DNA from: Bacilli bacterium
GTDB lineage: Bacteria; Bacillota_I; Bacilli_A; RF39; UBA660
Direction of reading: 5' to 3'
Length of the DNA: 49,237 nucleotides
Assembly: GCA_017461465.1 (NCBI GenBank)
Contig: JAFTYN010000152.1
Location: 1 to 49,237, forward strand
Shown: positions 1 to 49,237 of the stretch, one piece after another
Layout of the letters: each line of letters opens with the position of its first letter
Position numbering within the stretch: the stretch's first letter is position 1
Translations under genes and position numbers: made by a program
Notes under the pieces: model-generated
The model's input: only the letters and a program-made list of their open reading frames with translations
What the model was told of the DNA's origin: nothing
The model's database searches: none

Positions 1-83
1 GCCCCAAATACTAAAAGTGATATTATTGAAAATAATGTTATTACTGCTATTAACTCTATTAATGTAAATCCTTTTTTATTCAT
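1..83 (-). CDS. prepilin-type N-terminal cleavage/methylation domain protein (5' end only; gene runs off the left edge)
   Basis: The reverse complement of 1..83 starts at ATG (83..81) and reads MNKKGFTLIELIAVITLFSIISLLVFG. This is a short basic leader ending in Gly, then FTLIE with Glu at +5 and a hydrophobic helix, i.e. a class III (type IV pilin) signal. It is truncated, so it is absent from the ORF track. Confidence 0.6.
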   Translation of the reverse strand, partial: MNKKGFTLIELIAVITLFSIISLLVFG

Positions 84-140
84 ATCAACACATCCCTATT
101 TTATCTATATACAATTATACATTTTTTATTTATTATTTTC

Positions 141-168
141 AACAAAAAAGGACTAATAATTAGTCCTT
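141..168 (-). terminator. rho-independent terminator after parC, overlapping its stop codon
   Basis: Minus strand reads AAGGACTAA-TTA-TTAGTCCTT (9-bp stem, 148..168) followed by TTTTTGTT. The TAA stop at 160..162 lies inside the hairpin. Confidence 0.55.
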
Positions 169-2691
169 AAATTTAAAATCATCTAAAAAATCATCTATTG
201 TAAGTATTTTTTCATCTACTTTATTTAATAATTCTTCTCTTGATTCTTTTTCTAAAATAGTAGGTTCTTCTGATACTTCGTCTTTTGAAGATTCCTTCAT
301 TAATTTTGTTGTTTCAAATATATCTTCAATATTTGATTTTGTTATAACAGTACCTGTTGAATATCTATCAGTTATAGGAAGTTCTGTTAATTTTACTTCT
401 TTATAATTTAAACCAAGTTTTAACATTATACTTTCTTTAGCAGGAATAATAAATGTCTTAATAATACTATAAGGATTTGTTTTAACATCTCTTACCATTA
501 AGATTCCTTTTCTTGCTCTTTGAAGTGGTTCAAATTCAAGAAGTTTTATTCTTTTAGCAGTACCTTTATCAGTTATTACTGATAAATAATCCATGTTTTC
601 AAATACATGAGCACATATTACTATATCATTTTTTAAACTTATAGCTTTAACACCTGCTGCTCTTAAACCTACTTCTGAAATTTCTTCTACTTTATATCTT
701 AAACCATAACCATTTTTAGTAGTTACAAATACCTCACTACCACTATTATTAGTTACTGTTACTACTTCATCATCATCTTTAAGTTTCATACAAGTAATTG
801 GTTTAGTATATCTTTGAACTTTGAATTCTGATAATTTAGTACGTTTTACCATACCATTTTTAGTAAACATTGTTATATATTCATTAGTTTCAAAATCATA
901 TACTGGAATACATTCTATTACTTTTTCTTCTTCATCTATTTTAATTATATTACTTATATGTTTACCAAGTTCTTTCCATTTTTGTTCTGGAAGTTCATGA
1001 ACTGGTACATATAAATAATTACCTTTATTTGTAAAAAGTAACATTGTATTTAATGTATTCATTTGAGATAAGTTTATAACATAATCTCCTTCTTTAACAG
1101 TTGTATCTTCATCTTTATTATAACTTCTTAAAGATACACGTTTTACATAACCTTCACTTGTTACTACTACTATGCAGTCTTCCTTAGAAATCATTTCTGT
1201 AGTATCAATCTTTATTTCAGTTATTTCATCTTTTACTTCTGTTTTTCTTGGTGTAGCATATTCTTTTTTTACTTTACGAAGTTCATCTTTCATAACATCT
1301 TTAAGTTTATCTTCATCTGCTAAAATAGCTTTTAATCCATTTATAACAATATTTAATTGTTCAAATTCTCTTTTTAATTCTTCAATATCCATATTTGTTA
1401 AACGATATAATTGAAGTACTAAAATTGCTTCTGCTTGTTTTTCAGTAAAACCAAATTTTCCCATTAAGTTTACTCTAGCATCAGCTTTATTCTTACTAGC
1501 TCTAATAGTCTTAATTACTTCATCTAAGATAGATAAAGCTTTAATTAAACCTTCTACTATATGCATTCTAGCTTCTGCAAAATCTAGGTCAAATTTTGTT
1601 CTTCTAGTTACTACTTCTTTTTGATGTGCTATATAAGCATCTAAGATAGGAAGTATTCCTAGTGTCATTGGTCTACGATTTACAATAGCTACCATATTAT
1701 AAGAATATGATACTTGTAAATCAGTATTTTTAAGTAAATAATTAAGAATTAATTCTTTAGAAGCTCCTTGTTTTAAATCAATAGCAATTCTTAAACCTTC
1801 TCTATCTGATTCATCTCTTACTTCTGCTATTCCTTCAATTTTTTTATCAATTCTTATATCATCTATTTTTTTAACAAGCATTGCTTTATTAACTTCGTAA
1901 GGTATTTCTGTAACAATTATTTGTTCTTTACTTTTTTCTTTTGCAAATTCTGTTTTAGAACGAATTATTACCTTACCTCTACCAGTTGTAAAAGCATCGA
2001 TTATCCCTTGTTTACCTTCAACTATTCCTCCTGTTGGAAAGTCAGGCCCCTTTACTATATCTAGAATAGTATCTAACCTGCAGTTAGGGCTATCTATTCT
2101 TTTAATAGTAGCATCAATTATTTCACCTAAATTATGTGTAGGAATATTAGTTGCGTAACCTGCACTAATACCATTTGAACCATTTACTAAAAGATTAGGA
2201 AATTTAGCAGGAAGTACTGTTGGTTCTAACTCAGTATCATCAAAGTTAGGCGCCCACTCTACTGTATTTTTATCTATATCTTTTAATAGTTCATTACTTA
2301 TTTTTGAAAGTCTTGCTTCAGTATAACGCATTGCAGCTGGTGAATCGCCATCCATAGAACCATTATTACCTTGCATATCTACATATGGTGTATTTTGTTT
2401 CCACCACTGACTCATACGAACCATAGCATCATAAATAGAAGAGTCTCCATGTGGGTGATAATTACCCATGATATATCCTACTGTTTTAGCACTTTTACGA
2501 TATGGTTTATCATATGTATTATGATCTTTAAACATACCATACAAGATTCTTCTTTGAACTGGCTTTAAACCATCTCTAACATCCGGAATTGCACGATCTT
2601 GAATAATAGCTTTAGCATATCTACCAAATCTATCACCCATGATTTCTTCAAGTGCATAGTCATGAATTCTTTTTATTACATCATCTTGCAT
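160..2691 (-). CDS. parC: DNA topoisomerase IV subunit A (ParC; type IIA topoisomerase A subunit)
   Basis: 843 aa. Contains DGLKPVQRRILY, the HPHGDSSIYDAMVRMSQ motif and the catalytic AAMRYTEARL. I found no GyrA-box (QRRGGKG) in the C-terminal beta-pinwheel region, and SQWWK resembles Gram-positive ParC. It lies immediately downstream of the B subunit. Confidence 0.85.
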   Translation of the reverse strand: MQDDVIKRIHDYALEEIMGDRFGRYAKAIIQDRAIPDVRDGLKPVQRRILYGMFKDHNTYDKPYRKSAKTVGYIMGNYHPHGDSSIYDAMVRMSQWWKQNTPYVDMQGNNGSMDGDSPAAMRYTEARLSKISNELLKDIDKNTVEWAPNFDDTELEPTVLPAKFPNLLVNGSNGISAGYATNIPTHNLGEIIDATIKRIDSPNCRLDTILDIVKGPDFPTGGIVEGKQGIIDAFTTGRGKVIIRSKTEFAKEKSKEQIIVTEIPYEVNKAMLVKKIDDIRIDKKIEGIAEVRDESDREGLRIAIDLKQGASKELILNYLLKNTDLQVSYSYNMVAIVNRRPMTLGILPILDAYIAHQKEVVTRRTKFDLDFAEARMHIVEGLIKALSILDEVIKTIRASKNKADARVNLMGKFGFTEKQAEAILVLQLYRLTNMDIEELKREFEQLNIVINGLKAILADEDKLKDVMKDELRKVKKEYATPRKTEVKDEITEIKIDTTEMISKEDCIVVVTSEGYVKRVSLRSYNKDEDTTVKEGDYVINLSQMNTLNTMLLFTNKGNYLYVPVHELPEQKWKELGKHISNIIKIDEEEKVIECIPVYDFETNEYITMFTKNGMVKRTKLSEFKVQRYTKPITCMKLKDDDEVVTVTNNSGSEVFVTTKNGYGLRYKVEEISEVGLRAAGVKAISLKNDIVICAHVFENMDYLSVITDKGTAKRIKLLEFEPLQRARKGILMVRDVKTNPYSIIKTFIIPAKESIMLKLGLNYKEVKLTELPITDRYSTGTVITKSNIEDIFETTKLMKESSKDEVSEEPTILEKESREELLNKVDEKILTIDDFLDDFKFKD

Positions 2692-2702
2692 TTAATCACC
2701 AA

Positions 2703-4622
2703 CTAACTTTCTATTTTATAACTGTCTTCTAAAGTAAAGACAACATTTTCTTCTATCCATTCTTTACGAGGCTCAACTTTATCCCCCATAAGCACACTTA
2801 CTCTTTTTTCTGCAAGGGCACCATCATTAATATTAACTCTAATAAGCATTCTAGTATCTGGGTTCATAGTAGTTTCCCAAAGCTGATCCGCATTCATTTC
2901 ACCAAGACCTTTATATCTTTGTACACCTGGTTTACCAGAGTTATTTTTTCTTATTTCATTAAGTTCTTCATCTGTCCAAGCATAAAAATGTTTTTTACCA
3001 TAATCAAGTTTATATAAAGGAGGAAGTGCTATATAAAGTTTTCCTGACTCAATTAATGGTTTCATATATCTATAGAAGAATGTAATTAATAATATTTGAA
3101 TATGTGCCCCGTCATCATCAGCATCGGTCATTATTATTACCTTATCATAATTAGAATCTTCTACTGTAAAATCTGATCCTACACCTGCTCCTATTGTATG
3201 AATCATTGTGTTTATTTCTTCATTCTTAAGTATTTCTTCCATACGAGCTTTTTCTGTATTTATAACTTTACCTCTTAGTGGAAGAATAGCTTGAAATTTA
3301 CGATCTCTACCACCTTTAGCAGAACCACCTGCTGAATCTCCTTCGACTAAGAATAATTCGTTCTTTTTAGGATTTTTAGTTTGAGCTGGAGCAAGTTTAC
3401 CTGATAAAGCTGTCTCTTTTTTGTTTTTGTCTTTACCACTTCTAGCTTCATCGCGAGCTTTTCTAGCAGCTTCTCTAACATTCTTACTCTTAATCATTTT
3501 ATTAACAAGATCTGTTGCTACTACCTTATTTTCTTCAAGATAGAATTGAAGTTTTTCACTAACAATGCTTTCAACAACATTTCTTGCTATTGGAGTTCCA
3601 AGTTTTCCTTTAGTTTGTCCTTCAAATTGAAGTAAATTTTCTGGAATTTGTAAAGATATAATAGCTGTTAAACCTTCTCTTGTATCTGGACCTTCTAAAT
3701 TCTTATCTTTATTTTTTAGAAAACCATTATTTCTAGCATAATCATTAAACACTCTAGTTATAGCAGTTTTTAACCCTACTTCATGAGAACCACCATCATT
3801 TGTTTTAACATTATTAACAAATGATACTATATTTTCTGAATAACTATCTGTATACTGGAATGCTACATCAACATTTATATTATTTTTAGAGCCATTAAAG
3901 TTTACTACTTTATTTATTTCTTTCTTATCTTCGTTTATATATTCTACAAAAGCAGATAAGCCGTTTTCATAATGGAATGATTCACTTCTTGCTTCTATTT
4001 CATCACATACTTCGATTGTTAAATCTTTAAGCAAGAAAGCACTTTCTTGCATTCTTTCAATAATTGTTGAATATGAAAAATTAGTAACTTGAAATATTGT
4101 TGGATCTGGTTTAAATGTTACTGTTGTACCAGTTTTGCTTGTTTTATCTAATTTCTTTAATGGAATTTTAGTATGACCACCTTTTTCAAATCTAATATAA
4201 TGTTCATACCCATCTCTTTTGATATTTACTTCCATCCATTCAGATAAAGCATTTACTACAGAACCACCTACACCATGAAGTCCACCTGAAACTTTATATC
4301 CACCAGTTTCAAATTTTCCTCCAGCGTGAAGTACTGTATATATTACTTCAGGTGTACTTTTACCTGAAGCATGCATACCAACAGGTACGCCTCTTCCTTC
4401 ATCTTGAACTGATAGTGATCCATCTTTATGTATTGTTATTTTAATTTTTTTACCATAACCATTAATAACTTCATCTATTGAGTTATCAACAATTTCCCAT
4501 ACTAGATGATGTAAGCCTCTTTTATCAGTAGACCCTATATACATACCAGGTCTTTTTCTTACAGCATCTAACCCTTCTAAGATTTTGATTGAATTTTCGT
4601 TATAATCATTATGTTTTACCAT
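2703..4622 (-). CDS. parE: DNA topoisomerase IV subunit B (ParE)
   Basis: Contains LEGLDAVRKRPGMYIGST, GLHHLVWEIVDNSIDE (GHKL ATPase), the EGDSAGG Toprim motif and PLRGKVIN. The ORF track starts at 4640. I prefer the ATG at 4622 (MVKHNDY) because AAGGTGA lies 5 nt upstream. Confidence 0.85.
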   Translation of the reverse strand: MVKHNDYNENSIKILEGLDAVRKRPGMYIGSTDKRGLHHLVWEIVDNSIDEVINGYGKKIKITIHKDGSLSVQDEGRGVPVGMHASGKSTPEVIYTVLHAGGKFETGGYKVSGGLHGVGGSVVNALSEWMEVNIKRDGYEHYIRFEKGGHTKIPLKKLDKTSKTGTTVTFKPDPTIFQVTNFSYSTIIERMQESAFLLKDLTIEVCDEIEARSESFHYENGLSAFVEYINEDKKEINKVVNFNGSKNNINVDVAFQYTDSYSENIVSFVNNVKTNDGGSHEVGLKTAITRVFNDYARNNGFLKNKDKNLEGPDTREGLTAIISLQIPENLLQFEGQTKGKLGTPIARNVVESIVSEKLQFYLEENKVVATDLVNKMIKSKNVREAARKARDEARSGKDKNKKETALSGKLAPAQTKNPKKNELFLVEGDSAGGSAKGGRDRKFQAILPLRGKVINTEKARMEEILKNEEINTMIHTIGAGVGSDFTVEDSNYDKVIIMTDADDDGAHIQILLITFFYRYMKPLIESGKLYIALPPLYKLDYGKKHFYAWTDEELNEIRKNNSGKPGVQRYKGLGEMNADQLWETTMNPDTRMLIRVNINDGALAEKRVSVLMGDKVEPRKEWIEENVVFTLEDSYKIES

Positions 4623-4663
4623 CTTAATCACCTTATTCATTATATCATAAATTTCTTTAAAAC

Positions 4664-4695
4664 TAAAAGAAAAACCTTATTTTTAAAGGTTTTTT
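4664..4695 (-). terminator. rho-independent terminator closing the second hydrolase/lipoprotein unit
   Basis: Minus strand reads AAAACCTT-TAAAAAT-AAGGTTTT (hairpin 4671..4693) followed by TCTTTT. It lies directly after the stop at 4696. Confidence 0.55.
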
Positions 4696-5421
4696 CTATA
4701 TAGTTTGTGCTTTTTTTACTTTAATTAATACTCCTACTGCAACAATCAATATAACTACTATACCAAAAATAATTAGAATACCATTATTGCTTTCATTATT
4801 TTCTTTTTTCACTATATCATAAGCATAATAACTTGTATAATCTAATTCTGCACTTGTAATTTTATTATTATTTAATAAGTAAGTGATAGTCATACCACTA
4901 GAATTTCCATAAGAACGATAATAATATACAATTTTATTTTCCTCTTTAACATTATCCATATATCGATAACGATAATTTGTATTATCTTTAGTATCTTTAT
5001 ATAGTATTGGCCATTCATCTTTATAAATAATTGCCACTTCACTATTTGCATTAACTATTGCATACTTTCTTCCTGATTCATCTTCATTGATGAATTTTAA
5101 TTTATTATAATAAACATGATATTCATTATCCTTTAAAAATACCCCATCTGAATCTTTTTCCTCTGTATAAGATTCAGGATTAAGTAGCATATTTTTAGTA
5201 AGATTTATACTTTTTTCATTTGATTCTTCATAATTTTTCAAATCATTTATTATTTTAATACTTTCATTTGGAAGTTTAGAATAATCATAATATATATCTT
5301 GATATAATTTTATAATCACATTAGACATTTCTTCTGTTTGACTTAGTAAATCCTTATTAGAGCAACCACATACACTAAAGACTAAAATAGATATAAAAAT
5401 TAATTTTAAATATTTTTTCAT
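4696..5421 (-). CDS. lipoprotein with C-terminal TM anchor, paralogue of 6631..7260 (function unknown)
   Basis: Signal peptide MKKYLKLIFISILVFSVCGC (lipobox-like VCGC). Tyr/Asn/Lys-rich ectodomain and a C-terminal hydrophobic helix GILIIFGIVVILIVAVGVLI. Blocks shared with 6631..7260: SNVIIKLY/SNIVVNLF and FLKDNEYHVYYN/YIKNNKCYVNYN. Confidence 0.6.
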   Translation of the reverse strand: MKKYLKLIFISILVFSVCGCSNKDLLSQTEEMSNVIIKLYQDIYYDYSKLPNESIKIINDLKNYEESNEKSINLTKNMLLNPESYTEEKDSDGVFLKDNEYHVYYNKLKFINEDESGRKYAIVNANSEVAIIYKDEWPILYKDTKDNTNYRYRYMDNVKEENKIVYYYRSYGNSSGMTITYLLNNNKITSAELDYTSYYAYDIVKKENNESNNGILIIFGIVVILIVAVGVLIKVKKAQTI

Positions 5422-5430
5422 CTATTCACC

Positions 5431-6570
5431 TCATTTAGCAGTATATGCAACAGCATACATAAAACCGCATTTTCCAAGTTCATTACATCTATTTTTGTGA
5501 TTATAAAATTTATTCCATAAATTTTCTAAAGTGTATGTTCCATTATTACTACCATTACCTGGATCAAGTAAAACAACTTCACCATTAGTTGCTGGGGTAA
5601 AAACAACGTAATGTCCTGGTATTAAAACCTCTATTGCTTTATTAGCTTTTAATGCATCTCTTATTTTAGTTAATTTTGCATCTTTTGATAATCCAGAACC
5701 ACGATAAAATAATACTTGAGCATTCATATCATATTTATTTAGCATATTTTGATTATATAAAGCAGCATCTTCAATTGCTCCCTTATTTGGTGATATTCCA
5801 GGATGAATATAAGCATGAACTGTTTTTGGATTAATATTACCATCATTATTTAAACCACTTGCTATCATAGCTAACGATGAATATCCACATCCAGATGAAC
5901 ATATAGTACTAGAACTACTACCAAATTTAACGCTTTTCCATCTTGAATCACACTGATTATAATATGGTAAATTAAGGGTATTACTTACTGAACCACTACT
6001 ACTACCTGATTTAACTCCACCACCATCATCTCTTTGTTTTCTTTTTGCTTCTTCTTCTTTTTTCTTTTCTTCTTCTTTACGTTTTTCTTCTTCTTTTATT
6101 TTTTTATCTACTTCTTTTAATCTAGTAGTAAATGTTTCTTTTAATTCCTCATCTTTTACTTTATTTACAGCAAGTTTTGCATCATCGTATATTAATCGTG
6201 ATAAATTTTGTTCTGCATTTACTACTAAACTATCTGCAATATTAATATATGCAGCGTCTACATATTCAGAATTAGCATTTTCAAAACAAGCTGCATATTC
6301 ATAATTTGAATCAGCTATTCCTATTACAAAATCTAAAATATATGGAACTAAAAAGATCAAGATTAAGCCTATAAATTTTTGAGGTATTCTTCTTACATTT
6401 TTACTTACTGCAGATTGATCTTGTGCCATAACTGCCTTAGCAATATCAATAGTTGTCATAATTATTACTGCTATTGGACCAATTATACATAATAATTTAA
6501 TTATTAATCTTACTATAACCATAACAGAAAGTATATCTGGATTATTACATGCTGCTATTACTAAACTCAT
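5431..6570 (-). CDS. membrane-hairpin-anchored C39-like (papain-fold) cysteine peptidase, probable cell-wall hydrolase
   Basis: N-terminus MSLVIAACNNPD, two TM helices around a basic loop (SKNVRRIPQKF), a Lys/Glu coiled-coil spacer and a G/S linker. These are followed by PYYNQ...SSGCGYSSLAMI (Cys), PGHYVVF (His) and LLDPG (Asp), as in Peptidase_C39_2-type domains. AGGAG lies 9 nt upstream of the ATG, and an in-frame TGA 2 codons upstream prevents extension. Confidence 0.6.
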   Translation of the reverse strand: MSLVIAACNNPDILSVMVIVRLIIKLLCIIGPIAVIIMTTIDIAKAVMAQDQSAVSKNVRRIPQKFIGLILIFLVPYILDFVIGIADSNYEYAACFENANSEYVDAAYINIADSLVVNAEQNLSRLIYDDAKLAVNKVKDEELKETFTTRLKEVDKKIKEEEKRKEEEKKKEEEAKRKQRDDGGGVKSGSSSGSVSNTLNLPYYNQCDSRWKSVKFGSSSSTICSSGCGYSSLAMIASGLNNDGNINPKTVHAYIHPGISPNKGAIEDAALYNQNMLNKYDMNAQVLFYRGSGLSKDAKLTKIRDALKANKAIEVLIPGHYVVFTPATNGEVVLLDPGNGSNNGTYTLENLWNKFYNHKNRCNELGKCGFMYAVAYTAK

Positions 6571-6588
6571 ACATCATCACTCCTATTT

Positions 6589-6599
6589 TAATTATATCA
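6589..6599 (-). promoter_or_regulatory. extended -10 promoter element (TGATATAATTA) for 5431..6570 unit
   Basis: Minus strand reads TGATATAATTA about 20 nt upstream of the AGGAG RBS. The identical 11-mer occurs upstream of 7262..8545, ftsK and murD. Confidence 0.45.
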
Positions 6600-6601
6600 A
6601 A

Positions 6602-6636
6602 TAAAAAAAGAATAACAAAGATAAACTTTGTTATTC
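6602..6636 (-). terminator. rho-independent terminator after lipoprotein 6631..7260, overlapping its stop
   Basis: Perfect 11-bp stem GAATAACAAAG/CTTTGTTATTC (6610..6636) followed on the minus strand by TTTTTTT. Confidence 0.65.
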
Positions 6637-7260
6637 ACTAGTTATATAATTATTTATATTTTCAAAACTTGTTTCTATTTTCTCTATATCTTTACCATCT
6701 AGATACATTTTAACAACTAATCCAGTTCCATCATATGAAGAGTTATATAAGAAATAATATCCTTTATCAAACTTTACACTTTGTTTATATACATAATCAT
6801 ATTTAGGATTATCCTTATTTTCTTCATAATTCATATAAAAATCACTTTCGTATAAGATAGTATAATAATTATTACAAACTAAATATTTTTGTAGTTCTAA
6901 TTCGTAAGAAGGGTCATTTTCTTCTTTTATATAATCAAACCCTAAATCATTATAATTTACATAGCATTTATTATTTTTAATATATACTTCTTTAGAATTA
7001 GGTTCATTAACTTTATATTCATCATTCTTAATAATAAAATCAGTTAAATCTATCTCATGATTTTTATGAGTTAATGTATTTAAGTATTCATCTATTTTCT
7101 TTTTATCTTTTTCATCTATATCTTTAGAATCATATTTTTCACTAGTAAATAGATTAACTACAATATTAGATATATTTTTATAGTATTCAAAATTCTTATT
7201 TGTACATCCAGTTAGTAAGACTAATCCTAATAACATTAATATAGTTAATTTCTTTTTCAT
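6631..7260 (-). CDS. lipoprotein, paralogue of 4696..5421 (function unknown)
   Basis: Signal peptide MKKKLTILMLLGLVLLTGC with the canonical lipobox LLTGC. It starts 1 nt after the stop of the M23 gene. The Tyr/Asn/Asp-rich ectodomain shares blocks with 4696..5421. Confidence 0.65.
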   Translation of the reverse strand: MKKKLTILMLLGLVLLTGCTNKNFEYYKNISNIVVNLFTSEKYDSKDIDEKDKKKIDEYLNTLTHKNHEIDLTDFIIKNDEYKVNEPNSKEVYIKNNKCYVNYNDLGFDYIKEENDPSYELELQKYLVCNNYYTILYESDFYMNYEENKDNPKYDYVYKQSVKFDKGYYFLYNSSYDGTGLVVKMYLDGKDIEKIETSFENINNYITSE

Positions 7261-7261
7261 C

Positions 7262-8545
7262 TTATCCTCCTGCCTTTATTTTATATCCTTTAGCATGTTT
7301 AGGCATTCCGTATATAGCTTCTATTTTCCAAGTTGTTAAGCCAGAATTATAATTACTACCTGGATATATAGTCATATGAAGGTGTGGTGCCCAACCAATA
7401 CTTGTACTAGTACCTGCTGCATTACCAACAAATCCAAGTAATTCACCTTTTTTTACTTTACGATTACAAGATGAAGTACTACTACACCTATATCTTATAC
7501 CAGACATATGTGTTAAAAAGATTGTATCTACTGACTGACCTTGTACAGTTTGAGCTTTATTTAATTTTATAGATACACTATAAGCTGTTTCATCTCCACC
7601 TTTATTACTTGTATGTCCCCACTCAGAATACATTAAAGTACCATCTACTGGTGAATATATTGGAGTTCCAAAATAGGCCATAAAATCTATACCATTATGC
7701 TCATAAACAAAATTATAAACTCCATCTACCGGTGTGGTTGGCATTATAAAAATACCATATGTTTTATAATTAGTAAGTTGTGTTGGAATAGAACCATAAT
7801 TTTTAGGCCATGCTCCTAATGGAAGACCAGTTTTAGAATCTTTTGGATAAACAAAATTACTAGCGCTTATTACTTTTCTTCCGGCCCAGTAATTAACTGC
7901 TGCTGAAGGATCAGGCTCTCTAGATTGTGCTACACCTGGCTGAGCTATTCCTTTTCCACTACTAGAATATGAACCAGATGTCGATAAATTGCCAGTTCCT
8001 GATACATTAGAACCATCATTTTTATTTTGTTCTTGTTCAGCTTTCTTTTTTGCTTCTTCCTCTTCTTTTTTCTTCTTTATTGTTTCTTTTACAACATCTA
8101 TTCTTTCATTATAATTAGCTTGTTTTTCTTCATCTTTAAGCTTATTAATTGCAAGTTTAGCTTCTTCTACATCTAAATAGTTAAGTGATTCTTCTGCTTT
8201 TAAAACAGCATTATCCGCTTTTGTCAAATATGCCTGGGCAATATTTTCTTTTGTAGCTCCTACAAAACATGAATTATATTCATAAGAAGAATCAACTATA
8301 TTCATAACTACCTGAATAAAAGTTGGGACAAAAAATATTAATACCATGGCAATCATTTTCTTTGGTATTTTTGCTTTTTCCTTAGCAACCATATTTTCAT
8401 CATTGGCAATTACCGTCTTGACTAAACTAATCATCATAGCAATTATTAGCGCTATTGGCGCAACAATTTTTAATACATTAATCATTTGATTTACTAAATA
8501 CATAACAGATAGTAAATCAGGATTGCTACATACTGTTAATAACAT
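7262..8545 (-). CDS. membrane-hairpin-anchored M23 (LytM-type) metallopeptidase, probable peptidoglycan endopeptidase
   Basis: M23 motifs are HNGIDF (HxxxD), THMSGI...KKGELLGFVGN and APHLHMTIY (HxH). The N-terminal Cys, two-TM hairpin and K/E coiled coil are paralogous to 5431..6570. The ORF track starts at TTG 8590. I prefer ATG 8545 (MLLTVCSNPD) because GGAGG lies 7 nt upstream and the N-terminus then matches its paralogue. Confidence 0.75.
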   Translation of the reverse strand: MLLTVCSNPDLLSVMYLVNQMINVLKIVAPIALIIAMMISLVKTVIANDENMVAKEKAKIPKKMIAMVLIFFVPTFIQVVMNIVDSSYEYNSCFVGATKENIAQAYLTKADNAVLKAEESLNYLDVEEAKLAINKLKDEEKQANYNERIDVVKETIKKKKEEEEAKKKAEQEQNKNDGSNVSGTGNLSTSGSYSSSGKGIAQPGVAQSREPDPSAAVNYWAGRKVISASNFVYPKDSKTGLPLGAWPKNYGSIPTQLTNYKTYGIFIMPTTPVDGVYNFVYEHNGIDFMAYFGTPIYSPVDGTLMYSEWGHTSNKGGDETAYSVSIKLNKAQTVQGQSVDTIFLTHMSGIRYRCSSTSSCNRKVKKGELLGFVGNAAGTSTSIGWAPHLHMTIYPGSNYNSGLTTWKIEAIYGMPKHAKGYKIKAGG

Positions 8546-8565
8546 AACTATACCTCCTACCATAC

Positions 8566-8576
8566 TAATTATATCA
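8566..8576 (-). promoter_or_regulatory. extended -10 promoter element (TGATATAATTA) for 7262..8545 unit
   Basis: Minus strand reads TTTTGATATAATTAGTATGGTAGGAGG. It lies just downstream of the ftsK terminator. Confidence 0.45.
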
Positions 8577-8593
8577 AAATAAGATGTCAAAGC

Positions 8594-8620
8594 AAATAAA
8601 AAAGGAAGTTAATCTTCCTT
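8594..8620 (-). terminator. rho-independent terminator of ftsK, overlapping its stop codon
   Basis: Minus strand reads AAGGAAG-ATTAA-CTTCCTT followed by TTTTTTATTT. The TAA stop of ftsK lies in the loop. Confidence 0.55.
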
Positions 8621-10804
8621 TTGTAATTCTACTAATACTTCTCTTGGTTTTGAGCCATTTTGAGGTCCTACAATACCTCTTTCTTCTAATTTATCAACTA
8701 AATTTGCAGCTCTATTATAACCTATTCTAAATCTTCTTTGAATAAGTGAAGTACTTGCTTTTTTACTAGTAACGACAAATTCAACTACTTGATCATATAA
8801 AGGATCTTCACCTGGATCATAGTCATGACCTTCATTATCTACCATAGTAGTAGCATTCATTTCTTCAGGATCCATAGTTAATGTTTCATCATATCTAGCC
8901 TTCTGCTGTTTTATAGTATAATTTACTACATTTTTAATTTCATCATCAGATACAAAAGTACCTTGAATACGTATTGGTGTATTTTCTCCTTGTGGAAGGA
9001 ATAACATATCACCTTTACCTAGAAGTTTTTCTGCTCCAACTGAATCTAAAATAGTTCTAGAATCGATACCACTAGATACCGCAAAAGCTATTCTAGATGG
9101 AATATTAGCTTTAACTACACCAGTAATTACATCTGTAGATGGTCTTTGTGTTGCTACAATTAAATGGATACCTGCAGCACGTGCCATTTGTGTAATTCTC
9201 ATAATAGAATCTTGAACTTCTTTAGCAGCTACTAACATTAAATCTGCAAGTTCATCAATAATAATTACTATAAAAGGTAATTTATTTAATTTTTCACCTT
9301 CTGGTAATTTCTCATTTTGTTTATCTATATAAGTATTATATCCTGCTATATTCTTAGTTTTACTATTTTCAAATAAATCATATCTTCTTTCCATTTCAGT
9401 AACCATTTTTTTAAGAGCTATATTAGCTTTTCTAGGATCAGTTACTACTGGAGCAAGTAAATGAGGAACTCCGTTATACATAGAAAGTTCTACTTTCTTA
9501 GGATCTACTAATACTAATTTTACTTCATCAGGTCTAGTTCGCATTAAGATAGAAACTATAATACTATTAATACATACTGATTTACCACTACCAGTTGAAC
9601 CAGCTACTAAAAGGTGTGGAGTTTTATTAATTTCACAGTACTGAGGATTTCCCATGATATCTCTACCTAATGTAACAGCAAGTTTACTTTCTTTCATACT
9701 ACTTGGAATACGTTCTAAAACTTCTCTTACACTAACCATAGTATTTTTCTTGTTAGGTAATTCAATACCAACTGTACTCTTACCTGGAATTGGTGCTTGA
9801 ATACGAACTTCTTTTGCTGCTAAAGCTAAAGCAAGTTCTCTATTTATAGCAAGAATTCTATTTAATTTAGTACCTGTTTTAACCTCAAGTTCATACTGCG
9901 TTACAGAAGGTCCAACATGAGCAGCTACTACTTTACTTTCAATTTCAAATTCTTTAAGAACATTTTCTATTAATGGCGCTGTTGTTTTTACAGCATCATT
10001 ATTTTCATTACTATTAGATTTAGCAGGTTTATTTAAAAGTGTTATTGGAGGATAATAATAAACTTTGCTTATTTCCTCTTCTTCTTTTACTTCACCTGTT
10101 TCAGGATCAACTACTATTTCTTTTTCTTCTTTCTTTTCGCCATATTTAGTTAGTTCTTCCATGCTTGTGATAACTACTTTATCATCTGCTTCATAATCAT
10201 CTTCTGCTTTAGTAATAGCAATTCTATCACTTTCTTTAACTTTACCTTTAATTTTTATTTTAGCTTTAATACCTGTAACAATATCTTTTATAGATAATCC
10301 AGTAAATAGAATTATACCCGCAACTACTAAAATCCAGCTTATTACAGTAGCACCTTCTTTTGCAAATAAAGCTATTGATATAGCACAAAAGATAGCACCT
10401 AATATACCACCACCATTTAAATTAATAGTATCTGGTGATTCAAAATATGCACATAAATTATCAAATGTTTTTGTAATCATTTCAAAACCTTTAAATTCAG
10501 CATAATCTAAATGACTTAATACTAATACTGCTAAAATAAGTATATATAAACCTATTAATTTAGAAGTAAAAAACTTTGGCTTTTCTCCCTTTACAACCAT
10601 ATATATACCAATTATAGCTACTAATATATAAAATATAGCATACCACTGTCCAACTAAAAAAGCTCCAATTCCTTTAACAAAGTCTCCAACTGGACCAAAT
10701 TTAGCAAGTCCAATTAAAGCAACTAATATAACTATAAATCCCTTTAATTCATAACTTACAGGACTAGTCTCTTTTTCAGCTTTTCTTTTCTTTTTCTTTG
10801 CCAT
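8609..10804 (-). CDS. ftsK: DNA translocase FtsK/SpoIIIE
   Basis: N-terminal polytopic membrane domain and an acidic linker. Walker A GSTGSGKSV and Walker B IIIDELADL. C-terminal winged-helix gamma domain (SLIQRRFRIGYNRAANLVDKLEERGIVGP). Confidence 0.9.
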   Translation of the reverse strand: MAKKKKRKAEKETSPVSYELKGFIVILVALIGLAKFGPVGDFVKGIGAFLVGQWYAIFYILVAIIGIYMVVKGEKPKFFTSKLIGLYILILAVLVLSHLDYAEFKGFEMITKTFDNLCAYFESPDTINLNGGGILGAIFCAISIALFAKEGATVISWILVVAGIILFTGLSIKDIVTGIKAKIKIKGKVKESDRIAITKAEDDYEADDKVVITSMEELTKYGEKKEEKEIVVDPETGEVKEEEEISKVYYYPPITLLNKPAKSNSNENNDAVKTTAPLIENVLKEFEIESKVVAAHVGPSVTQYELEVKTGTKLNRILAINRELALALAAKEVRIQAPIPGKSTVGIELPNKKNTMVSVREVLERIPSSMKESKLAVTLGRDIMGNPQYCEINKTPHLLVAGSTGSGKSVCINSIIVSILMRTRPDEVKLVLVDPKKVELSMYNGVPHLLAPVVTDPRKANIALKKMVTEMERRYDLFENSKTKNIAGYNTYIDKQNEKLPEGEKLNKLPFIVIIIDELADLMLVAAKEVQDSIMRITQMARAAGIHLIVATQRPSTDVITGVVKANIPSRIAFAVSSGIDSRTILDSVGAEKLLGKGDMLFLPQGENTPIRIQGTFVSDDEIKNVVNYTIKQQKARYDETLTMDPEEMNATTMVDNEGHDYDPGEDPLYDQVVEFVVTSKKASTSLIQRRFRIGYNRAANLVDKLEERGIVGPQNGSKPREVLVELQKED

Positions 10805-10827
10805 ACTTCTTCCCTACTTTCACAATT

Positions 10828-10838
10828 TAATTATATCA
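10828..10838 (-). promoter_or_regulatory. extended -10 promoter element (TGATATAATTA) upstream of ftsK
   Basis: Minus strand reads CATGATATAATTAAATTGTGAAAGTAGGGAAGAAGTATG. Confidence 0.4.
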
Positions 10839-10852
10839 TGATTACTTTATTT

Positions 10853-10880
10853 ATAAAAGAAAAAATGCTAAAAAGCATTT
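10853..10880 (-). terminator. rho-independent terminator after pilin gene 10880..11281
   Basis: Minus strand reads AATGCT-TTTT-AGCATT followed by TTTTTCTTTT, directly after the stop. Confidence 0.5.
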
Positions 10881-11281
10881 TAATTCGAGCATATAGTATT
10901 GCAATCTTCTTTAAATTCAATTGGACTTCTAGATATATCAAAATTAGTAGTTAACTCTTCTTCATTAATTTCTTCTACACTTCTTACTCCATCACTAAGT
11001 TCATATAAAACAATATCTTCACCAATTAATTTCCAGTAGCCAGTAAATTTAGTACCTTTAATTTCTAAATTATCAATACAACCACATGAACGATTATATT
11101 CTATAACTTCTATCGTTCTAATATTTTTTACTAATGTTTTAACATTATCCCTAAATAAATTATCTTTAGCTTCATTAGTTATACGAGTATAAATTGGCAT
11201 TACAATACTACCAATTATCCCAAGAACAATTACAGCTGCTAGAAGTTCCATAAGTGTAAAACCTTTATTTTTTCTATTCAT
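10880..11281 (-). CDS. prepilin-type (type IV pilin/pseudopilin-like) protein
   Basis: MNRKNKG|FTLMELLAAVIVLGIIGSIV is a class III signal with Glu+5. Small 133-aa protein with 4 Cys in the globular part (CGC...C..IC). Confidence 0.75.
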   Translation of the reverse strand: MNRKNKGFTLMELLAAVIVLGIIGSIVMPIYTRITNEAKDNLFRDNVKTLVKNIRTIEVIEYNRSCGCIDNLEIKGTKFTGYWKLIGEDIVLYELSDGVRSVEEINEEELTTNFDISRSPIEFKEDCNTICSN

Positions 11282-11354
11282 ATCAATTCCTACTCTCTAC
11301 ATATATTATAAAATAGCATTTATAATTAGTCAAACAAAAAGTAAGAATGAATTC

Positions 11355-12227
11355 TTACTTTACTCTTCCTACTAATTTAATAATTTTACCATGTTCATCA
11401 AGTGGTCTATTATCATATCTCACTTGTTCTTTTAAGCACCATCTAGAATATTCATAACGGCTTTCTTTGAAATCATGGGCATATCCTTTTCTAAAACATT
11501 TATGATATCTTTTCCAATCATCAACTTTACCATCAGTATATTCATGTTTAACATAACCAAGTTTACCTAAACGTCCCCAAACTTCATCCTTAGCGCTTTC
11601 TTCTGCAAGTAACATAGCAAGATTAATATCATCTTTATATTTTTTCTTATAAAATTCTAAATATTTAGCATATAAAGTTCTAAATGGATTAAGAACATCC
11701 TTTTCATAATTTTCATAATCAACATAATACACTAATTCATTCATGTAATAAATATCATCACTTAATACTATCTTTTCTATTTTAGTTACTGGTACTCTTA
11801 ATTTTTTAAGTTTATATTTTAATAATTCAGAAGTACTTTTTTCCTTACCAGATATAGCACTTTCTTCACCTGGAAGTGTTATAAGTTCATATTTATTTCT
11901 AATAGCTATAGAATCCGCTATTGAAGTATAATACCCACCATTTTCTATACCGTTTATAGAAGGATTAGGAATATATGTATCTATTTTTCTTCCTGGTCTA
12001 GCTATATATTTTTTAGCTAAATTTGTATATTTTTCATATGGTGAGTTTTTAGTAACTATCATTGAAATAATATTAGCACTTCTATTATGCGAATCTTTTA
12101 TTCCATTTAATAAAGTACTATCATATAAATGCAAACTTTTTGGCACAAATAATGAAATATGTTTTAAATCATCTGCCATACTATCATATTGTTTTAATAT
12201 ATCATTTTTTATTTCTACAGGTAACAT
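11355..12227 (-). CDS. hypothetical cytoplasmic protein (290 aa)
   Basis: Long ORF with RBS AAGGGGGA and a canonical promoter upstream. No TM segment and no motif I can recognise. Confidence 0.5.
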   Translation of the reverse strand: MLPVEIKNDILKQYDSMADDLKHISLFVPKSLHLYDSTLLNGIKDSHNRSANIISMIVTKNSPYEKYTNLAKKYIARPGRKIDTYIPNPSINGIENGGYYTSIADSIAIRNKYELITLPGEESAISGKEKSTSELLKYKLKKLRVPVTKIEKIVLSDDIYYMNELVYYVDYENYEKDVLNPFRTLYAKYLEFYKKKYKDDINLAMLLAEESAKDEVWGRLGKLGYVKHEYTDGKVDDWKRYHKCFRKGYAHDFKESRYEYSRWCLKEQVRYDNRPLDEHGKIIKLVGRVK

Positions 12228-12250
12228 AATAATCCCCCTTACCTGCAGAT

Positions 12251-12278
12251 ATTATACTTTTTTTTATTTATTTGTCAA
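12251..12278 (-). promoter_or_regulatory. sigma-A type promoter for 11355..12227
   Basis: Minus strand reads TTGACA-16 nt-TATAAT (TTGACAAATAAATAAAAAAAAGTATAAT). Confidence 0.55.
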
Positions 12279-12294
12279 TCTAAAAGAGATATGA

Positions 12295-12951
12295 TTATTC
12301 ATATCTCTTTGCTTTTACTTGTTTTTTTTCTGGAAGTTTATCATCATATTTTTGTCTTAATGTATATAATTCAGTTAAATTTTGATATGTCTCATAATCT
12401 ACAACACCATAAGCATCTACTATTGTAGCTAAATCCTTACTAATCTTTTTAACTTCATGATGCACTAAAGAACCCATAGGTGCATATAATAAACTTCTTT
12501 TCTTCTGAGCATATTTTTCTATATATTCTCCTAAAGCATTATTTAGTTTTTGCTGTCTTCTTAAAGCTTCCTTCCAAACTTCCATATTACCTTCATTGTT
12601 ACTTAAATGTTTTTTTAATAATCTGTCATTAAAATTTAAAACATCACCAATTAGTATTTTTCTTGGTCCAAAAGTAGCTTTTTGATAAATTCTTTCTACC
12701 GTATAATTATCATATTCACTACCTTTTTGTCTTGAAAATAATCCAATATAATCGTCACCATAATCAGAAGTTGATTCCCAAACTCCTATTTCTAGTTCCT
12801 GTGTTCTATTTTTTTCTTTAGACTCATATTCAGCTTTATAAATATGCGACCCACCTTCATGCTCTAGAAATAATGCTATAGCATCACTAATACTACCACC
12901 AAAATATTCTTCAACTAACGAAATTATTTTTTCCTCTTTATTCTGTCTCAT
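12295..12951 (-). CDS. hypothetical cytoplasmic protein (218 aa)
   Basis: Long ORF with no TM segment and no recognisable motif. An 11-bp perfect hairpin (12284..12309) overlaps its stop. Confidence 0.5.
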   Translation of the reverse strand: MRQNKEEKIISLVEEYFGGSISDAIALFLEHEGGSHIYKAEYESKEKNRTQELEIGVWESTSDYGDDYIGLFSRQKGSEYDNYTVERIYQKATFGPRKILIGDVLNFNDRLLKKHLSNNEGNMEVWKEALRRQQKLNNALGEYIEKYAQKKRSLLYAPMGSLVHHEVKKISKDLATIVDAYGVVDYETYQNLTELYTLRQKYDDKLPEKKQVKAKRYE

Positions 12952-13027
12952 AATACCTTTCCTCCCTCGAAATTGAAAATTATTCTAACATATTTCTAGT
13001 TTTTGTCAAATTACCAAAAAAAAACTG

Positions 13028-14359
13028 TTAATTTAGTTTATTAACAGTTTCTTTAAATTCATTACCTCTATCTTCAAAACATTTATATTGATCCCAAGAA
13101 GCACATCCTGGTGAAAGAAGAATAACATCTCCTTCACTTGAGTTTTCATAAGATGTATTTGTCGCATCTATCAAATTATCTTTTATAATGCATTTTATAT
13201 TTAATGATTTACACCACTCACTAATTCTTTCTTTAGTTTCACCATAGCATACTACTAATTTAACATTAGTCATATATTCATTTAAATTATCAAAACTATG
13301 TCCTCTATCAAGACCACCCATAATTAATATAGTAGGCCTTTTAAAAGAATTTACTGCAATAACAGTAGAATCTGTATTAGTAGATTTACTATCGTTATAA
13401 AAATCTCTCTTATTTAAAGTTCTGACGTATTCAATACGATGTTCTACTCCACCAAAAGTAGTTAAAACTTCATTTATAACATCATTAGATACACCTAAAT
13501 TCTTACATACTACAATAGCGCACATAGCATTTTCATAATTATGTTTGCCTTGAAGCATAATGTCATTTATATTAATAATTTTTTCATTATTATAAACAAT
13601 ATAATCATCTTTTATATAAATATCACTTTCTACTTCACTTGAGAAAGTTATTTTCTTGCTAGGTATATCATTTACTAATTTAAGTACATCTTCATTACCA
13701 TTATTTATAATGGCAAGTTCTTTATCTGTATGCCCATTAAAGATTTTCTTCTTAGTATTTTTATAATTATCATAACTATTTTCATGAAAATCTAAATGAT
13801 TTTGATATAAATTAGTAAGAACACTTATATCAGTTTTAAAATCATACATATCTACAAGCTGATGATCTGATATTTCAAGAACTAAAATATCATTTTCTTT
13901 AACTCTTTCTACTAAAGATGATACTGGATAACCAATATTGCCACCCAAATGAACAGGTAATCCTGCTTTTTCTAATATATTATATATTAATGTTGTCGTA
14001 GTAGTCTTACCATTAGAACCAGTAATACCAACAATTCTAACATTAGGTAAAAAAGTTCCGGCTACCTCTACTTCGTTTATAACTTTCATGCCAAGTTCTT
14101 TAGCCTTAACAACACACTTATGTGATTTTATAATTCCAGGATTTTTTACTAAAACATCATAAGAATCATCTAAAAGTTCATCAGGTTTATCAGTAACTAT
14201 ATAAGTTACTCCTAATTCTTTTAGAACTTTAACATCTTCCTCATTTTGTTCTTTCATATCTGTAATTGTTATTTCATTATTATGTTTTGCTAAAAGCTTA
14301 GCTACTTCAAAGCCACTTCTAGCCATTCCTAAAATAAATATTTTTTTATTTTCGTACAT
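13028..14359 (-). CDS. murD: UDP-N-acetylmuramoyl-L-alanine--D-glutamate ligase
   Basis: N-terminal Rossmann segment ILGMARSG, Mur ligase P-loop GITGSNGKTTTT, NLYQNHLD and a C-terminal LLSPGCASWDQY-like motif. 443 aa. Confidence 0.9.
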   Translation of the reverse strand: MYENKKIFILGMARSGFEVAKLLAKHNNEITITDMKEQNEEDVKVLKELGVTYIVTDKPDELLDDSYDVLVKNPGIIKSHKCVVKAKELGMKVINEVEVAGTFLPNVRIVGITGSNGKTTTTTLIYNILEKAGLPVHLGGNIGYPVSSLVERVKENDILVLEISDHQLVDMYDFKTDISVLTNLYQNHLDFHENSYDNYKNTKKKIFNGHTDKELAIINNGNEDVLKLVNDIPSKKITFSSEVESDIYIKDDYIVYNNEKIININDIMLQGKHNYENAMCAIVVCKNLGVSNDVINEVLTTFGGVEHRIEYVRTLNKRDFYNDSKSTNTDSTVIAVNSFKRPTILIMGGLDRGHSFDNLNEYMTNVKLVVCYGETKERISEWCKSLNIKCIIKDNLIDATNTSYENSSEGDVILLSPGCASWDQYKCFEDRGNEFKETVNKLN

Positions 14360-14411
14360 AAAAAAACCTCCTAATTAATTATATCATTAATTAAGAAGTT
14401 TGTTAAATTTA

Positions 14412-15023
14412 TTAATCTAAGTCTAAAATATTAATGTTATAAACTCCTGATTTAGAAAATATTTCATAACTATTTTCTTCATCTATTTTTTCACCATTAT
14501 ATTCTTTATTATTTACAGTAACTATTTCTTCTTTATCATTAGTCTTAATATAAAAATCTTTATCATTAGATAAATAATTATTAATTACATTACCATCTTC
14601 ATCTACAAAATAAACACTTGGTTCATGATCAACATTAATATTTAAAGTATATTCAGTGAAGTATTTTTTAAAAGTCACAACATAATTTCCTTCTTTTAAA
14701 GAAAAATTCTTTTTAACCTTTTCACCATCTACTTTAACTTCAAAACCTTTTGATTCACAATTTATACTAACATCTTCATTAAAGAATAATCCCTCATTAT
14801 TAAAGAAATTTATCTCTTTACCATTAAACTTTAAATTTAAATCATAGTTAGCAGTATTTACAATTATAGCTAGTAGTAATGGAACAAACGCTAAAACTAG
14901 AATAACTAATGCTACTATTTTTCCTTCTTTAGTAAGTTCTACCTTTTTTACTGTTTTATTAGTTTTACTTACTTCACTTTTTTTAGATACTTTATTCTTA
15001 TTTTTAATTTCTTCTTTTTTCAT
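14412..15023 (-). CDS. bitopic membrane protein, last gene of the pilin operon (function unknown)
   Basis: Lys-rich N-tail, a single TM helix (IVALVILVLAFVPLLLAIIV) and a beta-rich ectodomain. It starts 10 nt after the stop of the giant pilin. Confidence 0.55.
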   Translation of the reverse strand: MKKEEIKNKNKVSKKSEVSKTNKTVKKVELTKEGKIVALVILVLAFVPLLLAIIVNTANYDLNLKFNGKEINFFNNEGLFFNEDVSINCESKGFEVKVDGEKVKKNFSLKEGNYVVTFKKYFTEYTLNINVDHEPSVYFVDEDGNVINNYLSNDKDFYIKTNDKEEIVTVNNKEYNGEKIDEENSYEIFSKSGVYNINILDLD

Positions 15024-15033
15024 ATATTTCTCC

Positions 15034-18000
15034 TTATCTAGTTAAGGTTATTGATGCAGCGTTTCCTGTTGGGAATGTTCCTGCAGCATATGTATTCCCA
15101 TCACTGCCTGTAAATGCATAAGATGTAATGTTTGACATAGAGACAGTTGAAGGTATATTTTTAGGAGTTTTAATTGTTTTTAGATTCGTTGTACCATTAA
15201 ACATAGATGACATATAATCTAAATTAGAACTTAATGACCATGAACTTAAATCTAGTGATGTTAAACTAGTAATTCCATAGAACATAGATGAAAGAGTTGT
15301 CACCTTTTCTACGTTCCATCCTGATACATTTATATTAGATATTTTCGAATTATAAAACATATAGGACATACTTGTTACATTCGCTGTATTAAAATGTCTT
15401 AAATCTAATGAAGCTACATTTGTAGTATCAAACATAGATGACATACTTGTAACTTTACCCGTATTCCATCCTGACACATTTATTGTTGTGGCTTTTGCGG
15501 TTTCAAACATAGCTGACATACTTGTTACATTCGCTGTATTAAAATGACTTAAATCTAATGTTGCTACATTCGTGCCGTAAAACATATACGACATGTTTGT
15601 AACTTTCCCTGTGTTCCATCCTGATGTATTTATTGCGGTAGCTTTAGAACCATAAAACATATATGACATATTAGTTACATTTGATACATCGAGAGATGAT
15701 AAATTTAATGTCGTAGCAGCAGTAGCGCGAAACATATATGACATATTTGTTACTTTTGAGGTATTCCATCCTGAAACATTTATTGTTGTGGCTTTTGAAC
15801 TATAAAACATCGAATTCATACTTGTAACATTTGCTGTATTGAAATGACTTAAATCTAATGTTGCTACATTCGTGCCGTAAAACATAGACGACATACTTGT
15901 AACTTTTCCTGTGTTCCATCCTGATGTATTTATTGCGGTAGCTTTAGAATTATAGAACATACATGACATATTAGTTACATTTGATGTATTAAAATGAGAC
16001 AAATCTAGTGTTGTCGCAGCAGTATCACTAAACATATATGACATATTTGTTACCTGACTAGTATCCCATCCTGACACATTTATTGTTGGAGCTTTCATGT
16101 TATAAAACATATACGACATATTAGTCACATTTGAAGTATTCCATGTCGATAAATCTAAACTTTCTACTGCTTCTAAATATTCAAACATACCACTCATATT
16201 AGTAACCCTATGTGTATTAAAATGACTTAGATTTAAGTTTAGTAAAACATTATTACCATCATCCATATAATATCTATCAGCACGTCTCATTGAAAACATA
16301 TAGCTCATATCAGTTACATTTGATGTATCCCATCCGTTTAAATTTATTGATGACAAATTATAATTATAATGAAACATCGAAGACATATCTTTAACTTTTT
16401 CAGTATCAAAGGAACTCAAATCAAGTGATTCAATATAACATAGTCCCTCAAACATATGACTCATATCTTCTACATTAGCTGTATCCCATCCTGAAAAATC
16501 AATTTCAGCGATATCTGAACAATAATATGTTTGTGATGGGCGAAAAACAAGATTTTCAATACTATTATTCTTATTTAATCCATCTAAAATACTAGGTGTT
16601 AATTTTTTTGTATCACTCTTTAAATAGTCATCATATGCATATGATGAATCATGTCCAGCAAACATATATGACATATCTACAACATTTGAAGTATCAAAAG
16701 AACTAAGATCTAACGTTCCTAATGAGCACATTCCTTCAAACATATGGCTCATATTTTGAACACTAGATGTATCCCAATTAGTTAAATCTAAATTTGTTAT
16801 ATTAGAGCAATTAAATACTGAAGCATCGTCTCCTATAACAACCAACTGTTCAATATTGTTTTTATCATTAAAATTATTTAAATAATTTATTTTAAAATCA
16901 TCCAATATATTAGCACTAATAGGATCTACATCTTCTTCATCATAACCAGCAAACATATATGACATATTTACAACATCTGAAGTATCATAATTTTCAAAAT
17001 TTACTGTATATAAGTTATCTAAACGATAAAACCAGTATGAAGAATCTATATTGGCTTTTATTGTACCATTACTTCCAATATACATATTGTAATATCCTGC
17101 ATTAGATGCACTTTCTATAATCCAACCTTTTATAGAATTATCTTTGGCTTCTGATAAATCCCAAGTTGCTACTGCATTTGCAGGAATATCAACATTATCT
17201 ATAAAGGAAATAGAAGTAATATTAGGTGCATATGAAGAACTTCTAAAACCACCCGATAAAAGTCCTGCTGAATAAGTTTCTAAATAAGAATATTTAGAAA
17301 CTAAAGTAATTTTTCTGTTTTTAGAAACTGAATTGCCACTTTTATCAGTTGCTATATAAGTAATGATATATTCACCTGGTCTATTATAATTAATAGTACC
17401 ACTAGTCTTAATTGTAGGAGCTACCCCACTATTATCTGTAGCAGTAACTCCTTCCATTAGATTTAAAGTTTCTCCTATTCCTATTTCTAAATCTTCAGGA
17501 ACATTTAGTTCTGGTGCTGTTGTATCTACTACATATACTTTTCTTGTTAATGTTTTTGATATACCATTTTCAATAATTGTATATTTAGCATGATAATCTT
17601 TTCCTAATACTTTTAAATTAACATTGTTTGATTTTACTATACTAGAACTCATATCTTCACCAGCTGAACTTTTTGCAGTTGCACCTGGATCAAATGAAGC
17701 ATAAGTTAAAGTACTATCATTTGTTATTTCTATTTTTTGAGGATTATCTCCTAACAAGTATATTGATGGTGTTTTAGATACTGCTTCACAATCTTTTAAA
17801 TTACCATCTATAAGCTCTTCATCTAAAAAAGTATATTCATATGTATCTTTTTCATTATCTTTTACTCTTGTTATTTTAAACTGCATTGTATTTGCTAAAC
17901 AAGTACTTGTTTTAGGATTTTTTATTTCATATTCGATATAACCTTGCTCTTTTAAATCTGCTAAAGTTACTATTATTTCTTCGCCATCTTCATATATTAG

Positions 18001-18186
18001 TTCTTTATTATCTGTAACCCAGTTTCTTAATCCATCTTTTAATGTATCTTTTGTTCTATTATAAGCATTATTCTTTGTTTTAGTTATAATATAGTCTACT
18101 GATGGAATTGCTATTAATGCTATTAAACCTATTAATATTACTACTCCTATTAACTCTACAAGTGTAAAACCTTTTCTACTTTTCAT
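15034..18186 (-). CDS. modular giant pilin: prepilin N-terminus + pilin module + two Ig-like (DUF5011-type) domains + ~20 DUF285/BspA-type leucine-rich repeats
   Basis: MKSRKG|FTLVELIGVVILIGLIALI. Residues 1 to about 133 align with the 134-aa pilin encoded upstream, including both Cys. Next come LLGDNP...DPGATAKSSAGEDMS and TTAPEL...VTATDNSG...GEYIITYIATDKSGN (Ig-like). About 20 repeats of the form (D/N)TxxV(T/V)xMSxMF follow. Confidence 0.8.
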   Translation of the reverse strand: MKSRKGFTLVELIGVVILIGLIALIAIPSVDYIITKTKNNAYNRTKDTLKDGLRNWVTDNKELIYEDGEEIIVTLADLKEQGYIEYEIKNPKTSTCLANTMQFKITRVKDNEKDTYEYTFLDEELIDGNLKDCEAVSKTPSIYLLGDNPQKIEITNDSTLTYASFDPGATAKSSAGEDMSSSIVKSNNVNLKVLGKDYHAKYTIIENGISKTLTRKVYVVDTTAPELNVPEDLEIGIGETLNLMEGVTATDNSGVAPTIKTSGTINYNRPGEYIITYIATDKSGNSVSKNRKITLVSKYSYLETYSAGLLSGGFRSSSYAPNITSISFIDNVDIPANAVATWDLSEAKDNSIKGWIIESASNAGYYNMYIGSNGTIKANIDSSYWFYRLDNLYTVNFENYDTSDVVNMSYMFAGYDEEDVDPISANILDDFKINYLNNFNDKNNIEQLVVIGDDASVFNCSNITNLDLTNWDTSSVQNMSHMFEGMCSLGTLDLSSFDTSNVVDMSYMFAGHDSSYAYDDYLKSDTKKLTPSILDGLNKNNSIENLVFRPSQTYYCSDIAEIDFSGWDTANVEDMSHMFEGLCYIESLDLSSFDTEKVKDMSSMFHYNYNLSSINLNGWDTSNVTDMSYMFSMRRADRYYMDDGNNVLLNLNLSHFNTHRVTNMSGMFEYLEAVESLDLSTWNTSNVTNMSYMFYNMKAPTINVSGWDTSQVTNMSYMFSDTAATTLDLSHFNTSNVTNMSCMFYNSKATAINTSGWNTGKVTSMSSMFYGTNVATLDLSHFNTANVTSMNSMFYSSKATTINVSGWNTSKVTNMSYMFRATAATTLNLSSLDVSNVTNMSYMFYGSKATAINTSGWNTGKVTNMSYMFYGTNVATLDLSHFNTANVTSMSAMFETAKATTINVSGWNTGKVTSMSSMFDTTNVASLDLRHFNTANVTSMSYMFYNSKISNINVSGWNVEKVTTLSSMFYGITSLTSLDLSSWSLSSNLDYMSSMFNGTTNLKTIKTPKNIPSTVSMSNITSYAFTGSDGNTYAAGTFPTGNAASITLTR
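15190..17010 (-). repeat. coding tandem-repeat array (DUF285/BspA LRR units, ~69-75 nt) with a near-identical 300-bp higher-order repeat at 15481..15780 / 15781..16080
   Basis: Lines 15481-15780 and 15781-16080 align at an offset of exactly 300 nt. One shared run of 43 identical nt is ATGACTTAAATCTAATGTTGCTACATTCGTGCCGTAAAACATA. Confidence 0.85.
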
Positions 18187-18580
18187 ATTCTACCTCACAA
18201 CTTTCTGTAAATCTTATATTATTTTCATCTTGAAATTTATAAGTATAATTATTATTTTTTCTAGTAATAACTATTACTGTATCATTAGAAATGCACATTT
18301 CATTAATTGGATTAATAACATCTACTTCTATAAATCCACCTAGTTTTAAATCTCCTAAAGTTATATATACATAATCGCCATCTACGGTAGGAAGCTCCAT
18401 CATATTAGATGCTCCATAATCTTTAGCAGCACTTAATATTACCTCTTTTTGATTTTCATAACCTTTTTCTCTAGTTGACTTAATAACTGCATCTATAGTT
18501 GGTATTGTTATGAGCGCTAAAACACCAATTAGTGTTATGACTGCTAAAATTTCTACTAAAGTAAATCCTCTATTTCTCAT
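18176..18580 (-). CDS. prepilin-type (type IV pilin-like) protein, first gene of pilin operon
   Basis: MRNRG|FTLVEILAVITLIGVLALITIP with two Cys (EMCISN...ESCE) typical of a pilin D-region. It overlaps the next gene by 11 nt. Confidence 0.8.
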   Translation of the reverse strand: MRNRGFTLVEILAVITLIGVLALITIPTIDAVIKSTREKGYENQKEVILSAAKDYGASNMMELPTVDGDYVYITLGDLKLGGFIEVDVINPINEMCISNDTVIVITRKNNNYTYKFQDENNIRFTESCEVEYEK

Positions 18581-18596
18581 ATTATCACCTAGTATA

Positions 18597-18605
18597 ATTA
18601 TAGCA
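18597..18605 (-). promoter_or_regulatory. extended -10 promoter (TGCTATAAT) of pilin operon
   Basis: Minus strand reads ATATGCTATAATTATACTAGGTGATAATATG. It lies just downstream of the symporter terminator. Confidence 0.45.
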
Positions 18606-18641
18606 TATAAATACTAAAAGAGGTAGAAAAAAAGAAAGAAC

Positions 18642-19838
18642 TTAATCTTTCTTTGTATACTTATCTATTAACATGCAAGATGTTATATCTCCTGTTACAT
18701 TAAGCATAGTTGCAGGTGCATCAATAAGCCATCCTATTGTTGATATTATGATAAATGCTTCAGCTGGAAAACCATATAGTGATACTATAAGCATCTCCCC
18801 AATTAAACCGCCTCCTGGAATACCAGACATAACTACACCACTTAATACTGAAATTAATAATGCAATTATATATGAATCTATACCAATATTAGTATATCCA
18901 AAAATACTAAATAAAAACAATATTTTCAAAATAGAGCCCATACATGAACCTTCCATGTGGATAGTTGATCCTATTGGAAGCGCTACATTACTTACATCTT
19001 TATCTATATTCATCTTTGATGCTACTTCCATATTGGTAGGTAAACTTGCTAAAGAAGACTGTGTAGCTAAGCTTGTTAAAATAGATGGGAAAATATTCTT
19101 ATAAAAGTTTTTTACTCCTCTTTTTCCAGAAGCAATATAACTATATATAGTATAAATTATTAAAAAGTAAATAATAGTGGCCATAATATATAAAACTAGC
19201 GTTTTGGCGTAACTTCCAACAAATTCTGGACCTAAATTAGATACTAATGAAGCAAAATATGCAAATATTCCTACTGGAGCATAATACATTACTATCTTTA
19301 CCATTTTCATCATAGTATCAGCTAGTGTATTAAATATTTTACCAACTATTTTCTTATCTTTTTCTACTAAATTTAATGCTATTCCAAATATAATAGAAAA
19401 TATTATAAGAGCAAGCATATTACTTCTAGAAAGTAAATTATTAAAATCACTTACAGTAAGAGCAGAAGCTATTTGCTCAAGTACACTTACTTTTTCTACA
19501 CTACTTTTAATAAGTTCAATGTTAGGTGTTGTAACTGGAAATAAAAGACTAAATAAGAGCATTATTAATGATGCTATGAAACTAGTTATTATAAATATAA
19601 TAAATGTATTTCTTAATATTTTTGTCAGTCTTTTTATACTAGACATATTACTTATACTTGATACTATTGTTGTAAATACTAGTGGTACTACCAAGGTAAA
19701 CATTAAATTTAAAAATATATCACCAAGTGGTTTTATGTTTTCTGAAAAGTTTGGAAAAAATATTCCTACTATACTACCAAGTATCATTGATACTATAAGT
19801 AATATTGGAAATATATAATTTTTTATTTTCTTATTCAT
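18642..19838 (-). CDS. dicarboxylate/amino acid:cation symporter (DAACS/SLC1 family)
   Basis: 398-aa polytopic protein with ATQSSLASLPT (the SSxxxLP motif) and GGGLIGEML/IDAPATMLNVTGD-like reentrant-loop motifs. Confidence 0.75.
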   Translation of the reverse strand: MNKKIKNYIFPILLIVSMILGSIVGIFFPNFSENIKPLGDIFLNLMFTLVVPLVFTTIVSSISNMSSIKRLTKILRNTFIIFIITSFIASLIMLLFSLLFPVTTPNIELIKSSVEKVSVLEQIASALTVSDFNNLLSRSNMLALIIFSIIFGIALNLVEKDKKIVGKIFNTLADTMMKMVKIVMYYAPVGIFAYFASLVSNLGPEFVGSYAKTLVLYIMATIIYFLIIYTIYSYIASGKRGVKNFYKNIFPSILTSLATQSSLASLPTNMEVASKMNIDKDVSNVALPIGSTIHMEGSCMGSILKILFLFSIFGYTNIGIDSYIIALLISVLSGVVMSGIPGGGLIGEMLIVSLYGFPAEAFIIISTIGWLIDAPATMLNVTGDITSCMLIDKYTKKD

Positions 19839-19886
19839 ATAACCTCCTATTAGAGTATATTACTTAGAAAAATAAAAAATGCTTAA

Positions 19887-21140
19887 CTAAAAGTTAAGCA
19901 TTATCCATTCTGGTTTAAATATTAATAGTAAGCCTATAATAATCATTATTATACCGCCAACTAAATGTGCAAATTTACTATATTTTGTAGTAACACCACT
20001 TATCTTTAAAGTTAACATTGCTATTATAAATATAGCTAAATCATCTATCAAGAAAAATAATATATATATTAAAATATATCCTATTTTCATTAATCCATCT
20101 ATATTATTTAATTCTAGTATTGTAATAAAGATAGTTGGAAAGCCAGCTGAGCAAGCAAGTTCTACTAAGTTAACACTAGCTGCTAAAGCTATTATACCAA
20201 TTAGAGCTATAAGTAGGTTTTGCTCTGCTGTCAAAGCTTTTATTTTTGTAAAATACTTCTTTCTTTTCTTTTCATCAACCACATGGCATCCATCTTCTTT
20301 GGCTGTTAAATAACTTCTTAAGTTAAGAACGCCTCCTATAATGGCAACTAAAGCAATTATTCTTCTTACCCATGTTATAGCTGCAAAACTAAGTACTACT
20401 GATAATCCTAACATTGCTAAGAAATAAACAAATGCTGATGTTACTAAGAATGTTGTTCCTAAAAGCCACATTTTCTTTCTATTTTTCATATTAAATAACA
20501 TATTAATTAGAAATAATAAAATCCAAAGTGCACATGGGTTAAAACCATCTATAAATCCTAATATAATAGCAATTAATGGTATTGATGCTTCTTTAGCATC
20601 TATTTTTCCCAATAAAGGAATATCATATTCTGTATTTTCTTTTTTCTTTGTTTCTTCTTTTTCTTCTAACTTAGGTTCTTCATCTATTTCTTCTTTTGGT
20701 TCTTCTAAAGCTGGTGTTTCTACTTCAGTATTATCATTATAATAACTATCTAAAGTTGCTTTCATTCTTGAACCAATAGAAGCCATGTATCCATTAAAAA
20801 ATTCATCACCTATAACAGTAAAAGGCACTCCAGTAGAAGTAGAGCCCATTCTATCTTTGGCAATTTTCATATAATCATAATTAGTACCAGAAGATACTTC
20901 GTAACTTCTAATAACTAAGTTCGGATAATCTTTTTTGATACTTTCTAAAAACTTTTTTTCTGCTTTACAGTGAGAACAAGTATCACTATGAAAAAAATAT
21001 ATAGTTACAGTTTCACTTTTCTTTTCTCCAACAATATCATAGATTTTATCTTCAAACTGCTTAGCATTTACTAATTGAGGAAATATTAAAAATGATATTA
21101 CTAATAAAAATGTTAATAAATATTTCTTTAATTTATTCAT
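19887..21140 (-). CDS. secreted thioredoxin/glutaredoxin-fold domain (CSHC) fused to a CcdA/DsbD-like polytopic membrane domain
   Basis: Signal peptide ending in VNA. The Trx-like fold shows FFHSDTCSHCKAEKKF and a cis-Pro GVPFTVIG. A Glu/Lys linker leads to about 6 TM helices with membrane-embedded Cys in GFNPCALWILLF and ELACSAGFP. Confidence 0.55.
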   Translation of the reverse strand: MNKLKKYLLTFLLVISFLIFPQLVNAKQFEDKIYDIVGEKKSETVTIYFFHSDTCSHCKAEKKFLESIKKDYPNLVIRSYEVSSGTNYDYMKIAKDRMGSTSTGVPFTVIGDEFFNGYMASIGSRMKATLDSYYNDNTEVETPALEEPKEEIDEEPKLEEKEETKKKENTEYDIPLLGKIDAKEASIPLIAIILGFIDGFNPCALWILLFLINMLFNMKNRKKMWLLGTTFLVTSAFVYFLAMLGLSVVLSFAAITWVRRIIALVAIIGGVLNLRSYLTAKEDGCHVVDEKKRKKYFTKIKALTAEQNLLIALIGIIALAASVNLVELACSAGFPTIFITILELNNIDGLMKIGYILIYILFFLIDDLAIFIIAMLTLKISGVTTKYSKFAHLVGGIIMIIIGLLLIFKPEWIMLNF

Positions 21141-21393
21141 ACTTTTTTATAACACTTTCTATATCTTCAAATTTCTTTTCCCCTATTAATCTTTCTAGTT
21201 CAGTATCATCTTTATAAAATATAGTAACTGGAAGTATATCTCCAATATTATATTTTTTTACTTCTTCTTCATCCATATCTAAGTCTAAACTTTTTACTTC
21301 TATATTAGGATACTCTTTATTAATTTTATCCCATACTTTATGCATCACAATACATCCAGGGCACCACATAGCCCCTATTTTTATTACTTTCAT
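21133..21393 (-). CDS. small cytoplasmic thioredoxin
   Basis: 86 aa with the WCPGC active site and no signal peptide. It overlaps the downstream gene by 8 nt. Confidence 0.8.
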   Translation of the reverse strand: MKVIKIGAMWCPGCIVMHKVWDKINKEYPNIEVKSLDLDMDEEEVKKYNIGDILPVTIFYKDDTELERLIGEKKFEDIESVIKKYE

Positions 21394-21401
21394 TTAATCA
21401 C

Positions 21402-22013
21402 CTATTTAATCTTTATTCCTAGTAACAATGCCAAATCAACAGCTTGATACATATTAACAGTTAAACCTCTTATATTATTAGGATTAACAATTATACCTTC
21501 TATTTTACTATTAGATAAATCTAATTTATTTAAATTAGTATCTATAAATTCACTTTCATTTAAATTACATTCATCAAAATCTACATCTTTAAAACTAGTT
21601 TCATTAAAACTACTTTTCTCTAGTTCAGAATTAATAAATCTTATATTTTTTAGTTTAGCAAATGAAAAATTAGAGTAAGTCATTTTACAGTTTTTAAATT
21701 CTACATTGCTTAATGATGAACCTGAAAAATCAATTCCTACCAAATTACATTCATTAAATATAACTCTATGAATAGCACTATCATTAAAGCTTGAATTTGT
21801 TAGATTACTATTATTTATAGTCGTATCTAAAACCGAAGCTTTATTTAGTTTTTGATCGCTCATAGTTAAATTATTAAATACACATTCATCTAATTCAATA
21901 TTTTTAATATTTGTAATTATCTCATTATTAAATATACCAGTTATTTTTTCTTCTTTTAAATCTAACTTTTTTATTTCCAAATCAAATACTTTAGGATTAA
22001 TTATTTTTACCAT
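21402..22013 (-). CDS. pentapeptide-repeat protein
   Basis: Tandem A(D/N)LxX-type pentads, for example NLTNSSFNDSAIHRVIFNECNLVGIDFSGSSLSNVEFKNCKMTYSNFSFAKLKN. Confidence 0.75.
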   Translation of the reverse strand: MVKIINPKVFDLEIKKLDLKEEKITGIFNNEIITNIKNIELDECVFNNLTMSDQKLNKASVLDTTINNSNLTNSSFNDSAIHRVIFNECNLVGIDFSGSSLSNVEFKNCKMTYSNFSFAKLKNIRFINSELEKSSFNETSFKDVDFDECNLNESEFIDTNLNKLDLSNSKIEGIIVNPNNIRGLTVNMYQAVDLALLLGIKIK

Positions 22014-23133
22014 TTAATGTAAGTTCCTTAATACATTTATCAAAAATTTCTATAAACTTATCTAATTCATCTTTTGTAGTTAAATAAGATAAACTTATTC
22101 TTAAACTTGATTTAGCCCTAGCTTCATCTTTAGTTAAATCAAGTACACTTTTAGATAAACTATTAGAAGAAGAACATGCTGTTTGAGTAGATATATATAC
22201 TTCATGTTTTTCAAGTGCATGTAAGAATGTTTCAGGTTTAATATTAATTATACTTATATTAAGAATATAAGGTATACACTTATCATTACTATTAATATAA
22301 ACATTATCATATTTATTTAGTTTTTCTTTTAGATAATTATTAAGTTCTAAAACTTTATTATATTTATTTTCCATATCATCACATGCTAATCTTAAGGCTT
22401 TTGCTAAAGATACTATTAATGGATGTGCTGGAGTTCCACTTCTAAAAATAGTAGTAGATTTACCACCATGTATAAGTGGTTCTATCACTATTTTTTCTTT
22501 TTTTATTAATCCACCAATACCTTTTATACCAAAAAATTTATGAGCAGAAAAAGATGCTAAATCAACATTTTCTAAGTTTATATCAACTTTAGATACTGCT
22601 TGAGTTAAATCAACATGATAAAAGCATTTAGGATTTTTCTTAACTATTTTTCCTATTTCTTCAATAGGCTGTAATATTCCTATTTCACTATTTATAGCAT
22701 TAATAGATACTAAAATAGTATCTTCTCTTATTAAACTTTCTAAATGTTTTAAATCTACTAAACCAAATTCATCTGAATCTACAAAATCAACTTCAAAACC
22801 TTCACTTTGTAAATAACTAAGTGGTCCATATATAGAAGAATGTTCATAATGTGTTGTTATAATATGTTTTCCTCTATTTTTATATTTCATACAAACACCT
22901 TTTATAGCTAAGTTGTTTGATTCACTAGATCCACTTGTATATATTATTTCAGTTTCTTTTATTTTAAAGATATCTGCAATTTGTTTAGTTGCACTTTCAA
23001 TTAATTTATTACATCTAACACCTAATGTATGTAAAGAATTAGAATTTCCTGGAAATTCTAAACTTGCTTTAACAAAACTATCAAGTACTTCTTTATTTAC
23101 TGGTGTTGTTGCTGAATAATCTAAATATATCAT
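21997..23133 (-). CDS. cysteine desulfurase (class V aminotransferase, NifS/IscS-like)
   Basis: IYLDYSATTP at the N-terminus, PLP-lysine motif SAHKFFGIKGIGGL, and an active-site Cys region STQTACSS. It overlaps the next gene by 17 nt. Confidence 0.8.
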   Translation of the reverse strand: MIYLDYSATTPVNKEVLDSFVKASLEFPGNSNSLHTLGVRCNKLIESATKQIADIFKIKETEIIYTSGSSESNNLAIKGVCMKYKNRGKHIITTHYEHSSIYGPLSYLQSEGFEVDFVDSDEFGLVDLKHLESLIREDTILVSINAINSEIGILQPIEEIGKIVKKNPKCFYHVDLTQAVSKVDINLENVDLASFSAHKFFGIKGIGGLIKKEKIVIEPLIHGGKSTTIFRSGTPAHPLIVSLAKALRLACDDMENKYNKVLELNNYLKEKLNKYDNVYINSNDKCIPYILNISIINIKPETFLHALEKHEVYISTQTACSSSNSLSKSVLDLTKDEARAKSSLRISLSYLTTKDELDKFIEIFDKCIKELTLNGKNN

Positions 23134-23178
23134 AATATCACCTAGTCATAATTATACCATACAATATATAAAATCTAA

Positions 23179-23204
23179 TAAAAAAACAAAGCAAATTGCT
23201 TTGT
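23179..23204 (-). terminator. rho-independent terminator after 23205..23603
   Basis: Minus strand reads ACAAAGCA-ATT-TGCTTTGT (23186..23204) followed by TTTTTTT. Confidence 0.6.
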
Positions 23205-23603
23205 TTAGTATATACCACATGTTCCGGTTGATGAACCAGATATTTCAAATAATGAAAGTACAAAGTTAAGTAATGATGGTACTAGGAATAATAGACCTAT
23301 TGCTATTAATCTAGTAACAAATCTTTTATTAGCTTTAGCCATACTATCATCATTAGAACCAAATATAGCTTTTACATAATCTGCTATTTGAAGAATTACC
23401 GCTAAAGCAATACCTGCTATTCTAATATAATCTAAAATAGTTTGTAATAGTTCTTTTAATTCTCCACCATCTACAATTTCGCATCCTTCTTTAGCAACTA
23501 ATTCTACTTTTGTTTCAATTTCTACTGCTAAAGCAGGCTCTACCAAAATAAATATTAATAATCCAATAAATAAAATATTATACCATTTAAAAAACTTCTT
23601 CAT
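23205..23603 (-). CDS. secreted protein consisting of signal peptide + Cys-flanked two-helix membrane hairpin, C-terminus GTCGIY (unknown family; VirB2/TrbC-like topology)
   Basis: Preferred start MKKFFKW at 23603 (TAATG overlap with the upstream stop). Signal peptide ends ...EPALA. The segment EGCEIV...ELLQTILDYIRIAGIALAVILQIADYVKAIFGSNDDSMAKANKRFVTRLIAIGLLFLVPSLLNFVLSLF...GTCGIY is roughly 80% identical at DNA level (by eye) to the 3' end of 24073..25179. Confidence 0.6.
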   Translation of the reverse strand: MKKFFKWYNILFIGLLIFILVEPALAVEIETKVELVAKEGCEIVDGGELKELLQTILDYIRIAGIALAVILQIADYVKAIFGSNDDSMAKANKRFVTRLIAIGLLFLVPSLLNFVLSLFEISGSSTGTCGIY

Positions 23604-23995
23604 TAAAAACCACACTCTAAATTTACTTTCATTTCATAATCATCCTCTGTATAAGGATTTTGTGGATATATTATAACATAAGTTTCGTTATAATTACATT
23701 GTTTTTTAGTTTGATTATTAACAAATTCTTTTGGATCTTCATAATAAATAGCGGAAATAAGTTCTGATAAACCAACTTTCATTCCGTCCTCTGTATAACT
23801 ACCTAACTCATCTACATTATTAACAGTAGGTAAATATACTTTTTGATAATATGTTGCACCTAATACACCAAGTTTATTTTTTAATCTTTCCTCTTGATTA
23901 TCATGCTCAATACTTTTTCTAGCTATACCAAGAACCATAGTTGCTGCAAGCATTATAGCAAATATAATTATAGGTTTCTTAAAATCAGTCTGCAT
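23603..23995 (-). CDS. bitopic membrane protein ending in ECGF, paralogue of 25182..25601 (function unknown)
   Basis: Preferred start MQTDFKK at 23995 (AGGAGG lies 8 nt upstream; the ORF-track start at 24013 is TTG). One TM helix, then a domain with two conserved Cys (KKQCNY...LECGF). Confidence 0.6.
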   Translation of the reverse strand: MQTDFKKPIIIFAIMLAATMVLGIARKSIEHDNQEERLKNKLGVLGATYYQKVYLPTVNNVDELGSYTEDGMKVGLSELISAIYYEDPKEFVNNQTKKQCNYNETYVIIYPQNPYTEDDYEMKVNLECGF

Positions 23996-24045
23996 ATATA
24001 ATTCCTCCTGCAATATAAGTATAATATATTTTTAAAAGAAAAGCA

Positions 24046-24074
24046 AAGAAAAAACCAAAGTTAAACTTTGGTTT
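24046..24074 (-). terminator. rho-independent terminator after 24073..25179, overlapping its stop
   Basis: Minus strand reads AAACCAAAG-TTTAA-CTTTGGTTT followed by TTTTCTTT. Confidence 0.6.
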
Positions 24075-25179
24075 AAAAAATTCCACATGTTCCAGCTTCG
24101 GCAGCATCTAAGATATTAAATAATGAAAGTACAAAGTTTAATATTGAAGGTATTAAAAATAATATTCCTATTGCTATTAATCTAGTTGAAAAACGTTTAT
24201 TTGCTTTAGCCATTCCATCATCTGATGAACCAAATATCGCCTTTATATAGTCCGCTATTTGAAGAATTACAGCAAGGGATATACCAGCTATTCTAATATA
24301 ATCTAAAATAGTTTGCAATAATTCAGTAAGTTCTGAAGATAATAAAGCACACCCCTCTTTAGCTTCCATATCTACATCAACACTTATATTAACGCCATCT
24401 GATTTAGTACCCCCACCACTTTTTTTATCTTCTTCTGTTTGTGGTTTATTTTGTTCTTCTAAAGTTTCTGCATCTGGCGTTTCAGAACCAACTACTGTTG
24501 TACTCATTCCACCTTGAGAAGTTTTAGAAATACCACATGTAGGTGTTCCACCTCTTTCAGTACAATTCAAATGAAGCGAAGGACAACTTAATTTACCATT
24601 TGAACCTACAAAGTCACTTGCTTTAATTTCACTACTACCTACTTGATATTTACTAGTTAATTCTGATTCTAGTGTTTTACCATCAGTATGGAAGGTCACC
24701 TTTCCACCATAACTACAGCTTATTCTTTCTGTTTTTGGTTCATCTTCTTTAACTTCAGTTAATGGTTTATTATTGTTCGTTGAATCACTAGTCAAAGCTA
24801 TTTTTGATGCTCCTGACTGACTAGTAAATGTTAAAGAATATGTTGCTGATCTACCACTCGAAGATGTTATTTTTTGATATAAAGTGCTAGGACAAGATAG
24901 TTTATTTGTTGACTTATTAATAAAGTTAGCTGATGTTATATTGTCCATATTATTTGTTACTGAACCACCTGCTATATTTTGAGTTGGGACACATGACTTT
25001 TTTAAATCAGCTGTACCTGTTCCAGTTGCTTCTAGAGAAAAAGTGCATTTAAAAAGCCCAACATTATAAACACACGTAGCACATGAATATTTATTGCAGT
25101 CACCTGCATTAGCTACATCAATATTAACAAAAAATGCTAAAAATAATAAAAATAATAAAAACTTAAAATTCCTTTTCAT
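24073..25179 (-). CDS. secreted Cys-rich protein with C-terminal Cys-flanked two-helix membrane hairpin, C-terminus GTCGIF
   Basis: Preferred start MKRNFKF at 25179. Signal peptide ends ...VANA. The roughly 270-aa Cys/Ser/Thr-rich ectodomain carries an internal duplication (ITSANFINKSTNKLSCPS / IKASDFVGSNGKLSCPS). An acidic linker is followed by the same hairpin module as 23205..23603. Confidence 0.6.
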   Translation of the reverse strand: MKRNFKFLLFLLFLAFFVNIDVANAGDCNKYSCATCVYNVGLFKCTFSLEATGTGTADLKKSCVPTQNIAGGSVTNNMDNITSANFINKSTNKLSCPSTLYQKITSSSGRSATYSLTFTSQSGASKIALTSDSTNNNKPLTEVKEDEPKTERISCSYGGKVTFHTDGKTLESELTSKYQVGSSEIKASDFVGSNGKLSCPSLHLNCTERGGTPTCGISKTSQGGMSTTVVGSETPDAETLEEQNKPQTEEDKKSGGGTKSDGVNISVDVDMEAKEGCALLSSELTELLQTILDYIRIAGISLAVILQIADYIKAIFGSSDDGMAKANKRFSTRLIAIGILFLIPSILNFVLSLFNILDAAEAGTCGIF

Positions 25180-25181
25180 AA

Positions 25182-25601
25182 CTAAAACCCACATTCTAAT
25201 TGATATTCTATTTCATAATCCTTTTTTTGGTATGGTTCCTTTGGATAAATAACTACATAACTTTTATCATAATCACATTTTTCATTTACTTTTTCATTAA
25301 TAAAAAATTCAGGATCTTCATTATATACATTTAGAATTAAAGTTCCTAAATCAACTTTTATTCCAATATCCTTTAATATATCTAGATATTCTTCTTTTTC
25401 TCCATCGATTGAGTCATAATAAATTTCTTCATAATACACAACTCCTAAACTCTCTAGTCGATAATTTAGTTCATCTTCTTTATTTCCTTTACCTAAAAGA
25501 CTAGAACCAATCATTAAGGCAATTGAAATAATAATAAAAACTATTAATAAAATTATTTTTGTTCTGTTTTCTTCTAAAAAATCACTAAAACTATAATCCA
25601 T
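25182..25601 (-). CDS. bitopic membrane protein ending in ECGF, paralogue of 23603..23995
   Basis: Preferred start MDYSFSDF at 25601 (AGGAG lies 8 nt upstream). One TM helix, then GIKVDLGTLILNVYNEDPEFF...NEKCDYDKSYVVIYPKEPY...YQLECGF. Confidence 0.6.
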   Translation of the reverse strand: MDYSFSDFLEENRTKIILLIVFIIISIALMIGSSLLGKGNKEDELNYRLESLGVVYYEEIYYDSIDGEKEEYLDILKDIGIKVDLGTLILNVYNEDPEFFINEKVNEKCDYDKSYVVIYPKEPYQKKDYEIEYQLECGF

Positions 25602-25625
25602 ACTTATTACTCCTATTCTAAAAAC

Positions 25626-25634
25626 ATTATAACA
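25626..25634 (-). promoter_or_regulatory. extended -10 promoter (TGTTATAAT) of the 25601..24073 unit
   Basis: Minus strand reads TTTATGTTATAATGTTTTTAGAATAGGAG, immediately after the upstream terminator. Confidence 0.45.
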
Positions 25635-25635
25635 T

Positions 25636-25666
25636 AAAAAAAAAGATAATAAAATAATTATCATCT
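25636..25666 (-). terminator. rho-independent terminator after metallophosphoesterase gene
   Basis: Minus strand reads AGATGATAA-TTATT-TTATTATCT (one G-U pair) followed by TTTTTTTT. Confidence 0.5.
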
Positions 25667-25667
25667 T

Positions 25668-26603
25668 TTATGTATAATATGATGAAGTTTTTACTAAAAC
25701 TTTACTATTTTCACTTCTATTAACATTTATATCATTAATTCCTATTGGAAAGAAACAATTTAATTTTTCTAAGAATAATGGAGCACATTCTTGTATCTTT
25801 ATTATTCCACTATTGATAACTATAGTAGTTTTATGACCATTTATATCTTTTTCAATTATTCCTCTAGCATTAATTGGAAATAACGTTTTAGAAGGAGAAA
25901 TAATACCACGATTACCTTTAAATATTTCATCTAAAAATGGTGGTATACAGCCATTATGCATATGACCACATAATACTAAATCAAATCCTTCAATATATTT
26001 AGTTACTTCCTCATTAGTTAAATATATAGGAGAATGACAAAGTAATATATTTACTTTACTACTACTTAATTTAGAAAGTCTATTTTTTTGTTCTTCTAAA
26101 ATGCGTAGCATCTTTTTTAAATCTTCTTTTCTATTCTCTGTATAATAATACTTAAATGGTAAAATTAAACCTTTTATATTAATATTGTCATCTTCATATA
26201 CTATTTTATTATTTAATATAACTAAGCCCGGAATATCCGCTATTTCTCTTATAAATCCTTCATTCCACTCTACCCTAAAACCATTTGAAGTGAAATAAGA
26301 GATATCATGATTTCCAATTGAAAAAAATACAGGTCTAACGCTTGCTAATTCTCTAAGCCAGTTTACTAAATGGTTTCTTTTTTCTCTATCAGTAACAAGA
26401 AAATTAGTACTATCAATTAAATCTCCAGATATACAAACATAATCAGGATTAGCTTCATCAATATTTCTTTTAATTATTTCTAATTTTGCATCATCATAAG
26501 AACTACAATAATGTAGATCGGCAAAATGTTTAATTCTAATATCTTTATCTATATTTGGTAAATCTAAATCTAATTTAGTAACTTTAATATGCTTATCTAC
26601 CAT
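25668..26603 (-). CDS. calcineurin-like metallophosphoesterase
   Basis: Motifs ADLHY, SGDLID, GNHD, CHSP and GHMHNG appear in the canonical order. Confidence 0.75.
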   Translation of the reverse strand: MVDKHIKVTKLDLDLPNIDKDIRIKHFADLHYCSSYDDAKLEIIKRNIDEANPDYVCISGDLIDSTNFLVTDREKRNHLVNWLRELASVRPVFFSIGNHDISYFTSNGFRVEWNEGFIREIADIPGLVILNNKIVYEDDNINIKGLILPFKYYYTENRKEDLKKMLRILEEQKNRLSKLSSSKVNILLCHSPIYLTNEEVTKYIEGFDLVLCGHMHNGCIPPFLDEIFKGNRGIISPSKTLFPINARGIIEKDINGHKTTIVINSGIIKIQECAPLFLEKLNCFFPIGINDINVNRSENSKVLVKTSSYYT

Positions 26604-26755
26604 AATGATCAGTCCTTCTTTAAGTGATTATTTTATTATAAATAAAATATAAAGTCAATTTTGTGCTCAATTTGCATTTTTTTTAATAATAATGTAAAAT
26701 GGAACCTGTCAAATGGCCAAAAATAGGCAAAAATAATTATTATAGAAATAAAATA

Positions 26756-26764
26756 TGCTATAAT
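26756..26764 (+). promoter_or_regulatory. extended -10 promoter (TGCTATAAT) for HD-domain gene
   Basis: TGCTATAAT lies 22 nt upstream of ATG 26787. RBS is GAGGTG. Confidence 0.45.
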
Positions 26765-26786
26765 GTAAGAGGTTTGAGGTGAATAC

Positions 26787-27299
26787 ATGGAAAATTTATT
26801 TGATGATAAAGAGTACTATGCATTAATAAAAGATATATTAAATGATGATAATTTTAAAAAGCTAAATAATATAGAACACCATGGCACAACAAGATTTGAA
26901 CACTCAATACGTGTTTCTTATTATTCATATTTAGCAAGTAAAAAATTTAAATTACATGATAAAGAAGTGGCAAGAGCAGGACTACTTCACGACTTTTTTA
27001 TGAGTTATGATGATAGAACTAAAAAAGAAAGACTTTTATCTACTTTTGTTCATCCTAAATATGCTGCTGCTAATGCTAACAAATACTTTGATATAAGTGA
27101 TATGGAATATGATATTATTAGAACTCATATGTTTCCACTTAATTTAGCAGTTCCTAAATATACTGAAAGTTGGATAGTTAGTGTAATCGATAAACTTATA
27201 GGATTTTATGAATTCTTTAATTCTTATAAGTTTAAATTAAGTTATGCTACTAATTACTTATATTTCTTTGTATTTTTAAATTTTTTAAGATTAAGATAA
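26787..27299 (+). CDS. HD-domain phosphohydrolase family protein
   Basis: RFEHSIRVSYYSY (His) and GLLHDFF (HD) motifs, with a hydrophobic C-terminus. Confidence 0.65.
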   Translation: MENLFDDKEYYALIKDILNDDNFKKLNNIEHHGTTRFEHSIRVSYYSYLASKKFKLHDKEVARAGLLHDFFMSYDDRTKKERLLSTFVHPKYAAANANKYFDISDMEYDIIRTHMFPLNLAVPKYTESWIVSVIDKLIGFYEFFNSYKFKLSYATNYLYFFVFLNFLRLR

Positions 27300-27300
27300 T

Positions 27301-27330
27301 AAAAAATGTAGAATATTTCTACATTTTTTT
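27301..27330. terminator. bidirectional terminator between convergent genes
   Basis: AAAAA-ATGTAGAA-TAT-TTCTACAT-TTTTTTT: perfect 8-bp stem flanked by an A-run and a T-run. Confidence 0.65.
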
Positions 27331-28342
27331 ATTGTTTAAATATATATTTTCTCCCTAGTGCCATAGGAACTACTTCTTTATTATCAATTCTATAGCCACT
27401 ATGATCGCTAAATAAATATCCTGCATATGATATACCATTTATAACTGGCTCATTACTTGTAGATGTTGTTGTTATATCTAAATAATAATACTGATTATCA
27501 AGTTTAACAAAATTCCATTCATGCGCACCATTATTTAAGCTTCCATTTATTAATAATGAATCAATACCAATATTTTGAAAAATTATTTGAGCTGCTCTTG
27601 CATATCCTGCACATACTGGTGATAATTCTAAGTTAAATGCAGAGTACGCAGACTGAGATATAGCCGGAAATGAATAATTATATTCATTTCTCTTTCCTAG
27701 CCATTCGTAAACATATTTTACTTTATCTACATCACTAAACTCTTTGGTAGCATCTTTTATTTCTTTAAGGAGTAATTTCATTTCTTTAATAGCAGCATTA
27801 TACTTTTCTTTATCTAAAACATAATTAAATTCTATCTCATATATATGTTTAGAAACTTCTCTATAAGATATGTACGCAAAATGGATTAACTCTGGATGAT
27901 CCATAAATATAGCATCATTTATTGTTATAAAATAATCAGCTGAAAAATAAGATTGCTTAAATCCTTTTTTTGTTAAATCTAAAGTCATTTTAGTATCATA
28001 ATTTTTAATTTTATCAATAACTTCTCTATATAATTTTTTCTCATCTTCGTCTAGTAAATAGTTGTATGTATGTTCATCTGAAATATATAATTCATTAATA
28101 TATTCTTTACTATTAACATCCATTTTAAGTTCTGATACTGGTGTTATATGACTTCTTTTAATATAATCTTTTATAAATATTGAACTTATAATTGATACTA
28201 TAATAAGTATTATTATAAAAGAAAATACCCATTTATGATTTCTTCTTTTTCTTTCTTTAATTTCTGCATTTCCATTACCATTATAATAACCACATTTCAT
28301 ACAATAATCTTTTATTTCAATATTACAATTCGGACATAGCAT
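27329..28342 (-). CDS. zinc-ribbon / TM / transglutaminase-like cysteine peptidase domain protein
   Basis: N-terminal CPNC...CMKC and a TM helix (WVFSFIIILIIVSIISSIFI). C-terminal core CAGYARAAQIIFQNIGI...AHEWNFV...YYLDIT gives a Cys-His-Asp triad. Confidence 0.65.
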   Translation of the reverse strand: MLCPNCNIEIKDYCMKCGYYNGNGNAEIKERKRRNHKWVFSFIIILIIVSIISSIFIKDYIKRSHITPVSELKMDVNSKEYINELYISDEHTYNYLLDEDEKKLYREVIDKIKNYDTKMTLDLTKKGFKQSYFSADYFITINDAIFMDHPELIHFAYISYREVSKHIYEIEFNYVLDKEKYNAAIKEMKLLLKEIKDATKEFSDVDKVKYVYEWLGKRNEYNYSFPAISQSAYSAFNLELSPVCAGYARAAQIIFQNIGIDSLLINGSLNNGAHEWNFVKLDNQYYYLDITTTSTSNEPVINGISYAGYLFSDHSGYRIDNKEVVPMALGRKYIFKQ

Positions 28343-28414
28343 AATATAAATTCCTCTTTACTTTAATTAAATTCACAAGATTTTTTAGCATATTATATAA
28401 TAATATTATATAAT

Positions 28415-28445
28415 AAAAAAGCAATAATGAATATTGCTTTTTTTA
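28415..28445 (-). terminator. terminator downstream of tRNA-Arg(CCU) (symmetrical, could act both ways)
   Basis: AAAAA-AAGCAATA-ATGAA-TATTGCTT-TTTTTT. Confidence 0.55.
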
Positions 28446-28451
28446 TTAATA

Positions 28452-28528
28452 TGGTGTTCTTGGGCAGAATTGAACTGCCGACCTATCGCTTAGGAGGCGA
28501 TTGCTCTATCCAACTGAGCTACAAGAAC
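28452..28528 (-). tRNA. tRNA-Arg (anticodon CCU)
   Basis: Reverse complement: GTTCTTGTAGCTCAGTTGGATAGAGCAATCGCCTCCTAAGCGATAGGTCGGCAGTTCAATTCTGCCCAAGAACACCA. It has a 7-bp acceptor stem, a D-arm GCTC/GAGC, anticodon stem ATCGC/GCGAT with loop CTCCTAA, a T-arm, and an encoded CCA. Confidence 0.9.
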
Positions 28529-28538
28529 GTCTATATAA

Positions 28539-28547
28539 ATTATAACA
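28539..28547 (-). promoter_or_regulatory. extended -10 promoter (TGTTATAAT) for tRNA-Arg(CCU)
   Basis: Minus strand reads TTTTATGTTATAATTTATATAGAC and is followed directly by the 5' end of the tRNA. Confidence 0.45.
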
Positions 28548-28552
28548 TAAAA

Positions 28553-28586
28553 TAAATAAAAAAATCTTCAAATTATTTGAAGATTT
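28553..28586 (-). terminator. rho-independent terminator after 28573..29376, overlapping its stop
   Basis: 11-bp stem AAATCTTCAAA/TTTGAAGATTT (28562..28586) followed on the minus strand by a T-run. Confidence 0.6.
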
Positions 28587-29376
28587 TATTTCCTAACTTT
28601 TTAAAATATTCTTTAATGCCAGTTTTTTCTTTTTTTGATTCTTTTCTATTTTTAGAATATGCTTTTGTTTTAAATTCTATTATAAAATATTTTTTATCTT
28701 CTGACATTTTTTTATTTATAGCGTAATCTCCCATGAAAGAGTCACTATCAGATTGCTCTAAAATTGCTATAGATAAGGCTCCTTGTAAGAAATCATAAGG
28801 TATACTATCACTTTCAGTAAATGGTTTGCCATCTTTTCTATAAACTAATAAATGCTCATGATCTAAACTTGGCATTACTTCATATAAAGAATCTTCTGAA
28901 CCAGAAAACTTAAATCCTTCTGAATCTGGCACAAGTGGTATAGGCATTTTTCTTTTTCCTTTTTTTAAATTAATTAATTCATAGTGATAAGAGTATTGAT
29001 AAGATAATAATTCATGTTCCAATACTAGATGTCTATTTTCAAACTTTTTAGCATCTGTCATATTATTATATTTATCTGCTATCTCATCTATTCTTTTACC
29101 TATTTCTTCTGCCCTTTTTGTTAATTCTTCTAAAGATAAATAACCTAATTCTTTATAATCAACTATCCAATCAAGAGAAGCAAAAAAATCAATTTCATGC
29201 TTCTTATCAAAACATACGAAATCCATTCTATTAGAATCATCAATAATTACTATATCAGTAAAAACTTGTTCAAATATTGAAGCTGGAATGGAATGTACAT
29301 GGCTATTCATCATTCCGATATCATTCATTTGAACATAAACTTTTTCTTTGCCGTCTTCTTTATTAAATATTTTCAT
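28573..29376 (-). CDS. hypothetical cytoplasmic protein (267 aa)
   Basis: Long ORF with no TM segment, a Lys-rich C-tail and no recognisable motif. Confidence 0.5.
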   Translation of the reverse strand: MKIFNKEDGKEKVYVQMNDIGMMNSHVHSIPASIFEQVFTDIVIIDDSNRMDFVCFDKKHEIDFFASLDWIVDYKELGYLSLEELTKRAEEIGKRIDEIADKYNNMTDAKKFENRHLVLEHELLSYQYSYHYELINLKKGKRKMPIPLVPDSEGFKFSGSEDSLYEVMPSLDHEHLLVYRKDGKPFTESDSIPYDFLQGALSIAILEQSDSDSFMGDYAINKKMSEDKKYFIIEFKTKAYSKNRKESKKEKTGIKEYFKKLGNKIFK

Positions 29377-29453
29377 AAAATTTCCTCCATTGGTATTTTA
29401 TTATAACACAAAATTTTAAATATGTTATAATTTTGAATAAGGAAGTGATATCT

Positions 29454-29927
29454 ATGAATTATAAAACTAACGTTATGAGAATTTTAGATAAAAATAAAAT
29501 TAATTATAAATCTTATTCTTATGCTGATACTGATGCAATAAGTGGAATGGAAGTCGCAACTATTCTTAATCAAAATCCTAATCAAGTTTTTAAAACGCTT
29601 GTTACTACTTCAAAATCTAAAAATAATTATGTTTTTGTCATTCCTGTTAATAAAGAACTTGATTTAAAAAAGGCAGCTATTAGTGTTAATGAAAAAAGTA
29701 TAGAAATGGTTAAATCTAAAGACTTACTAAATCTTACAGGTTATATTCATGGTGGATGTTCTCCTATCGGGATGAAAAAATATTTTACTACTACATTTGA
29801 TAAACAAATTAATGAATTTGACACTATTATTTTCAGTGCCGGGAAAATTGGTTATCAAGTTGAAATTAGTGTTAAGGATATATCAAATGTAATAAAATAT
29901 TCTATAAATGATATAACTTCTAATTAA
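29454..29927 (+). CDS. ybaK: Cys-tRNA(Pro)/Cys-tRNA(Cys) deacylase YbaK
   Basis: TNVMRILDKNKINYKSYSY, VFKTLV and the GGCSPIG motif; about 157 aa. The ORF-track start at 29433 is TTG. ATG 29454 follows AAGGAAGTGA, and TGTTATAAT lies at 29423..29431. Confidence 0.75.
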   Translation: MNYKTNVMRILDKNKINYKSYSYADTDAISGMEVATILNQNPNQVFKTLVTTSKSKNNYVFVIPVNKELDLKKAAISVNEKSIEMVKSKDLLNLTGYIHGGCSPIGMKKYFTTTFDKQINEFDTIIFSAGKIGYQVEISVKDISNVIKYSINDITSN

Positions 29928-29964
29928 CTTTATGATATAATTATAAGAGAATTGAGATGGTAAT

Positions 29965-30426
29965 ATGAAGAAAATAATTTTAGATGATGATGTTATAAAA
30001 AGTGATTTAGATTTATTTAATAGCAAATATTCTAGTTTACAGATAGCTATTGCTATTTTTGGAACTATACTTGTTGCGTTTGTAATTAGTCTTAAAACTT
30101 ACGTTAATTTTATTAGTTTAATTATTACTATTCTTGTAGTAATCATACTTGTTTTACTTTATTTAATTCTTGAATTTAAACGTAATGACTTAGTTGAAAA
30201 ATGGGAAGTTAAAACTGCTAAAATTATGTTAAAAGATAAATCAGAAGAAATAAAGAATTCTTATAAAGTGAATGTCAAAAACTATAAAAATAAAGTTAAA
30301 GTACTATACGAAGATTATCAAGATTTAAAAAATAATGATGAAGGATACGCTGTTGTTACTAAAAGAAAACATGCTAAAGCACTATTGTGGTATCCTAAAA
30401 GTAAATATGAATATAAAGAAAAATAA
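29965..30426 (+). CDS. hypothetical membrane protein (two adjacent TM helices)
   Basis: ORF with hydrophobic segments IAIAIFGTILVAFVISL and FISLIITILVVIILVLLYLIL. RBS GAGATGG lies upstream. Confidence 0.5.
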   Translation: MKKIILDDDVIKSDLDLFNSKYSSLQIAIAIFGTILVAFVISLKTYVNFISLIITILVVIILVLLYLILEFKRNDLVEKWEVKTAKIMLKDKSEEIKNSYKVNVKNYKNKVKVLYEDYQDLKNNDEGYAVVTKRKHAKALLWYPKSKYEYKEK

Positions 30427-30432
30427 AAAATG

Positions 30433-31029
30433 TTAAGCTACCTTAACATTTTTTTGTGTCTTACTATTAATATACTCTAATATTTCTTCTGACATATCTT
30501 CTGGAGTTTTACCAGATGCATATATAGTATGAGTAGCAAGATTACTATTACATCTACTACTTACTAAATGCCAGTTTAATTTTGATAAATCAGAATCTTC
30601 TGGAGCTTTTACTAATTTATTAATTATCTTCCATGAATCAAGCATATCTATATCAGGAAGAATTAAAATAATATTTTCAAATTTTTTAACTGCTTCAAAC
30701 ACACTATCAAATAAAGCTTGATCTTCATATACTGATTGTGTAGCTTCAAATTTTACTACACAAGCTTCTGTTAAATTATTTAAAAAATTAACAACATGAT
30801 GAGCTTCAAAAGGCTTAGAATATTGGTATCTAGCAAGTTCACCATTTTCTCTTTTTAATTTATTAGCATATTCTTTATCGTAATTTAGTTCACTATAATA
30901 CTTTTCTCTAGAACTTGCAAGTGAGACTAAAGGCATATTTGTTTTTTCGCTTAGAATTGTGCTGATTCTACCTTTTCCAACATGTGGTGGACCCATTATT
31001 AAAATGCTATTTGAATGCACACCATCCAT
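30433..31029 (-). CDS. P-loop NTPase / small-molecule kinase-like protein
   Basis: Walker A GPPHVGKGR near the N-terminus. At 198 aa its size resembles shikimate/adenylate-kinase-fold proteins. Specificity unknown. Confidence 0.5.
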   Translation of the reverse strand: MDGVHSNSILIMGPPHVGKGRISTILSEKTNMPLVSLASSREKYYSELNYDKEYANKLKRENGELARYQYSKPFEAHHVVNFLNNLTEACVVKFEATQSVYEDQALFDSVFEAVKKFENIILILPDIDMLDSWKIINKLVKAPEDSDLSKLNWHLVSSRCNSNLATHTIYASGKTPEDMSEEILEYINSKTQKNVKVA

Positions 31030-31124
31030 GATATCACCCCTACCATAACCTTAAATTAATTATAGCATAACTAATAAAAAATTGTATAGAAAAAAAGAAA
31101 TTTATTACAATTTCTTTTTATTTT

Positions 31125-31460
31125 CTAGTAATTATCCATACTTCCTAGATCATATATGTTCTTATAACCTAAAGAAAGTAACTCTTCTGCAGCCATATTG
31201 CTCCTATTTCCACTTCGGCAATAAACTATAATTTCAGTATCTTTATCATACTCTATTTTACTTATTTCAGTATAAGGTATATTAATAGCACCTTCTATAT
31301 GTTTTTCATTATATTCTTTTTTAGTTCTAACATCTATTAATACAGCTTCACTCTTAATAAGTTCTTTTGCTTTACTACCATTAATTTTAGTTATTTTAGC
31401 ATCACTACTGCATCCTGTTAGCATTAACAAACTTATAAATATAATAATTATCTTTTTCAT
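31125..31460 (-). CDS. rhodanese-domain lipoprotein
   Basis: Preferred start MKKIIIIFISLLMLTGC at 31460 (lipobox MLTGC; TAATG overlap with the permease stop). Active-site loop YCRSGNRS. Confidence 0.75.
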   Translation of the reverse strand: MKKIIIIFISLLMLTGCSSDAKITKINGSKAKELIKSEAVLIDVRTKKEYNEKHIEGAINIPYTEISKIEYDKDTEIIVYCRSGNRSNMAAEELLSLGYKNIYDLGSMDNY

Positions 31461-32791
31461 TATTTTTTCATCGCCTTTAACATTTTTTGCCATAAACCTG
31501 TAGATGAATAATTTAATATTCCTACTTTATATATTCTTAATCCATATTTAATTAATAAATATATACATCCAATCATTAGTACTATTGATATGCATACATC
31601 AAATACACCTATTTGACCTAATACTAATAAAGATGGTGATAAAATAGCAGATATTAGTGGTATATAAGATAACACTTTAATAAATAAAGCACCTTCAAAT
31701 GTACTCGCTAACATTGCTAAATAATATGAAGTTAATAATATTATAACTATTGGTGTTTGAAGATTTTGAAAGTCTTCTACATTTGTTGTCATACTTGCTA
31801 AAATACCTGCTAATAAAGAATAAGCTAGGAAAGTTAATAGCATAAGTATTAGTGTAAGTGGAATAATATAAATTAATTTATCAATAAATGAAGTTGCTAA
31901 TGCTTCTTTAAGCATACTACCTACACTTCCAAATACACCATTAGTTATATTATCTCCACCAATTAAATGTCTAATAAACATACCTAGAGCACCATATATA
32001 AATAATAAAACAGCCTGCAAAATAATAAACAAATTAGTCGCTATTATTTTAGAAAAGAAGTGCTTTGTTGGTGAAACACTAGATATAATTATTTCCATTC
32101 CTCTTGTAGCTTTTTCATCATTTATTTCACTACCTATCATTTGTACTAAGAAAATAATTAACATGAAAAATGGCAAGATTACAAGTGGAAATACACTAGT
32201 CATAACAACTTCCATACTTTCATCTTTACTTGTTTTAGTATCATCTATAATAATTCTTTCAACATCAATATTAGAATAAATATTATTTATTTCTTCTGGT
32301 GAAATATTAGATTTACTTATAGCAAGCATTACTTTTGTATTATATATAGAGTTTGATATAAACTGACTATCTAATATATCCATATATTCATATGATATAA
32401 GTTTTACAGATAACACTTTTTCTTCATCATTATCAAAAACAATATATAAATTATCTCTTTTTTCTTCATTCTCTAATTCTTTTTTTGCATCTTCTATAGT
32501 TCCTTCATAATTATTTAATAGATAATTCATATCTTCTTCTTTTTCAGCTTTTGTTATTAGCATTAACTGCTGTTTAAATAAATCATAAGAAACATCTGTA
32601 TTATCAATAATATAGATTTCTTGTTTTTTATCGAAGTCTCCTCCAAAGGCATTTATAATACTATCAATATTAGCAAGCGCTACTATAGCTACTAATAAAA
32701 TTATATTAACAATTTTGAACCATTTGGTATTTATTTTTCTTTTTAAACTCATCTCTATCAAAAAATTCAATTTACTCTTCATAGCTTTCAC
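31460..32791 (-). CDS. ABC-2 type transporter permease (NatB-like)
   Basis: N-terminal TM helix, a large extracytoplasmic loop and a C-terminal cluster of about 5 TM helices. It overlaps the upstream ATPase gene. Confidence 0.7.
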   Translation of the reverse strand: MKAMKSKLNFLIEMSLKRKINTKWFKIVNIILLVAIVALANIDSIINAFGGDFDKKQEIYIIDNTDVSYDLFKQQLMLITKAEKEEDMNYLLNNYEGTIEDAKKELENEEKRDNLYIVFDNDEEKVLSVKLISYEYMDILDSQFISNSIYNTKVMLAISKSNISPEEINNIYSNIDVERIIIDDTKTSKDESMEVVMTSVFPLVILPFFMLIIFLVQMIGSEINDEKATRGMEIIISSVSPTKHFFSKIIATNLFIILQAVLLFIYGALGMFIRHLIGGDNITNGVFGSVGSMLKEALATSFIDKLIYIIPLTLILMLLTFLAYSLLAGILASMTTNVEDFQNLQTPIVIILLTSYYLAMLASTFEGALFIKVLSYIPLISAILSPSLLVLGQIGVFDVCISIVLMIGCIYLLIKYGLRIYKVGILNYSSTGLWQKMLKAMKK

Positions 32792-33692
32792 CTACCTTTG
32801 TTACAAATATTTCATTAAGTGTTGGTTCTTCTATGCTATATTTAGTAATATTTTTTGACTTAGATATAAATTTAAATACATCTTTTGCAGCATCTATAGA
32901 TTCTATTTTAACTTCTAATTCATCTGCTTTTTCTAAAACAGAAACTACTCCTTTTATTTTGCTTATCTCCTCTATATCAACATCACCTTTTATAATGATA
33001 TTTTTCTTACGATAAGCTTCTTTTATTTTCTTTAAGTCCCCTTCTAAAACAGATTTACCATGCATTAAAACAACTAATTTTTTACAGAATAGTTCTACAT
33101 GTTCCATTCTATGTGAAGAAAATATAATCATACTTCCTTTAGACGCTAAAGCTTTTATTTCTTCCTTAAATAATTCAACATTAAATGGATCTAAACCTGA
33201 AAAAGGTTCATCTAATATTAATAATTTAGGATCATTTAATATTGCAATTATAAACTGTACTTTTTGTTGATTACCTTTTGATAATTCTTTTATTTTTTTA
33301 TTTTTAAACTTTTCTAGATCAAACTTATCTTCTCTTTTATAAAATTTAGTAAGTAAGCTATCTAATTTTTCTAAGATTTCTTTTTCTTGCATTCCTTTTA
33401 ATGTACCATAAAAAATAGCTTGCTCTTTAACAGTCAACTTAGTAAGTAAGCTTCTTTCTTCAGTAAGAAACCCTATTTTATCAGTAACACTATAATCTAT
33501 CTTTTTACCATCTAAAGTAATTGAACCTTTAGTTGAATCTAAAAGTCCCATTATCATTCTGAAAGTAGTTGTTTTACCTGCACCATTAACACCAAGTAAT
33601 CCAAAGATTTCTCCAGGTTTAACTTCAAAAGATAAATCATCTACTGCTAAAAATTTGTCGTAATATTTTGTAACATGATCTACTTTTAACAT
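32772..33692 (-). CDS. ABC transporter ATP-binding protein (NatA-like)
   Basis: Walker A GVNGAGKTT, signature LSKGNQQK, Walker B LLILDEP and H-loop SSHRM. Confidence 0.85.
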   Translation of the reverse strand: MLKVDHVTKYYDKFLAVDDLSFEVKPGEIFGLLGVNGAGKTTTFRMIMGLLDSTKGSITLDGKKIDYSVTDKIGFLTEERSLLTKLTVKEQAIFYGTLKGMQEKEILEKLDSLLTKFYKREDKFDLEKFKNKKIKELSKGNQQKVQFIIAILNDPKLLILDEPFSGLDPFNVELFKEEIKALASKGSMIIFSSHRMEHVELFCKKLVVLMHGKSVLEGDLKKIKEAYRKKNIIIKGDVDIEEISKIKGVVSVLEKADELEVKIESIDAAKDVFKFISKSKNITKYSIEEPTLNEIFVTKVGESYEE

Positions 33693-33701
33693 AATTTACT
33701 A

Positions 33702-34022
33702 CTATAACCAGATTGGACCGATTATACCTTTCCTTCTATTTTGCCTATATTCGTGAAAAAGTTTAGATAATGACTTACTAATATTATAGTAGTAGTCTAT
33801 ATCTAAATCCTTTTTATTTTTTACATAAAATTTAAAACCATAATCATCAATATATTTATATACAATCATATCTAAACTTTTTACTTTATATTTATTATCT
33901 ATATTTTTTAAAATATTTACTTTATAACTATCAATTATTTTTTTTGTAAATAAATCTTCTTTATAATCATAATTTATTATTTCATTATAATGTACTGCAT
34001 ACTTCAAAGTAGCATCTAACAT
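33702..34022 (-). CDS. hypothetical protein (106 aa)
   Basis: ORF packed 3 nt after rseP and 9 nt before the ABC ATPase gene. No recognisable motif. Confidence 0.45.
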   Translation of the reverse strand: MLDATLKYAVHYNEIINYDYKEDLFTKKIIDSYKVNILKNIDNKYKVKSLDMIVYKYIDDYGFKFYVKNKKDLDIDYYYNISKSLSKLFHEYRQNRRKGIIGPIWL

Positions 34023-34025
34023 TTA

Positions 34026-35069
34026 TTATCCTCCAAAAAATAATCTAACTATATCATTATAAGTAATTACTAACATTAGTCCAAGTAAGAAAATCATACC
34101 TACTGCATGAACTGCATTTTCAAATTTAGGACTTACTGGACTTCTTTTAACTTTTTCAACTAGTAAGAAGAATAATCTTCCACCATCAAATGCTGGTATT
34201 GGAAGTAAGTTCATAAAACCTACATTAGCACTTATATATCCTAGTAAAAATATAACATTTATAAATCCAGCTTGTGCAGTTTGATCTACAACTGAATAAA
34301 TTCCTACTGGACCTGATAAATTAGATAATGATAAGGCTCCTGTAAATAAATAACCTAATGTATAAGTCATTTGAACTATTAAACTCCATAATTTAGTAAA
34401 CGCATATTTTATTGATGGAATAATGCCTTTTTCTACTTCTGTAGTCATACCAAAACCAAATTTATAGCTTTCTATTTCGCCTTCTTTTATAAGTTTTGGT
34501 GACATTACTATATTATCAAGAGAACCATCTTCATGTTTTACAGTTAATCTTATTTCTTTATCACCATTAACCATAAGTTTTAGCATAAGCATATCTGCAT
34601 TTACATCTTTACCATTTAATTTAACAATTTCATCACCTGCTACTAAACCACTATTATATGCAGGTAAAGTTTCATCTAAATAGCTAACATAAGCATTTGG
34701 CTTTTGTGCTCCTGTAATAAGAGCAACAATAAAGAAAATTACTATAGCAAGAATAAAATTATTCATAACTCCTGCTACTATTGTCATAAATCTTTGTCCC
34801 CAAGTTTTATTTTGAAGTTGTCTATTTTTAGGAACATTTGGATCTACTTCAACTGATTCACCAGCCATACTAACAAATCCACCTATTGGAAATAATCTAA
34901 TTGAATATTCTGTTTCATCGTTTTTTCTTTTCCATTTTTTAATAATTGGTCCCATACCAATACTAAATTCATAACAATATATTCCTGCTCTTTTCGCAAA
35001 TATAAAATGTCCAAGTTCGTGAATAAAAACAGTGATACCTAGTATTAATATGAAATATATAATTGTCAT
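34026..35069 (-). CDS. rseP: RIP metalloprotease RseP/RasP (site-2 protease, M50)
   Basis: HELGHF in TM1, a central PDZ-like segment, and NLLPIPAFDGG in a C-terminal TM helix. Confidence 0.88.
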   Translation of the reverse strand: MTIIYFILILGITVFIHELGHFIFAKRAGIYCYEFSIGMGPIIKKWKRKNDETEYSIRLFPIGGFVSMAGESVEVDPNVPKNRQLQNKTWGQRFMTIVAGVMNNFILAIVIFFIVALITGAQKPNAYVSYLDETLPAYNSGLVAGDEIVKLNGKDVNADMLMLKLMVNGDKEIRLTVKHEDGSLDNIVMSPKLIKEGEIESYKFGFGMTTEVEKGIIPSIKYAFTKLWSLIVQMTYTLGYLFTGALSLSNLSGPVGIYSVVDQTAQAGFINVIFLLGYISANVGFMNLLPIPAFDGGRLFFLLVEKVKRSPVSPKFENAVHAVGMIFLLGLMLVITYNDIVRLFFGG

Positions 35070-35082
35070 TTTATCACCTTCT

Positions 35083-35883
35083 CTATATTATTGAAATAAA
35101 AAACATAAAACCAAGTAATACAAATATTATACTGTCAATTCTATCAAGTACTCCACCATGTCCAGGTATTAAATTAGAAAAATCTTTTTTACCATAATAT
35201 CTTTTAATAGCTGAGAAGAATAAATCACCAAATTGACCTAATAAAGATAAGAATGTACTAGCTAAAACAACATAAAGTACTGGAGTAGTTTGACTAATTA
35301 CAGTTACATAAAACATAGTACTTACAAATACTCCAAAGAATGTTCCACCTATTGTACCTTCCCAAGTTTTTTTAGGAGAAATATCTTCAAGAAGTTTATT
35401 TCTTCCAATTAACATTCCAGTTAAATAAGCAAATGTATCAGTGATAATTGGAATTAATACAACATAAATAAACTTCATTAAACTATATTCTCTAATATTA
35501 ATAAGTAGTACCATTGATAATGCTAAGAAAAATACTCCGCCTATTAAATAAAATGCATCATTAATACTATATTTTTCTCTATCATGGTATAAAATTGTTG
35601 GTACTAAAAAAGTTAGGAATAAGCCACTTATAATTCTATAATCCATTTGAAACGAAAGCATTGGTCCAGATATATTAACACCAATAAATAATACTAAAAA
35701 TATATAAGAAATTACTTTAATAAAAGTTGGAATTCTCTTTTTAGTTTCTTTTATATCCATAAATTCTTTTAAACATAACATTGCTACAGTAAATACCGCT
35801 ATTGAAAAAGGTAAGTTACCATAAATAACAGCAGGCACTACTATAAGTAACATTATTATTGAACTAATTAGTCTTGTCTTCAT
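35083..35883 (-). CDS. cdsA: phosphatidate cytidylyltransferase
   Basis: SPKKTWEGTIGG and GDLFFSAIKR...GHGGVLDRIDS signature. Preferred start MKTRLISS at 35883 (GGAGG lies 8 nt upstream), overlapping the uppS 3' end by 20 nt. Confidence 0.88.
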   Translation of the reverse strand: MKTRLISSIIMLLIVVPAVIYGNLPFSIAVFTVAMLCLKEFMDIKETKKRIPTFIKVISYIFLVLFIGVNISGPMLSFQMDYRIISGLFLTFLVPTILYHDREKYSINDAFYLIGGVFFLALSMVLLINIREYSLMKFIYVVLIPIITDTFAYLTGMLIGRNKLLEDISPKKTWEGTIGGTFFGVFVSTMFYVTVISQTTPVLYVVLASTFLSLLGQFGDLFFSAIKRYYGKKDFSNLIPGHGGVLDRIDSIIFVLLGFMFFISII

Positions 35884-36589
35884 ACTTAATACCTCCAAAA
35901 CGTCTATCACGATTATTATATTTTAAAATCGCTAAGTCAAAGTCATCTTTAGTAAATGCTGGAAAGTAAGTTTCTGGAAAATAAAATTCTGCATATGAGC
36001 ATTGCCACAATAAGAAATTTGACAATCTTTGTTCTCCACTTGTTCTAATCATTAAATCTACTGGTGGTAAATCTTGATATAAATACTTACTAAAACTTTC
36101 TATATCTAGTGTATCTACATCAACACCTTCTTTAACAATCCTTTTAACAGCATCTACAATCTCTGCTTGTCCACCGTAATTTAAACAAAAATTAATAATA
36201 CCTCCTGTATTATTTTTAGTTTTTTCAGTCATTTCTTCCATCATTTTTAATACTTTTTCAGGAAGTGGCTTTTTTCTTCCTGAGAAAACAACTTTAATAT
36301 TTTGTTTATTATATAATGTACTATAATTTTTAAATTTAATCGCAAATAAATCCATTAAATAATTTACTTCTTCTTCGCTTCTTTTGAAATTTTCTGTTGA
36401 AAATACATATAGACTTAATACTTTAACACCTTTTTCAAAAGCATATGAAGCTATTTTTTCAATATTATCTGCGCCAGCTTTGTGGCCCATACTACGAGAT
36501 AAGCCTTGTTCTTTAGCCCATCTACCATTACCATCTACAATAATTCCGATATGAACCGGAATTTTTAAGTCTTCACTAACCATTTTCAT
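35864..36589 (-). CDS. uppS: isoprenyl transferase (undecaprenyl-diphosphate synthase)
   Basis: HIGIIVDGNGRWA, FSTENFKR, IRTSGEQRLSNFLLWQ and RRFGG. Confidence 0.9.
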   Translation of the reverse strand: MKMVSEDLKIPVHIGIIVDGNGRWAKEQGLSRSMGHKAGADNIEKIASYAFEKGVKVLSLYVFSTENFKRSEEEVNYLMDLFAIKFKNYSTLYNKQNIKVVFSGRKKPLPEKVLKMMEEMTEKTKNNTGGIINFCLNYGGQAEIVDAVKRIVKEGVDVDTLDIESFSKYLYQDLPPVDLMIRTSGEQRLSNFLLWQCSYAEFYFPETYFPAFTKDDFDLAILKYNNRDRRFGGIKYEDKTN

Positions 36590-36635
36590 ACCTCAATCCT
36601 ACATATACATTATAATATAAAATAAGGTAAAGTAC

Positions 36636-36668
36636 AAGAAAAAGGATTACCTAAATAAGGTAATCCTT
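36636..36668 (-). terminator. rho-independent terminator after rpsP-khpA
   Basis: Perfect 9-bp stem AGGATTACC/GGTAATCCT (36643..36667) followed on the minus strand by TTTTTCTT. Confidence 0.65.
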
Positions 36669-36692
36669 TGTAAAAAAAAGAAGTATTAACTT

Positions 36693-36938
36693 CTAAAATG
36701 AATCTATATCGATTCTTACACGTTTTTGACCAGTAGCATATGCTGATGCTTGTACTAAAGTTCTTATAGCTTTTGCTATATTCCCTTTTCTTCCGATTAC
36801 AGCACCCATATCATTATTGTCAACTAAAACTTGTATAACAGATTCACCATTTTCATCTGCTAATTGTTTTACTGATACCATTTCTGGTTCTTTAACTAAA
36901 CTTTTAACTAAAAATTCTGTTAATTCTACTATACTCAT
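36693..36938 (-). CDS. khpA: KH-domain RNA-binding protein (KhpA/YlqC family)
   Basis: 81 aa with GAVIGRKGNIAKAIRTL (GxxG KH motif). It lies directly downstream of rpsP, as in other Bacillota. Confidence 0.8.
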   Translation of the reverse strand: MSIVELTEFLVKSLVKEPEMVSVKQLADENGESVIQVLVDNNDMGAVIGRKGNIAKAIRTLVQASAYATGQKRVRIDIDSF

Positions 36939-36940
36939 AA

Positions 36941-37216
36941 TTATTTACTTTCTTTTTTTGAATTGTGGAATTTTTCCATGATTCCTTGACTTCTAAATAA
37001 ATCTCTTACAGTATCAGTTGGAATAGCTCCATCAGCAAGCCATTTCATAGCTTTTTCTTCATCTATTTTAATTTCTGCTGGTTCTGTAATTGGATTATAT
37101 GTACCAACAACTTCGATGAAACGTCCATCTCTTGGACTTCTTGAATCAGCTGCTACAACACGATAAAATGGTTTTTTCTTTGAACCCATTCTTTTAAGTC
37201 TTAATTTTACTGCCAT
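36941..37216 (-). CDS. rpsP: 30S ribosomal protein S16
   Basis: [35 protein letters not shown]...GTYNP. Confidence 0.95.
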
Positions 37217-37242
37217 CTAGTTCCCTCCATTCACTGTTATTA

Positions 37243-37271
37243 ATTCTAACATATAAAAAAAACAGTGTCAA
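37243..37271 (-). promoter_or_regulatory. sigma-A type promoter of rpsP
   Basis: Minus strand reads TTGACA-17 nt-TAGAAT. The -35 hexamer is the 3' arm of the cotE terminator. RBS is GGAGGG. Confidence 0.55.
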
Positions 37272-37290
37272 CGATTTTTTGTTGACATTT
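37253..37290 (-). terminator. rho-independent terminator after cotE
   Basis: Minus strand reads TGTCAAC-AAAAAATC-GTTGACA followed by CTGTTTTTTTT. Confidence 0.55.
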
Positions 37291-37298
37291 TGTTTTTT

Positions 37299-37847
37299 TT
37301 AATTATTTTCTTTTATTTCTTCTAAATACTCTAAATTTATGCTTTCATCTATCTCTTTTAAAGCTTCATCATCTATATCATCATATATTTCATCCCATGG
37401 TTCTTCGTCATCTTCAATAGCAATTTTCATCTTGGTTTCTCCAACTATTTCTACACCAAGTTCTTTTTCTATATCAAAACTAACTATACCATTATTAACT
37501 TTTACTCCCAAACAAGAAGGCTGTTTTAATGCTCTTACTATTATATCAGTATCACCAGATAAATCTGCATCTTCTCTAACTTTCACATTAAATAAATCAT
37601 TATATTTAATATTTTTATTTATTACAGCCGTTTTCGAATCATTTTCATAGCTATACCAAATATTTACATCAAATGAGCCATCTACCCCTATTTTTTCACC
37701 TGTTTTATATCCTTTAAATTTATGATTAATAACCCAGCATCCAAGAACATTAGTTACACCTGAAGCTTCTACTGAATAATTATTTTTAAAATATTTTTTT
37801 CCTTTCCCAATAATAGCTTTAGTAACAATTTCTTTAAATGAAGACAT
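37299..37847 (-). CDS. cotE: outer spore coat morphogenetic protein CotE
   Basis: It appears collinear with B. subtilis CotE as I recall it: FKEIVTKAIIGKGKKYF, LGCWVINHKF, FDVNIWYSY.NDSKT, ALKQPSCL and EIVGETK, with an acidic C-terminal tail. Confidence 0.8.
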   Translation of the reverse strand: MSSFKEIVTKAIIGKGKKYFKNNYSVEASGVTNVLGCWVINHKFKGYKTGEKIGVDGSFDVNIWYSYENDSKTAVINKNIKYNDLFNVKVREDADLSGDTDIIVRALKQPSCLGVKVNNGIVSFDIEKELGVEIVGETKMKIAIEDDEEPWDEIYDDIDDEALKEIDESINLEYLEEIKENN

Positions 37848-37899
37848 ACTTTCACCTCTTACATTAATTTATGCAATTAATTTATAAAAAGTGATAATA

Positions 37900-38772
37900 T
37901 TAAATAATTGTTTTTACTTTTTCGATTCCTTCATCAAAATGATGTGATTTTCTAACGTTATATATTCCTAATTCTTCTAGTAACTCCAAAGTAGTTAGTT
38001 CGTGCATTAATACACATCTTACTAAATAAAGTATTCTATTTGGATTAGTTTGATACATATTAAATAATATTAAAGCATAATAGAAACTTAACTGATAAAC
38101 ACTTCTTTCCATTATAGCCATATCTATATATTTTTTTTCACTTTGTGGCGCTATACCTTTTAAATTAGATAGTCTTAATATTTCTTTACCACTTTCTTTT
38201 AATTGGGATAAACGCCAAGATAAAATATCTTTAGAAAGATACTCTATATCTTCAGACATAAGTAATTCATAAAATATTGGTATTACCTCAATTAAGGTAT
38301 AACATAATAAAAATTCTTCAGGATTAGTATCTTTTAACAAATGAATTTCTTCATGCCCTAAAAAGACTTCATCACAATTATTACTCTTTGTTGGATATAT
38401 AATTGATCCTGGAGTACATTTATAATCAAGAGTTCTTAAGTTAGCACTTGGAAAAAGTATTTCATTTTGCCAGCCGCCTTCTTTAGCCTCTTTTATAGAT
38501 ATTATTCTAATTAAGTCCTCTACTCTTTCAGTAATATCATATCCAAATATACTAATATCAGCTAAACTTAAATTAAATATTCTACTTAAGTAATTTATAT
38601 CAATGTCAGTACTTTGTTGTTCTTTTTTAGTAACACTTATTGTGCCTAGTTTTTCTATTACGTCCTTAACTATTACTCTATCACTATTTTTAAGAACATC
38701 TAAATCAAATGTTTTTAATTCTTTAATTTTTCTATCATAATACTTTTTTCCGTCTTCATTAAATATAGCCAT
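37900..38772 (-). CDS. hypothetical protein with HExxH motif (possible zinc metallopeptidase)
   Basis: 290 aa containing FLGHEEIHLL. No signal peptide. Its own canonical promoter lies upstream. Confidence 0.4.
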   Translation of the reverse strand: MAIFNEDGKKYYDRKIKELKTFDLDVLKNSDRVIVKDVIEKLGTISVTKKEQQSTDIDINYLSRIFNLSLADISIFGYDITERVEDLIRIISIKEAKEGGWQNEILFPSANLRTLDYKCTPGSIIYPTKSNNCDEVFLGHEEIHLLKDTNPEEFLLCYTLIEVIPIFYELLMSEDIEYLSKDILSWRLSQLKESGKEILRLSNLKGIAPQSEKKYIDMAIMERSVYQLSFYYALILFNMYQTNPNRILYLVRCVLMHELTTLELLEELGIYNVRKSHHFDEGIEKVKTII

Positions 38773-38792
38773 AATATCACCTAATCGTCATT

Positions 38793-38821
38793 ATTATATT
38801 AGAGTATTATTATACTGTCAA
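38793..38821 (-). promoter_or_regulatory. consensus sigma-A promoter for 37900..38772
   Basis: Minus strand reads TTGACA-17 nt-TATAAT (TTGACAGTATAATAATACTCTAATATAAT). RBS AGGTGA lies downstream. Confidence 0.6.
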
Positions 38822-38959
38822 ATTAATCCTTTTTATCTAATCTAAAAGGATAAATATAACTTAAATTTTCATTATAATATTTATCTTTCAAAACTAGTTA
38901 TTTCGATTTTATTCATATTTATTTTCTCACACATTTATATTTAACCTTATTATATCTAA

Positions 38960-38990
38960 GAAAAAAGTATTAATCAAATAATTAATACCT
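38960..38990 (-). terminator. rho-independent terminator after GDPD gene, overlapping its stop
   Basis: Minus strand reads GTATTAAT-TATTTG-ATTAATAC followed by TTTTTTC. Confidence 0.5.
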
Positions 38991-39917
38991 TCTTTCTTTT
39001 TGTTTTACTCTACTTTTAGCACTATAACATAATATATCTGGATTATCAGTAATATAATTTACTTCATCAGCATAACTGCCTAATTCATCAGTAATTTTCT
39101 TAAAAGTATGTGGACTATTAATAGTCCATAATGAAACTTCTTTACCGTCTTCTAAAATAGAAATTACCATATCACTATCTATAATAGTATGCTTAAGGCC
39201 ATAAGCATCAAAATCCTCATCAAGATATTTTAAATTGCTTTTATCTTTTATTATTAACTGATACGTATATTCTGGATATTCTTCCATCATCCTTTTTAAT
39301 TCTTTATATTCAAATGCTTGAATAATAAACTTTTTTTGAGGATATTTTTTAAGCACATCCACTACTTTTTGAGATAATTTTTCATAGTTATTTTCAAACT
39401 TAAGTTCTATAAATAATGTTTTTTCGGGTGATAAAATTTCTAAAGTTTCATCTAGTGAAGTAATTGTTCCTGTCTTATTTTCTAATCTTTTTATTTTAAC
39501 TTTATTTTCTAAATTAAATAAAGTTTCAAAACTATAATTAGACTTTCTTGGTAATAAGGTAACCTGTGATAATTCACTATAAGTACTACTACTTACTTTT
39601 AAATTACTATCACTTATTTTAGATAGATTGTCGTCATGTGATAACACTAAATTTTCATCACTAGTTAATCTTACATCTACTTCTATAGCACTTGCACAAG
39701 GTAAGTTATTAGCGCTTACTATAGCTTCTTTACTATTTTCTACCTCAAAAGAAGAAAAACCTCTATGCGCAACAAATTTATAATCTGGATCATGTGACTC
39801 TATAGTATGTGATTCTAATACTTTAACATAATCGTCATTTTTATTTAATGCTATCGAACCTAATAATGTAGTAGATAAAATAGCCGCAAACACTCTAACA
39901 CCTTTTTTATTTTTCAT
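38982..39917 (-). CDS. glycerophosphodiester phosphodiesterase family protein, exported or membrane-anchored
   Basis: VAHRGFSSFEVENS and EVDVRLTSDENLVLSHD (GDPD motifs). Preferred start MKNKKGVRVFAAIL at 39917 (GGTGGTGA RBS). The N-terminal segment is hydrophobic. Confidence 0.75.
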   Translation of the reverse strand: MKNKKGVRVFAAILSTTLLGSIALNKNDDYVKVLESHTIESHDPDYKFVAHRGFSSFEVENSKEAIVSANNLPCASAIEVDVRLTSDENLVLSHDDNLSKISDSNLKVSSSTYSELSQVTLLPRKSNYSFETLFNLENKVKIKRLENKTGTITSLDETLEILSPEKTLFIELKFENNYEKLSQKVVDVLKKYPQKKFIIQAFEYKELKRMMEEYPEYTYQLIIKDKSNLKYLDEDFDAYGLKHTIIDSDMVISILEDGKEVSLWTINSPHTFKKITDELGSYADEVNYITDNPDILCYSAKSRVKQKERRY

Positions 39918-39987
39918 ACTATCACCACCCAAAAAAATATTATTTAAGTTTAACATATCAAAATTAATTAGTAAAGTAATTTTTTTA

Positions 39988-40016
39988 TTGATTTAAAAAA
40001 CTTAATATGTTATAAC
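39988..40016 (+). promoter_or_regulatory. sigma-A type promoter of gmk
   Basis: TTGATT-17 nt-TATAAC with TG at -15/-14. RBS AAAGGTGGTG precedes ATG 40037. Confidence 0.45.
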
Positions 40017-40036
40017 ATATAAAAGGTGGTGCAAGT

Positions 40037-40693
40037 ATGAGCATTATTAAAACTAAATCTAGAGGGATTTTAATAGTAATATCAGGTCCTTCTGGAGCTG
40101 GTAAAGGAACAATTTGTGAAAGACTAAAAGAACAAAATAAAAACATATGGTTATCTACATCAATGACTACTAGAGAGCCACGAGGTAATGAAAAAAATGG
40201 TGTAGAATACTTCTTTGTTACTGAAGAAGAATTTAAAAAGAAGATAGAAGAAGAAGGATTTTTAGAATATGCAATTGTACATAACAATAAATATTATGGA
40301 ACTCCAAAAGATAAAATAGCAGATAAATTAAATGAAGGAAAAGATGTTATATTAGAAATAGATATTCAAGGAGCATTAGAGATTCAAGAAAAAATTAATG
40401 ATGCATTATTTATTTTTATTATGCCTCCTTCTATGGAAATATTAAAAGATAGACTTATGAAACGTAATACAGAGTCTGAAGATAAAGTTCTTGAAAGATT
40501 TAAAACAGCATATAAAGAAATAAATGAAGTTACTAAATATAATTATGTTGTTATAAATGATAGAATTGATGTTGCGACAAGTAAAGTTGAAGCTATTATA
40601 ACTGCAGAAAAATGCCGTGTAGATCGTATTGAAGAAGTTGATCTAGATAGTAAAGAAGAAGTTATCCATGAAACTTTAACTGATTTAATATAA
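40037..40693 (+). CDS. gmk: guanylate kinase
   Basis: GPSGAGKGT P-loop, TTREPRGNE.NGVEYFF and YGT motifs. Confidence 0.9.
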   Translation: MSIIKTKSRGILIVISGPSGAGKGTICERLKEQNKNIWLSTSMTTREPRGNEKNGVEYFFVTEEEFKKKIEEEGFLEYAIVHNNKYYGTPKDKIADKLNEGKDVILEIDIQGALEIQEKINDALFIFIMPPSMEILKDRLMKRNTESEDKVLERFKTAYKEINEVTKYNYVVINDRIDVATSKVEAIITAEKCRVDRIEEVDLDSKEEVIHETLTDLI

Positions 40694-40716
40694 ACTCTAA
40701 TTATTAGAGTTTTTTA
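40693..40716 (+). terminator. rho-independent terminator after gmk
   Basis: AACTCTAA-TTA-TTAGAGTT followed by TTTTT. Confidence 0.55.
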
Positions 40717-40742
40717 TGATATAATTCTAAATGGAGGTATTT

Positions 40743-41162
40743 ATGAATCTAGATGAAATGACTAAAAGTGAAGTTTTAGAGTATGTTAATAATGCAAATA
40801 CTGGTTTTATCAAATATAATAATATTAAGTTAATTGATTATGATAAAGAAAGTGCAACTATGGAAGTTAATATTACTGAAAATTCTTTAAATCCATATGG
40901 GATAGTTCATGGCGGTTTAATCTTTACATTAGCAGATACTTCTATGGGTGTTATTACTAGAGCAACTGGAAAAATAGCAGTGACTCTTAATTCTCAAATT
41001 AACTATTTACTTCCAGCAAAAGGTCCTAAGTTAATTTCCAAAGCTAAAGCTATAAAGATAGGAAGAACTACTGCTCTATTAACAACTGAAATCTTTGATG
41101 ACCAAAATAATTTAATTGCTAGTAGTAATGCAACTTATTATTTTTTAAATGAAAAAAAGTAG
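40743..41162 (+). CDS. PaaI-family hotdog-fold thioesterase
   Basis: NPYGIVHGGLIFTLADTSMG motif. Preferred start MNLDEM at 40743 (GGAGG lies 5 nt upstream). Confidence 0.75.
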   Translation: MNLDEMTKSEVLEYVNNANTGFIKYNNIKLIDYDKESATMEVNITENSLNPYGIVHGGLIFTLADTSMGVITRATGKIAVTLNSQINYLLPAKGPKLISKAKAIKIGRTTALLTTEIFDDQNNLIASSNATYYFLNEKK

Positions 41163-41184
41163 ACTTTATAGTCTACTTTTTTAT
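41152..41184. terminator. bidirectional terminator between convergent thioesterase and SDR genes
   Basis: AAAAAA-AGTAGACT-TTAT-AGTCTACT-TTTTT. Confidence 0.6.
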
Positions 41185-41928
41185 TTAGCACATTCCTGCT
41201 CCATCTACTGACAAAATAGCTCCTGTTATAAAACTTGCACTATCACTTGCTAGAAAAGCAAATGCATTTGCAATATCTTCAGGTTCTCCCATTCTTCCTA
41301 GTGGTATTTGAGCACATACCATTTTTACCATTTCTTCTGGAAGCGCTGCTACCATATCAGTTCTAATTACACCAGGTGCTACTGCATTTACCCTGATATT
41401 ATCTTTTCCAAGTTCTCTTGCTAAAGATTTAGTCATACCATTAACAGCAAATTTACTAGTTGGATAACCAACACCTGAAGGTTGACCATAAATACTAACC
41501 ATAGAACTAGTATTTAAAATAACTCCTCCACCATTTTCTTTCATATATGGTGCTACGACTTTAGAACAGTTAAATACAGCTTTGATATTTAAATCAATAA
41601 TATTATCAAATGCTTCACTAGTATAGTCATATAAACTTTCTCTAGCAGATATACCAGCATTATTAACAAGTATATCTATTTTACCATATTCTTTTATAAT
41701 GCTATCAAATGCTTCTTCAACACTTTTAATATCACTTAAATCAGGATATAATCCAGTTACTTCGTAATCATTATTTTCATTTTTTAATGATTCTAAAGCT
41801 TTAGCAACACTAGATTCTTTTGAACCAAAAAGTACTACTTTTGCCCCTTCATCTAAAAACTTTTTAACAGTAGCATAACCAATTCCTCTAGTTCCACCAG
41901 TTACTACTGCAACTTTACCATTTAACAT
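41185..41928 (-). CDS. short-chain dehydrogenase/reductase (FabG-like 3-oxoacyl reductase family)
   Basis: TGGTRGIG cofactor motif, NNAG, and the catalytic S...YPTSK. Confidence 0.75.
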   Translation of the reverse strand: MLNGKVAVVTGGTRGIGYATVKKFLDEGAKVVLFGSKESSVAKALESLKNENNDYEVTGLYPDLSDIKSVEEAFDSIIKEYGKIDILVNNAGISARESLYDYTSEAFDNIIDLNIKAVFNCSKVVAPYMKENGGGVILNTSSMVSIYGQPSGVGYPTSKFAVNGMTKSLARELGKDNIRVNAVAPGVIRTDMVAALPEEMVKMVCAQIPLGRMGEPEDIANAFAFLASDSASFITGAILSVDGAGMC

Positions 41929-42028
41929 TTAATCATCTCCTACCTTCAAAATAATAATATCACAAACTACACTCAGTGTCATTATTAAATTGTAAACTTT
42001 TACAGATATTAATAGCATTTTTATTTAG

Positions 42029-42057
42029 GAAAAAATAAAAACGGCCTAAGCCGTTTT
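42029..42057 (-). terminator. rho-independent terminator after tRNA-Arg(UCU)
   Basis: Minus strand reads AAACGGC-TTAG-GCCGTTT followed by TTATTTTTT. Confidence 0.6.
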
Positions 42058-42065
42058 ATATCAAA

Positions 42066-42142
<77 letters not shown>

Positions 42143-42184
42143 AACTTGCTCACTTGAACAAGTTAAATTATACTACAACTCTTT

Positions 42185-43135
42185 TTAGTTTTCAACCCCT
42201 TTTTTACAAATTTCCTCATTATTGTTAGTAAAAACTACTTCTTTTACATCGTAAGCATCAAAAACAGATAAACTTATACTATAAGTTACTTCCTCTAAAA
42301 TGGTCTTTTCTGTCATGTCATTAAATATGGCATCATTAAATTCTAATGTTAATATTTCATTATTATTGAAATTTGATAATAGTTTAGTTTCTTTATCTAA
42401 AAAACTCATTAAATCACTAGTATAAAGTTTACTACTAGCAAGTTCTTCAATAATTATTTCTATTTTTTCTCTTTTATCATTAAAAAATTTAGTAACTGGA
42501 ACATAATAATAATTATCATTATATTCATCTATATAATATATAGTTAGATTTGTAATATCCTTAGTAGTAACTAAATCATATATTTTATTTATTCCATAAT
42601 CCCTATCTAATATACTCGGAAGAATCTTACCTGATATAGGAAGTTTAGTTAAAATTTTACCATCTATAAAAATAATTATTTTGTTTATTTCTTTTATGCT
42701 AGTAAGTGAATATATTAGTGACTCAATTATTTTATCTTCATATTCCTTATTAATATCTTCAAATAAATTACTGGATAAATCTATTTTTAATATGTCATCT
42801 TCTAATATTAAATTATTTATCTTAGTTTCACTAGGTAGAATACTTCTAAATCCCGATGGTATTTTACTTTCATATTTACCATCTTTTATTAGTATTTCTA
42901 TTATTTCTCTTGCTATATCTATTATTTTTTCATTTTCGATAGCAATATTAGTTAGAGCTATTCTATTATTACTATCAAGTAAAAAAATGTCATGAAGTTT
43001 AACTTCACTACTAGTATATATTATTTTTGTTTTATAACTTAATTCTTTATTGTCAGGCATAAAATATAATAATACTAAAGTAAAACTTATGCACATCAAA
43101 ACAATTAACTTTTTTATTACTATTTTTTTTATCAT
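42185..43135 (-). CDS. gerM: GerM-like (GerMN-domain) sporulation/germination protein
   Basis: N-terminal membrane anchor, then two segments with the GerMN pattern (LILEDDILKIDLSSNLFED...IIESLIYSLTSIKEINKIIIFIDGK and EILTLEFNDAIFND...EEVTYSISLSVFD...VKEVVFT). Preferred start MIKKIVIKK at 43135 (GAGGTG RBS). Confidence 0.55.
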   Translation of the reverse strand: MIKKIVIKKLIVLMCISFTLVLLYFMPDNKELSYKTKIIYTSSEVKLHDIFLLDSNNRIALTNIAIENEKIIDIAREIIEILIKDGKYESKIPSGFRSILPSETKINNLILEDDILKIDLSSNLFEDINKEYEDKIIESLIYSLTSIKEINKIIIFIDGKILTKLPISGKILPSILDRDYGINKIYDLVTTKDITNLTIYYIDEYNDNYYYVPVTKFFNDKREKIEIIIEELASSKLYTSDLMSFLDKETKLLSNFNNNEILTLEFNDAIFNDMTEKTILEEVTYSISLSVFDAYDVKEVVFTNNNEEICKKGVEN

Positions 43136-43181
43136 ATACACCTCTAATAAAGTATATAAAATAAATCGCAATATATGCGAT

Positions 43182-43385
43182 TTATAATGATATTTCATTT
43201 AATTTTAATAGTTCTACTACTGCAGATGCTCTACCTTTTACACCTAGTTTTTGCATTGCATTTGAAATATGATTTCTTACAGTTTTTTCACTTATATCTA
43301 GAATTTTAGCAATTTCACATGTTGTTTTATTAGTAATAAGTAAATCAAATACTTCTTTTTCTCTTTTAGTAAGTATTCCTTTCAT
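43182..43385 (-). CDS. gerE: LuxR-type HTH sporulation regulator GerE
   Basis: 67 aa. LTKREKEVFDLLITNKTTCEIAKILDISEKTVRNHISNAMQKLGVKGRASAVVELLKL appears near-collinear with B. subtilis GerE as I recall it. Confidence 0.8.
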   Translation of the reverse strand: MKGILTKREKEVFDLLITNKTTCEIAKILDISEKTVRNHISNAMQKLGVKGRASAVVELLKLNEISL

Positions 43386-43412
43386 TTTTCCTCCACCTAT
43401 CTAATCTCATAT

Positions 43413-43439
43413 TATATTATGAAATAAAAAGATATTGGT
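43413..43439 (-). promoter_or_regulatory. candidate sigma-K-type promoter of gerE
   Basis: Minus strand reads AC-16 nt-CATAATATA, matching the sigma-K consensus AC-N16/17-CATAnnnTA. It lies about 25 nt upstream of RBS GGTGGAGG. Confidence 0.35.
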
Positions 43440-43451
43440 GTAAGTATTTAC

Positions 43452-43955
43452 CTATTTACTTTGAAATTTGACTGATATATACATATCATTTTCGTAATTA
43501 TTTTGAATTTTTCTAATTATATTATTTGCAAGTTTAGTATCATGCTTATCACTATCTACTACTACTCTAACTTGATTACCATCTATTTTAACAAAAGAAT
43601 TTAAGTTAAATTCTTTTTTTATATCACTTTCTAATTTTTGTTGTTCACTTTTATTTATATTCAAACTTTTCATTTGTTCATATGCATTATTCTTTTCTTT
43701 TACCGATGCATCTTTACTATTTAAAATGTTTTTTAAAGTTTCTAGTTCCTCTAAATAAGATTCTTCATCTTCCACTCTTAAAGCAACTAAAATGGTGCTT
43801 TCTGATATTTCACTTACTACTTCATCGCTTTCTATATCTCCTTTTGTATCTACACTTGTAAGTAATAAATCATTGGGCATTGTAATATAGTATATACTTA
43901 GTACTAATATTAAACTAAATAGTGTTAAAAACCAAATATTTTTCTTATTTACCAT
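43452..43955 (-). CDS. spoIIIAH: SpoIIIAH-like protein (YscJ/FliF-fold ring component of the sporulation feeding-tube)
   Basis: N-terminus KKNIWFLTLFSLILVLSIYYITMP versus B. subtilis KKQTVWLLTMLSLVVVLSVYYIMSP. C-terminus VRVVVDSDKHDTKLANNIIRKI...VKFQSK versus INITVKSDKHSKSKATAIIDLV...VTFEPSK. Preferred start MVNKK at 43955 (GGAGG lies 7 nt upstream). Confidence 0.65.
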   Translation of the reverse strand: MVNKKNIWFLTLFSLILVLSIYYITMPNDLLLTSVDTKGDIESDEVVSEISESTILVALRVEDEESYLEELETLKNILNSKDASVKEKNNAYEQMKSLNINKSEQQKLESDIKKEFNLNSFVKIDGNQVRVVVDSDKHDTKLANNIIRKIQNNYENDMYISVKFQSK

Positions 43956-44007
43956 GTTTTTTTCCTCCATTATCTACTTTATTATACGAATACTAAAGGA
44001 TTTTAGA

Positions 44008-44038
44008 ACAAAAAAAGGATTTATTTATTAAATCCTTT
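44008..44038 (-). terminator. rho-independent terminator after thrS + 64-aa ORF
   Basis: 10-bp stem AAAGGATTTA/TAAATCCTTT (44014..44038) followed on the minus strand by a T-run. It overlaps the stop at 44021. Confidence 0.6.
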
Positions 44039-44215
44039 TTCATTTTCTATAATTCCTGATTCTTTTAAAACTGTACGTGCCCTTAATTTTTTTAATTCAG
44101 CAAGTTTCAAATTTAGTTCTTTTATTTTTTCAGGATCTCTAGTATAAGCCATTTCAAGGCGAATATTATATACTAAATCATGGAACTGTTTTTTACTTAA
44201 ATTTATTTCTTCCAT
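44021..44215 (-). CDS. small helical protein (64 aa), translationally coupled to thrS
   Basis: Its ATG shares one nucleotide with the thrS TAA (TAATG at 44213..44217). The sequence is charged and coiled-coil-like, with no recognisable family. Confidence 0.4.
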   Translation of the reverse strand: MEEINLSKKQFHDLVYNIRLEMAYTRDPEKIKELNLKLAELKKLRARTVLKESGIIENEKGFNK

Positions 44216-45960
44216 TATTTATTTAGTTTTTTACTTTCTATTTCTTCTTTTAGAAGTGCTACAAATTCATCTAAATTCATAGTTACAGTTTCTTCTGAAC
44301 CAAATTTTCTATAACTTACTTCATTGTTATCTCTTTCTTTATCTCCAATAATTAAGTTATATGGAATTTTATGTAATTGAGCATCTCTCATACGATAAGA
44401 AAGTTTTTCATCACGACTATCAAGTTCTACCCTAATACCAGCATTTTCAAATACTTCTTTTAATTTTTGAGCATATTCTAAATGATATTCATTTTTTACT
44501 GGAATGATATTAACTTGAGTTGGAGCAAGCCAAAGTGGGAAAGCTCCTGCAAAATGTTCAATTAAAATTCCAATAAATCTTTCAATAGAACCATAAATAA
44601 CTCTATGAAGCATGATTGGTCTTTTCTTACTTCCATCTGCATCTATATAAGTTAAATCAAATCTTTCTGGTAAATTCATATCTAATTGAATAGTACCACA
44701 TTGCCATACTCTTCCAATTGAATCTTTAATGTGGAAGTCTAGTTTTGGACCATAGAATGCTCCATCACCTGGATTAATTTTACAAGTATGTCCAGCTTCA
44801 CGACAAGCTTTTTCTAAAATAGCTTCTGATTTATTCCATACTTCAATAGAACCTATATATTTTTCTTCAGGTCTTGTAGATAATTCAATATCATAAGTTA
44901 ATCCAAAAATTGAATACATACGATCTATAAAGTTAATTAAGCTAACAATTTCACTTTCAATTTGATCTTCTCTCATGAAAATATGAGCATCATCTTGAGT
45001 AAATGTTCTAACTCTAAATAAACCATTTAAAGCACCACTTGCTTCATGTCTATGTACTTGTCCAAGTTCACCTACTCTAAGTGGTAAATCTTTATAAGAA
45101 TGAAGTGAATTTTTATATACTAACATTCCACCTGGACAGTTCATTGGTTTAATTGCAAATGTTTTTTCGTCGATTTCACTGATATACATATTTTCTCTAT
45201 AGTTAAACCAGTGCCCTGATAATTCCCATAAATCTTTATTAAGCATAATTGGAGTTTTTATAAATTCATAATTTTCTTTAGTATGTTCTTTATACCAGAA
45301 ATTTTCAAGTTCATTTCTTAAAATCATTCCCTTATTCAAGAAGAATGGGAATCCTGGACCATATTCACTAATCATGAATAGTTCAAGTTCTTTACCTAGT
45401 TTTTTATGATCTCTTTTTTTAGCTTCTTCTAAGAAATTTAAATGTGCTTTCAAGTCTTCTTCGTTTTCAAAACAAATACCATAAATTCTTTGAAGCATTT
45501 TGTTATTAGCGTCACCTTTCCAGTAAGCACCACTAAATTTTAATAATTTGAAATGTTTTAATTCTTTAACAGTATCAACGTGTGGTCCACGACATAAATC
45601 AGTAAAGTCTCCTTGAGTATAACAACTAATTATATTTTCTTCTTCATTCATTCTTGAGATTAAGTCTACTTTATACTCATCATCTTTAAACATTTCTAAA
45701 GCTTCTTCTTTAGATATTTCGTGTCTTACTATTCTTTTACCGTCTTTAGCTATTTTCTTCATTTCTTTTTCAATTTTAGGTAAATCTTCTTCTTTAATTA
45801 CATCATCACCTAAATCAATATCATAGTAAAATCCTTCTTCAATAACTGGTCCTACCCAGAATTTAGCTTGAGGATATAAATGCTTTACAGCTTGTGCAAG
45901 TAAGTGAGCACAACTATGATTAATCTTATTTAATCTTTCATCTTCTTTAATATTTATCAT
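44215..45960 (-). CDS. thrS: threonine--tRNA ligase lacking the N-terminal TGS domain
   Basis: HSCAHLLAQAV (editing-domain zinc site) lies at residue about 15, class II core motifs include FRVRTFTQDDAHIF and GTIQLD, and an anticodon-binding domain is present. A T-box leader lies upstream. 581 aa versus about 640 for TGS-containing ThrS. Confidence 0.9.
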   Translation of the reverse strand: MINIKEDERLNKINHSCAHLLAQAVKHLYPQAKFWVGPVIEEGFYYDIDLGDDVIKEEDLPKIEKEMKKIAKDGKRIVRHEISKEEALEMFKDDEYKVDLISRMNEEENIISCYTQGDFTDLCRGPHVDTVKELKHFKLLKFSGAYWKGDANNKMLQRIYGICFENEEDLKAHLNFLEEAKKRDHKKLGKELELFMISEYGPGFPFFLNKGMILRNELENFWYKEHTKENYEFIKTPIMLNKDLWELSGHWFNYRENMYISEIDEKTFAIKPMNCPGGMLVYKNSLHSYKDLPLRVGELGQVHRHEASGALNGLFRVRTFTQDDAHIFMREDQIESEIVSLINFIDRMYSIFGLTYDIELSTRPEEKYIGSIEVWNKSEAILEKACREAGHTCKINPGDGAFYGPKLDFHIKDSIGRVWQCGTIQLDMNLPERFDLTYIDADGSKKRPIMLHRVIYGSIERFIGILIEHFAGAFPLWLAPTQVNIIPVKNEYHLEYAQKLKEVFENAGIRVELDSRDEKLSYRMRDAQLHKIPYNLIIGDKERDNNEVSYRKFGSEETVTMNLDEFVALLKEEIESKKLNK

Positions 45961-46197
45961 ATTATCCCTTCTTTCTACAAATAAAAAACTCCATGCATTT
46001 TTACATGCAAGGAGCGTATGTACGCGGTACCATCCTAATTTATACCTTAATTTAATTTATAACGGAATTACCGATAATCTCTTTCGAGTATAGCTTGTGA
46101 GTAGTTATTTAATTACTAGTATATTAGGCTCTCATCATCCCTAATTTGCTTTGATACATCATAACTAAATCGTGTCTCAGTCATCGCCTTATGACTA
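45961..46197 (-). promoter_or_regulatory. T-box riboswitch leader of thrS (Thr specifier ACU)
   Basis: On the minus strand, GCGATGA (K-turn) lies near the 5' end. The specifier-loop context AATAACTACTCA has ACU at 46105..46103 followed by A. T-box sequence AATTAGGATGGTACCGCG is at 46040..46023. The terminator CTCCTTGCATG-TAAAA-ATGCATGGAG plus TTTTTT is at 46014..45983. Confidence 0.85.
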
Positions 46198-46225
46198 ATT
46201 TTATCACTTTTTTTTAATTTGTCAA
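46198..46225 (-). promoter_or_regulatory. sigma-A promoter of the thrS T-box leader
   Basis: Minus strand reads TTGACA-17 nt-TAAAAT with TG at -15/-14. It starts immediately after the stop of the upstream gene. Confidence 0.6.
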
Positions 46226-48169
46226 CTATTCATTTATTTTTTTATATAACTGTTTTACTTCTTCAACATAGTCATTATCTAAACTCATACGTGTATTCAT
46301 ATGTTCACATAATTCTGTTAAGAATCTTTTTCTTTCATCTAAATCAATACCTCTACCATCATTTATCATAAACTCTACTATTATTCTTTCTATCTCCAAT
46401 GAAGAATAATTACGAAGTGGATTTGTACCATGACAATATGCATCTAATTTAAGACCATTATGTCCAAGATTAGTTACTGAATATACTGAAGGAGGACAGA
46501 TATAATTAATATATGTTAAAAGTTCTTCAAAAGACATATTAGCACCACTTATATCTTTTATTTTATCAATAATATCATTACCATAACTAGATAAATTGAT
46601 ACGATATATAAATGGTATTTCAGGATGTTTTTGAAAGAAATCAGCTATAAAAGAATTAGTTTGAACCATAAATTCTGCAATCATAATACCTGATGGATTA
46701 TTAGATACATCAAGAGGAAGCTCAGCAGTACTATCTTTAAGCGATTTTTTAACTTTCTTAAGTGTTCTATATTTTAAACGTTCATTAGCATTTTGATGCA
46801 TTTTATTAGATATTTGATACATGTTTTTAAGTAATTTAATTTCTTCTAAATCATTTGATGAAACAAGTAAATCATTAGCAGTTTCATAACTATAATTCTT
46901 ATCTACATTAATTAAACATCTATTTATTTTAAAATCTACTACATTAAGTTTACTATCAAGTTCATAGAAAAAGCCAATAGCTTTTTTATCTTCATGAGCA
47001 CTTAAAGATAATTTTCTTGTAAGTGTTTCAGGAAGTAATGTATATGGACCACCTAAAACATAGATAGTCTCTACCCTTTTTCTTGCTTCTAAATCAACTA
47101 AACTATTTCTAGGAACGTCAAGTGTTGCATCTGCTATATAAACTCCAAGTAAATAGTTGCCATTAGGAAGCACTTCTAAAGAGCAAGCATCATCATATAC
47201 CCATGTTCCTTCCTTATCAATCGTAATTGTATATTTATCACGGCAATCTATGTAATCTAACCTACCATGAACATCTTTATCATAGACTGCATCAAGTACT
47301 TCCTTAGGAAAAATAGTTCTAACATCATATTTATAATTTAATTTTTCTATATCATCTACTACTCCTAAATCTTTAATATCTCTAATAGCTTCGTTAATGA
47401 AGAAATCAGTTCTAACTCTATCATATTCTTCTACATGAGAATTTCTAACTTCTACTAAAACTCTTTCTAATTTACGAAGCATCTTTTCTTTAGTCGCTTC
47501 TTCAATATTAAGTTTAGGATCAGATAAGAATAGTTTTATTACTTTTTCATAATATATTATTTCTGAGTGGGTATCTCCCTTTTTAACAATACTAATATAT
47601 TTATCTAATAGTTCTTCTATTAAATAATTACCTTTTTCATTTTTTACATTTAAGTTCTTTGGAAATGTTTTTAAAAGTTCAAACAAATAATTATAATTAC
47701 GTACATCATATATTAAATAATTAAGTAGTTCATACGAAACTTCATCAACTGGCGTCTCACCTGGAACAGTCGGATAATATTTAAGTCCAATTTTTGTTAC
47801 ATTGATAATATCTAGTAATTTTTGAAATACATTAGGCTCTTTAGACGCTAAATCTAACTGACCATCTTTATATAATTTATTTAACCTTCTGTTACAGAGC
47901 CTAGCTAATTTATTTAAATGAGTAGTAACAGAGTCTTTTTCCTTCTGACTTTCTGCTATATCAAAGTATTTAAATATTTTATATAAATATTTGATTTTTT
48001 TAGGGTCTGTTGCAGGATGTAATTCAGTTATTTCATTATATAAAAATTGAAGCAACATCTGCTTTGTTTGAAATTCATTTTTTTTAAACATTTTTGAAAC
48101 TTCATCTAATGGCAAAGTTCCTTTTTCTTTTAAAGTCGTACGTAATCTTTCAAAATTTTTGCTTGACAT
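46226..48169 (-). CDS. RNB-domain (RNase II/R family) protein with an unrelated ~300-aa helical N-terminal region
   Basis: C-terminal half: TIDKEGTWVYDDACS (motif I, partly degenerate), GVYIADATLDV, RVETIYVLGGPYTLLPETLTRKLSLS and TNPLRNYSSLEIERII (motif IV-like). I recognise no CSD or S1 motifs. Confidence 0.6.
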   Translation of the reverse strand: MSSKNFERLRTTLKEKGTLPLDEVSKMFKKNEFQTKQMLLQFLYNEITELHPATDPKKIKYLYKIFKYFDIAESQKEKDSVTTHLNKLARLCNRRLNKLYKDGQLDLASKEPNVFQKLLDIINVTKIGLKYYPTVPGETPVDEVSYELLNYLIYDVRNYNYLFELLKTFPKNLNVKNEKGNYLIEELLDKYISIVKKGDTHSEIIYYEKVIKLFLSDPKLNIEEATKEKMLRKLERVLVEVRNSHVEEYDRVRTDFFINEAIRDIKDLGVVDDIEKLNYKYDVRTIFPKEVLDAVYDKDVHGRLDYIDCRDKYTITIDKEGTWVYDDACSLEVLPNGNYLLGVYIADATLDVPRNSLVDLEARKRVETIYVLGGPYTLLPETLTRKLSLSAHEDKKAIGFFYELDSKLNVVDFKINRCLINVDKNYSYETANDLLVSSNDLEEIKLLKNMYQISNKMHQNANERLKYRTLKKVKKSLKDSTAELPLDVSNNPSGIMIAEFMVQTNSFIADFFQKHPEIPFIYRINLSSYGNDIIDKIKDISGANMSFEELLTYINYICPPSVYSVTNLGHNGLKLDAYCHGTNPLRNYSSLEIERIIVEFMINDGRGIDLDERKRFLTELCEHMNTRMSLDNDYVEEVKQLYKKINE

Positions 48170-48185
48170 GTCATCACCTCAGAAC

Positions 48186-49103
48186 TTATTTTCTTAAATT
48201 TTTACTAATTAATTCCATATCAATAGTAAGCTGTTTAATTCTTTCTGTAATTCTTCTAGCTTTTACTATTTCGTTACCTTCTTTGGTAATACTTAAGTGC
48301 TTTTCTAAGTCTTCTATATTCAAATTAGAAGTAAAGAAAGTACATAATTTATTATCCATACGATACTGAAGTATAGTACATAATATTTCATCTCTTGACC
48401 AAGCTGTTACGTTTTCTGCTCCAATATCATCAATAAAAAGAAGTGGAGTATTTTTAATTTTATTAATCATATTTCGATATTCTAAGTCATAACCAAAATA
48501 TGATTTTATATCTCTTAAAAATTCTGGCCAAAATATGATAGTACTTTTATAACCTTTTTTTGCAAGTTCTGAAAATGTTGCTGATACTAAATAACTTTTT
48601 CCTGCTCCAAAACTACCATGTAGATATAGTCCTTTGGAAACATTTGGATATTCATCTATAAATTTTAATAGATATTCAATTACTTCATATCTAGTAGCAT
48701 CTTTAGAATATATTTCTTTAATATTAGCATCTAATATACCAGCTGGTGTTTGATATAAAGTTATGTTCTTTTTAAAAGCATTATCTTTAAGTATCTTTTC
48801 TTGATACTTACATGCTTTATAATTAAATGCTATTCTCTTACCTTCAATTCTAGGTAAATATGCATGTCCTTTTACTTTATTTTTACATTCAAAAATATTC
48901 TTACAATTTTTACAATTAGCATATTCACAAGCACTTTCCTCTAAAAAAGAAGTATACTTCATAAGAGTATCTTCAGAAGCATTTAATTTAGATACTAATT
49001 CTTTAAATCTTTCATCTTTTAATGCTTCTTTATAGTCTTTTACAAGACTACTTTTATAATTAGTTATACCACATTCTAAAGCAGCATCTTTTATACTATT
49101 CAT
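48186..49103 (-). CDS. dnaI: primosomal helicase loader DnaI
   Basis: N-terminal Cys cluster (CEYANCKNCKNIFEC), Walker A GSFGAGKSY and Walker B FIDDIGAE. 305 aa, located downstream of a dnaB-like gene. Confidence 0.85.
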   Translation of the reverse strand: MNSIKDAALECGITNYKSSLVKDYKEALKDERFKELVSKLNASEDTLMKYTSFLEESACEYANCKNCKNIFECKNKVKGHAYLPRIEGKRIAFNYKACKYQEKILKDNAFKKNITLYQTPAGILDANIKEIYSKDATRYEVIEYLLKFIDEYPNVSKGLYLHGSFGAGKSYLVSATFSELAKKGYKSTIIFWPEFLRDIKSYFGYDLEYRNMINKIKNTPLLFIDDIGAENVTAWSRDEILCTILQYRMDNKLCTFFTSNLNIEDLEKHLSITKEGNEIVKARRITERIKQLTIDMELISKNLRK

Positions 49104-49111
49104 ATTTTCAC

Positions 49112-49237
49112 CTACTTCCTATTAAGCATTTCTTCTATTTTCTTTTGTCTTTCTAAATCCTCTTTTATTTCTATTTTTTTATCAAACCATTCAGGTTTAT
49201 TTTCTTCTTTTTTGCTTACTACTTCTTTTTTGTAAGC
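49112..49237 (-). CDS. 3' end of an upstream gene, probably the replication initiation/membrane attachment protein DnaB (DnaD-domain family)
   Basis: The reverse complement reads ...AYKKEVVSKKEENKPEWFDKKIEIKEDLERQKKIEEMLNRK* with a TAG stop at 49112..49114, 8 nt before the dnaI ATG. The call rests on its position upstream of dnaI and the PEWF motif only. Confidence 0.35.
   Translation of the reverse strand, partial: AYKKEVVSKKEENKPEWFDKKIEIKEDLERQKKIEEMLNRK

Follow-up and report, generated by a model that had tools for sequence, protein, structure and literature searches.

Tandem hydrolase–lipoprotein gene pairs with a pilin-like hairpin anchor and exchanged catalytic heads between ftsK and parE of a gut bacterium

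Introduction

The VirB1-like hydrolases of Gram-positive T4SSs are membrane-anchored, modular proteins with one or more extracellular wall-hydrolase domains of the M23/LytM, CHAP, NlpC/P60, or lysozyme type (PMC12857230). Those considered here, PrgK of pCF10, TraG of pIP501, CwlT of ICEBs1, TcpG, and Orf14 of Tn916, are held by a lipid anchor or by a single transmembrane (TM) helix, and conjugative elements encode them. The VirB2-like pilins, which include PF18895 (T4SS_pilin), the NCBIfam Mbov_0395 pilin-like proteins and Mbov_0396/MMCAP2_0566 ICE proteins, and the pilin arrays of Patescibacteria, are small proteins that stand alone and bear a signal peptide. In Patescibacteria, pilin-like genes alternate with non-pilin genes (PMC12102498). 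Further points of reference are the hydrolase systems of division and elongation (FtsEX–PcsB/CwlO, EnvC/NlpD–amidase, NlpI–MepS, LbcA–CtpA, and the IseA inhibitor), SpoIIQ–SpoIIIAH, and the polymorphic toxin loci (LXG, Rhs, CDI).

Here we describe two tandem pairs of hydrolase and lipoprotein genes on the minus strand between ftsK and parE, in a stretch of 49,237 nucleotides (the window). The kinship of their N-terminal anchor with pilins is new relative to an earlier note on this DNA. The host of both gene pairs is an uncultured low-GC gut bacterium.

Results

Four open reading frames make up the two pairs (8545-7262, 7260-6631, 6570-5431, and 5421-4696, minus strand). Cassette 1 consists of an M23 hydrolase and lipoprotein 1, cassette 2 of a C39_2-type hydrolase and lipoprotein 2, and each hydrolase gene is translationally coupled to its own lipoprotein gene. 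The M23 gene most likely begins at the ATG at 8545, not at the TTG at 8590, because AGGAGG lies 7 nt upstream and the orthologues begin M-x-L-S-V-C. The features of the locus are as follows.

8600..8622, minus strand: ftsK intrinsic terminator, separating ftsK from cassette 1 (9-bp stem, -9.0 kcal/mol, z -3.9, then a T-run)
8562..8590, minus strand: cassette 1 promoter-like site, TTGACA and extended -10 TGATATAAT at 8576-8568 (consensus match only)
8246..8545, minus strand: cassette 1 hairpin, residues 1-100, with Cys6, two TM helices, and Cys93; VirB2/T4SS-pilin-like by paralogue and family comparison
7931..8245, minus strand: cassette 1 stalk, residues ~101-205, with conserved helices, a Lys/Glu-rich helix, and a Gly/Ser-rich linker
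7262..7930, minus strand: cassette 1 M23 head, residues ~206-427 and stop, including a conserved pre-domain (EPDPSAAVNYW, GAWPKNY); Pfam PF01551 and PDB M23 matches
6631..7260, minus strand: lipoprotein 1 of 209 aa with an LLTGC lipobox; begins 1 nt past the M23 stop
6610..6636, minus strand: cassette 1 intrinsic terminator (11-bp stem, -11.9 kcal/mol, z -5.0)
6591..6618, minus strand: cassette 2 promoter-like site, TTGTTA, 16-nt spacer, and TATAAT with upstream TG (consensus match only)
6265..6570, minus strand: cassette 2 hairpin module, residues 1-102, with Cys8, two TM helices, and Cys95
5977..6264, minus strand: cassette 2 residues ~103-198, with helical stalk, Lys/Glu helix, and disordered Gly/Ser linker (AF2)
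5431..5976, minus strand: cassette 2 C39_2-type papain-like cysteine peptidase head, residues ~199-379 and stop (Pfam PF13529, Foldseek)
4696..5421, minus strand: lipoprotein 2 of 241 aa with an atypical VCGC lipobox, a TM helix at the C terminus, and a basic tail; begins 9 nt past the C39_2 stop
4664..4695, minus strand: weak terminator-like hairpin behind cassette 2 (-7.7 kcal/mol, z -1.3)
4647-4639, minus strand: parE promoter TGATATAAT, downstream of the weak hairpin

The earlier note had given each pair the same -10 element and its own terminator and had placed a separate terminator behind ftsK. The -10 element is present before both pairs, but it is not special to them; TGATATAAT occurs nine times in the window, parE, ftsK, and murD being among the genes it precedes, and looks like the generic extended -10 of this genome. 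The ftsK and cassette 1 terminators stand, whereas that of cassette 2 is weak.

Identity between the two hydrolases is 43% over their first ~150 residues (E 4e-40), and similarity ends there. Thus, the common Cys-hairpin anchor proposed earlier is borne out, and the cassettes are by this comparison paralogous, with different heads atop one anchor. In the hairpin module, both Cys, two Pro, and one loop Lys are invariant. The AF2 model of the cassette 2 enzyme places the hairpin helices at residues 11-48 and 52-85 and further helices at 92-182, with pLDDT of 83-92 in the region homologous to the cassette 1 stalk and of <50 at residues 176-185. The stalk consensus is NAT.E.I..AY..A..V..AE...DY..A..A..K..D. 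In 30 N-modules, the net charge is -1.5 in the N-tail, +2.0 in the loop (4.0 Lys/Arg), and -2.5 after TM2, and homologous C-terminal hairpins stand behind a signal peptide and an ectodomain. We infer a topology with both termini outside and the Lys/Arg-rich loop inside, on the assumption that the N terminus is translocated without a signal peptide. A Cys–Cys disulfide would probably staple the hairpin on the outer face.

Profile comparisons show homology between this hairpin and the VirB2-like pilin modules of T4SSs. N-terminal and C-terminal hairpins match in hhalign (99.5%, E 8.5e-23), and among 50 proteins whose hairpin is C-terminal, 25 match PF18895. The cassette 1 hairpin has weak NCBIfam matches to the Mbov_0396 and MMCAP2_0566 ICE proteins, and neither hydrolase of the window attains any curated pilin threshold. 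The hairpin family numbers 9,216 representatives (clusters at 50% identity), and its sole well-placed relatives are T4SS components. In locus L021, a T4SS cluster opens with a hairpin protein that stands alone (P0165) and continues with VirB6-like, VirB3-like, and VirB4 proteins, a lysozyme+M23 hydrolase, a lipoprotein with a C-terminal TM helix, and VirD4. Besides three pseudopilin genes, the window itself has two more genes of pilin-like type (23205-25194); the neighboring pseudopilus is Com-type. Because T4SS components are the only relatives of the hairpin that can be placed well and two pilin-like genes lie in the window, the cassettes may be linked to a secretion or pilus machine encoded outside the window.

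Taken further, the cassettes could be functional components of a T4SS-like or pilus apparatus that is dispersed or degenerate. The hydrolase, as a fusion of VirB2-like and VirB1-like parts, would open the wall for a pilin array, the Com-type pseudopilus, or DNA/protein transfer, and the lipoprotein would correspond to the one that true T4SS clusters encode after their VirB1-like hydrolase. The P0165 arrangement and the pilin-like and pseudopilin genes of the window fit this idea, as does the T4SS lipoprotein of L021, which shares the architecture of lipoprotein 2 and is homologous to the partner of a hairpin–C39 hydrolase in another locus, L018 (28% identity, E 5e-7). The lipoprotein family of the window, however, shows no homology to this T4SS lipoprotein beyond the signal peptide. 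Moreover, the 49 kb of the window hold no T4SS or mobile-element genes (VirB4, VirD4, VirB6, and relaxase are absent), and the local FtsK, with its alpha, beta, and gamma domains, is not a coupling protein. The four independent contexts in which N-terminal-hairpin hydrolases occur are all housekeeping, and synteny is stable among genomes whose FtsK is only 78% identical. A tblastn search of plasmids and phages gave no match. We regard a T4SS or pilus function as unlikely.

Both heads are those named in the earlier note. The M23 head matches PF01551 (38.3 bits versus a cutoff of 28.7, E 1.6e-9), and the C39-like head matches Peptidase_C39_2, PF13529 (25.7 bits versus a cutoff of 24). The AF2 model of the latter enzyme (pLDDT 80) is matched by Foldseek to the C39/DUB papain folds 8adc, 6mpz, and 3erv (probability 1.0, E 5e-3 to 2e-2). 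Conservation of catalytic residues, on which the earlier proposal depended, is found in both. HNGID, THMS, and HLH are invariant in 10 M23 orthologues, and Gln206, Cys228, and His320 in 10 C39-type homologues; the Asp position of LLDPG is Asp or Asn in the nine homologues that cover it, the tenth row being truncated. The M23 head is probably an endopeptidase that cuts cross-bridges or stem peptides. For C39-type peptidases, the best-known activity is leader-peptide cleavage rather than wall hydrolysis. Of the label "peptidoglycan hydrolase" given earlier to the C39_2 head, the peptidase fold stands, and the wall substrate is suggested by family context. Lysins of Gram-positive phages are listed as having Peptidase_C39_2 as one of their catalytic domains (PMC8223927).

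Eight related loci keep the order ftsK–M23–lipoprotein–NlpC/P60–lipoprotein–parE (L001, L005, L007, L008, L009, L014, L015, and L016; the order is partial in L008, L015, and L016, which are short or truncated). The second head is C39_2 in the window and in a closer relative (L024), as opposed to NlpC/P60 in the eight. Across 38 N-terminal-hairpin proteins, the heads comprise NlpC/P60 (nine), C39_2 (seven), CHAP (seven), and M23 (five) and also VanY, lysozyme, and Amidase_5. On the tree of N-modules, the head types are interspersed, and one C39 protein (P0025) has an anchor 63% identical to an NlpC/P60-bearing one. These relationships indicate that the head was swapped repeatedly upon the same anchor, in agreement with the earlier proposal that the pair was duplicated and its head exchanged while anchor and lipoprotein were kept. 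Pairing, which that note had suggested comparing across relatives, is retained; the hydrolase–lipoprotein gaps are conserved at 0-9 nt, and the M23–lipoprotein pair is kept even outside the ftsK locus, in L010 (after glmS) and L012.

The ftsK neighborhood is lineage-specific (L010, L013, and L019 differ). This bears on a proposal, going beyond the septal or engulfment role that the earlier note had suggested, that the pairs are sporulation-specific and act in septal thinning or engulfment, as do SpoIIQ–SpoIIIAH or SpoIIP/SpoIID, beside a SpoIIIE-type translocase. The cassettes do adjoin ftsK/spoIIIE, the M23 protein is membrane-anchored, and SpoIIIAH-like and GerM-like genes are present in the window. 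Yet these sporulation genes lie ~35 kb from the cassettes, the promoters are of the generic type with no distinct sigma-factor signature, the anchor bears no relation to SpoIIQ, and by sequence the M23 site is fully catalytic; in L010 and L017, moreover, the cassette follows glmS, not ftsK. A sporulation-specific role therefore seems very improbable.

The lipoproteins are diverged paralogues (27% identity, E 3e-14), each directly behind its hydrolase as described earlier. The C-terminal TM helix of lipoprotein 2 is absent from the earlier note. Orthologues of lipoprotein 1 occupy the equivalent position in relatives (45-78% identity), and those of lipoprotein 2 stand behind the NlpC/P60 gene (31-34% identity). 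The AF2 model of lipoprotein 1 (pLDDT 75.6) has no PDB fold match (NTF2- and cystatin-like matches, E at least 0.3).

The earlier note had offered the lipoprotein as a possible cognate inhibitor or immunity factor, or else as an activator. In such a pair, a self-lytic or antagonistic hydrolase would be held in check by a lipoprotein that occludes its active site. The layout resembles that of polymorphic toxin loci, coupling is tight, and the cassette proteins diverge faster than their neighbors (31-61% identity versus 78-88% for FtsK and ParE). But one lipoprotein family accompanies a metallopeptidase and cysteine peptidases, the lipoprotein 2 orthologue was retained across the change from NlpC/P60 to C39_2, and the partners of C39 heads fall into two unrelated families. 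The lipoprotein does not track head type, an observation that speaks against an inhibitor or immunity protein specific for one fold, and its fold search gave no significant match. Further, the enzyme is predicted to be anchored in the membrane of its producer, no export or delivery system lies nearby, and the locus is a fixed core-genome site rather than a variable island. We consider this explanation quite unlikely.

Discussion

On balance, we lean toward the view that the cassettes encode membrane-tethered housekeeping peptidoglycan peptidases with a co-opted pilin-like anchor and a dedicated lipoprotein partner. Each of the two paralogous operons would display a peptidase at the outside of the cytoplasmic membrane, the enzyme being built of a two-helix hairpin, a conserved stalk of helices, a flexible linker of Gly/Ser, and an interchangeable head. 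In core-genome neighborhoods of envelope and cell-cycle genes (murD–ftsK–...–parEC; glmS–...–glmM), the hairpin may have been recruited as an anchor of general use. The most likely binding site of the coupled lipoprotein would be the wall or the conserved anchor/stalk and not the active site, and the lipoprotein could position or gate the enzyme in growth and cell separation. This function is a guess because the lipoproteins have no recognizable fold or family in profile and fold searches.

Several known systems share parts of this design. Polymorphic toxin loci likewise join a conserved N-module to exchangeable heads with a small gene immediately downstream; in the window, by contrast, no delivery system is present, the downstream gene is constant across heads, and anchoring would be in the producer's membrane. 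SpoIIQ is also a membrane-anchored M23 protein of a spore-former, and the window has a SpoIIIAH-like gene. However, SpoIIQ has a single TM helix and is paired with SpoIIIAH rather than a lipoprotein, whereas here the SpoIIIAH-like gene is unlinked to the cassettes and the M23 site is intact. The division and elongation systems also combine an M23 or NlpC/P60-type enzyme at the membrane, a helical stalk, and a dedicated partner, often a lipoprotein, that controls the enzyme, with genes near those of division; the lipoproteins and stalk of the window differ in having no sequence or fold similarity to theirs and no ABC transporter partner.

Like the VirB1-like hydrolases, the enzymes described here are modular, predicted to be membrane-anchored, and equipped with a probable wall-hydrolase domain, and in the L021 T4SS cluster a lipoprotein follows the hydrolase, as in our cassettes. 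In contrast to that group, they have a two-helix hairpin and stalk as anchor, carry one head each, and occupy core-genome sites with no T4SS genes nearby. With the VirB2-like pilins, the hairpin shares two TM helices, a predicted outside placement of both termini, a basic loop, and detectable homology, and the pilin-like genes of the window alternate with non-pilin genes, as in the Patescibacteria arrays. Unlike the pilins, the module has no signal peptide, is flanked by Cys residues, and is fused to a stalk and enzyme of 280-330 residues.

Organization of the locus

The window has a G+C content of about 26%, and its minus strand holds nearly all of its genes. The gene order there runs from ftsK through the four cassette genes to parE and parC, with ftsK and the cassettes placed as follows.

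10804-8609, minus: ftsK, full-length, with 4TM, alpha, motor and gamma domains
8545-7262, minus: cassette 1 hydrolase, 427 aa
7260-6631, minus: lipoprotein 1, 209 aa
6570-5431, minus: cassette 2 hydrolase, 379 aa
5421-4696, minus: lipoprotein 2, 241 aa

The likely start of the cassette 1 hydrolase is the ATG at 8545, because it has a ribosome-binding site and agrees with the N termini of orthologues; the TTG at 8590 was rejected for the same reasons. The earlier note gave each pair its own terminator and the same -10 element. Terminators do lie 3′ of ftsK and of the first pair, but the hairpin 3′ of the second pair is weak. The promoter element, TGATATAAT, is not specific to the cassettes; it is present nine times in the window, including 5′ of parE, ftsK, and murD, and represents the generic extended -10 of this genome. 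Two further ideas about the locus were discarded. FtsK as a T4SS coupling protein is ruled out by its alpha and gamma domains, and a mobile-element origin is rejected because composition is uniform, no integrase or relaxase was found in the locus, and synteny is kept.

The flanks differ somewhat among homologous loci from other genomes and metagenomes. In the window, parE (ending at 2703) and parC (starting at 2691) have no gene between them; a 195-aa acyltransferase gene occupies this position in locus L001 (14425-15012) and likewise in L005, L007, L008, and L009. On the other side, ORFs of 290 and 218 aa without a family match (11355-12951, minus) lie between murD and a pseudopilin gene. They are absent from L001, L005, L007, and L009, where the pseudopilin gene comes right after murD and is followed by ftsK, and they represent a lineage-specific insertion. 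Three prepilin-type (N_methyl) pseudopilin genes (10880-11281, 15034-18186, and 18176-18580, all minus), the product of one being 1050 aa long and bearing Ig-like domains plus seven DUF285 repeats, sit amid housekeeping genes, a scattered placement also kept in L001, L005, and L009.

A pilin-derived hairpin anchors both hydrolases

The first ~150 residues of the two hydrolases are 43% identical (E 4e-40), with no similarity past that point, which bears out the shared N-terminal anchor proposed from the sequence. The same Cys-helix-loop-helix-Cys module ends two other window proteins, 23615-23205 and 25194-24073, both of which match T4SS_pilin (PF18895), the former above the cutoff (27.3 versus 26.6 bits). 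The two hydrolases do not match the PF18895 profile and fall below the NCBIfam cutoffs of mycoplasma ICE families (Mbov_0396, 19.5 versus 70 bits; MMCAP2_0566, 16.4 versus 90).

Word-indexed protein searches with the N-module (hairpin plus stalk), whether as a single sequence or a 30-sequence profile, returned near-identical fragments only, and a profile of the four window hairpins was searched exhaustively against 1.84 billion representative proteins. It recovered 9,216 proteins at E ≤ 1e-3 and 1,794 at E ≤ 1e-10. Translated (tblastn) searches of plasmid and phage collections with the N-module gave no match, and the hairpin profile found chance matches only among PDB sequences. The family has two architectures: an N-terminal hairpin followed by 200-340 residues, or a signal peptide and variable ectodomain followed by a C-terminal hairpin. 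The two kinds of hairpin are homologous (hhalign 99.5%, E 8.5e-23), and an HMM of N-terminal hairpins alone recovers the window pilin-like ORFs at 1e-16 and 5e-14. In 25 of 50 scanned C-terminal-hairpin proteins, PF18895 is the one domain found.

A family member that is a stand-alone VirB2-like protein is P0165 (153 aa, with a signal peptide), which heads the T4SS cluster of another locus, L021. This placement, the PF18895 matches, and the hhalign homology together identify the "Cys hairpin" as a pilin module of the VirB2-like kind. The window hydrolases, at 379-427 aa, are fusions that carry no signal peptide and have no T4SS gene within the 49 kb. Because the anchor falls below the curated pilin thresholds and lies outside a T4SS context, we regard it as pilin-derived rather than as a pilin.

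Across 30 N-modules, the net charge is -1.5 in the N-tail, +2.0 in the loop, and -2.5 after TM2. From these statistics and from the signal peptides of the C-terminal-hairpin homologues, we infer that both hairpin ends are outside and the loop inside, so that the stalk and heads would be extracytoplasmic and the two invariant Cys would share the outer face. With this inferred topology, the window hydrolases show a VirB1-like feature, a membrane anchor joined to an extracellular wall-hydrolase domain. Elsewhere in the window, a 417-aa protein (19887-21140, minus) combines a signal peptide with a CSHC motif like that of thioredoxins and a C-terminal half containing several TM segments; it has no Pfam match at E ≤ 1e-3 and looks DsbD/CcdA-like by eye. 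Such a protein could bear on the redox state of exposed Cys pairs in hairpin proteins.

Two unrelated catalytic heads

The head of cassette 1 passes the Peptidase M23 threshold (PF01551, 38.3 bits versus a cutoff of 28.7, E 1.6e-9, residues 282-396), and its zinc-ligand/catalytic motifs HNGID, THMS, and HLH show no variation among 10 orthologues and align with PDB chains 9gy1 and 6jn7. The M23 head claimed for this enzyme is thereby confirmed; by its sequence, it is an ordinary member of the family, predicted to cleave peptidoglycan peptides. An exact-sequence lookup of the protein gave no match, and a PHROGs search gave generic M23 matches only. The M23 heads of the family (7262-7930 and orthologues) all end in AGG, contain a conserved pair of Cys (RC...CN) and, within the M23 domain, a ~30-residue insertion (YSEWGHT.N.GGDET), and are preceded by a conserved ~80-residue pre-domain (SEPDPSAAINYW, GAWPKNY).

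The C39-like papain head read from the second hydrolase also holds, although the Peptidase_C39_2 threshold is passed narrowly (PF13529, 25.7 bits versus a cutoff of 24, profile positions 1-142 of 143). Gln206, Cys228, and His320 are invariant in 10 C39-type homologues, and the 9 of these 10 that extend to the Asp of LLDPG, the third catalytic position, have Asp or Asn there. An AF2 model (pLDDT 80.2) resembles C39 and DUB papain folds, with Foldseek matches to 8adc, 6mpz, 3erv, and the ComA peptidase domain entries 5xe9, 3k8u, and 5xe8; these matches have probabilities of 0.99-1.0, yet E values of just 5e-3 to 6e-2. Sequence and model thus identify the enzyme as an ordinary C39_2 (papain-like, clan CA) member. 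Its substrate is probably peptidoglycan rather than a leader peptide, since an NlpC/P60 domain takes the orthologous position in relatives, the other heads of the family are wall hydrolases, and Peptidase_C39_2 is listed as a phage-lysin catalytic domain (PMC8223927).

At least eight hydrolase types occur as heads behind an N-terminal hairpin.

Catalytic heads among 38 N-terminal-hairpin proteins
NlpC/P60: 9 of 38
C39_2: 7 of 38 (best E 3.7e-10)
CHAP: 7 of 38
M23: 5 of 38
VanY, phage lysozyme, Amidase_5, and a few esterase-type domains: 1 each

In a neighbour-joining tree of the N-module (150 residues, low resolution), M23 and C39 heads are scattered, and one family protein, P0025, carries a C39 head on an anchor 63% identical to an NlpC/P60-bearing one.

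Head exchange and synteny in relatives

The hydrolase-lipoprotein pairs recur at eight related loci (L001, L005, L007, L008, L009, L014, L015, and L016, the order being partial in L008, L015, and L016, which are short or truncated), from metagenomes and MAGs labelled Bacillota or Bacilli bacterium. The order is ftsK, M23, lipoprotein 1, a hairpin-anchored NlpC/P60 hydrolase, lipoprotein 2 with a C-terminal TM, and parE. Identity to the window is 88% for ParE and 78% for FtsK. Orthologues of lipoprotein 1 are 45-78% identical to it, and the lipoproteins after NlpC/P60 are 31-34% identical to lipoprotein 2 versus 26-27% to lipoprotein 1. A closer relative, L024, has the same C39_2 version as the window. 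Thus, the second cassette has NlpC/P60 in sister loci and C39_2 in the window and L024, whereas its lipoprotein stays orthologous throughout, as expected from the proposal that the head was exchanged on a kept anchor and partner.

The ftsK-parE position is kept in nine loci. In a more distant clade (L010 and L017), a single M23-partner pair follows glmS, and in L010 it also precedes a glmM-type gene; L012 keeps the M23-lipoprotein pair with a partner 30% identical. A member with an S9/esterase head has no partner. In L018, the gene after a C39-headed member encodes a lipoprotein of a different family, which has no detectable relation to the window lipoproteins and is homologous to the L021 T4SS lipoprotein (28% identity, E 5e-7). 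Pattern scans of genomes and metagenomes yielded four loci each.

These contexts bear on two readings of what the cassettes do. The first is that they act specifically in sporulation, in line with the septal or engulfment role suggested by the neighbouring ftsK/spoIIIE and with the SpoIIIAH- and GerM-like genes of the window. We find no positive support for it, as the promoter is generic and the cassette is relocated in other clades. The second is that they are accessory parts of a T4SS or pilus, which would account for the hairpin ancestry and for the pilin-like and pseudopilin genes of the window. The genomic context, however, is housekeeping, and T4SS genes were found neither in the 49-kb window nor in any examined context of N-terminal-hairpin hydrolases; context is limited for many representative proteins, whose contigs are 2-5 kb long. 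The best-supported reading is that the cassette enzymes are core-genome, membrane-tethered peptidoglycan peptidases.

The partner lipoproteins

The lipoprotein 1 gene begins 1 nt past the hydrolase stop codon and the lipoprotein 2 gene 9 nt past, and their products are, as noted before, diverged paralogues (27% identity, E 3e-14). Lipoprotein 1 has the lipobox LLTGC, with G18 and C19 invariant in 10 sequences; that of lipoprotein 2, VCGC, is atypical at -2, and its orthologues keep CGC or SGC. The lipoprotein 1 orthologue of L010 (9284-9901, goat-rectum Bacilli MAG, 45% identity) lacks the lipobox Cys and has an apparently uncleaved signal-anchor/TM, which suggests that lipid modification is not essential to the partner's role.

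The lipoproteins match no Pfam or NCBIfam family, and their profile gives chance matches only among PDB sequences. An AF2 model (pLDDT 75.6) has two helices and an antiparallel sheet, with nothing significant in Foldseek; the best matches are NTF2- or cystatin-like (E 0.3 or worse, TM < 0.2), so that an NTF2/VirB8-like or cystatin-like fold is a lead only. Across Pfam, NCBIfam, PDB, and Foldseek, no sequence or fold similarity was seen to IseA, NlpI, EnvC/NlpD, ActS, or VirB8/NTF2-like proteins. An hhalign comparison of the window lipoprotein family with the T4SS-type lipoprotein aligned the signal peptide alone.

How, then, might such a partner act? The layout recalls polymorphic toxin loci, and the hydrolase and lipoprotein could be read as a toxin/immunity pair, the partner being a cognate inhibitor or immunity factor, as the earlier note considered. 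This seems unlikely, both because the enzyme is anchored in its producer and because the partner family does not co-vary with the head. Since members of one lipoprotein family accompany both metallo- and cysteine-peptidase heads and an orthologue survives a head swap, the target of the partner is more likely to be the constant anchor/stalk, or else the wall, than the catalytic cleft.

Model and significance

In the model that we favor, that of tethered housekeeping peptidases, each enzyme would be assembled from a hairpin co-opted from pilins, a conserved stalk of helices (modelled at pLDDT 83-92), a disordered linker of Gly and Ser, and a head that can be exchanged. It would be made together with its own lipoprotein, which would serve as an adaptor or gate and not as a fold-specific inhibitor. 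The evidence base is computational and comes from uncultured organisms; the anatomy and evolution of the locus are well supported, and the physiological role is offered as a hypothesis.

A bolder generalization, which we consider possible but rather doubtful, is that in this uncultured low-GC Bacilli lineage, and probably in many relatives, the VirB2-type hairpin is a universal plug-in anchor of housekeeping wall hydrolases, each controlled by a lipoprotein of novel fold whose target is the anchor/stalk and not the enzyme. If true, this would be a previously undescribed control system for wall hydrolases. A stronger form of this idea would have the hairpins oligomerise like pilins and gather several heads into one membrane-embedded assembly.

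To our knowledge, the restraint of potentially lethal wall hydrolases in monoderms is understood for few model systems, namely FtsEX-PcsB/CwlO, IseA, and LytM regulators. The locus appears to define a different and apparently widespread design of pilin-derived hairpin anchor, stalk, interchangeable head, and coupled lipoprotein, and its natural head swaps could be used as experiments on what the partner recognises. A literature search turned up no account of wall hydrolases joined to a pilin-type hairpin or of this lipoprotein family. The use of a T4SS pilin-like module outside any secretion system also bears on VirB2-like annotation in monoderms and Patescibacteria, because PF18895 matches are currently taken as T4SS evidence.

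Comparison with type IV secretion systems

VirB2-like PF18895 proteins and arrays of them have been described in Patescibacteria, and monoderm/Gram-positive MPF_FATA systems reportedly have no VirB2 homologues (PMC12102498). L021 (10001-20462, MAG GCA_044432745.1, contig JAWXUH010000007.1) contains a monoderm-type T4SS cluster that is complete and opens with a VirB2-like hairpin gene: P0165, a VirB6-like protein (Mbov_0396/MMCAP2_0566-type), VirB3-like, split VirB4, a lysozyme+M23 hydrolase, a lipoprotein with a C-terminal TM, and VirD4. The N terminus of the VirB6-like protein itself weakly resembles the hairpin.

The window has a second tandem duplication (23205-25664, minus), of a two-gene unit with a 13-nt overlap that encodes a small TM protein and a secreted hairpin protein. 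The small TM protein, ending in ECGF (25664-25182), has a paralogue at 24013-23603 (34% identity, E 2e-29). The secreted proteins, 25194-24073 (373 aa, with a Cys- and Ser/Thr-rich ectodomain) and 23615-23205 (136 aa), end in pilin-like Cys-hairpin-Cys modules that are 71% identical. This layout is like the Patescibacteria VirB2 arrays interleaved with non-pilin genes, but it has housekeeping flanks (metallophosphoesterase and cysteine desulfurase) and no T4SS.

The cassettes invite a similar comparison. Gram-positive T4SSs routinely include multi-domain hydrolases anchored in the membrane (PMC12857230). However, Gram-positive VirB1-like hydrolases sit within a conjugative element or T4SS cluster, whereas the window hydrolases lie at a conserved site between ftsK and parE.

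Follow-up and report, generated by a model that had tools for sequence, protein, structure and literature searches.

A 1050-residue candidate modular type IV pilin with an exchangeable PARCEL/DUF285 module in an uncultured gut member of the Bacilli

Introduction

The genome of a spore-forming gut bacterium with low GC content, an uncultured representative of the class Bacilli, encodes a 1050-aa protein that we interpret, with a probability of roughly 0.6, as a tripartite modular type IV pilin displayed on a filament and bearing an adhesin-like outer part. The modular-pilin reading, in the sense used for Streptococcus sanguinis PilB and PilC, is well supported, because a complete and confidently modelled pilin module is followed by a bulky non-pilus module and the protein has no other anchor; its display on a filament is what we infer from this. 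Between strains of one species the part distal to the first Ig-like domain is replaced as a cassette, and the pilin carrier remains constant.

Modular pilins are thought to explain many of the functions gained by simple type IV filaments. To our knowledge few of them have been studied, among them S. sanguinis PilB and PilC, CofB and ComZ. By definition they begin with an IPR012902 motif and a pilin module, to which at least one domain that is not pilus-specific is added, and they are proposed to be tip-exposed; S. sanguinis PilB has been shown to be an adhesin (PMC8179133). Prepilin (N_methyl) signals joined to BspA-type leucine-rich repeats (LRRs; IPR026906) are within the 15 commonest architectures, with 27 plain and 2 PilA-type proteins in Dataset S1 (PMC8179133). 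A sequence-only reading of the gene described here had taken the combination of a pilin with DUF285 repeats (IPR005046; PMC2996958) to be undescribed, yet about 22 IPR012902-IPR005046(n) proteins, 4 of them with an Ig-like Rib spacer, are already present in Dataset S1 of Raynaud et al. 2021 (PMC8179133), where they are counted but never described or analysed. This kind of fusion is thus already catalogued, although never studied, and it is the exchange of cassettes on a carrier that is new here.

Results

A 1050-aa protein with a pilin module, an Ig-like stalk and a repeat array

Coordinates refer to the window, the whole 49,237-nucleotide stretch of DNA that was analysed. The gene and the segments of its product are as follows.

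15034..18186, (-) strand: gene for the 1050-aa modular pilin (open reading frame read)
18169..18186, (-) strand: class III (prepilin) leader MKSRKG, predicted cleavage after Gly6 (sequence; Pfam N_methyl over residues 1-27)
17776..18168, (-) strand: pilin module, aa 7-137, with alpha1 helix and Glu5, four-stranded beta-sheet and Cys96/Cys133 pair (AF2, profile, alignment)
17521..17775, (-) strand: Ig-like domain 1 (PF16403), aa 138-222 (Pfam; AF2 strands 141-220, pLDDT ~87-94)
17296..17520, (-) strand: Ig-like domain 2 (PF16403), aa 223-297 (best Pfam stretch 226-294; AF2 model)
16987..17295, (-) strand: flexible linker (aa 300-312) and N-terminal solenoid cap (aa ~320-400) (AF2)
15178..16986, (-) strand: PARCEL/DUF285 array of 19-20 repeats, aa 401-1003, period 25-26 residues (regex, Pfam, TIGR02167, TRF, AF2)
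15034..15177, (-) strand: conserved C-terminal cap and tail (ending in TGSDGNTYAAGTFPTGNAASITLTR) and stop codon (protein comparison)

The ATG is preceded at 6 nt by a GAGG ribosome-binding site. The same amino-acid sequence is encoded by 5-6 independent metagenome contigs and is present at NCBI (MBQ8872233.1), which excludes an assembly artefact; the NCBI PGAP product name is merely "BspA family leucine-rich repeat surface protein", a generic label. In Pfam the domain order is N_methyl, two PF16403 and PF03382, which places the protein within the modular pilins as Raynaud et al. 2021 define them. The mature product has a computed mass of ~116 kDa, and inspection of the sequence found neither an LPXTG motif nor a C-terminal hydrophobic or membrane anchor. 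The sequence-only description of the protein – signal, pilin module, two Ig domains and about 20 repeats – holds in every detail, with the naming of the repeat family corrected. It had also been called unusually large, and at 1050 aa it does surpass the case that Raynaud et al. 2021 single out as "most extreme" (860 aa; PMC8179133), but related metagenome-assembled genomes (MAGs) encode prepilins of 1027-1582 aa (open reading frames of 1027, 1089, at least 1269 and 1582 aa).

A class III signal consists of a short basic leader ending in Gly and ~21 hydrophobic residues with Glu at +5. The signal read earlier as MKSRKG/FTLVE has Gly-1, Phe+1 and Glu+5, and the full stretch is MKSRKG followed by FTLVELIGVVILIGLIALIAIP. 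Both profile scores pass narrowly (PF07963 N_methyl, 21.6 bits against a cutoff of 21.2; NCBIfam TIGR02532, 17.3 against 16.3), and residues G6, F7, T8, L9 and E11 are invariant in a family alignment of 10 sequences. The proposed whole-length match to the 134-aa pilin encoded upstream is borne out by an alignment of residues 1-123 at 39% identity (E = 3e-24). In the 10-sequence alignment (A1) the stand-alone pilins stop exactly where the big protein enters the linker before Ig1, and its two Cys residues (C96 and C133) are both aligned with theirs. AF2 models the module as an alpha1 helix (9-59) and strands at 70-74, 95-97, 102-110 and 113-121 (pLDDT 81-94), such that it is predicted to have the pilin fold, a long alpha1 packed on an antiparallel beta-sheet. 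A profile of the module matched Geobacter PilA, S. sanguinis PilE1, MshA and GspG in the PDB, via alpha1 only, and its matches at E < 0.1 are type IV pilins and pseudopilins only; Foldseek with the globular head returned no pilin.

The two Ig domains claimed for the protein correspond to two stretches of PF16403 (presumably IPR032179; 68.7 bits in Pfam), modelled by AlphaFold as beta-sandwiches at 141-220 and 226-296 (pLDDT 87-96). Foldseek matches include stalk Ig domains of Moritella chitinase, SraP and Rib, and as modelled the two domains resemble adhesin stalk domains. The linker has pLDDT < 50 (AF2 N-terminal model) and the cap 87-97 (full-length model); the cap is only ~38% identical to that of allele P0001 in a crude fixed-window alignment.

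The earlier count of about 20 repeats of DUF285/BspA type stands as to number and period, a strict regex finding 19 and a loose one 20 at 25-26 residues, but not as to the BspA type. The array matches PF03382 (Pfam, 397.1 bits) and TIGR02167 (NCBIfam, 393.9 bits in 19 stretches), and as tandem 25-26 residue repeats matching these models it belongs to the PARCEL/DUF285 repeat proteins. Strict BspA-type LRR (Pfam LRR_5, PF13306/IPR026906) was considered for the repeats, and the 1050-aa protein has no PF13306 match at E <= 0.01; DUF285 and LRR_5 are both LRR-like and are distinct Pfam families. The array is broken twice by an insertion of ~45 aa that has its own pair of Cys residues (460/487 in one, 556/583 in the other). 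The acidic solenoid is modelled with one short strand per repeat at pLDDT 90-98, against < 50 for the insertions. The regular part of the array (15281-16140) has a DNA periodicity of 150 and 300 nt (TRF). No ligand or solved structure is reported for any DUF285/PARCEL protein (PMC2996958 and a structure and literature look-up); domain type and the pattern of variation are the two grounds on which we infer a putative adhesin function for the module.

The distal part of the protein is exchanged between strains

The window has a same-species counterpart (contig L091) in which the flanks are 95-97% identical. Compared in 60-nt windows, the two genes are 93-100% identical as far as nt ~660 (position ~17526 of the window), where nucleotide identity starts to fall, through 87, 80, 68 and 63%; beyond this point it is 42-87%. 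The carrier, which is conserved, consists of the pilin module and Ig1; all that lies beyond the Ig1/Ig2 boundary behaves as a cassette open to exchange. Ig1, 97.6% identical in the same-species allele, is thus the conserved proximal stalk and Ig2 the first segment of the variable cassette. The L091 allele has 4-5 repeats compared with 20 in the window gene, so that cassettes of 4-20 repeats replace one another within one species; because the DNA repeat units are only 71-78% alike (TRF), the variation is by allelic replacement and not by rapid slippage.

Among 14 alleles and orthologues (792-1078 aa) the N-terminus is near-identical, and the C-terminal tail is shared by 13; overall the tail is kept in 14 of the 17 proteins compared (the 13 alleles and P0001) and is absent from P0246, P0366 and the truncated P0003. 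The segment encoding cap and tail has 81% nucleotide identity to the L091 allele. At the same position in a syntenic genome (L006, GCA_003246125.1) the protein, P0006, is an N_methyl, Ig and LRR_5 (PF13306) fusion, and in other members of the family the same pilin-Ig carrier is followed by a Hint, LamG, Big_3_3, Fib_succ or PF12810 module. Judged from these sequences, the 1050-aa protein is one of a family of uncultured gut Bacilli, new here, whose members consist of pilin, Ig stalk and interchangeable effector. The variation is as would be expected for a module that is exposed on the surface, serves in binding or as an antigen, and is under diversifying selection.

Neighboring genes and assembly machinery

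Four further features of the window bear on the gene.

18176..18580, (-) strand: stand-alone 134-aa type IV pilin (N_methyl 28.4 bits, TIGR02532 30.2 bits)
14412..15023, (-) strand: 203-aa single-pass membrane protein (open reading frame and TM segment read)
10880..11281, (-) strand: further small prepilin, 133 aa (N_methyl 30 bits)
1..83, (-) strand: start of another modular pilin gene, running off the window (prepilin motif MNKKGFTLIELI at window position 83)

The genes for the 134-aa pilin, the 1050-aa protein and the 203-aa membrane protein constitute a conserved three-gene cassette. The stop codon of the small pilin gene overlaps the big-gene start by 11 nt, and an AGGTGA ribosome-binding site was likewise read from the sequence. 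Both syntenic loci, L006 and L091, have kept the small pilin (97.8% identity in the latter). It is paralogous to the pilin module of the big protein and probably its partner minor pilin. The gene for the 203-aa protein begins 10 nt past the big-gene stop; its product has no Pfam or NCBIfam match and is 34% identical (E = 3e-25) to its positional counterpart in syntenic L006. The 133-aa prepilin, which has a 125-aa counterpart at the same position in L006, resembles the big protein in the alpha1 helix only (BLASTP, 36% over 53 aa). The edge gene is complete on the same contig in L008 (15339-16619), and its 426-aa product has N_methyl and a PF12810 glycine-rich domain, giving four prepilin-type genes in ~55 kb of contig (window and L008).

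No prepilin peptidase, platform protein or ATPase was found in the 49-kb window and its ~15 kb extensions. In related uncultured Bacilli, a T2SSF platform gene is paired with an A24 peptidase gene (L066, L088, L092 and L093), after dnaG-sigA-trmK; in L066 the pair is directly upstream of family pilins, and in L093 it is 6 kb from a gene for a 910-aa N_methyl and PF16403 pilin. The platform protein is large, highly conserved and beside the peptidase in every context examined, and carries an N-terminal extension of 250-400 residues. A motif scan and Pfam-annotated contexts revealed no PF00437-type T2SSE ATPase in ~90 loci of the uncultured lineages (~1.2 Mb, ~20 kb per genome), and such an ATPase was seen in three cultured Bacillaceae only.

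Discussion

We propose that the prepilin enters the membrane, that an A24 prepilin peptidase would remove MKSRKG, and that the mature ~116 kDa protein would use alpha1 and the small globular head of its pilin module to join a type IV filament. Its probable place is the filament tip, together with the co-translated paralogous 134-aa pilin, since a 900-residue appendage cannot pack inside the filament body. Ig1 and Ig2 would serve as the stalk, and the acidic ~20-repeat PARCEL solenoid may provide an exposed ligand-binding, adhesin-like surface.

The protein shares with S. sanguinis PilB (vWA) and PilC (lectin) a small N-terminal class III pilin module joined to a bulky non-pilus domain, a monoderm host, a small non-modular pilin encoded alongside, and a proposed tip-exposed role in adhesion. 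It differs in that a solenoid of ~650 residues is attached through two Ig-like stalk domains, rather than a single vWA domain on a short loop as in PilB; in being more than twice the size of PilB (~116 kDa versus 50.5 kDa processed); in having its gene outside a pil operon; and in being known from sequence alone. The IPR012902-IPR005046(n) and IPR012902-PF08428-IPR005046(n) proteins likewise have N_methyl and then 1-9 DUF285 units, but the spacer here is a pair of PF16403 domains rather than Rib, and the combination of IPR032179 with IPR005046 is absent from the 2021 Dataset S1 list (PMC8179133). P0006 is exactly an N_methyl and LRR_5 modular pilin with the same pilin-Ig carrier, whereas the window protein has DUF285. 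Tandem 25-residue amphipathic repeats of the PF03382/TIGR02167 kind, variable copy number, membrane-targeting attachment and strain-variable surface proteins are common to the PARCEL/DUF285 proteins of Mollicutes and other microbes (Roske et al. 2010; PMC2996958), for which the anchors given are lipoprotein, signal-peptide and TM, with pilins unmentioned; in the present protein a type IV pilin module takes that place.

The same N-terminus could instead act as a surface-display device without a filament, the processed protein staying in the membrane or in a short stub and the Ig stalk pushing the PARCEL module through the wall. Archaeal substrate-binding proteins with class III signals offer a parallel. 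The number, dispersal among housekeeping genes and frequently very large size of the prepilin-type genes (four in ~55 kb; 45% of 105 prepilin open reading frames in related MAG loci at least 200 aa), the great diversity of appended modules, the failure to find an assembly ATPase in the contexts sampled from these lineages and the lack of another anchor all agree with it, but the conserved T2SSF platform accompanies the peptidase throughout, and we know of no role for such a platform besides filament assembly. Moreover, the ATPase may lie elsewhere, as sampling covered ~20 kb per genome, and a small paralogous pilin partner fits a filament tip complex, as in S. sanguinis PilA-PilC (PMC9934059). 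We therefore regard anchoring without a filament as doubtful.

An ordinary Sec-dependent protein, with an uncleaved signal anchor resembling a prepilin signal and tethering a DUF285 or "BspA-family" protein to the membrane, would suit the PGAP product name, the borderline N_methyl score, the many kinds of membrane anchor on which PARCEL arrays are known (PMC2996958) and the non-pilin N-termini of 104 of the 120 closest effector relatives. It is made quite improbable by the likeness to the adjacent pilin, which spans the whole 124-residue module and not the helix alone, by the invariant Gly-1, Phe+1 and Glu+5, by the pilin-like helix and sheet of the AF2 model, by the restriction of PDB matches at E < 0.1 to type IV pilins and pseudopilins, and by the fusion of the same carrier to many unrelated modules. 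We give least credence to a minor pilin of a Com-type (competence) pseudopilus, with the large module as an accessory of a DNA-uptake pilus. Among the type IV filaments of Bacilli, Com pili are the most common kind, and the best named sub-threshold NCBIfam matches of both pilins are ComGC, ComGD, ComGE and GspG. However, ComGC scores 21.8 bits for the big protein and 33.7 for the small pilin where the equivalog cutoff is 75, the scores of the remaining ComG models likewise fall far short of their cutoffs, the matches are confined to alpha1, and neither this locus nor the T2SSF-A24 loci have a comGA-GB-GC operon layout. A strain-variable Ig and LRR-like module also fits ligand or host binding more than DNA capture. 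A filament-displayed modular pilin is thus the reading we prefer.

A more general idea, which we consider unlikely as it stands, is that a wide range of uncultured gut Bacilli with reduced genomes may have turned the N-terminus of type IV pilins into an all-purpose platform for surface display. It draws on dozens of dispersed carrier genes (pilin module and PF16403 Ig stalk) with interchangeable cassettes (DUF285, LRR_5, Hint, LamG, TSP1, DUF6273 and glycine-rich domains) and the replacement of these cassettes between strains at a fixed breakpoint, and also on the minimal T2SSF and A24 pair inside the dnaG-sigA-trmK housekeeping operon, with no canonical ATPase nearby. Should these genomes truly be without the ATPase, they would have a type IV filament or display system of a new and minimal kind.

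The 1050-aa protein is among the largest modular pilins, and its carrier, stalk and effector are easily delimited. The PARCEL/DUF285 repeats, a very large family, would gain a defined context of presentation. Because current pipelines label such proteins "BspA family" or "DUF5011" only, pilin-displayed adhesins of uncultured gut Bacilli are missed. Within one species the effector is swapped as a cassette at a defined domain boundary on a constant pilin carrier, a concrete case for the diversification of pilus adhesins in gut commensals.

Genomic context of the modular pilin gene

The modular pilin and its neighbouring prepilins are located as follows, in window coordinates unless another locus is named.

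15034-18186, minus strand: 1050-aa modular pilin
18176-18580, minus strand: 134-aa small pilin, a paralogue of the pilin module
10 nt past the stop codon of the 1050-aa gene: 203-aa single-pass membrane protein, whose counterpart in a syntenic relative is 34% identical (E = 3e-25)
10880-11281, minus strand: third small prepilin, 133 aa
1-83, minus strand: start of a fourth prepilin gene, running past the window edge and complete at 15339-16619 of locus L008 on the same contig

An identical 1050-aa protein is present on five to six independent metagenome contigs – including a 134.6-kb ruminant gut metagenome scaffold (ENA ERZ28654305) – and in NCBI as MBQ8872233.1, and this recurrence shows that the gene is real; the current annotation, "BspA family leucine-rich repeat surface protein", misses its pilin part. 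The window is chromosomal, has a GC content of ~27%, and carries almost every gene on the minus strand. Pfam scans identify housekeeping genes (topoisomerase subunits, FtsK, MurD, CdsA, UppS, RseP, ThrRS and RNase R) and sporulation genes (CotE, GerM-like and SpoIIIAH), and the low GC content together with the sporulation genes indicates that the host is a low-GC spore-forming member of the Bacillota, known from MAGs alone.

The stop codon of the small pilin gene and the start of the 1050-aa gene lie within an 11-nt overlap, and Shine-Dalgarno sequences precede both genes. The fourth prepilin gene, directly downstream of a ParC/GyrA-like gene, codes for a 426-aa modular product with N_methyl and the glycine-rich ALK_LTK domain PF12810. 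A scan for promoters and terminators was uninformative at this GC content (27%); shuffled sequences gave more hits.

Just upstream of the pilin cassette (19887-21393, minus strand) are genes for an 86-aa thioredoxin and a 417-aa protein, both kept in the same-species contig L091 and in L006, the syntenic locus of GCA_003246125.1. Read by eye, the 417-aa protein appears to start with a signal peptide and to combine a thioredoxin-like CxxC region with a membrane domain of several passes; the two proteins might be the makers of the Cys96-Cys133 disulfide of the pilin modules. Between MurD and the 133-aa pilin (11355-12951, minus strand) are 290-aa and 218-aa genes with no family match; these are missing from L006, where the pilin directly follows MurD. 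A cluster of small membrane proteins at 23205-25664 (minus strand) matches PF18895 (T4SS_pilin) at 23205-23615 and 24073-25194 and weakly matches the Mbov_0395 pilin-like conjugal transfer family; its 24054-25636 segment (373-aa and 160-aa ORFs) is missing from L091, a strain-level indel.

Domain organization and predicted structure

The sequence-only reading had proposed a class III signal, a complete pilin module, two Ig-like domains and about 20 repeats, and each of these is borne out. The signal (MKSRKG/FTLVE, with Gly-1, Phe+1 and Glu+5) passes the thresholds narrowly, at 21.6 versus 21.2 bits for Pfam N_methyl and 17.3 versus 16.3 for TIGR02532. Residues 1-123 are 39% identical to the upstream 134-aa pilin (E = 3e-24), and in a 10-sequence alignment the stand-alone pilins stop exactly at the start of the linker to Ig1, with C96 and C133 both aligned. 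Pfam places two PF16403 stretches in the Ig region. A regular expression yields 19-20 repeats with a period of 25-26 residues, and TIGR02167 – the NCBIfam "PARCEL repeat-containing surface protein" model – gives 19 stretches; two ~45-residue insertions, each with a Cys pair, break the array. The assignment of the repeats to the DUF285/BspA type stands in its DUF285/PARCEL part (397 bits for PF03382) but not in the strict BspA sense, there being no match to Pfam LRR_5 (PF13306). The mature protein is computed at 1044 aa, ~116 kDa and pI 4.6, and the 1050-aa protein has neither an LPXTG motif nor a C-terminal anchor.

An AlphaFold model of residues 1-421 (33 homologues, mean pLDDT 81) predicts a pilin "lollipop", with a long helix (9-59) against a four-stranded sheet (70-121), followed by beta-sandwich domains at 141-220 and 226-296 and a disordered linker at 300-312. 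In the full-length model (mean pLDDT 79.5) the cap and repeat array (~320-1010) are predicted at pLDDT 90-98, with one short strand per PARCEL repeat and both insertions scoring low. The pilin-module profile matches Geobacter PilA, S. sanguinis PilE1, MshA and GspG in the PDB, via alpha1 only. In Foldseek searches of both models against the PDB, only the two Ig domains had counterparts, in the stalks of adhesins and glycosidases (Moritella chitinase, SraP, Rib and InlK), and no match came back for the pilin head or the solenoid; with a best E-value of 0.28 for the PARCEL repeats in a phmmer search of the PDB, the solenoid has no likeness there by fold or by sequence.

A conserved carrier with variable distal cassettes

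A search with residues 1-414 recovers a family sharing the pilin module and a PF16403 stalk, with C-terminal modules that differ among members (DUF285, LRR_5, Hint, LamG, Big_3_3, Fib_succ_major and PF12810). Almost all are from MAGs of uncultured gut "Bacilli", "Tenericutes" and "Mycoplasmatota" of ruminants, rabbits, chickens and humans, and a pilin-module profile found 79 loci in the genome collection, the best being 45% identical. In GCA_003246125.1 the gene order is syntenic (Aminotran_5, thioredoxin, SDF transporter, small pilin, modular pilin, TM protein, MurD, pilin, FtsK), with LRR_5 in the modular pilin in place of DUF285.

Variation is also evident within the species. L091 has flanks 95-97% identical to those of the window (flanking proteins 96.5-99.5%), and its allele is 542 aa long with four to five repeats. 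As far as gene position ~660, the Ig1/Ig2 boundary at window position ~17526, the two genes share 93-100% nucleotide identity, apart from 83% over the first 60 nt. Beyond that point identity steps down from 87% to 42%, in 60-nt windows, through Ig2, the cap and the initial repeats, before rising again to 81-87% in the C-terminal tail and past the gene. Prepilin N-termini occur in 16 of the 120 sequences most closely related to the effector region. In 14 of the 16 (792-1078 aa, 8-20 repeats) these N-termini are near-identical, and 13 of these 14 alleles also keep the C-terminal tail. The 542-aa allele P0001 extends the series, in which the repeat number is highest in the window allele. Repeats in the array are only 71-78% alike as DNA, so the variation reflects allelic replacement or recombination, and rapid slipped-strand size variation is rejected.

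Many of the closest DUF285 proteins (P0244, P0251, P0273, P0279, P0304 and others) have an initial hydrophobic stretch that closes with SYAYFS or TYAYFS, which we take to resemble SipW-dependent signal peptides. PARCEL arrays appear to have been joined to several kinds of export or anchoring signal.

Assembly machinery and alternative interpretations

Pfam scans of essentially all window ORFs of at least 100 aa detect no PilB/ComGA, PilC/ComGB or PilD genes, and extensions of ~5 kb and ~10 kb contain one modular pilin besides the 1050-aa protein and no machinery genes. None of the T2SSF proteins retrieved has an accession in the MBQ887 range of the 1050-aa protein. In four divergent uncultured Bacilli the genes for a T2SSF platform and an A24 prepilin peptidase are paired, always directly after dnaG-sigA-trmK.

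L066, 5807-8650: T2SSF and A24 unit
L088, L092 and L093, each at ~10001-13200: T2SSF and A24 unit

The platform proteins (650-810 aa) have an unusual, partly hydrophobic N-terminal extension of 250-400 residues. In L066 the pair is immediately followed by pilins of the family, and in L093 a 126-aa pilin follows the peptidase, with a 910-aa N_methyl and PF16403 pilin 6 kb away; a single genome can therefore hold both modular pilins of this family and genes for prepilin processing. None of the four loci has a PF00437 ATPase within 10 kb of the unit, and no T2SSE ATPase turned up across ~1.2 Mb of loci from these lineages, a survey that reached only ~20 kb of each genome and so is no proof of absence. 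The motif scans detected such ATPases in three cultured Bacillaceae only.

We favour, with a probability of about 0.6, the interpretation that the 1050-aa protein is a modular minor pilin, in which the conserved pilin module and Ig1 would act as carrier and proximal stalk, and Ig2, the cap and the PARCEL solenoid would form a distal cassette presenting an exposed, strain-variable binding surface. S. sanguinis PilB and the PilA-PilC pair suggest, by analogy, that the protein and its co-translated small paralogue would probably be presented jointly at the tip of a filament. The earlier proposal of a pilus-displayed LRR adhesin is mostly right, with processing, polymerisation, tip location and a ligand as features that we infer.

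Of the alternatives, pilin-type membrane anchoring with no filament assembly is the least improbable, though still unlikely. That the protein is a plain signal-anchored surface protein is quite improbable: although the class III signal scores only narrowly above threshold, the alignment with the adjacent small pilin spans the whole pilin module. An accessory role in a Com pilus is the least probable, the pilins scoring far below the NCBIfam cutoffs for ComG proteins, and we rejected their membership of that system.

Modular and large prepilins in related lineages

Modular pilins were defined by Raynaud et al. 2021 (PMC8179133), who catalogued 1,219 proteins in 264 architectures, and the modular-pilin concept is not new. 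Their Dataset S1 includes IPR012902-IPR005046(n), n = 1-9, in ~22 proteins (four with a Rib Ig-like spacer), and IPR012902-IPR026906(n) in 27 proteins and two more with IPR001082 between. As IPR005046 is DUF285 (IPR026906 being the BspA-type LRR), the pilin-DUF285 fusion, which the sequence-only reading considered undescribed, had already been catalogued, though never discussed, and that claim of novelty was overstated. The combination of two PF16403 domains with DUF285 is absent from Dataset S1. Our literature search found nothing that deals specifically with type IV pili of this uncultured group of Bacilli; the paper on TANB77 pilins describes a cluster from a different order that is not related to this one, with a predicted assembly ATPase of the CpaF family.

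The large size also noted earlier holds relative to the 860-aa "most extreme case" of PMC8179133, but related MAGs reach similar or greater lengths.

L043, 9980-14725: prepilin-type ORF, 1582 aa
L069, 6867-10673: prepilin-type ORF, at least 1269 aa
L081, 9992-13258: prepilin-type ORF, 1089 aa
L048, 9974-13054: prepilin-type ORF, 1027 aa

Past N_methyl these giants have almost no Pfam match, and represent large uncharacterised pilin-borne modules. Solitary modular pilins also occur amid housekeeping genes on related ruminant-gut contigs (L007, 10001-12160 and 405-803; L004, 10001-10921 and 18319-19326), one example being a 719-aa N_methyl, Ig and Hint protein. Of 105 prepilin ORFs sampled, 45% are at least 200 aa, a figure biased upward by selection with a probe from the protein's own family, and the lineage appears to be rich in modular or large pilins. 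The 1050-aa protein adds a new member of unusual size to the established class of modular type IV pilins, and the pattern of cassette swapping on its carrier is clear and previously undescribed.

Follow-up and report, generated by a model that had tools for sequence, protein, structure and literature searches.

The pilins VirB2 of the Agrobacterium Ti plasmid and TrbC of RP4 (PF04956) have a long signal peptide, two hydrophobic helices and a short basic loop. The two ends of these proteins are joined covalently by head-to-tail cyclisation. Peptidoglycan hydrolases of the PcsB, CwlO and EnvC type are secreted, controlled by FtsEX, and carry a CHAP, NlpC/P60 or M23 domain at the C-terminus in addition to a coiled-coil stalk. 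VirB1-like enzymes are membrane-anchored at the N-terminus (Guglielmini 2014), and PrgK of pCF10, TraG of pIP501 and CwlT of ICEBs1 combine an N-terminal anchor with an M23/LytM, NlpC/P60 or CHAP domain. Reviews describe the type IV secretion systems (T4SSs) of Gram-positive bacteria as lacking VirB2-type pilins, the one recent exception being the Patescibacteria (PMC4027160, PMC12857230). In the work on Patescibacteria, the Pfam family PF18895, which comprises predicted type IV secretion pilins, served as the profile of VirB2-like pilins (PMC12102498, PMC12857230). The arrays of Saccharibacteria TM7x and S. epibionticum ML1 are chromosomal and consist of tandem, sequence-variable copies of genes for short two-helix hairpin proteins, sometimes with a non-pilin gene interleaved and often away from virB4 (PMC12102498, PMC12857230); about 40% of the patescibacterial VirB2-like pilin genes or arrays are not near virB4 (PMC12102498).

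The window analysed here, a stretch of 49,237 nucleotides from an uncultured Bacilli bacterium, encodes four proteins, A–D, with a common membrane module. Marginal profile scores together with gene context indicate that the module is most likely a helical hairpin of the type IV secretion pilin type, from the PF18895 family. With the patescibacterial arrays the locus shares the PF18895 match, the short two-helix hairpin, the chromosomal location and the tandem, variable copies. It differs from them in its host, a member of the Bacillota, in the long N-terminal ectodomains of B and its orthologues, in the fusion of half of the copies to peptidoglycan hydrolases and in having no T4SS genes in view. 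VirB2 and TrbC resemble A and B in the signal peptide, helices and loop, and relatives of the module occupy the same gene position by VirB3, VirB4 and VirB6. No sequence relationship to VirB2 and TrbC is detectable, however, no TraF-like cyclase was seen, the organism is monoderm and the hairpins carry cargo domains. By analogy with the cyclised ends of VirB2 and TrbC, the conserved Cys pair could join the ends of the hairpin by a disulfide. Like PrgK, TraG and CwlT, the proteins C and D have an N-terminal membrane anchor and a peptidoglycan hydrolase domain (hairpin with C39_2 and hairpin with M23, respectively), a likeness of architecture. Unlike those enzymes, they are encoded outside a T4SS locus, and a coiled coil follows their anchor, a Cys-flanked pilin-type hairpin. 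The coiled coil, the hydrolase domain and the gene neighbourhood of ftsK, parE, parC and murD would make C and D analogous to the PcsB, CwlO and EnvC type, from which they differ in being tethered by their own hairpin; no ftsEX was seen in the window.

Shared module, subclasses and operons

The module comprises about 90 residues in the order Cys, helix, TM1, basic loop, TM2, Cys (Table 1). The original prediction, made from the DNA alone, placed it at the C-termini of A and B and at the N-termini of C and D, and its presence in all four proteins proved real. Smith–Waterman scores between the two sets were 79–91, clearly better than those of composition-matched shuffles (29 ± 5, maximum 52; z = 9.9–12.2). 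The module HMM recovered A, B, C and D with E-values of 2.7e-32, 6e-29, 1.9e-29 and 6.6e-31, respectively, and when all ORFs of 40 aa or more were scanned with the profile, exactly four copies were found in the window, the number predicted. Both Cys and the F and P of TM2 are invariant across the four modules in the MAFFT alignment, and the modules of A and B are 77% identical. The modules align as predicted, but not free of gaps: B has 20 instead of 21 residues from the first Cys to (I/A)G, and the stretch before the second Cys requires one or two gaps. The proposed motifs also hold less strictly than was thought, D having VAPI for (I/A)G(P/I)(I/A) and SLVKT for D(I/Y)(A/V)KA.

Table 1. Coordinates of the genes, modules, domains and terminator-like elements in the window
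Feature	Position	Strand	Description
Gene A	23205..23603	-	ORF, 132 aa, C-class pilin-like protein
Module of A	23208..23483	-	residues 41-132; Cys, amphipathic helix, TM1, basic loop, TM2, Cys-G-I-Y-COOH; MAFFT alignment
Gene B	24073..25179	-	ORF, 368 aa, C-class pilin-like protein
Module of B	24076..24351	-	residues 277-368; MAFFT alignment and module HMM
Gene C	5431..6570	-	ORF, 379 aa, N-class; start ATG 6570 supported by RBS
Module of C	6286..6549	-	residues 8-95; MAFFT alignment and module HMM
Peptidase_C39_2-like domain of C	5560..5976	-	Pfam PF13529, residues 199-337
Gene D	7262..8545	-	ORF, 427 aa, N-class; AGGAGG 8 nt before ATG 8545
Module of D	8267..8530	-	residues 6-93 from ATG 8545; MAFFT alignment and module HMM
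Peptidase_M23 domain of D	7358..7702	-	LytM-type peptidoglycan endopeptidase; Pfam PF01551, residues 297-411 of 442-aa ORF
Gene E	23603..23995	-	130 aa, partner of A; RBS AGGAGG before ATG 23995
Gene F	25182..25601	-	139 aa, partner of B, paralogue of E; stop 2 nt before B ATG
Gene G	4696..5421	-	241 aa lipoprotein, C-terminal TM helix, partner of C; starts 9 nt after C stop
Gene H	6631..7260	-	209 aa lipoprotein (LLTGC lipobox), partner of D; starts 1 nt after D stop
Terminator-like hairpin and T-run after A	23180..23204	-	ACAAAGCAATTTGCTTTGTTTTTTT; ends E-A operon; read from sequence
Terminator-like hairpin and T-run after B	24049..24072	-	ACCAAAGTTTAACTTTGGTTTTTT; divides F-B from E-A operon; read from sequence
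Terminator-like hairpin and T-run after H	6603..6630	-	divides D-H from C-G operon; read from sequence

The two sets differ in their layout. The proteins A and B belong to the C-class, with a signal peptide, a variable ectodomain, the hairpin and usually a C-x-x-x terminus. In A, the signal peptide (residues 1-26, predicted cleavage between ALA and VE) is followed by a short linker and the module from Cys41 to Cys129, and the chain ends with TCGIY. The protein B has a signal peptide, a Cys-rich ectodomain of about 250 aa and the module from Cys277 to Cys365, and ends with TCGIF. The N-class proteins C and D have an M-x-L-x-x-C start, the hairpin, a coiled coil and a cell-wall hydrolase; a signal peptide is absent and only 5-7 residues precede the first Cys. 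The product of gene C starts with MSLVIAAC and contains the module from Cys8 to Cys95, a coiled-coil stalk and a Peptidase_C39_2-like cysteine peptidase domain (25.7 bits, cut-off 24). The product of gene D starts with MLLTVC, and its module from Cys6 to Cys93 is followed by a Lys/Glu-rich coiled-coil stalk and a Peptidase_M23 domain (38.2 bits, cut-off 28.7). Both Pfam matches lie above the cut-off, in agreement with the C39-like and M23 enzymes predicted as cargo.

Class-specific HMMs separate the two sets and at the same time connect them. The HMM built from C-class relatives alone gives A 124, B 116, C 51 and D 60 bits; with the HMM of N-class relatives alone, C reaches 120, D 123, A 53 and B 46 bits. 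The description of the module as one anchor with swapped cargo is therefore misleading: judging from these HMMs, the two sets are subclasses that separated long ago, and each has thousands of relatives. The cargo of N-class relatives is NlpC/P60 (10), CHAP (8), C39_2 (8) or M23 (5), and also includes VanY, lysozyme and amidases.

Small two-TM proteins adjoining wall hydrolases, and the C39-family name on protein C, also recall a holin-like or bacteriocin-export element, which would permeabilise the membrane to release the hydrolases or use the C39-like domain to process a peptide. This reading is extremely unlikely and was rejected after a scan of PHROGs, in which A, B and the modules gave no holin or lysis match and the hydrolase domains alone matched, that of D to metallo-endopeptidase and endolysin families. 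The hydrolase is fused to the hairpin and not released, and the predicted topology, with the ends out and a positive loop inside, is unlike that of class II holins. Nor does the neighbourhood contain an ABC exporter, a double-glycine leader peptide or a phage gene. The replacement of C39_2 by NlpC/P60 at the orthologous position in related genomes points to wall hydrolysis.

The genes A–D lie in four separate two-gene operons, E-A, F-B, D-H and C-G, in which the two genes overlap or nearly so. Each operon has its own -10 box and terminator, as read from the sequence; downstream of the H terminator, a TATAAT box is followed by the RBS of C. A dedicated envelope system, as originally proposed for the four copies, is possible, but this arrangement does not bear it out. 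The gene E is translationally coupled to A, the ATG of which overlaps the E stop codon (TAATG), and is a paralogue of F with 35% identity. Its product has one N-terminal TM helix, an outside domain of about 80 aa with two conserved Cys and the terminus ECGF. The E-like family is narrow (16 matches), and Foldseek returned nothing significant for the AF2 model of E (pLDDT 80). The lipoprotein genes G and H are paralogues as well (E=2e-9). The product of H is 45% identical to that of a 207-aa gene which follows the M23 hydrolase gene in the related genome L011, and the product of G is 31% identical to that of a 249-aa gene after the NlpC/P60 hydrolase gene of the same genome (E=9e-30).

Topology and family identity of the hairpin

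Hydropathy analysis showed a signal peptide and two TM helices in A and B and two N-terminal TM helices in C and D. Over 151 family modules, the loop contains on average 4.3 K+R and the outer flanks 2.0 and 0.2. This family-wide charge distribution fits a cytoplasmic loop with both ends and both Cys outside, the topology proposed earlier from the positive-inside rule. Both Cys are kept in at least 134 of the 151 modules, and 61 of the 85 C-class proteins have a C-x-x-x-COOH terminus. Further conserved, non-hydrophobic features are D-x-x-K-A at the end of TM1, S-D-D-x-x-x-K-A-x-K in the loop and F-L-x-P. Conservation and charge pattern are compatible with a disulfide between the two Cys, which could tie the ends of the hairpin together. 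The AF2 model of mature A (mean pLDDT 65) contains the hairpin as helices H21-55 and H59-92 with helix pLDDT values of 70-82; at both Cys-bearing ends the pLDDT is below 50, so that the model is unreliable there and lends the disulfide no structural support. Since the N-class has no signal peptide, the ends-out topology would require that an N-tail of about 28 residues pass through the membrane without help, a plausible step. The sequences IAAC and LTVC of the N-class proteins resemble lipoboxes. Lipoprotein-type processing of these Cys was considered and rejected, because the chain has just 5-7 residues ahead of the Cys and, as in gene C, the ORF cannot be extended upstream.

The original prediction could name no family for the module. 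Pfam PF18895 (T4SS_pilin) is such a family, and A matches it above the curated threshold (27.3 bits, cut-off 26.6) over profile positions 3-71 of 71. The scores of B (22.3 bits), D (14.7 bits) and C (12.4 bits) lie below the cut-off; these proteins are tied to A by the shared module profile (E=1e-29 to 1e-32). The four-copy profile retrieved 9,178 protein clusters at E<=1e-3 and 1,745 at E<=1e-10 (clusters at 50% identity). Among the 149 best relatives, 59 match PF18895 at E<=1e-3, and no other pilin or membrane family recurs. The family is thus already catalogued as predicted T4SS pilins; that it has a name counts in part against the original proposal, although its role, like the function proposed here, is predicted. 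Weaker similarities lead to proteins of Mycoplasma ICEs, borne by low-GC, Mollicutes-related organisms. The profile of the pilin-like conjugal transfer protein Mbov_0395 (NCBIfam NF045849) matches A with 19.1 bits (E=8e-4) and B with 13.8 bits (E=0.035). In D, the module aligns to NF045889 (positions 52-141) and NF045848 (positions 54-140), profiles of the ICE transmembrane or VirB6-like Mbov_0396/MMCAP2_0566 proteins. These scores are far below the cut-offs (19 vs 40 and 20 vs 70 bits), and the Mycoplasma proteins, borne on ICEs, lack a hydrolase domain.

The comparison with TrbC PF04956 that had been suggested for the module gave a match below the cut-off for A alone (15.4 vs 27.9 bits, E=0.021). 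With hhalign, a 51-sequence module profile and five genuine VirB2 proteins from Ti and Sym plasmids gave a probability of 0.04%; this VirB2 alignment is narrow and alphaproteobacterial only, and a broader profile might perform better. A search of PDB sequences with the same module profile returned rhodopsin and GPCR noise (E>=0.13). The best Foldseek hit of the hairpin model in the PDB, an unrelated generic helical hairpin, had E=0.73, and none was found at E<=0.001. A two-helix hairpin is too generic for a fold comparison to be diagnostic. What ties the module to canonical VirB2 is therefore its architecture, the position of the genes and the PF18895 name. In PLSDB plasmids, tblastn with A and with the pilin of the T4SS locus L019 gave no match; at BLAST sensitivity, sequenced plasmids of cultured bacteria are essentially devoid of the family.

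Gene position is informative outside the lineage. Of the six distant members whose surroundings could be read, five are encoded in conjugative T4SS operons, directly ahead of the VirB6/TrbL, VirB3-like and VirB4 genes (loci L007/L008, L013, L019, GCA_016648615.1 and L025). The gene order in these loci is one or more pilin-like genes, a VirB6/TrbL_4-like gene, a VirB3-like gene of about 105 aa, a TraC-like gene and VirB4 (DUF87); L019 additionally encodes a VirD4 coupling protein. Sortase and Tad-like genes are among those of the monoderm T4SS operons that carry family members. The second pilin gene of the T4SS loci groups with A and B in the class-specific HMMs. The VirB4 of L007 shows 28-29% full-length identity to the VirB4 of Bacillus thuringiensis pBMB68 and to that of a Mycoplasmatota plasmid. 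A pBMB68 protein encoded upstream of TrbL has a similar build, the same loop motif and weak matches to the same models. The VirB2/TrbC-like topology noted originally is thus upheld by the PF18895 match and by the relatives upstream of VirB6/TrbL, VirB3-like and VirB4 genes, while similarity to canonical VirB2 went undetected. The rule stated in the reviews is challenged by a family of 9,178 clusters that fills the pilin position in monoderm T4SS operons.

Marginal PF18895 scores, the hhalign result and the lack of a significant structural or PDB sequence match would also be expected if the resemblance to pilins were convergent, the module being a lineage-specific generic two-TM anchor that matches PF18895 by its hydrophobic composition. 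We consider this very unlikely. So many relatives match PF18895 independently, with no other membrane family recurring; family members hold the pilin position in five T4SS loci; the Cys pair and the other non-hydrophobic features are conserved too; and the pBMB68 protein shares the loop motif and the weak matches.

Chromosomal setting and proposed roles

In all, 12 genomic contexts were sampled. The C and D operons are located between ftsK and parE/parC, and the genomes L011 and L012 share the conserved gene order ftsK, M23 hydrolase, lipoprotein, second hydrolase, lipoprotein, parE, parC. There, the D orthologue lies between ftsK and parE, and the gene at the position of C carries NlpC/P60 instead. 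In L020, an N-class CHAP hydrolase gene and a lipoprotein gene form a pair among dnaE, dnaI and ackA. The genomic habits of the two subclasses differ accordingly: C-class genes occur in T4SS operons elsewhere, and N-class hydrolase genes lie in the housekeeping chromosome in all three readable settings. The pair of an E-like and a pilin gene is conserved in L010 and L014-L017. A scan of the genome collection with a narrow alignment found four species-level genomes; in these four other species-level MAGs, such pairs lie upstream of cysteine desulfurase and thioredoxin genes and neighbour CTP synthase, BacA and glycosyltransferase genes.

We propose, as the fairly probable explanation, that a T4SS-pilin-type hairpin has been domesticated in the chromosome of this uncultured, low-GC gut Bacilli lineage, where it anchors surface ectodomains and wall hydrolases in the membrane with its ends out. 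The inserted hairpin would expose both ends outside and keep the Lys/Arg-rich loop cytoplasmic, and the near-invariant Cys just outside the membrane may form the disulfide that ties the ends. In A and B, the signal peptide would be removed and the C-terminal hairpin would hold the variable ectodomain at the surface. This ectodomain, as predicted, is almost missing in A, comprises about 250 aa in B and reaches up to about 500 aa in sister species, and the chain would end three residues after the second Cys. Each of the two proteins is probably co-translated with its small bitopic partner, E or F. In C and D, the hairpin would be followed by the coiled-coil stalk and the peptidoglycan hydrolase, a C39-like cysteine peptidase or an M23 endopeptidase, with the putative lipoprotein partner, G or H, encoded next to it. 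On this evidence from sequence, C and D are most likely membrane-tethered housekeeping enzymes of cell-wall remodelling, and A and B most likely hairpin-anchored, possibly oligomeric, variable surface proteins. The fusion of the hairpin to every common class of peptidoglycan hydrolase, together with the housekeeping location by ftsK and parEC, makes it a candidate for a new principle of anchoring or regulating autolysins in uncultured gut Bacilli. The extracellular Cys pair may replace pilin cyclisation.

The T4SS search revealed no VirB4, VirB6/TrbL, VirD4 or relaxase gene in the 49-kb window, and none was seen within 10 kb on either side in six related genomes (stretches of about 20 kb, some non-syntenic ORFs scanned). 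As this search covers the window and the related flanks, 'domesticated' could still mean dispersed but T4SS-linked. As in the Patescibacteria, A–D may be parts of a dispersed chromosomal T4SS or pilus apparatus, in which VirB4 and VirB6 encoded elsewhere would polymerise A and B into a fibre with variable ectodomains, and C and D would be VirB1-like wall openers. This is a possible reading, although on the unlikely side. It is favoured by the C-class relatives immediately upstream of VirB6/TrbL in five independent loci and by the tandem F-B and E-A pairs, which resemble patescibacterial arrays. Copy number varies between strains, the strain L005 being without F and B, ectodomain length varies between species (132 to 595 aa), and a 959-kb contig of a sister MAG hints at a small genome, all of which would suit it as well. 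It is opposed by the T4SS search, by the synteny with division and replication genes and by the partners E and F, the like of which were sought in the T4SS loci and not found. N-class hydrolases were in a T4SS locus in none of three informative contexts, and the T4SS loci encode their own hydrolases, which lack the module.

More far-reaching than domestication as an anchor, and distinctly unlikely, would be a scenario in which the walled lineage, possibly genome-reduced, took a conjugative T4SS pilin into its core chromosome and uses it, with or without a T4SS elsewhere, for a surface fibre or raft. Its hypervariable ectodomains would be carried by disulfide-closed hairpins, and wall hydrolases would be plugged in via the second subclass. 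If this held, the Bacillota would have their first VirB2-type pilus system, and autolysins a new way of being anchored.

A lipoprotein gene also follows the hydrolase gene in the T4SS locus L007. When its product was compared with G and H, the signal peptide alone aligned. The lipoprotein partner of the L020 hydrolase is homologous to this L007 lipoprotein (E=4e-16).

The four modules and their family

The window is chromosomal, with a GC content of ~26%, carries almost every gene on the minus strand and includes parC, parE, ftsK, murD, thrS, dnaI, rseP, cdsA, uppS, and rpsP. The genes A–D, described in the original prediction as sharing a membrane hairpin module (Cys, helix, TM1, basic loop, TM2, Cys), all exist as ORFs, and the start codons given for C and D are backed by ribosome-binding sites. 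MBQ8872240.1, annotated as a "hypothetical protein" from a "Bacilli bacterium" MAG, shows 100% identity to protein A, which occurs on contigs as long as 164 kb. When every ORF of the window was scanned with the module profile, exactly four copies emerged. About 90 module residues of A–D align in MAFFT, with both cysteines and the Phe and Pro of TM2 invariant. The motif description given earlier holds overall; the first helix has 20 and not 21 residues in B, and two of the motifs are not kept in D. Local alignments of A/B against C/D scored 79–91 versus 29 ± 5 for composition-matched shuffles (z ~10–12), which bears out the predicted sharing of the module between the two protein sets. An HMM built from the relatives of one class scored the copies of the other class at 46–60 bits. 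These comparisons show that all four modules are homologous. The Pfam matches likewise show the C39-like and M23 hydrolase domains foreseen for C and D.

Coordinates of the module genes, their partners and other genes discussed in the window
Feature	Position	Strand	Remark
Gene A	23205-23603	-	ORF
Gene B	24073-25179	-	ORF
Gene C	5431-6570	-	ORF; Peptidase_C39_2 above Pfam cut-off
Gene D	7262-8545	-	ORF; Peptidase_M23 above Pfam cut-off
E	23603-23995	-	partner of A
F	25182-25601	-	partner of B
Type IV prepilin-like gene	15034-18186	-	N-terminal methylation motif
Type IV prepilin-like gene	18176-18580	-	N-terminal methylation motif
Type IV prepilin-like gene	10880-11281	-	N-terminal methylation motif
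Thioredoxin/417-aa protein gene pair	19887-21393	-	genes overlap

No family had been named for the module in the original prediction. Pfam PF18895, "Type IV secretion system pilin", matches A with 27.3 bits (gathering score 26.6), and this profile score shows that A belongs to the family; B, D, and C are also matched, each below the cut-off. Among the NCBIfam models, the "pilin-like conjugal transfer protein" of Mycoplasma ICEs gave weak matches, and the VirB6-like membrane proteins of these elements matched D weakly. The module is a real feature, and its family is already named, though poorly studied. At E ≤ 1e-3, an exhaustive search with a four-module HMM picked up 9,178 representative clusters, of which 1,745 also passed E ≤ 1e-10. 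PF18895 was matched by 59 of the best 149 relatives, among which no other recurring pilin or membrane family was found. Membership in the TrbC/VirB2 family is not claimed: TrbC PF04956 remained below the cut-off, and no similarity was detected when five genuine VirB2 proteins, taken from Ti and Sym plasmids, were compared with the module profile in hhalign. Searching the PDB by sequence and by fold gave nothing informative for the module. The claim is therefore that the module is a PF18895 member and a positional and architectural analogue of VirB2. In Patescibacteria, VirB2-like pilins have been detected with a set of profiles that includes PF18895 (PMC12102498).

Subclasses and membrane topology

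The module is N-terminal in 56 and C-terminal in 85 of the 149 relatives. N-class proteins, like C and D, start with M-x-L-x-x-C and lack a signal peptide; after the module comes a coiled coil and, in most cases, a peptidoglycan hydrolase (NlpC/P60, n = 10; CHAP, n = 8; C39_2, n = 8; M23, n = 5; also VanY, lysozyme, and amidases). C-class proteins, like A and B, consist of a signal peptide, an ectodomain of highly variable length and the module, and in 61 of 85 the chain ends exactly three residues past the second Cys, as in TCGIK. Since class HMMs cleanly split A/B from C/D, two old paralogous pilin-like lineages fit better than the single anchor with swapped cargo envisaged originally. The C-x-x-x-COOH end of these 61 proteins (TCGIK, TCGIF, etc.) resembles a CaaX box, and at one locus (L013, 3345-6178) a double-module pilin gene directly follows a gene whose product joins an ABC2 permease to an Rce1-like domain of the CPBP/CaaX-protease family. 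The two observations may point to C-terminal processing or be coincidental.

Hydropathy indicates two TM helices in each of the four proteins, preceded by a signal peptide in A and B. In a set of 151 modules, the loop averages 4.3 K+R and a net charge of +1.8; the C-flank has a negative net charge, and the N-flank is neutral. By the positive-inside rule, this pattern agrees with the predicted placement of the loop in the cytoplasm and of both Cys outside; the hairpin would insert with both ends outside. Both Cys are kept in at least 134 of the 151 modules and may be joined by a disulfide. Mature A is modelled by AF2 as a helical hairpin; pLDDT is 70–82 in the helices and <50 at both Cys-bearing ends, so that the model speaks neither for nor against this bond. 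A thioredoxin gene (WCPGC) in the window overlaps the gene for a 417-aa protein with a signal peptide, a CSHC motif, a multi-TM domain, and no Pfam match. The pair looks like a DsbD/CcdA-type extracytoplasmic thiol-disulfide system, is syntenic with pilin-like genes in the sister-species MAGs L014–L017 and may be relevant to the Cys pairs that are conserved in A, B, E, and F.

Genomic context in conjugative elements and in this lineage

The genomic context was readable for six members outside the lineage. Five (L007/L008, L013, L019, GCA_016648615.1, and L025) lie in a conjugative T4SS operon, and the sixth, L018, is not a T4SS locus. The five share the order pilin-like gene(s), VirB6/TrbL_4-like, ~105-aa VirB3-like, TraC-like, and VirB4 (DUF87/AAA_10). 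L007 and L019 each carry two tandem module genes, the second of C-class as A/B, and a large hydrolase gene after VirB4; L019 additionally encodes a VirD4 coupling protein. Two plasmid-encoded VirB4 proteins, one from a Mycoplasmatota plasmid and the other from pBMB68 of Bacillus thuringiensis, share 28–29% full-length identity with the VirB4 of L007. On pBMB68, a 126-aa "hypothetical" protein (L024 7649-8029 = NZ_CP010581.1 19686-20066) is encoded between the VirD4 and TrbL genes, directly upstream of the latter. The protein carries a signal peptide and two TM helices, its loop reads SDNDPADIAHANKR, and it weakly matches PF18895 (E = 0.023) and the Mycoplasma pilin-like model (E = 1e-4). It may be an unrecognised VirB2-like protein of a cultured Gram-positive conjugative plasmid. 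Monoderms have been described as having no VirB2 homologues (Guglielmini et al. 2014), with Patescibacteria as the one exception according to a 2025 review. The family reached from this window shows PF18895-type pilin-like genes to be common in T4SS operons of low-GC monoderms, which contradicts the view that Gram-positive bacteria lack VirB2-like pilins.

The N-terminal part of VirB6/TrbL_4-like proteins also resembles the pilin module (E = 1.9e-5, C-class HMM), as seen at residues 63–136 of L023 7449-8675 (Mycoplasmatota plasmid CP074574.1) and positions ~52–141 of the Mycoplasma Mbov_0396/MMCAP2_0566 models (NCBIfam NF045889/NF045848). The match may mean that a pilin-like hairpin is built into these proteins, or may stem from a similar TM composition. 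Pilin-bearing T4SS loci further carry a Tad-like pilus set (L007 1-9512, L019 1-9942, L024 20280-21824) comprising a CpaF/T2SSE ATPase, TadB/C-like, RcpC/SAF, DUF5411, and a 53–61-aa Flp-like gene, so that two pilus-type systems seem to be combined in these elements. A sortase and a ~900-aa surface protein are also encoded in L007, L019, and L024.

In the lineage studied here, the module genes sit outside any T4SS locus. That the A–D proteins are still assembled by a T4SS whose genes lie elsewhere in the genome, as the operons of the distant relatives might suggest, is regarded as rather unlikely. The module genes form four pairs with E–H; every pair is an operon of two genes, separate from the others and equipped with a -10 box, an RBS, and a terminator of its own. 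E-A overlap by TAATG, and the gaps in the other pairs are 2, 1, and 9 nt. F-B and E-A are flanked by metallophosphatase and cysteine desulfurase genes. Four other species-level MAGs have one or two pairs of an E-like gene and a pilin at the same place, with ectodomains of 247 to 595 aa and CTP synthase, BacA, DUF6020, and glycosyltransferase genes as neighbours. A strain of the same species (L005 2921-3711, versus window 23205-25664) has E-A alone and lacks F-B entirely, indicating that the array copy number varies within the species. D-H and C-G are flanked by ftsK (canonical, with gamma domain) and parE. In a related genome (L011/L012) the order is ftsK, M23 hydrolase, lipoprotein, hydrolase, lipoprotein, parE, parC, with NlpC/P60 replacing C39_2 in the second hydrolase; an IS110-family transposase (L011 8508-9710) separates the two operons in L011 and is absent there in L012. 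In L020, a more distantly related CHAP hydrolase of the N-class lies, together with a lipoprotein partner, among dnaE, dnaI, and ackA.

Proposed roles, partner proteins and prepilin-like genes

We propose that C and D would act as membrane-tethered wall-remodelling enzymes, possibly division-related in view of the neighbouring genes, and that A and B would be variable surface proteins held by the hairpin, with E, F, and the lipoproteins G and H as stoichiometric partners. In the wider family, PF18895-type hairpins appear to have been recruited to anchor wall hydrolases. No published description of the hydrolase fusions or chromosomal pairs was found; as the literature coverage was incomplete, this is no proof of novelty.

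The E/F models (pLDDT 80) comprise a 50-residue N-terminal helix and a small alpha/beta head, in which two Cys (C100, C128) are conserved; this predicted shape resembles the type IV pilin "lollipop". Foldseek ranked a type IV pilin of Streptococcus sanguinis first, without significance (E = 0.84), the prepilin G-F-x-x-x-E motif is absent from E/F, and the family is very narrow (16 database matches). Three type IV prepilin-like genes are present elsewhere in the window, and L016 has three extra pilin paralogues. One of the prepilin-like proteins, with 1050 aa, a prepilin leader, an Ig-like domain, and many DUF285 repeats, looks from its domains like a modular adhesive type IV pilin; its length is 901 aa in other strains and 689–907 aa in sister species.

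Follow-up and report, generated by a model that had tools for sequence, protein, structure and literature searches.

The DNA analyzed here, a stretch of 49,237 nucleotides that we refer to as the window and that comes from an uncultured gut member of the Bacilli, contains 2 tandem two-gene units on the minus strand, unit B (25601..24073) and unit A (23995..23205), and the open reading frame (ORF) calls agreed with these coordinates as given in the initial annotation (Table 1). In both units, a gene for a protein with the C-terminal residues ECGF, here called ECGF, is located immediately upstream of a gene for a protein with a C-terminal two-helix hairpin, here called the hairpin protein. As had been described, the 2 genes are separated by a 2-nt spacer in unit B (junction TAGTTATG), and the start codon of hairpin-A overlaps the stop codon of ECGF-A in unit A (junction TAATG). 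The stop-overlapping terminator assigned to each unit was also recovered, with 2 intrinsic terminator-like sites in the region versus 0.4 expected in shuffled sequence. It had further been claimed that each unit has its own ribosome-binding site (RBS) and promoter. The RBSs were confirmed, whereas a separate promoter for each unit is no more than plausible: the consensus two-hexamer promoter scan gave nothing convincing (13 sites versus 19.8 expected) and missed the TGTTATAAT box. All 4 ORFs are intact, with RBSs, coupled junctions, and terminators.

Table 1. Coordinates of the genes, domains, and signals in the two units
Feature	Position	Strand	Length	Basis
ECGF-B	25182..25601	-	139 aa	ORF and translation
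Hairpin-B (putative pilin-B)	24073..25179	-	368 aa	ORF, PF18895, and paralogy to hairpin-A
Cys-rich ectodomain of hairpin-B	24352..25104	-		
VirB2-like two-helix hairpin of hairpin-B	24085..24351	-		
ECGF-A	23603..23995	-	130 aa	ORF and paralogy to ECGF-B
Hairpin-A (putative pilin-A)	23205..23603	-	132 aa	ORF and PF18895
VirB2-like hairpin of hairpin-A	23217..23483	-		
Terminator-like hairpin and T-run over the hairpin-B stop codon	24042..24074 (hairpin 24074-24052)	-		10-bp stem, T tail
Terminator-like hairpin and T-run over the hairpin-A stop codon	23174..23206 (hairpin 23206-23184)	-		Terminator scan
Candidate extended -10 box TGTTATAAT of ECGF-B	25634..25626	-		Read off the sequence
RBS AGGAG, 8 nt before ECGF-B	25614..25610	-		Read off the sequence
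RBS AGGAGG, 8 nt before the ECGF-A start codon	24004..24009	-		Read off the sequence

The ECGF-A and ECGF-B proteins are 38% identical over 112 aa (E = 9e-27), and the conserved blocks and the ECGF C-terminus quoted in the initial annotation were recovered in their alignment. The C-terminal 108 aa of hairpin-A and hairpin-B are about 71% identical (71% to 72%, E = 1e-44). The likeness noted earlier between the 3' coding ends of the hairpin genes held at the nucleotide level, with a measured identity of 76% over 300 nt in place of the estimated 80% or so. Judged from these alignments, the paralogy of the 2 units is far above chance, and the proposed tandem duplication of a two-gene unit was upheld.

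The hairpin protein had been placed outside all known families, which proved incorrect. Hairpin-A matched the Pfam family T4SS_pilin (PF18895) with 27.4 bits (E = 3.6e-6), slightly more than the gathering score (26.6 bits), and hairpin-B matched it with 22.3 bits (E = 1.4e-4), below that score. The relatives at loci L010 and L013 scored 27.3 and 25.6 bits, and the range among the sub-threshold relatives was 19.5 to 25.6 bits. A weak match of hairpin-A to TrbC/VirB2 (PF04956 TrbC) was also observed. By these profile scores, the hairpin proteins are a borderline, divergent subfamily of the VirB2-like T4SS_pilin family. The NCBIfam model NF045849 (Mbov_0395 pilin-like conjugal transfer protein) gave 18.9 bits for hairpin-A (E = 8.8e-4), 13.8 bits for hairpin-B, and 18.7 bits for the hairpin protein of L023; with scores this far under the cut-off of 40, the proteins are outside the Mbov_0395 equivalog as the model defines it. 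A search of PDB sequences with the hairpin family profile gave nothing meaningful.

Hydrophobic segments were identified at residues 4-22, 52-70, and 100-118 of hairpin-A and at residues 5-23, 287-305, and 335-353 of hairpin-B. Hairpin-A consists of a signal peptide, a short N-terminal stub and the hairpin, with no cargo domain, and in hairpin-B a Cys-rich ectodomain lies between the signal peptide and the hairpin. The cytoplasmic loop, KAIFGSxDDxMAKANKRF, is basic and conserved, and the positive-inside rule predicts that both termini are located outside and the loop in the cytoplasm. With 132 aa, hairpin-A falls within the size range of VirB2-like pilins (about 50 to 150 aa), whereas hairpin-B with 368 aa and its relatives with 250 to 630 aa fall outside it. 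The ectodomains, first estimated to differ in size as about 35 versus about 270 aa, were measured at about 25 aa in hairpin-A and about 260 aa in hairpin-B; the latter contains 10 of the 12 cysteines of the protein. Across the relatives, sizes between about 25 and about 530 aa were seen, in line with the initial suggestion of a pair with a variable displayed cargo. The cargo is not arbitrary, however, as the hairpin-B ectodomain is homologous to its counterparts at 4 other loci (L010, L011, L014, and L020; 22% to 40% identity).

A pair of cysteines flanks the hairpin, Cys41 and Cys129 in hairpin-A and Cys277 and Cys365 in hairpin-B. The cysteine after helix 2 was present in 15 of 15 hairpins and the one before helix 1 in 14 of 15, being displaced by a few residues in the remaining one. 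This conservation suggests a disulfide staple. The idea that the C-terminal C-x-x-x motif is CaaX-like was considered and dropped: in L022 and L025 the cysteine precedes the end of the protein by 6 to 9 residues, and the C-terminus is extracytoplasmic.

ECGF-B contains one transmembrane (TM) helix at approximately residues 16-34, followed by an extracellular domain (about 100 aa) that contains 2 invariant cysteines and terminates in ECGF. In ECGF-A, the TM helix spans approximately residues 7-25 and the ectodomain residues 34-130, including C100 and C128. A word-indexed homolog search returned near-identical sequences only for all 3 queries, and an exhaustive profile search was then used. Seeded by ECGF-A and ECGF-B, it identified 562 representatives at E <= 1e-3, 258 of them at E <= 1e-10. 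The family is marked by a TM helix or a lipobox at the N-terminus and by a domain of about 100 aa in which the motifs LGxxFYExxYY, GIKVxL, and xVxIYP occur together with 2 invariant cysteines; in 61 aligned sequences, the invariant residues were Y50, G71, C100, and C128. One member, P0017, is a lipoprotein with 2 tandem ECGF domains. The invariance of both cysteines in the 61 sequences and the lipoprotein nature of P0017 support an extracellular location of the domain.

Pfam, NCBIfam, and PHROGs contained no family for ECGF, a Pfam scan of the 61 members returned TM-helix noise only, and a search of PDB sequences with the family profile gave nothing meaningful, in agreement with the initial placement of ECGF outside known families. 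On the evidence of these searches, ECGF is a large, unnamed, and new family. The AlphaFold2 model of ECGF-A had a pLDDT of 91 over the full length and 95.5 over the ectodomain, and Foldseek comparisons of the full-length and ectodomain-only models with PDB and BFVD gave nothing with E below 0.5. As modeled, the fold is thus predicted with confidence and matched to no PDB structure by Foldseek. A VirB8-like or NTF2-like identity was rejected, as no VirB8, TcpC, or TraM structure was among the Foldseek PDB matches of either model and there was no Pfam VirB8 match. A likeness to type IV pilins based on the order of secondary structure elements was also dropped, given that no Foldseek match had an E-value below 0.5.

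Relatives were retrieved in 3 ways: with the hairpin alone, with ECGF alone, and prospectively from an ECGF subgroup. The metagenome search with the hairpin alone led to L011-L015, where an ECGF gene was located directly upstream of every hairpin gene and where L011 and L014 each contained 2 tandem units. Look-ups from the ECGF side added the pair in L009, L010, L019, and L020/21. When co-occurrence was checked in related genomes, as the initial annotation had proposed, all hairpin genes of the clade with their upstream side on the contig had an ECGF gene that ended no more than 15 nt away or overlapped. A prediction set beforehand, that short-loop ECGF proteins are coupled to pilins, held in 3 of 3 cases (P0039, P0066, and P0031), and the long-loop control P0028 showed no pilin coupling. 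Many long-loop "PYGK" members stand alone without a hairpin gene, and a search of genome contigs with a narrower ECGF alignment gave 4 loci, all with stand-alone ECGF genes. Because so many ECGF members have no hairpin gene, the partnership belongs to one subfamily and not to the whole family; the claim of a conserved, tightly coupled pair therefore stands for the hairpin genes of the clade but not for the long-loop members.

The pair occurs in 3 unlike neighborhoods (HD...NifS, PheT...YqfD, and a T4SS cluster), which indicates that it moves as a unit. At one core locus it is kept in at least 6 species-level relatives with hairpin identities of 42% to 72%, and the tandem copies are kept as well. 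Conservation is much higher in the hairpin, cytoplasmic loop included (35% to 72% identity), than in the ECGF ectodomain (20% to 47%), which argues for a cytoplasmic or membrane machine that recognizes the hairpin. A mirror-tree (Mantel) comparison of ECGF and hairpin distances gave a weak correlation that was dominated by one close pair (r = 0.54, p = 0.014) and does not count as evidence of co-evolution.

In one relative, the metagenomic contig L023, the pair forms part of a T4SS gene cluster. The cluster consists, in order, of genes for a bare hairpin of 116 aa, ECGF, and a hairpin protein of 370 aa (PF18895), directly followed by genes for a polytopic, VirB6-like protein of 650 aa (Mbov_0396/MMCAP2_0566 models, E = 1e-10 to 1e-12), a PrgI-like (VirB3-like) protein of 104 aa, and VirB4 (Mbov_0397 match, E = 1.6e-57). 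Among the 288 kb searched in all, the 49-kb window and every pair-bearing locus besides L023 were without homologs of VirB4, VirB6, VirB3, and VirD4, and tblastn searches of the window and 27 loci with the VirB4, VirB6-like, and VirB3-like proteins of L023 gave no matches outside L023.

The pair locus is part of the core chromosome and syntenic across several species, an unusual setting for conjugation genes. The window contained no features of integrative and conjugative elements (ICEs) such as a DDE recombinase or coupling protein. There were no matches in plasmid and phage collections (tblastn, both proteins) or in viral contigs (both alignments), and hence no evidence of a mobile-element origin. 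It was also noted that the window encodes 2 hairpin-bearing peptidoglycan hydrolases, with C-terminal hydrolase domains, which resemble VirB1-like enzymes, and that, in comparison with L013/L015, the hydrolase block of 4 genes is inserted. Altogether, 4 proteins of the window have cargo fused to the hairpin, at either end. At a distance of two to three genes from the pair, a thioredoxin/CcdA-like extracytoplasmic system is conserved. N_methyl pilin genes adjoin ECGF genes in both L007 and L011, and in the window they are located near them.

We propose, with a probability of roughly 0.5, that these are VirB2-type pilin paralogs, one bare and one bearing an ectodomain, and that the co-translated membrane partner of each represents a new accessory of monoderm T4SS pili. 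Hairpin-A and hairpin-B would be VirB2-type pilins of the monoderm, mycoplasma-ICE kind of T4SS; they would polymerize, and the T4SS core would be encoded elsewhere in this genome. In VirB2 pili the N-terminus is located on the outside of the filament, so that the N-terminal ectodomain of hairpin-B would decorate the pilus or the cell surface as an adhesin-like module. Each pilin gene would be the second of a bicistronic unit with coupled translation, its own ECGF partner being encoded first. ECGF, the extracellular domain of which is probably compact and disulfide-bonded, would enter the membrane first and bind the newly inserted pilin at its extracellular stubs and TM region, serving as a pilin-specific holder or adaptor that keeps the membrane pool assembly-competent or passes it to a VirB6-type platform. 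T-pilin and RP4 TrbC undergo head-to-tail cyclization, and the outer-face cysteines before helix 1 and after helix 2 may form a staple that is topologically equivalent to it, yet tolerates domain fusion at either end. A broader proposal, in which ECGF is a widespread and so far unrecognized accessory (pilin chaperone or adaptor) and free-living, spore-forming Bacilli with chromosomal arrays of stapled pilins, some of them with adhesin domains, have a non-conjugative, T4SS-derived filament for adhesion or cell-cell contact, is tentative. Against the reading as T4SS pilins, the Pfam scores are borderline, the T4SS link is seen in L023 alone, hairpin-B and its relatives are far larger than any characterized VirB2, and many ECGF members have no pilin neighbor, such that the basic function of the family may differ.

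It is possible, but rather improbable, that the hairpin serves surface display independently of a T4SS. The VirB2-like hairpin would then have been co-opted as a two-helix anchor with neither pilus nor secretion machine, ECGF would be a stoichiometric co-subunit in a three-helix membrane bundle, and the cargo would be the Cys-rich, adhesin-like N-terminal domain of hairpin-B and the C-terminal hydrolases of the two other hairpin proteins. Such a function agrees with the absence of T4SS core genes from the window and eleven related loci, with the conserved core synteny, and with the cargo fusions at either end of the hairpin, and the nearby thioredoxin/CcdA-like system would suit a group of surface proteins rich in disulfides. 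However, conservation of both helices and of the cytoplasmic loop goes far beyond the needs of a passive anchor, hairpin-A has essentially nothing to display, and in L023 the pair is located inside a T4SS operon. The scattered T4SS-type parts (pilin-like genes and hairpin-hydrolases) without ATPases, and the inserted hydrolase block, might instead be taken for what is left of a decaying integrated conjugative element, with genes that have no current function. We regard this as unlikely in view of the 4 intact ORFs with their RBSs, coupled junctions, and terminators, the retention of the same core locus and its tandem copies among species-level relatives, and the lack of plasmid, phage, and viral-contig matches.

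A small, coupled two-gene membrane unit in tandem duplicate is superficially cassette-like, as would be expected if the hairpin were the pore former of a membrane-active toxin, holin, or bacteriocin and ECGF the immunity protein. That function is most improbable. No bacteriocin, PADLOC-type, or PHROG family was matched, and the hairpin proteins carry a Sec signal peptide together with, in the majority of members, a large and structured ectodomain. The synteny is of a conserved housekeeping kind, with a T4SS operon in L023, and the supposed toxin part is highly conserved and not diversifying. We also give very little weight to the idea that ECGF is an unprocessed type IV (N-methyl) pilin-like protein that serves the nearby type IV pilin genes and not the hairpin. 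The ECGF model does show an N-terminal helix of 52 residues, a small alpha/beta domain and 2 C-terminal cysteines, its top, non-significant Foldseek matches were monoderm type 4 pilins (entry 8pfb), and N_methyl genes are close by, as described above. Yet the 61 sequences contained no class III signal peptide (G/FxxxE) and no conserved Gly/Glu5, no N_methyl profile matched ECGF, the Foldseek E-values were 0.5 to 1.5 with TM-scores of 0.2 to 0.3 for both the full-length and ectodomain-only models, and the gene that invariably neighbors short-loop ECGF genes is that of the hairpin and not an N_methyl gene.

VirB2-like pilins have only lately been recognized in Gram-positive T4SSs (bioRxiv 10.64898/2025.12.18.695078) and in Patescibacteria (PMC12102498). 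To these the locus adds the conserved, coupled partner family with its confidently predicted fold without a Foldseek PDB match, the natural pilin-cargo fusions, and the conserved cysteine pair that may replace cyclization. If ECGF acts as chaperone or adaptor of the pilin, it offers a handle on pilus biogenesis in monoderms, and its short-loop subgroup would be a marker for pilin genes missed by sequence searches. If the hairpin is a T4SS-independent anchor, a pilin fold has been co-opted for surface display.

VirB2-like proteins are defined by a signal peptide and 2 TM helices with a short charged cytoplasmic loop, and PrgF of pCF10 is the first Gram-positive VirB2-like pilin, described in a December 2025 preprint (bioRxiv 10.64898/2025.12.18.695078). 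The hairpin proteins share with VirB2/TrbC pilins the signal peptide, the 2 TM helices, the charged loop and the predicted outside location of the termini; hairpin-A is at the Pfam threshold, and the L023 pair adjoins VirB6-like, VirB3-like, and VirB4 genes. They differ in that the window genes are core-chromosomal with no T4SS genes in 49 kb, that the N-terminal ectodomain reaches about 260 aa in hairpin-B (up to about 530 aa in relatives), that the conserved cysteine pair flanks the hairpin where T-pilin and TrbC have cyclization, and that there is an obligate upstream partner gene, ECGF, which is described for no VirB2. TraQ of the F plasmid, the chaperone of the TraA propilin, is a small bitopic inner-membrane protein needed before assembly. 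ECGF is likewise small, bitopic, and, by our proposal, dedicated to the pilin, which is a functional analogy only and not homology. TraQ is not known to have a disulfide-bearing extracellular domain of about 100 aa.

Arrays of VirB2-like pilin genes have been described in Patescibacteria/Saccharibacteria, with PF18895 among the detecting profiles (PMC12102498). The mean identity of the array pilins is about 25%, whereas the window hairpins are about 72% identical (PMC12102498 for the arrays). Furthermore, the host here is a spore-forming member of the Bacilli and not a reduced-genome epibiont, and the intervening gene is identified as a conserved family. The closest parallel by NCBIfam models is with mycoplasma ICEs, as the best matches of the hairpin fall on the Mbov_0395/0396/0397 models. 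Mbov_0395 (pilin-like), Mbov_0396 (polytopic, VirB6-like), and Mbov_0397 (VirB4) probably correspond to CDS15, CDS16, and CDS17 of ICEA (PMC6030558, PMC12857230). The literature on mycoplasma ICEs calls the small membrane proteins beside VirB6/VirB4 VirB3-like and not VirB2-like (PMC12857230), a label that counts against the VirB2-type reading of the hairpins. An ECGF partner is described in none of the mycoplasma ICEs. Both systems are found in low-GC hosts related to Bacilli/Mollicutes, and the gene order in L023, from hairpin to polytopic protein to VirB4, equals that of Mbov_0395, Mbov_0396, and Mbov_0397.

The two tandem units comprise four genes, all annotated by NCBI as "hypothetical protein" on a MAG contig labelled "Bacilli bacterium". 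In each unit, a gene for a bitopic membrane protein ending in ECGF (ECGF-A or ECGF-B) precedes a gene for a hairpin protein (hairpin-A or hairpin-B, also called pilin-A and pilin-B here). The coordinates, junctions and stop-overlapping terminators of the initial annotation were reproduced when re-read from the sequence: the 2 genes are joined as TAG-TT-ATG in unit B and as TAATG in unit A, and terminator-like hairpins overlap the stop codons of both hairpin genes (2 found, 0.4 expected by chance). AGGAG(G) ribosome-binding sites precede both ECGF genes, and a TGTTATAAT box is located upstream of ECGF-B. The proposed duplication of a two-gene unit also held, with 38% identity between ECGF-A and ECGF-B (E = 9e-27), 71% identity between the C-terminal 108 residues of the hairpin proteins (E = 1e-44), and 76% nucleotide identity over 300 nt between the hairpin-coding 3' ends. 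Judged by these values, the paralogy of the units is far beyond chance.

Coordinates of the features discussed in the window and in two related loci
Feature	Sequence	Coordinates	Strand	Description
ECGF-B	window	25601..25182	minus	139 aa; first gene of unit B
hairpin-B	window	25179..24073	minus	368 aa; second gene of unit B
ECGF-A	window	23995..23603	minus	130 aa; first gene of unit A
hairpin-A	window	23603..23205	minus	132 aa; second gene of unit A
Thioredoxin and CcdA/DsbD-like gene pair	window	19887..21393	minus	
N-methylation-motif protein	window	18176..18580	minus	type IV pilin motif
N-methylation-motif protein	window	15034..18186	minus	type IV pilin motif
N-methylation-motif protein	window	10880..11281	minus	type IV pilin motif
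Second tandem duplication	window	4696..8590	minus	two-gene unit
442-aa protein	window	7262..8590	minus	N-terminal T4SS_pilin-like hairpin, coiled coil, Peptidase_M23
209-aa lipoprotein	window	6631..7260	minus	follows the 442-aa protein
379-aa protein	window	5431..6570	minus	same kind of hairpin, coiled coil, Peptidase_C39_2-like domain
241-aa lipoprotein	window	4696..5421	minus	C-terminal transmembrane helix; follows the 379-aa protein
Tad/Flp-like gene set	L023	1..4502		immediately upstream of T4SS genes
Short hairpin orthologue	L009	2008..2388		aberrant loop

The hairpin proteins consist of a Sec-type signal peptide and two hydrophobic helices with a short basic loop, DYxKAIFGSxDDxMAKANKRF. 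This architecture defines the VirB2-like proteins, among them PrgF, a Gram-positive example reported not long ago (bioRxiv 10.64898/2025.12.18.695078). Hairpin-A scored 27.4 bits against the Pfam family T4SS_pilin (PF18895; gathering score 26.6), whereas hairpin-B reached 22.3 bits, under the gathering score, and the hairpins of relatives 19.5 to 27.3 bits. PF18895 is also among the profiles that detect pilin arrays in Patescibacteria (PMC12102498). Weaker matches of hairpin-A were to TrbC/VirB2 and to the NCBIfam "Mbov_0395 family pilin-like conjugal transfer protein". These matches and the architecture therefore contradict, for the hairpin gene, the earlier view that neither protein is assignable to a known family; the proteins are best described as divergent VirB2-type pilin-like proteins of borderline membership, with pilin-A at the threshold and pilin-B below it.

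All 15 aligned hairpins, including those with C-terminal cargo, have a cysteine after helix 2 (the TCG motif), and 14 have another before helix 1 (the GC motif), which in the remaining hairpin is displaced by a few residues. Both positions are predicted to be extracytoplasmic, and the pair probably forms a disulfide that ties the two hairpin ends together. It was also noted that the short hairpin orthologue in the related locus L009 carries CFSGKCYLVVKVNLLFLTK in place of IFGSxDDSMxKANK, which could be due to a frameshift pair, an assembly error or early decay.

For the ECGF protein the earlier view stood, as no match was obtained in Pfam, NCBIfam, PHROG or PDB sequences. An exhaustive search with a profile built from the two window paralogs retrieved 562 representative clusters at E <= 1e-3, of which 258 reached E <= 1e-10; almost all are 125 to 185 aa long, and Y50, G71, C100 and C128 were invariant in a 61-member alignment. 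ECGF belongs to a large family that has no description so far. One metagenomic representative (P0017, 273 aa) is a lipoprotein that lacks a transmembrane helix and contains the ECGF domain twice in tandem; this places the domain outside the cell and shows it working there independently of its usual anchor. The AlphaFold2 models, confident at pLDDT 91 (full length) and 95.5 (ectodomain alone), predict one long helix, the transmembrane segment extending outside, and a small alpha/beta domain. Foldseek searches of the models against PDB and BFVD gave no significant match; the best were to type 4 pilins (E = 0.5 to 1.5, TM-score 0.2 to 0.3), and a pilin-like assignment of ECGF was dropped because these matches were non-significant.

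The co-occurrence of the two genes in related genomes proved to be real and specific from both sides. A metagenome search with the hairpin alone recovered loci L011 to L015, where an ECGF gene lies within a few nt before every hairpin gene, and L011 and L014 contain two tandem units each. In contigs carrying the ECGFs most closely related to those of the window, ECGF was coupled to a 314-aa hairpin protein in L010 and to one of 386 aa in L020/21; L019 contained a pair truncated where the contig stops, and in L009 the order was a hairpin protein of >509 aa, ECGF, a 126-aa hairpin and NifS. Coupled ECGFs resemble each other in the short loop that follows helix 4, and the prediction that short-loop ECGFs are hairpin-coupled was right in all 3 representatives tested: P0039, P0066 and P0031 are followed by hairpin proteins of 628, 370 and 528 aa. 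The long-loop control P0028 had no hairpin coupling, and other long-loop "PYGK" ECGFs (among them P0013 in L001/2, the ECGF genes of L005 and L006-8, and P0019) are solitary in varied contexts. The pair occurs in three different neighbourhoods, HD...NifS-thioredoxin (the window, L003, L009, L011, L013/15, L022, L025/26), PheT...YqfD (L020) and a T4SS cluster (L023), and therefore travels as a unit.

The ectodomains differ between the units, as expected for the variable displayed cargo suggested initially, but they do not vary freely. The hairpin-B ectodomain, with 10 cysteines, is homologous to those of L010, L011u1, L014u1 (u1, first unit of the locus) and L020 at 22% to 40% identity, and long hairpin ectodomains make up at least one further family, so that the cargo is a small set of conserved modules. 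The window hairpins are 72% identical (23217..23483 versus 24085..24351; 76% at the nucleotide level), above the 42% to 56% amino acid identity to orthologues in other species, whereas their ECGF partners share 33% to 38%. This suggests gene conversion, restricted to the 3' ends of the hairpin genes, or strong constraint on the hairpin, together with divergence of the partners. If the partner recognises the conserved hairpin, the simplest reason for each pilin having its own partner would be separate transcription units that need a fixed stoichiometry.

The link to type IV secretion comes from L023, a 31-kb metagenomic contig (k141_1800481 of ENA ERZ27303108). A T2SSE-type ATPase and Tad-like gene set is followed by a bare 116-aa hairpin protein, a 137-aa ECGF overlapping the next gene, a 370-aa hairpin protein (PF18895), a 650-aa polytopic protein (Mbov_0396/MMCAP2_0566 ICE models, E = 1e-10 to 1e-12), a 104-aa PrgI-like (VirB3-like) protein, and VirB4 (Mbov_0397 family, E = 1.6e-57; CD1110 family, E = 3.8e-30). 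At least one organism therefore has the pair within a T4SS operon. The order hairpin, VirB6-like, VirB4 is that of mycoplasma ICEs, in which conjugation requires CDS15, CDS16 and CDS17 (PMC6030558; PMC12857230); the Mbov_0395/0396/0397 numbers appear to correspond to these genes. The Tad/Flp-like set, apparently in one orientation, encodes the ATPase, two polytopic proteins, pilin-like proteins of 81 aa and twice 141 aa, and a ParA-like 336-aa protein, and L023 may combine type IV pilus and T4SS genes in one locus.

In the lineage of the window the pair is encoded apart from T4SS genes. The window (GC 26.6%) is core chromosome of a spore-forming low-GC member of Bacillota, with gyrA, gyrB, ftsK, murD, thrS, cdsA, uppS, rseP, CotE and a Germane protein, and the units are flanked by an HD-domain gene plus metallophosphoesterase and, at the opposite end, by a NifS-type cysteine desulfurase. 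Neither VirB4, VirD4 nor VirB6-like proteins were found in the window, where all polytopic proteins have other assignments, and tblastn with the T4SS proteins of a relative gave no match there.

Several neighbouring genes were also noted. Two to three genes downstream of the units, a cytoplasmic 86-aa thioredoxin (WCPGC) adjoins a CcdA/DsbD-like 417-aa protein with a signal peptide, a thioredoxin-like ectodomain (CSHC, a CxxC motif) and six transmembrane helices, for which Pfam matches were sub-threshold only. This gene pair is kept at the same position in most relatives (L003, L009, L011, L013/15, L022, L025/26), an association that may reflect disulfide machinery for Cys-rich surface proteins. 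One of the three N-methylation-motif proteins, of 1050 aa, contains seven DUF285 stretches and Ig-like domains, and genes for comparable giant N_methyl proteins immediately precede ECGF genes in two other loci (530 aa in L007, 956 aa in L011). Furthermore, the hairpins of the 442-aa and 379-aa proteins in the second tandem duplication matched our pilin HMM (E = 5e-8 and 3e-7) and are similar to the bare L023 hairpin (32% identity, E = 1.4e-8). These proteins are reminiscent of the VirB1-type cell-wall hydrolases found in monoderm T4SSs; the 4-gene block is missing between ftsK and gyrB in L013/L015.

We propose, at even odds (about 0.5) for the mechanism as a whole, that the hairpins are VirB2-type pilin paralogs served by a membrane partner. 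ECGF would be made first from each bicistronic message, insert N-in/C-out, and bind the pilin leaving Sec at its extracellular stubs and membrane helices, either keeping it as an assembly-competent membrane pool or adapting it to a VirB6-type platform. The bare hairpin-A could be the major subunit, and since the termini of VirB2 point to the outside of the pilus (bioRxiv 10.64898/2025.12.18.695078), hairpin-B could be a minor or adhesin subunit with an outward ectodomain. The family placement (at the threshold for pilin-A, under it for pilin-B), the architecture, the coupling and the T4SS setting of one relative are observed; the ECGF-pilin interaction, the disulfide, polymerisation and a T4SS core elsewhere in this genome are presumed.

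The main rival, that a surface complex has co-opted the hairpin as its anchor independently of a T4SS, fits the separation of the pair from T4SS genes in the window lineage, but a cytoplasmic loop this strongly conserved speaks for a machine that recognises it, and we consider this rival rather doubtful. An ICE remnant is unlikely, as the pair is kept at a core-chromosomal locus, and plasmid, phage and viral-contig collections contained no relatives of either gene. It is similarly unlikely that the translationally coupled genes are a toxin/immunity pair, given the signal peptide of the hairpin protein and the T4SS setting of the pair in L023, or that ECGF is a type IV pilin-like protein, its structural matches being non-significant.

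Neither the obligate partner family, the N-terminal ectodomain fusions and the conserved Cys pair, nor the core-chromosomal tandem arrangement in a spore-forming member of Bacilli, is described in the literature searched. The hairpin proteins themselves are of a known kind, though divergent. T-pilin and TrbC are cyclised, and the putative disulfide between the hairpin ends would be a functional parallel to this cyclisation.
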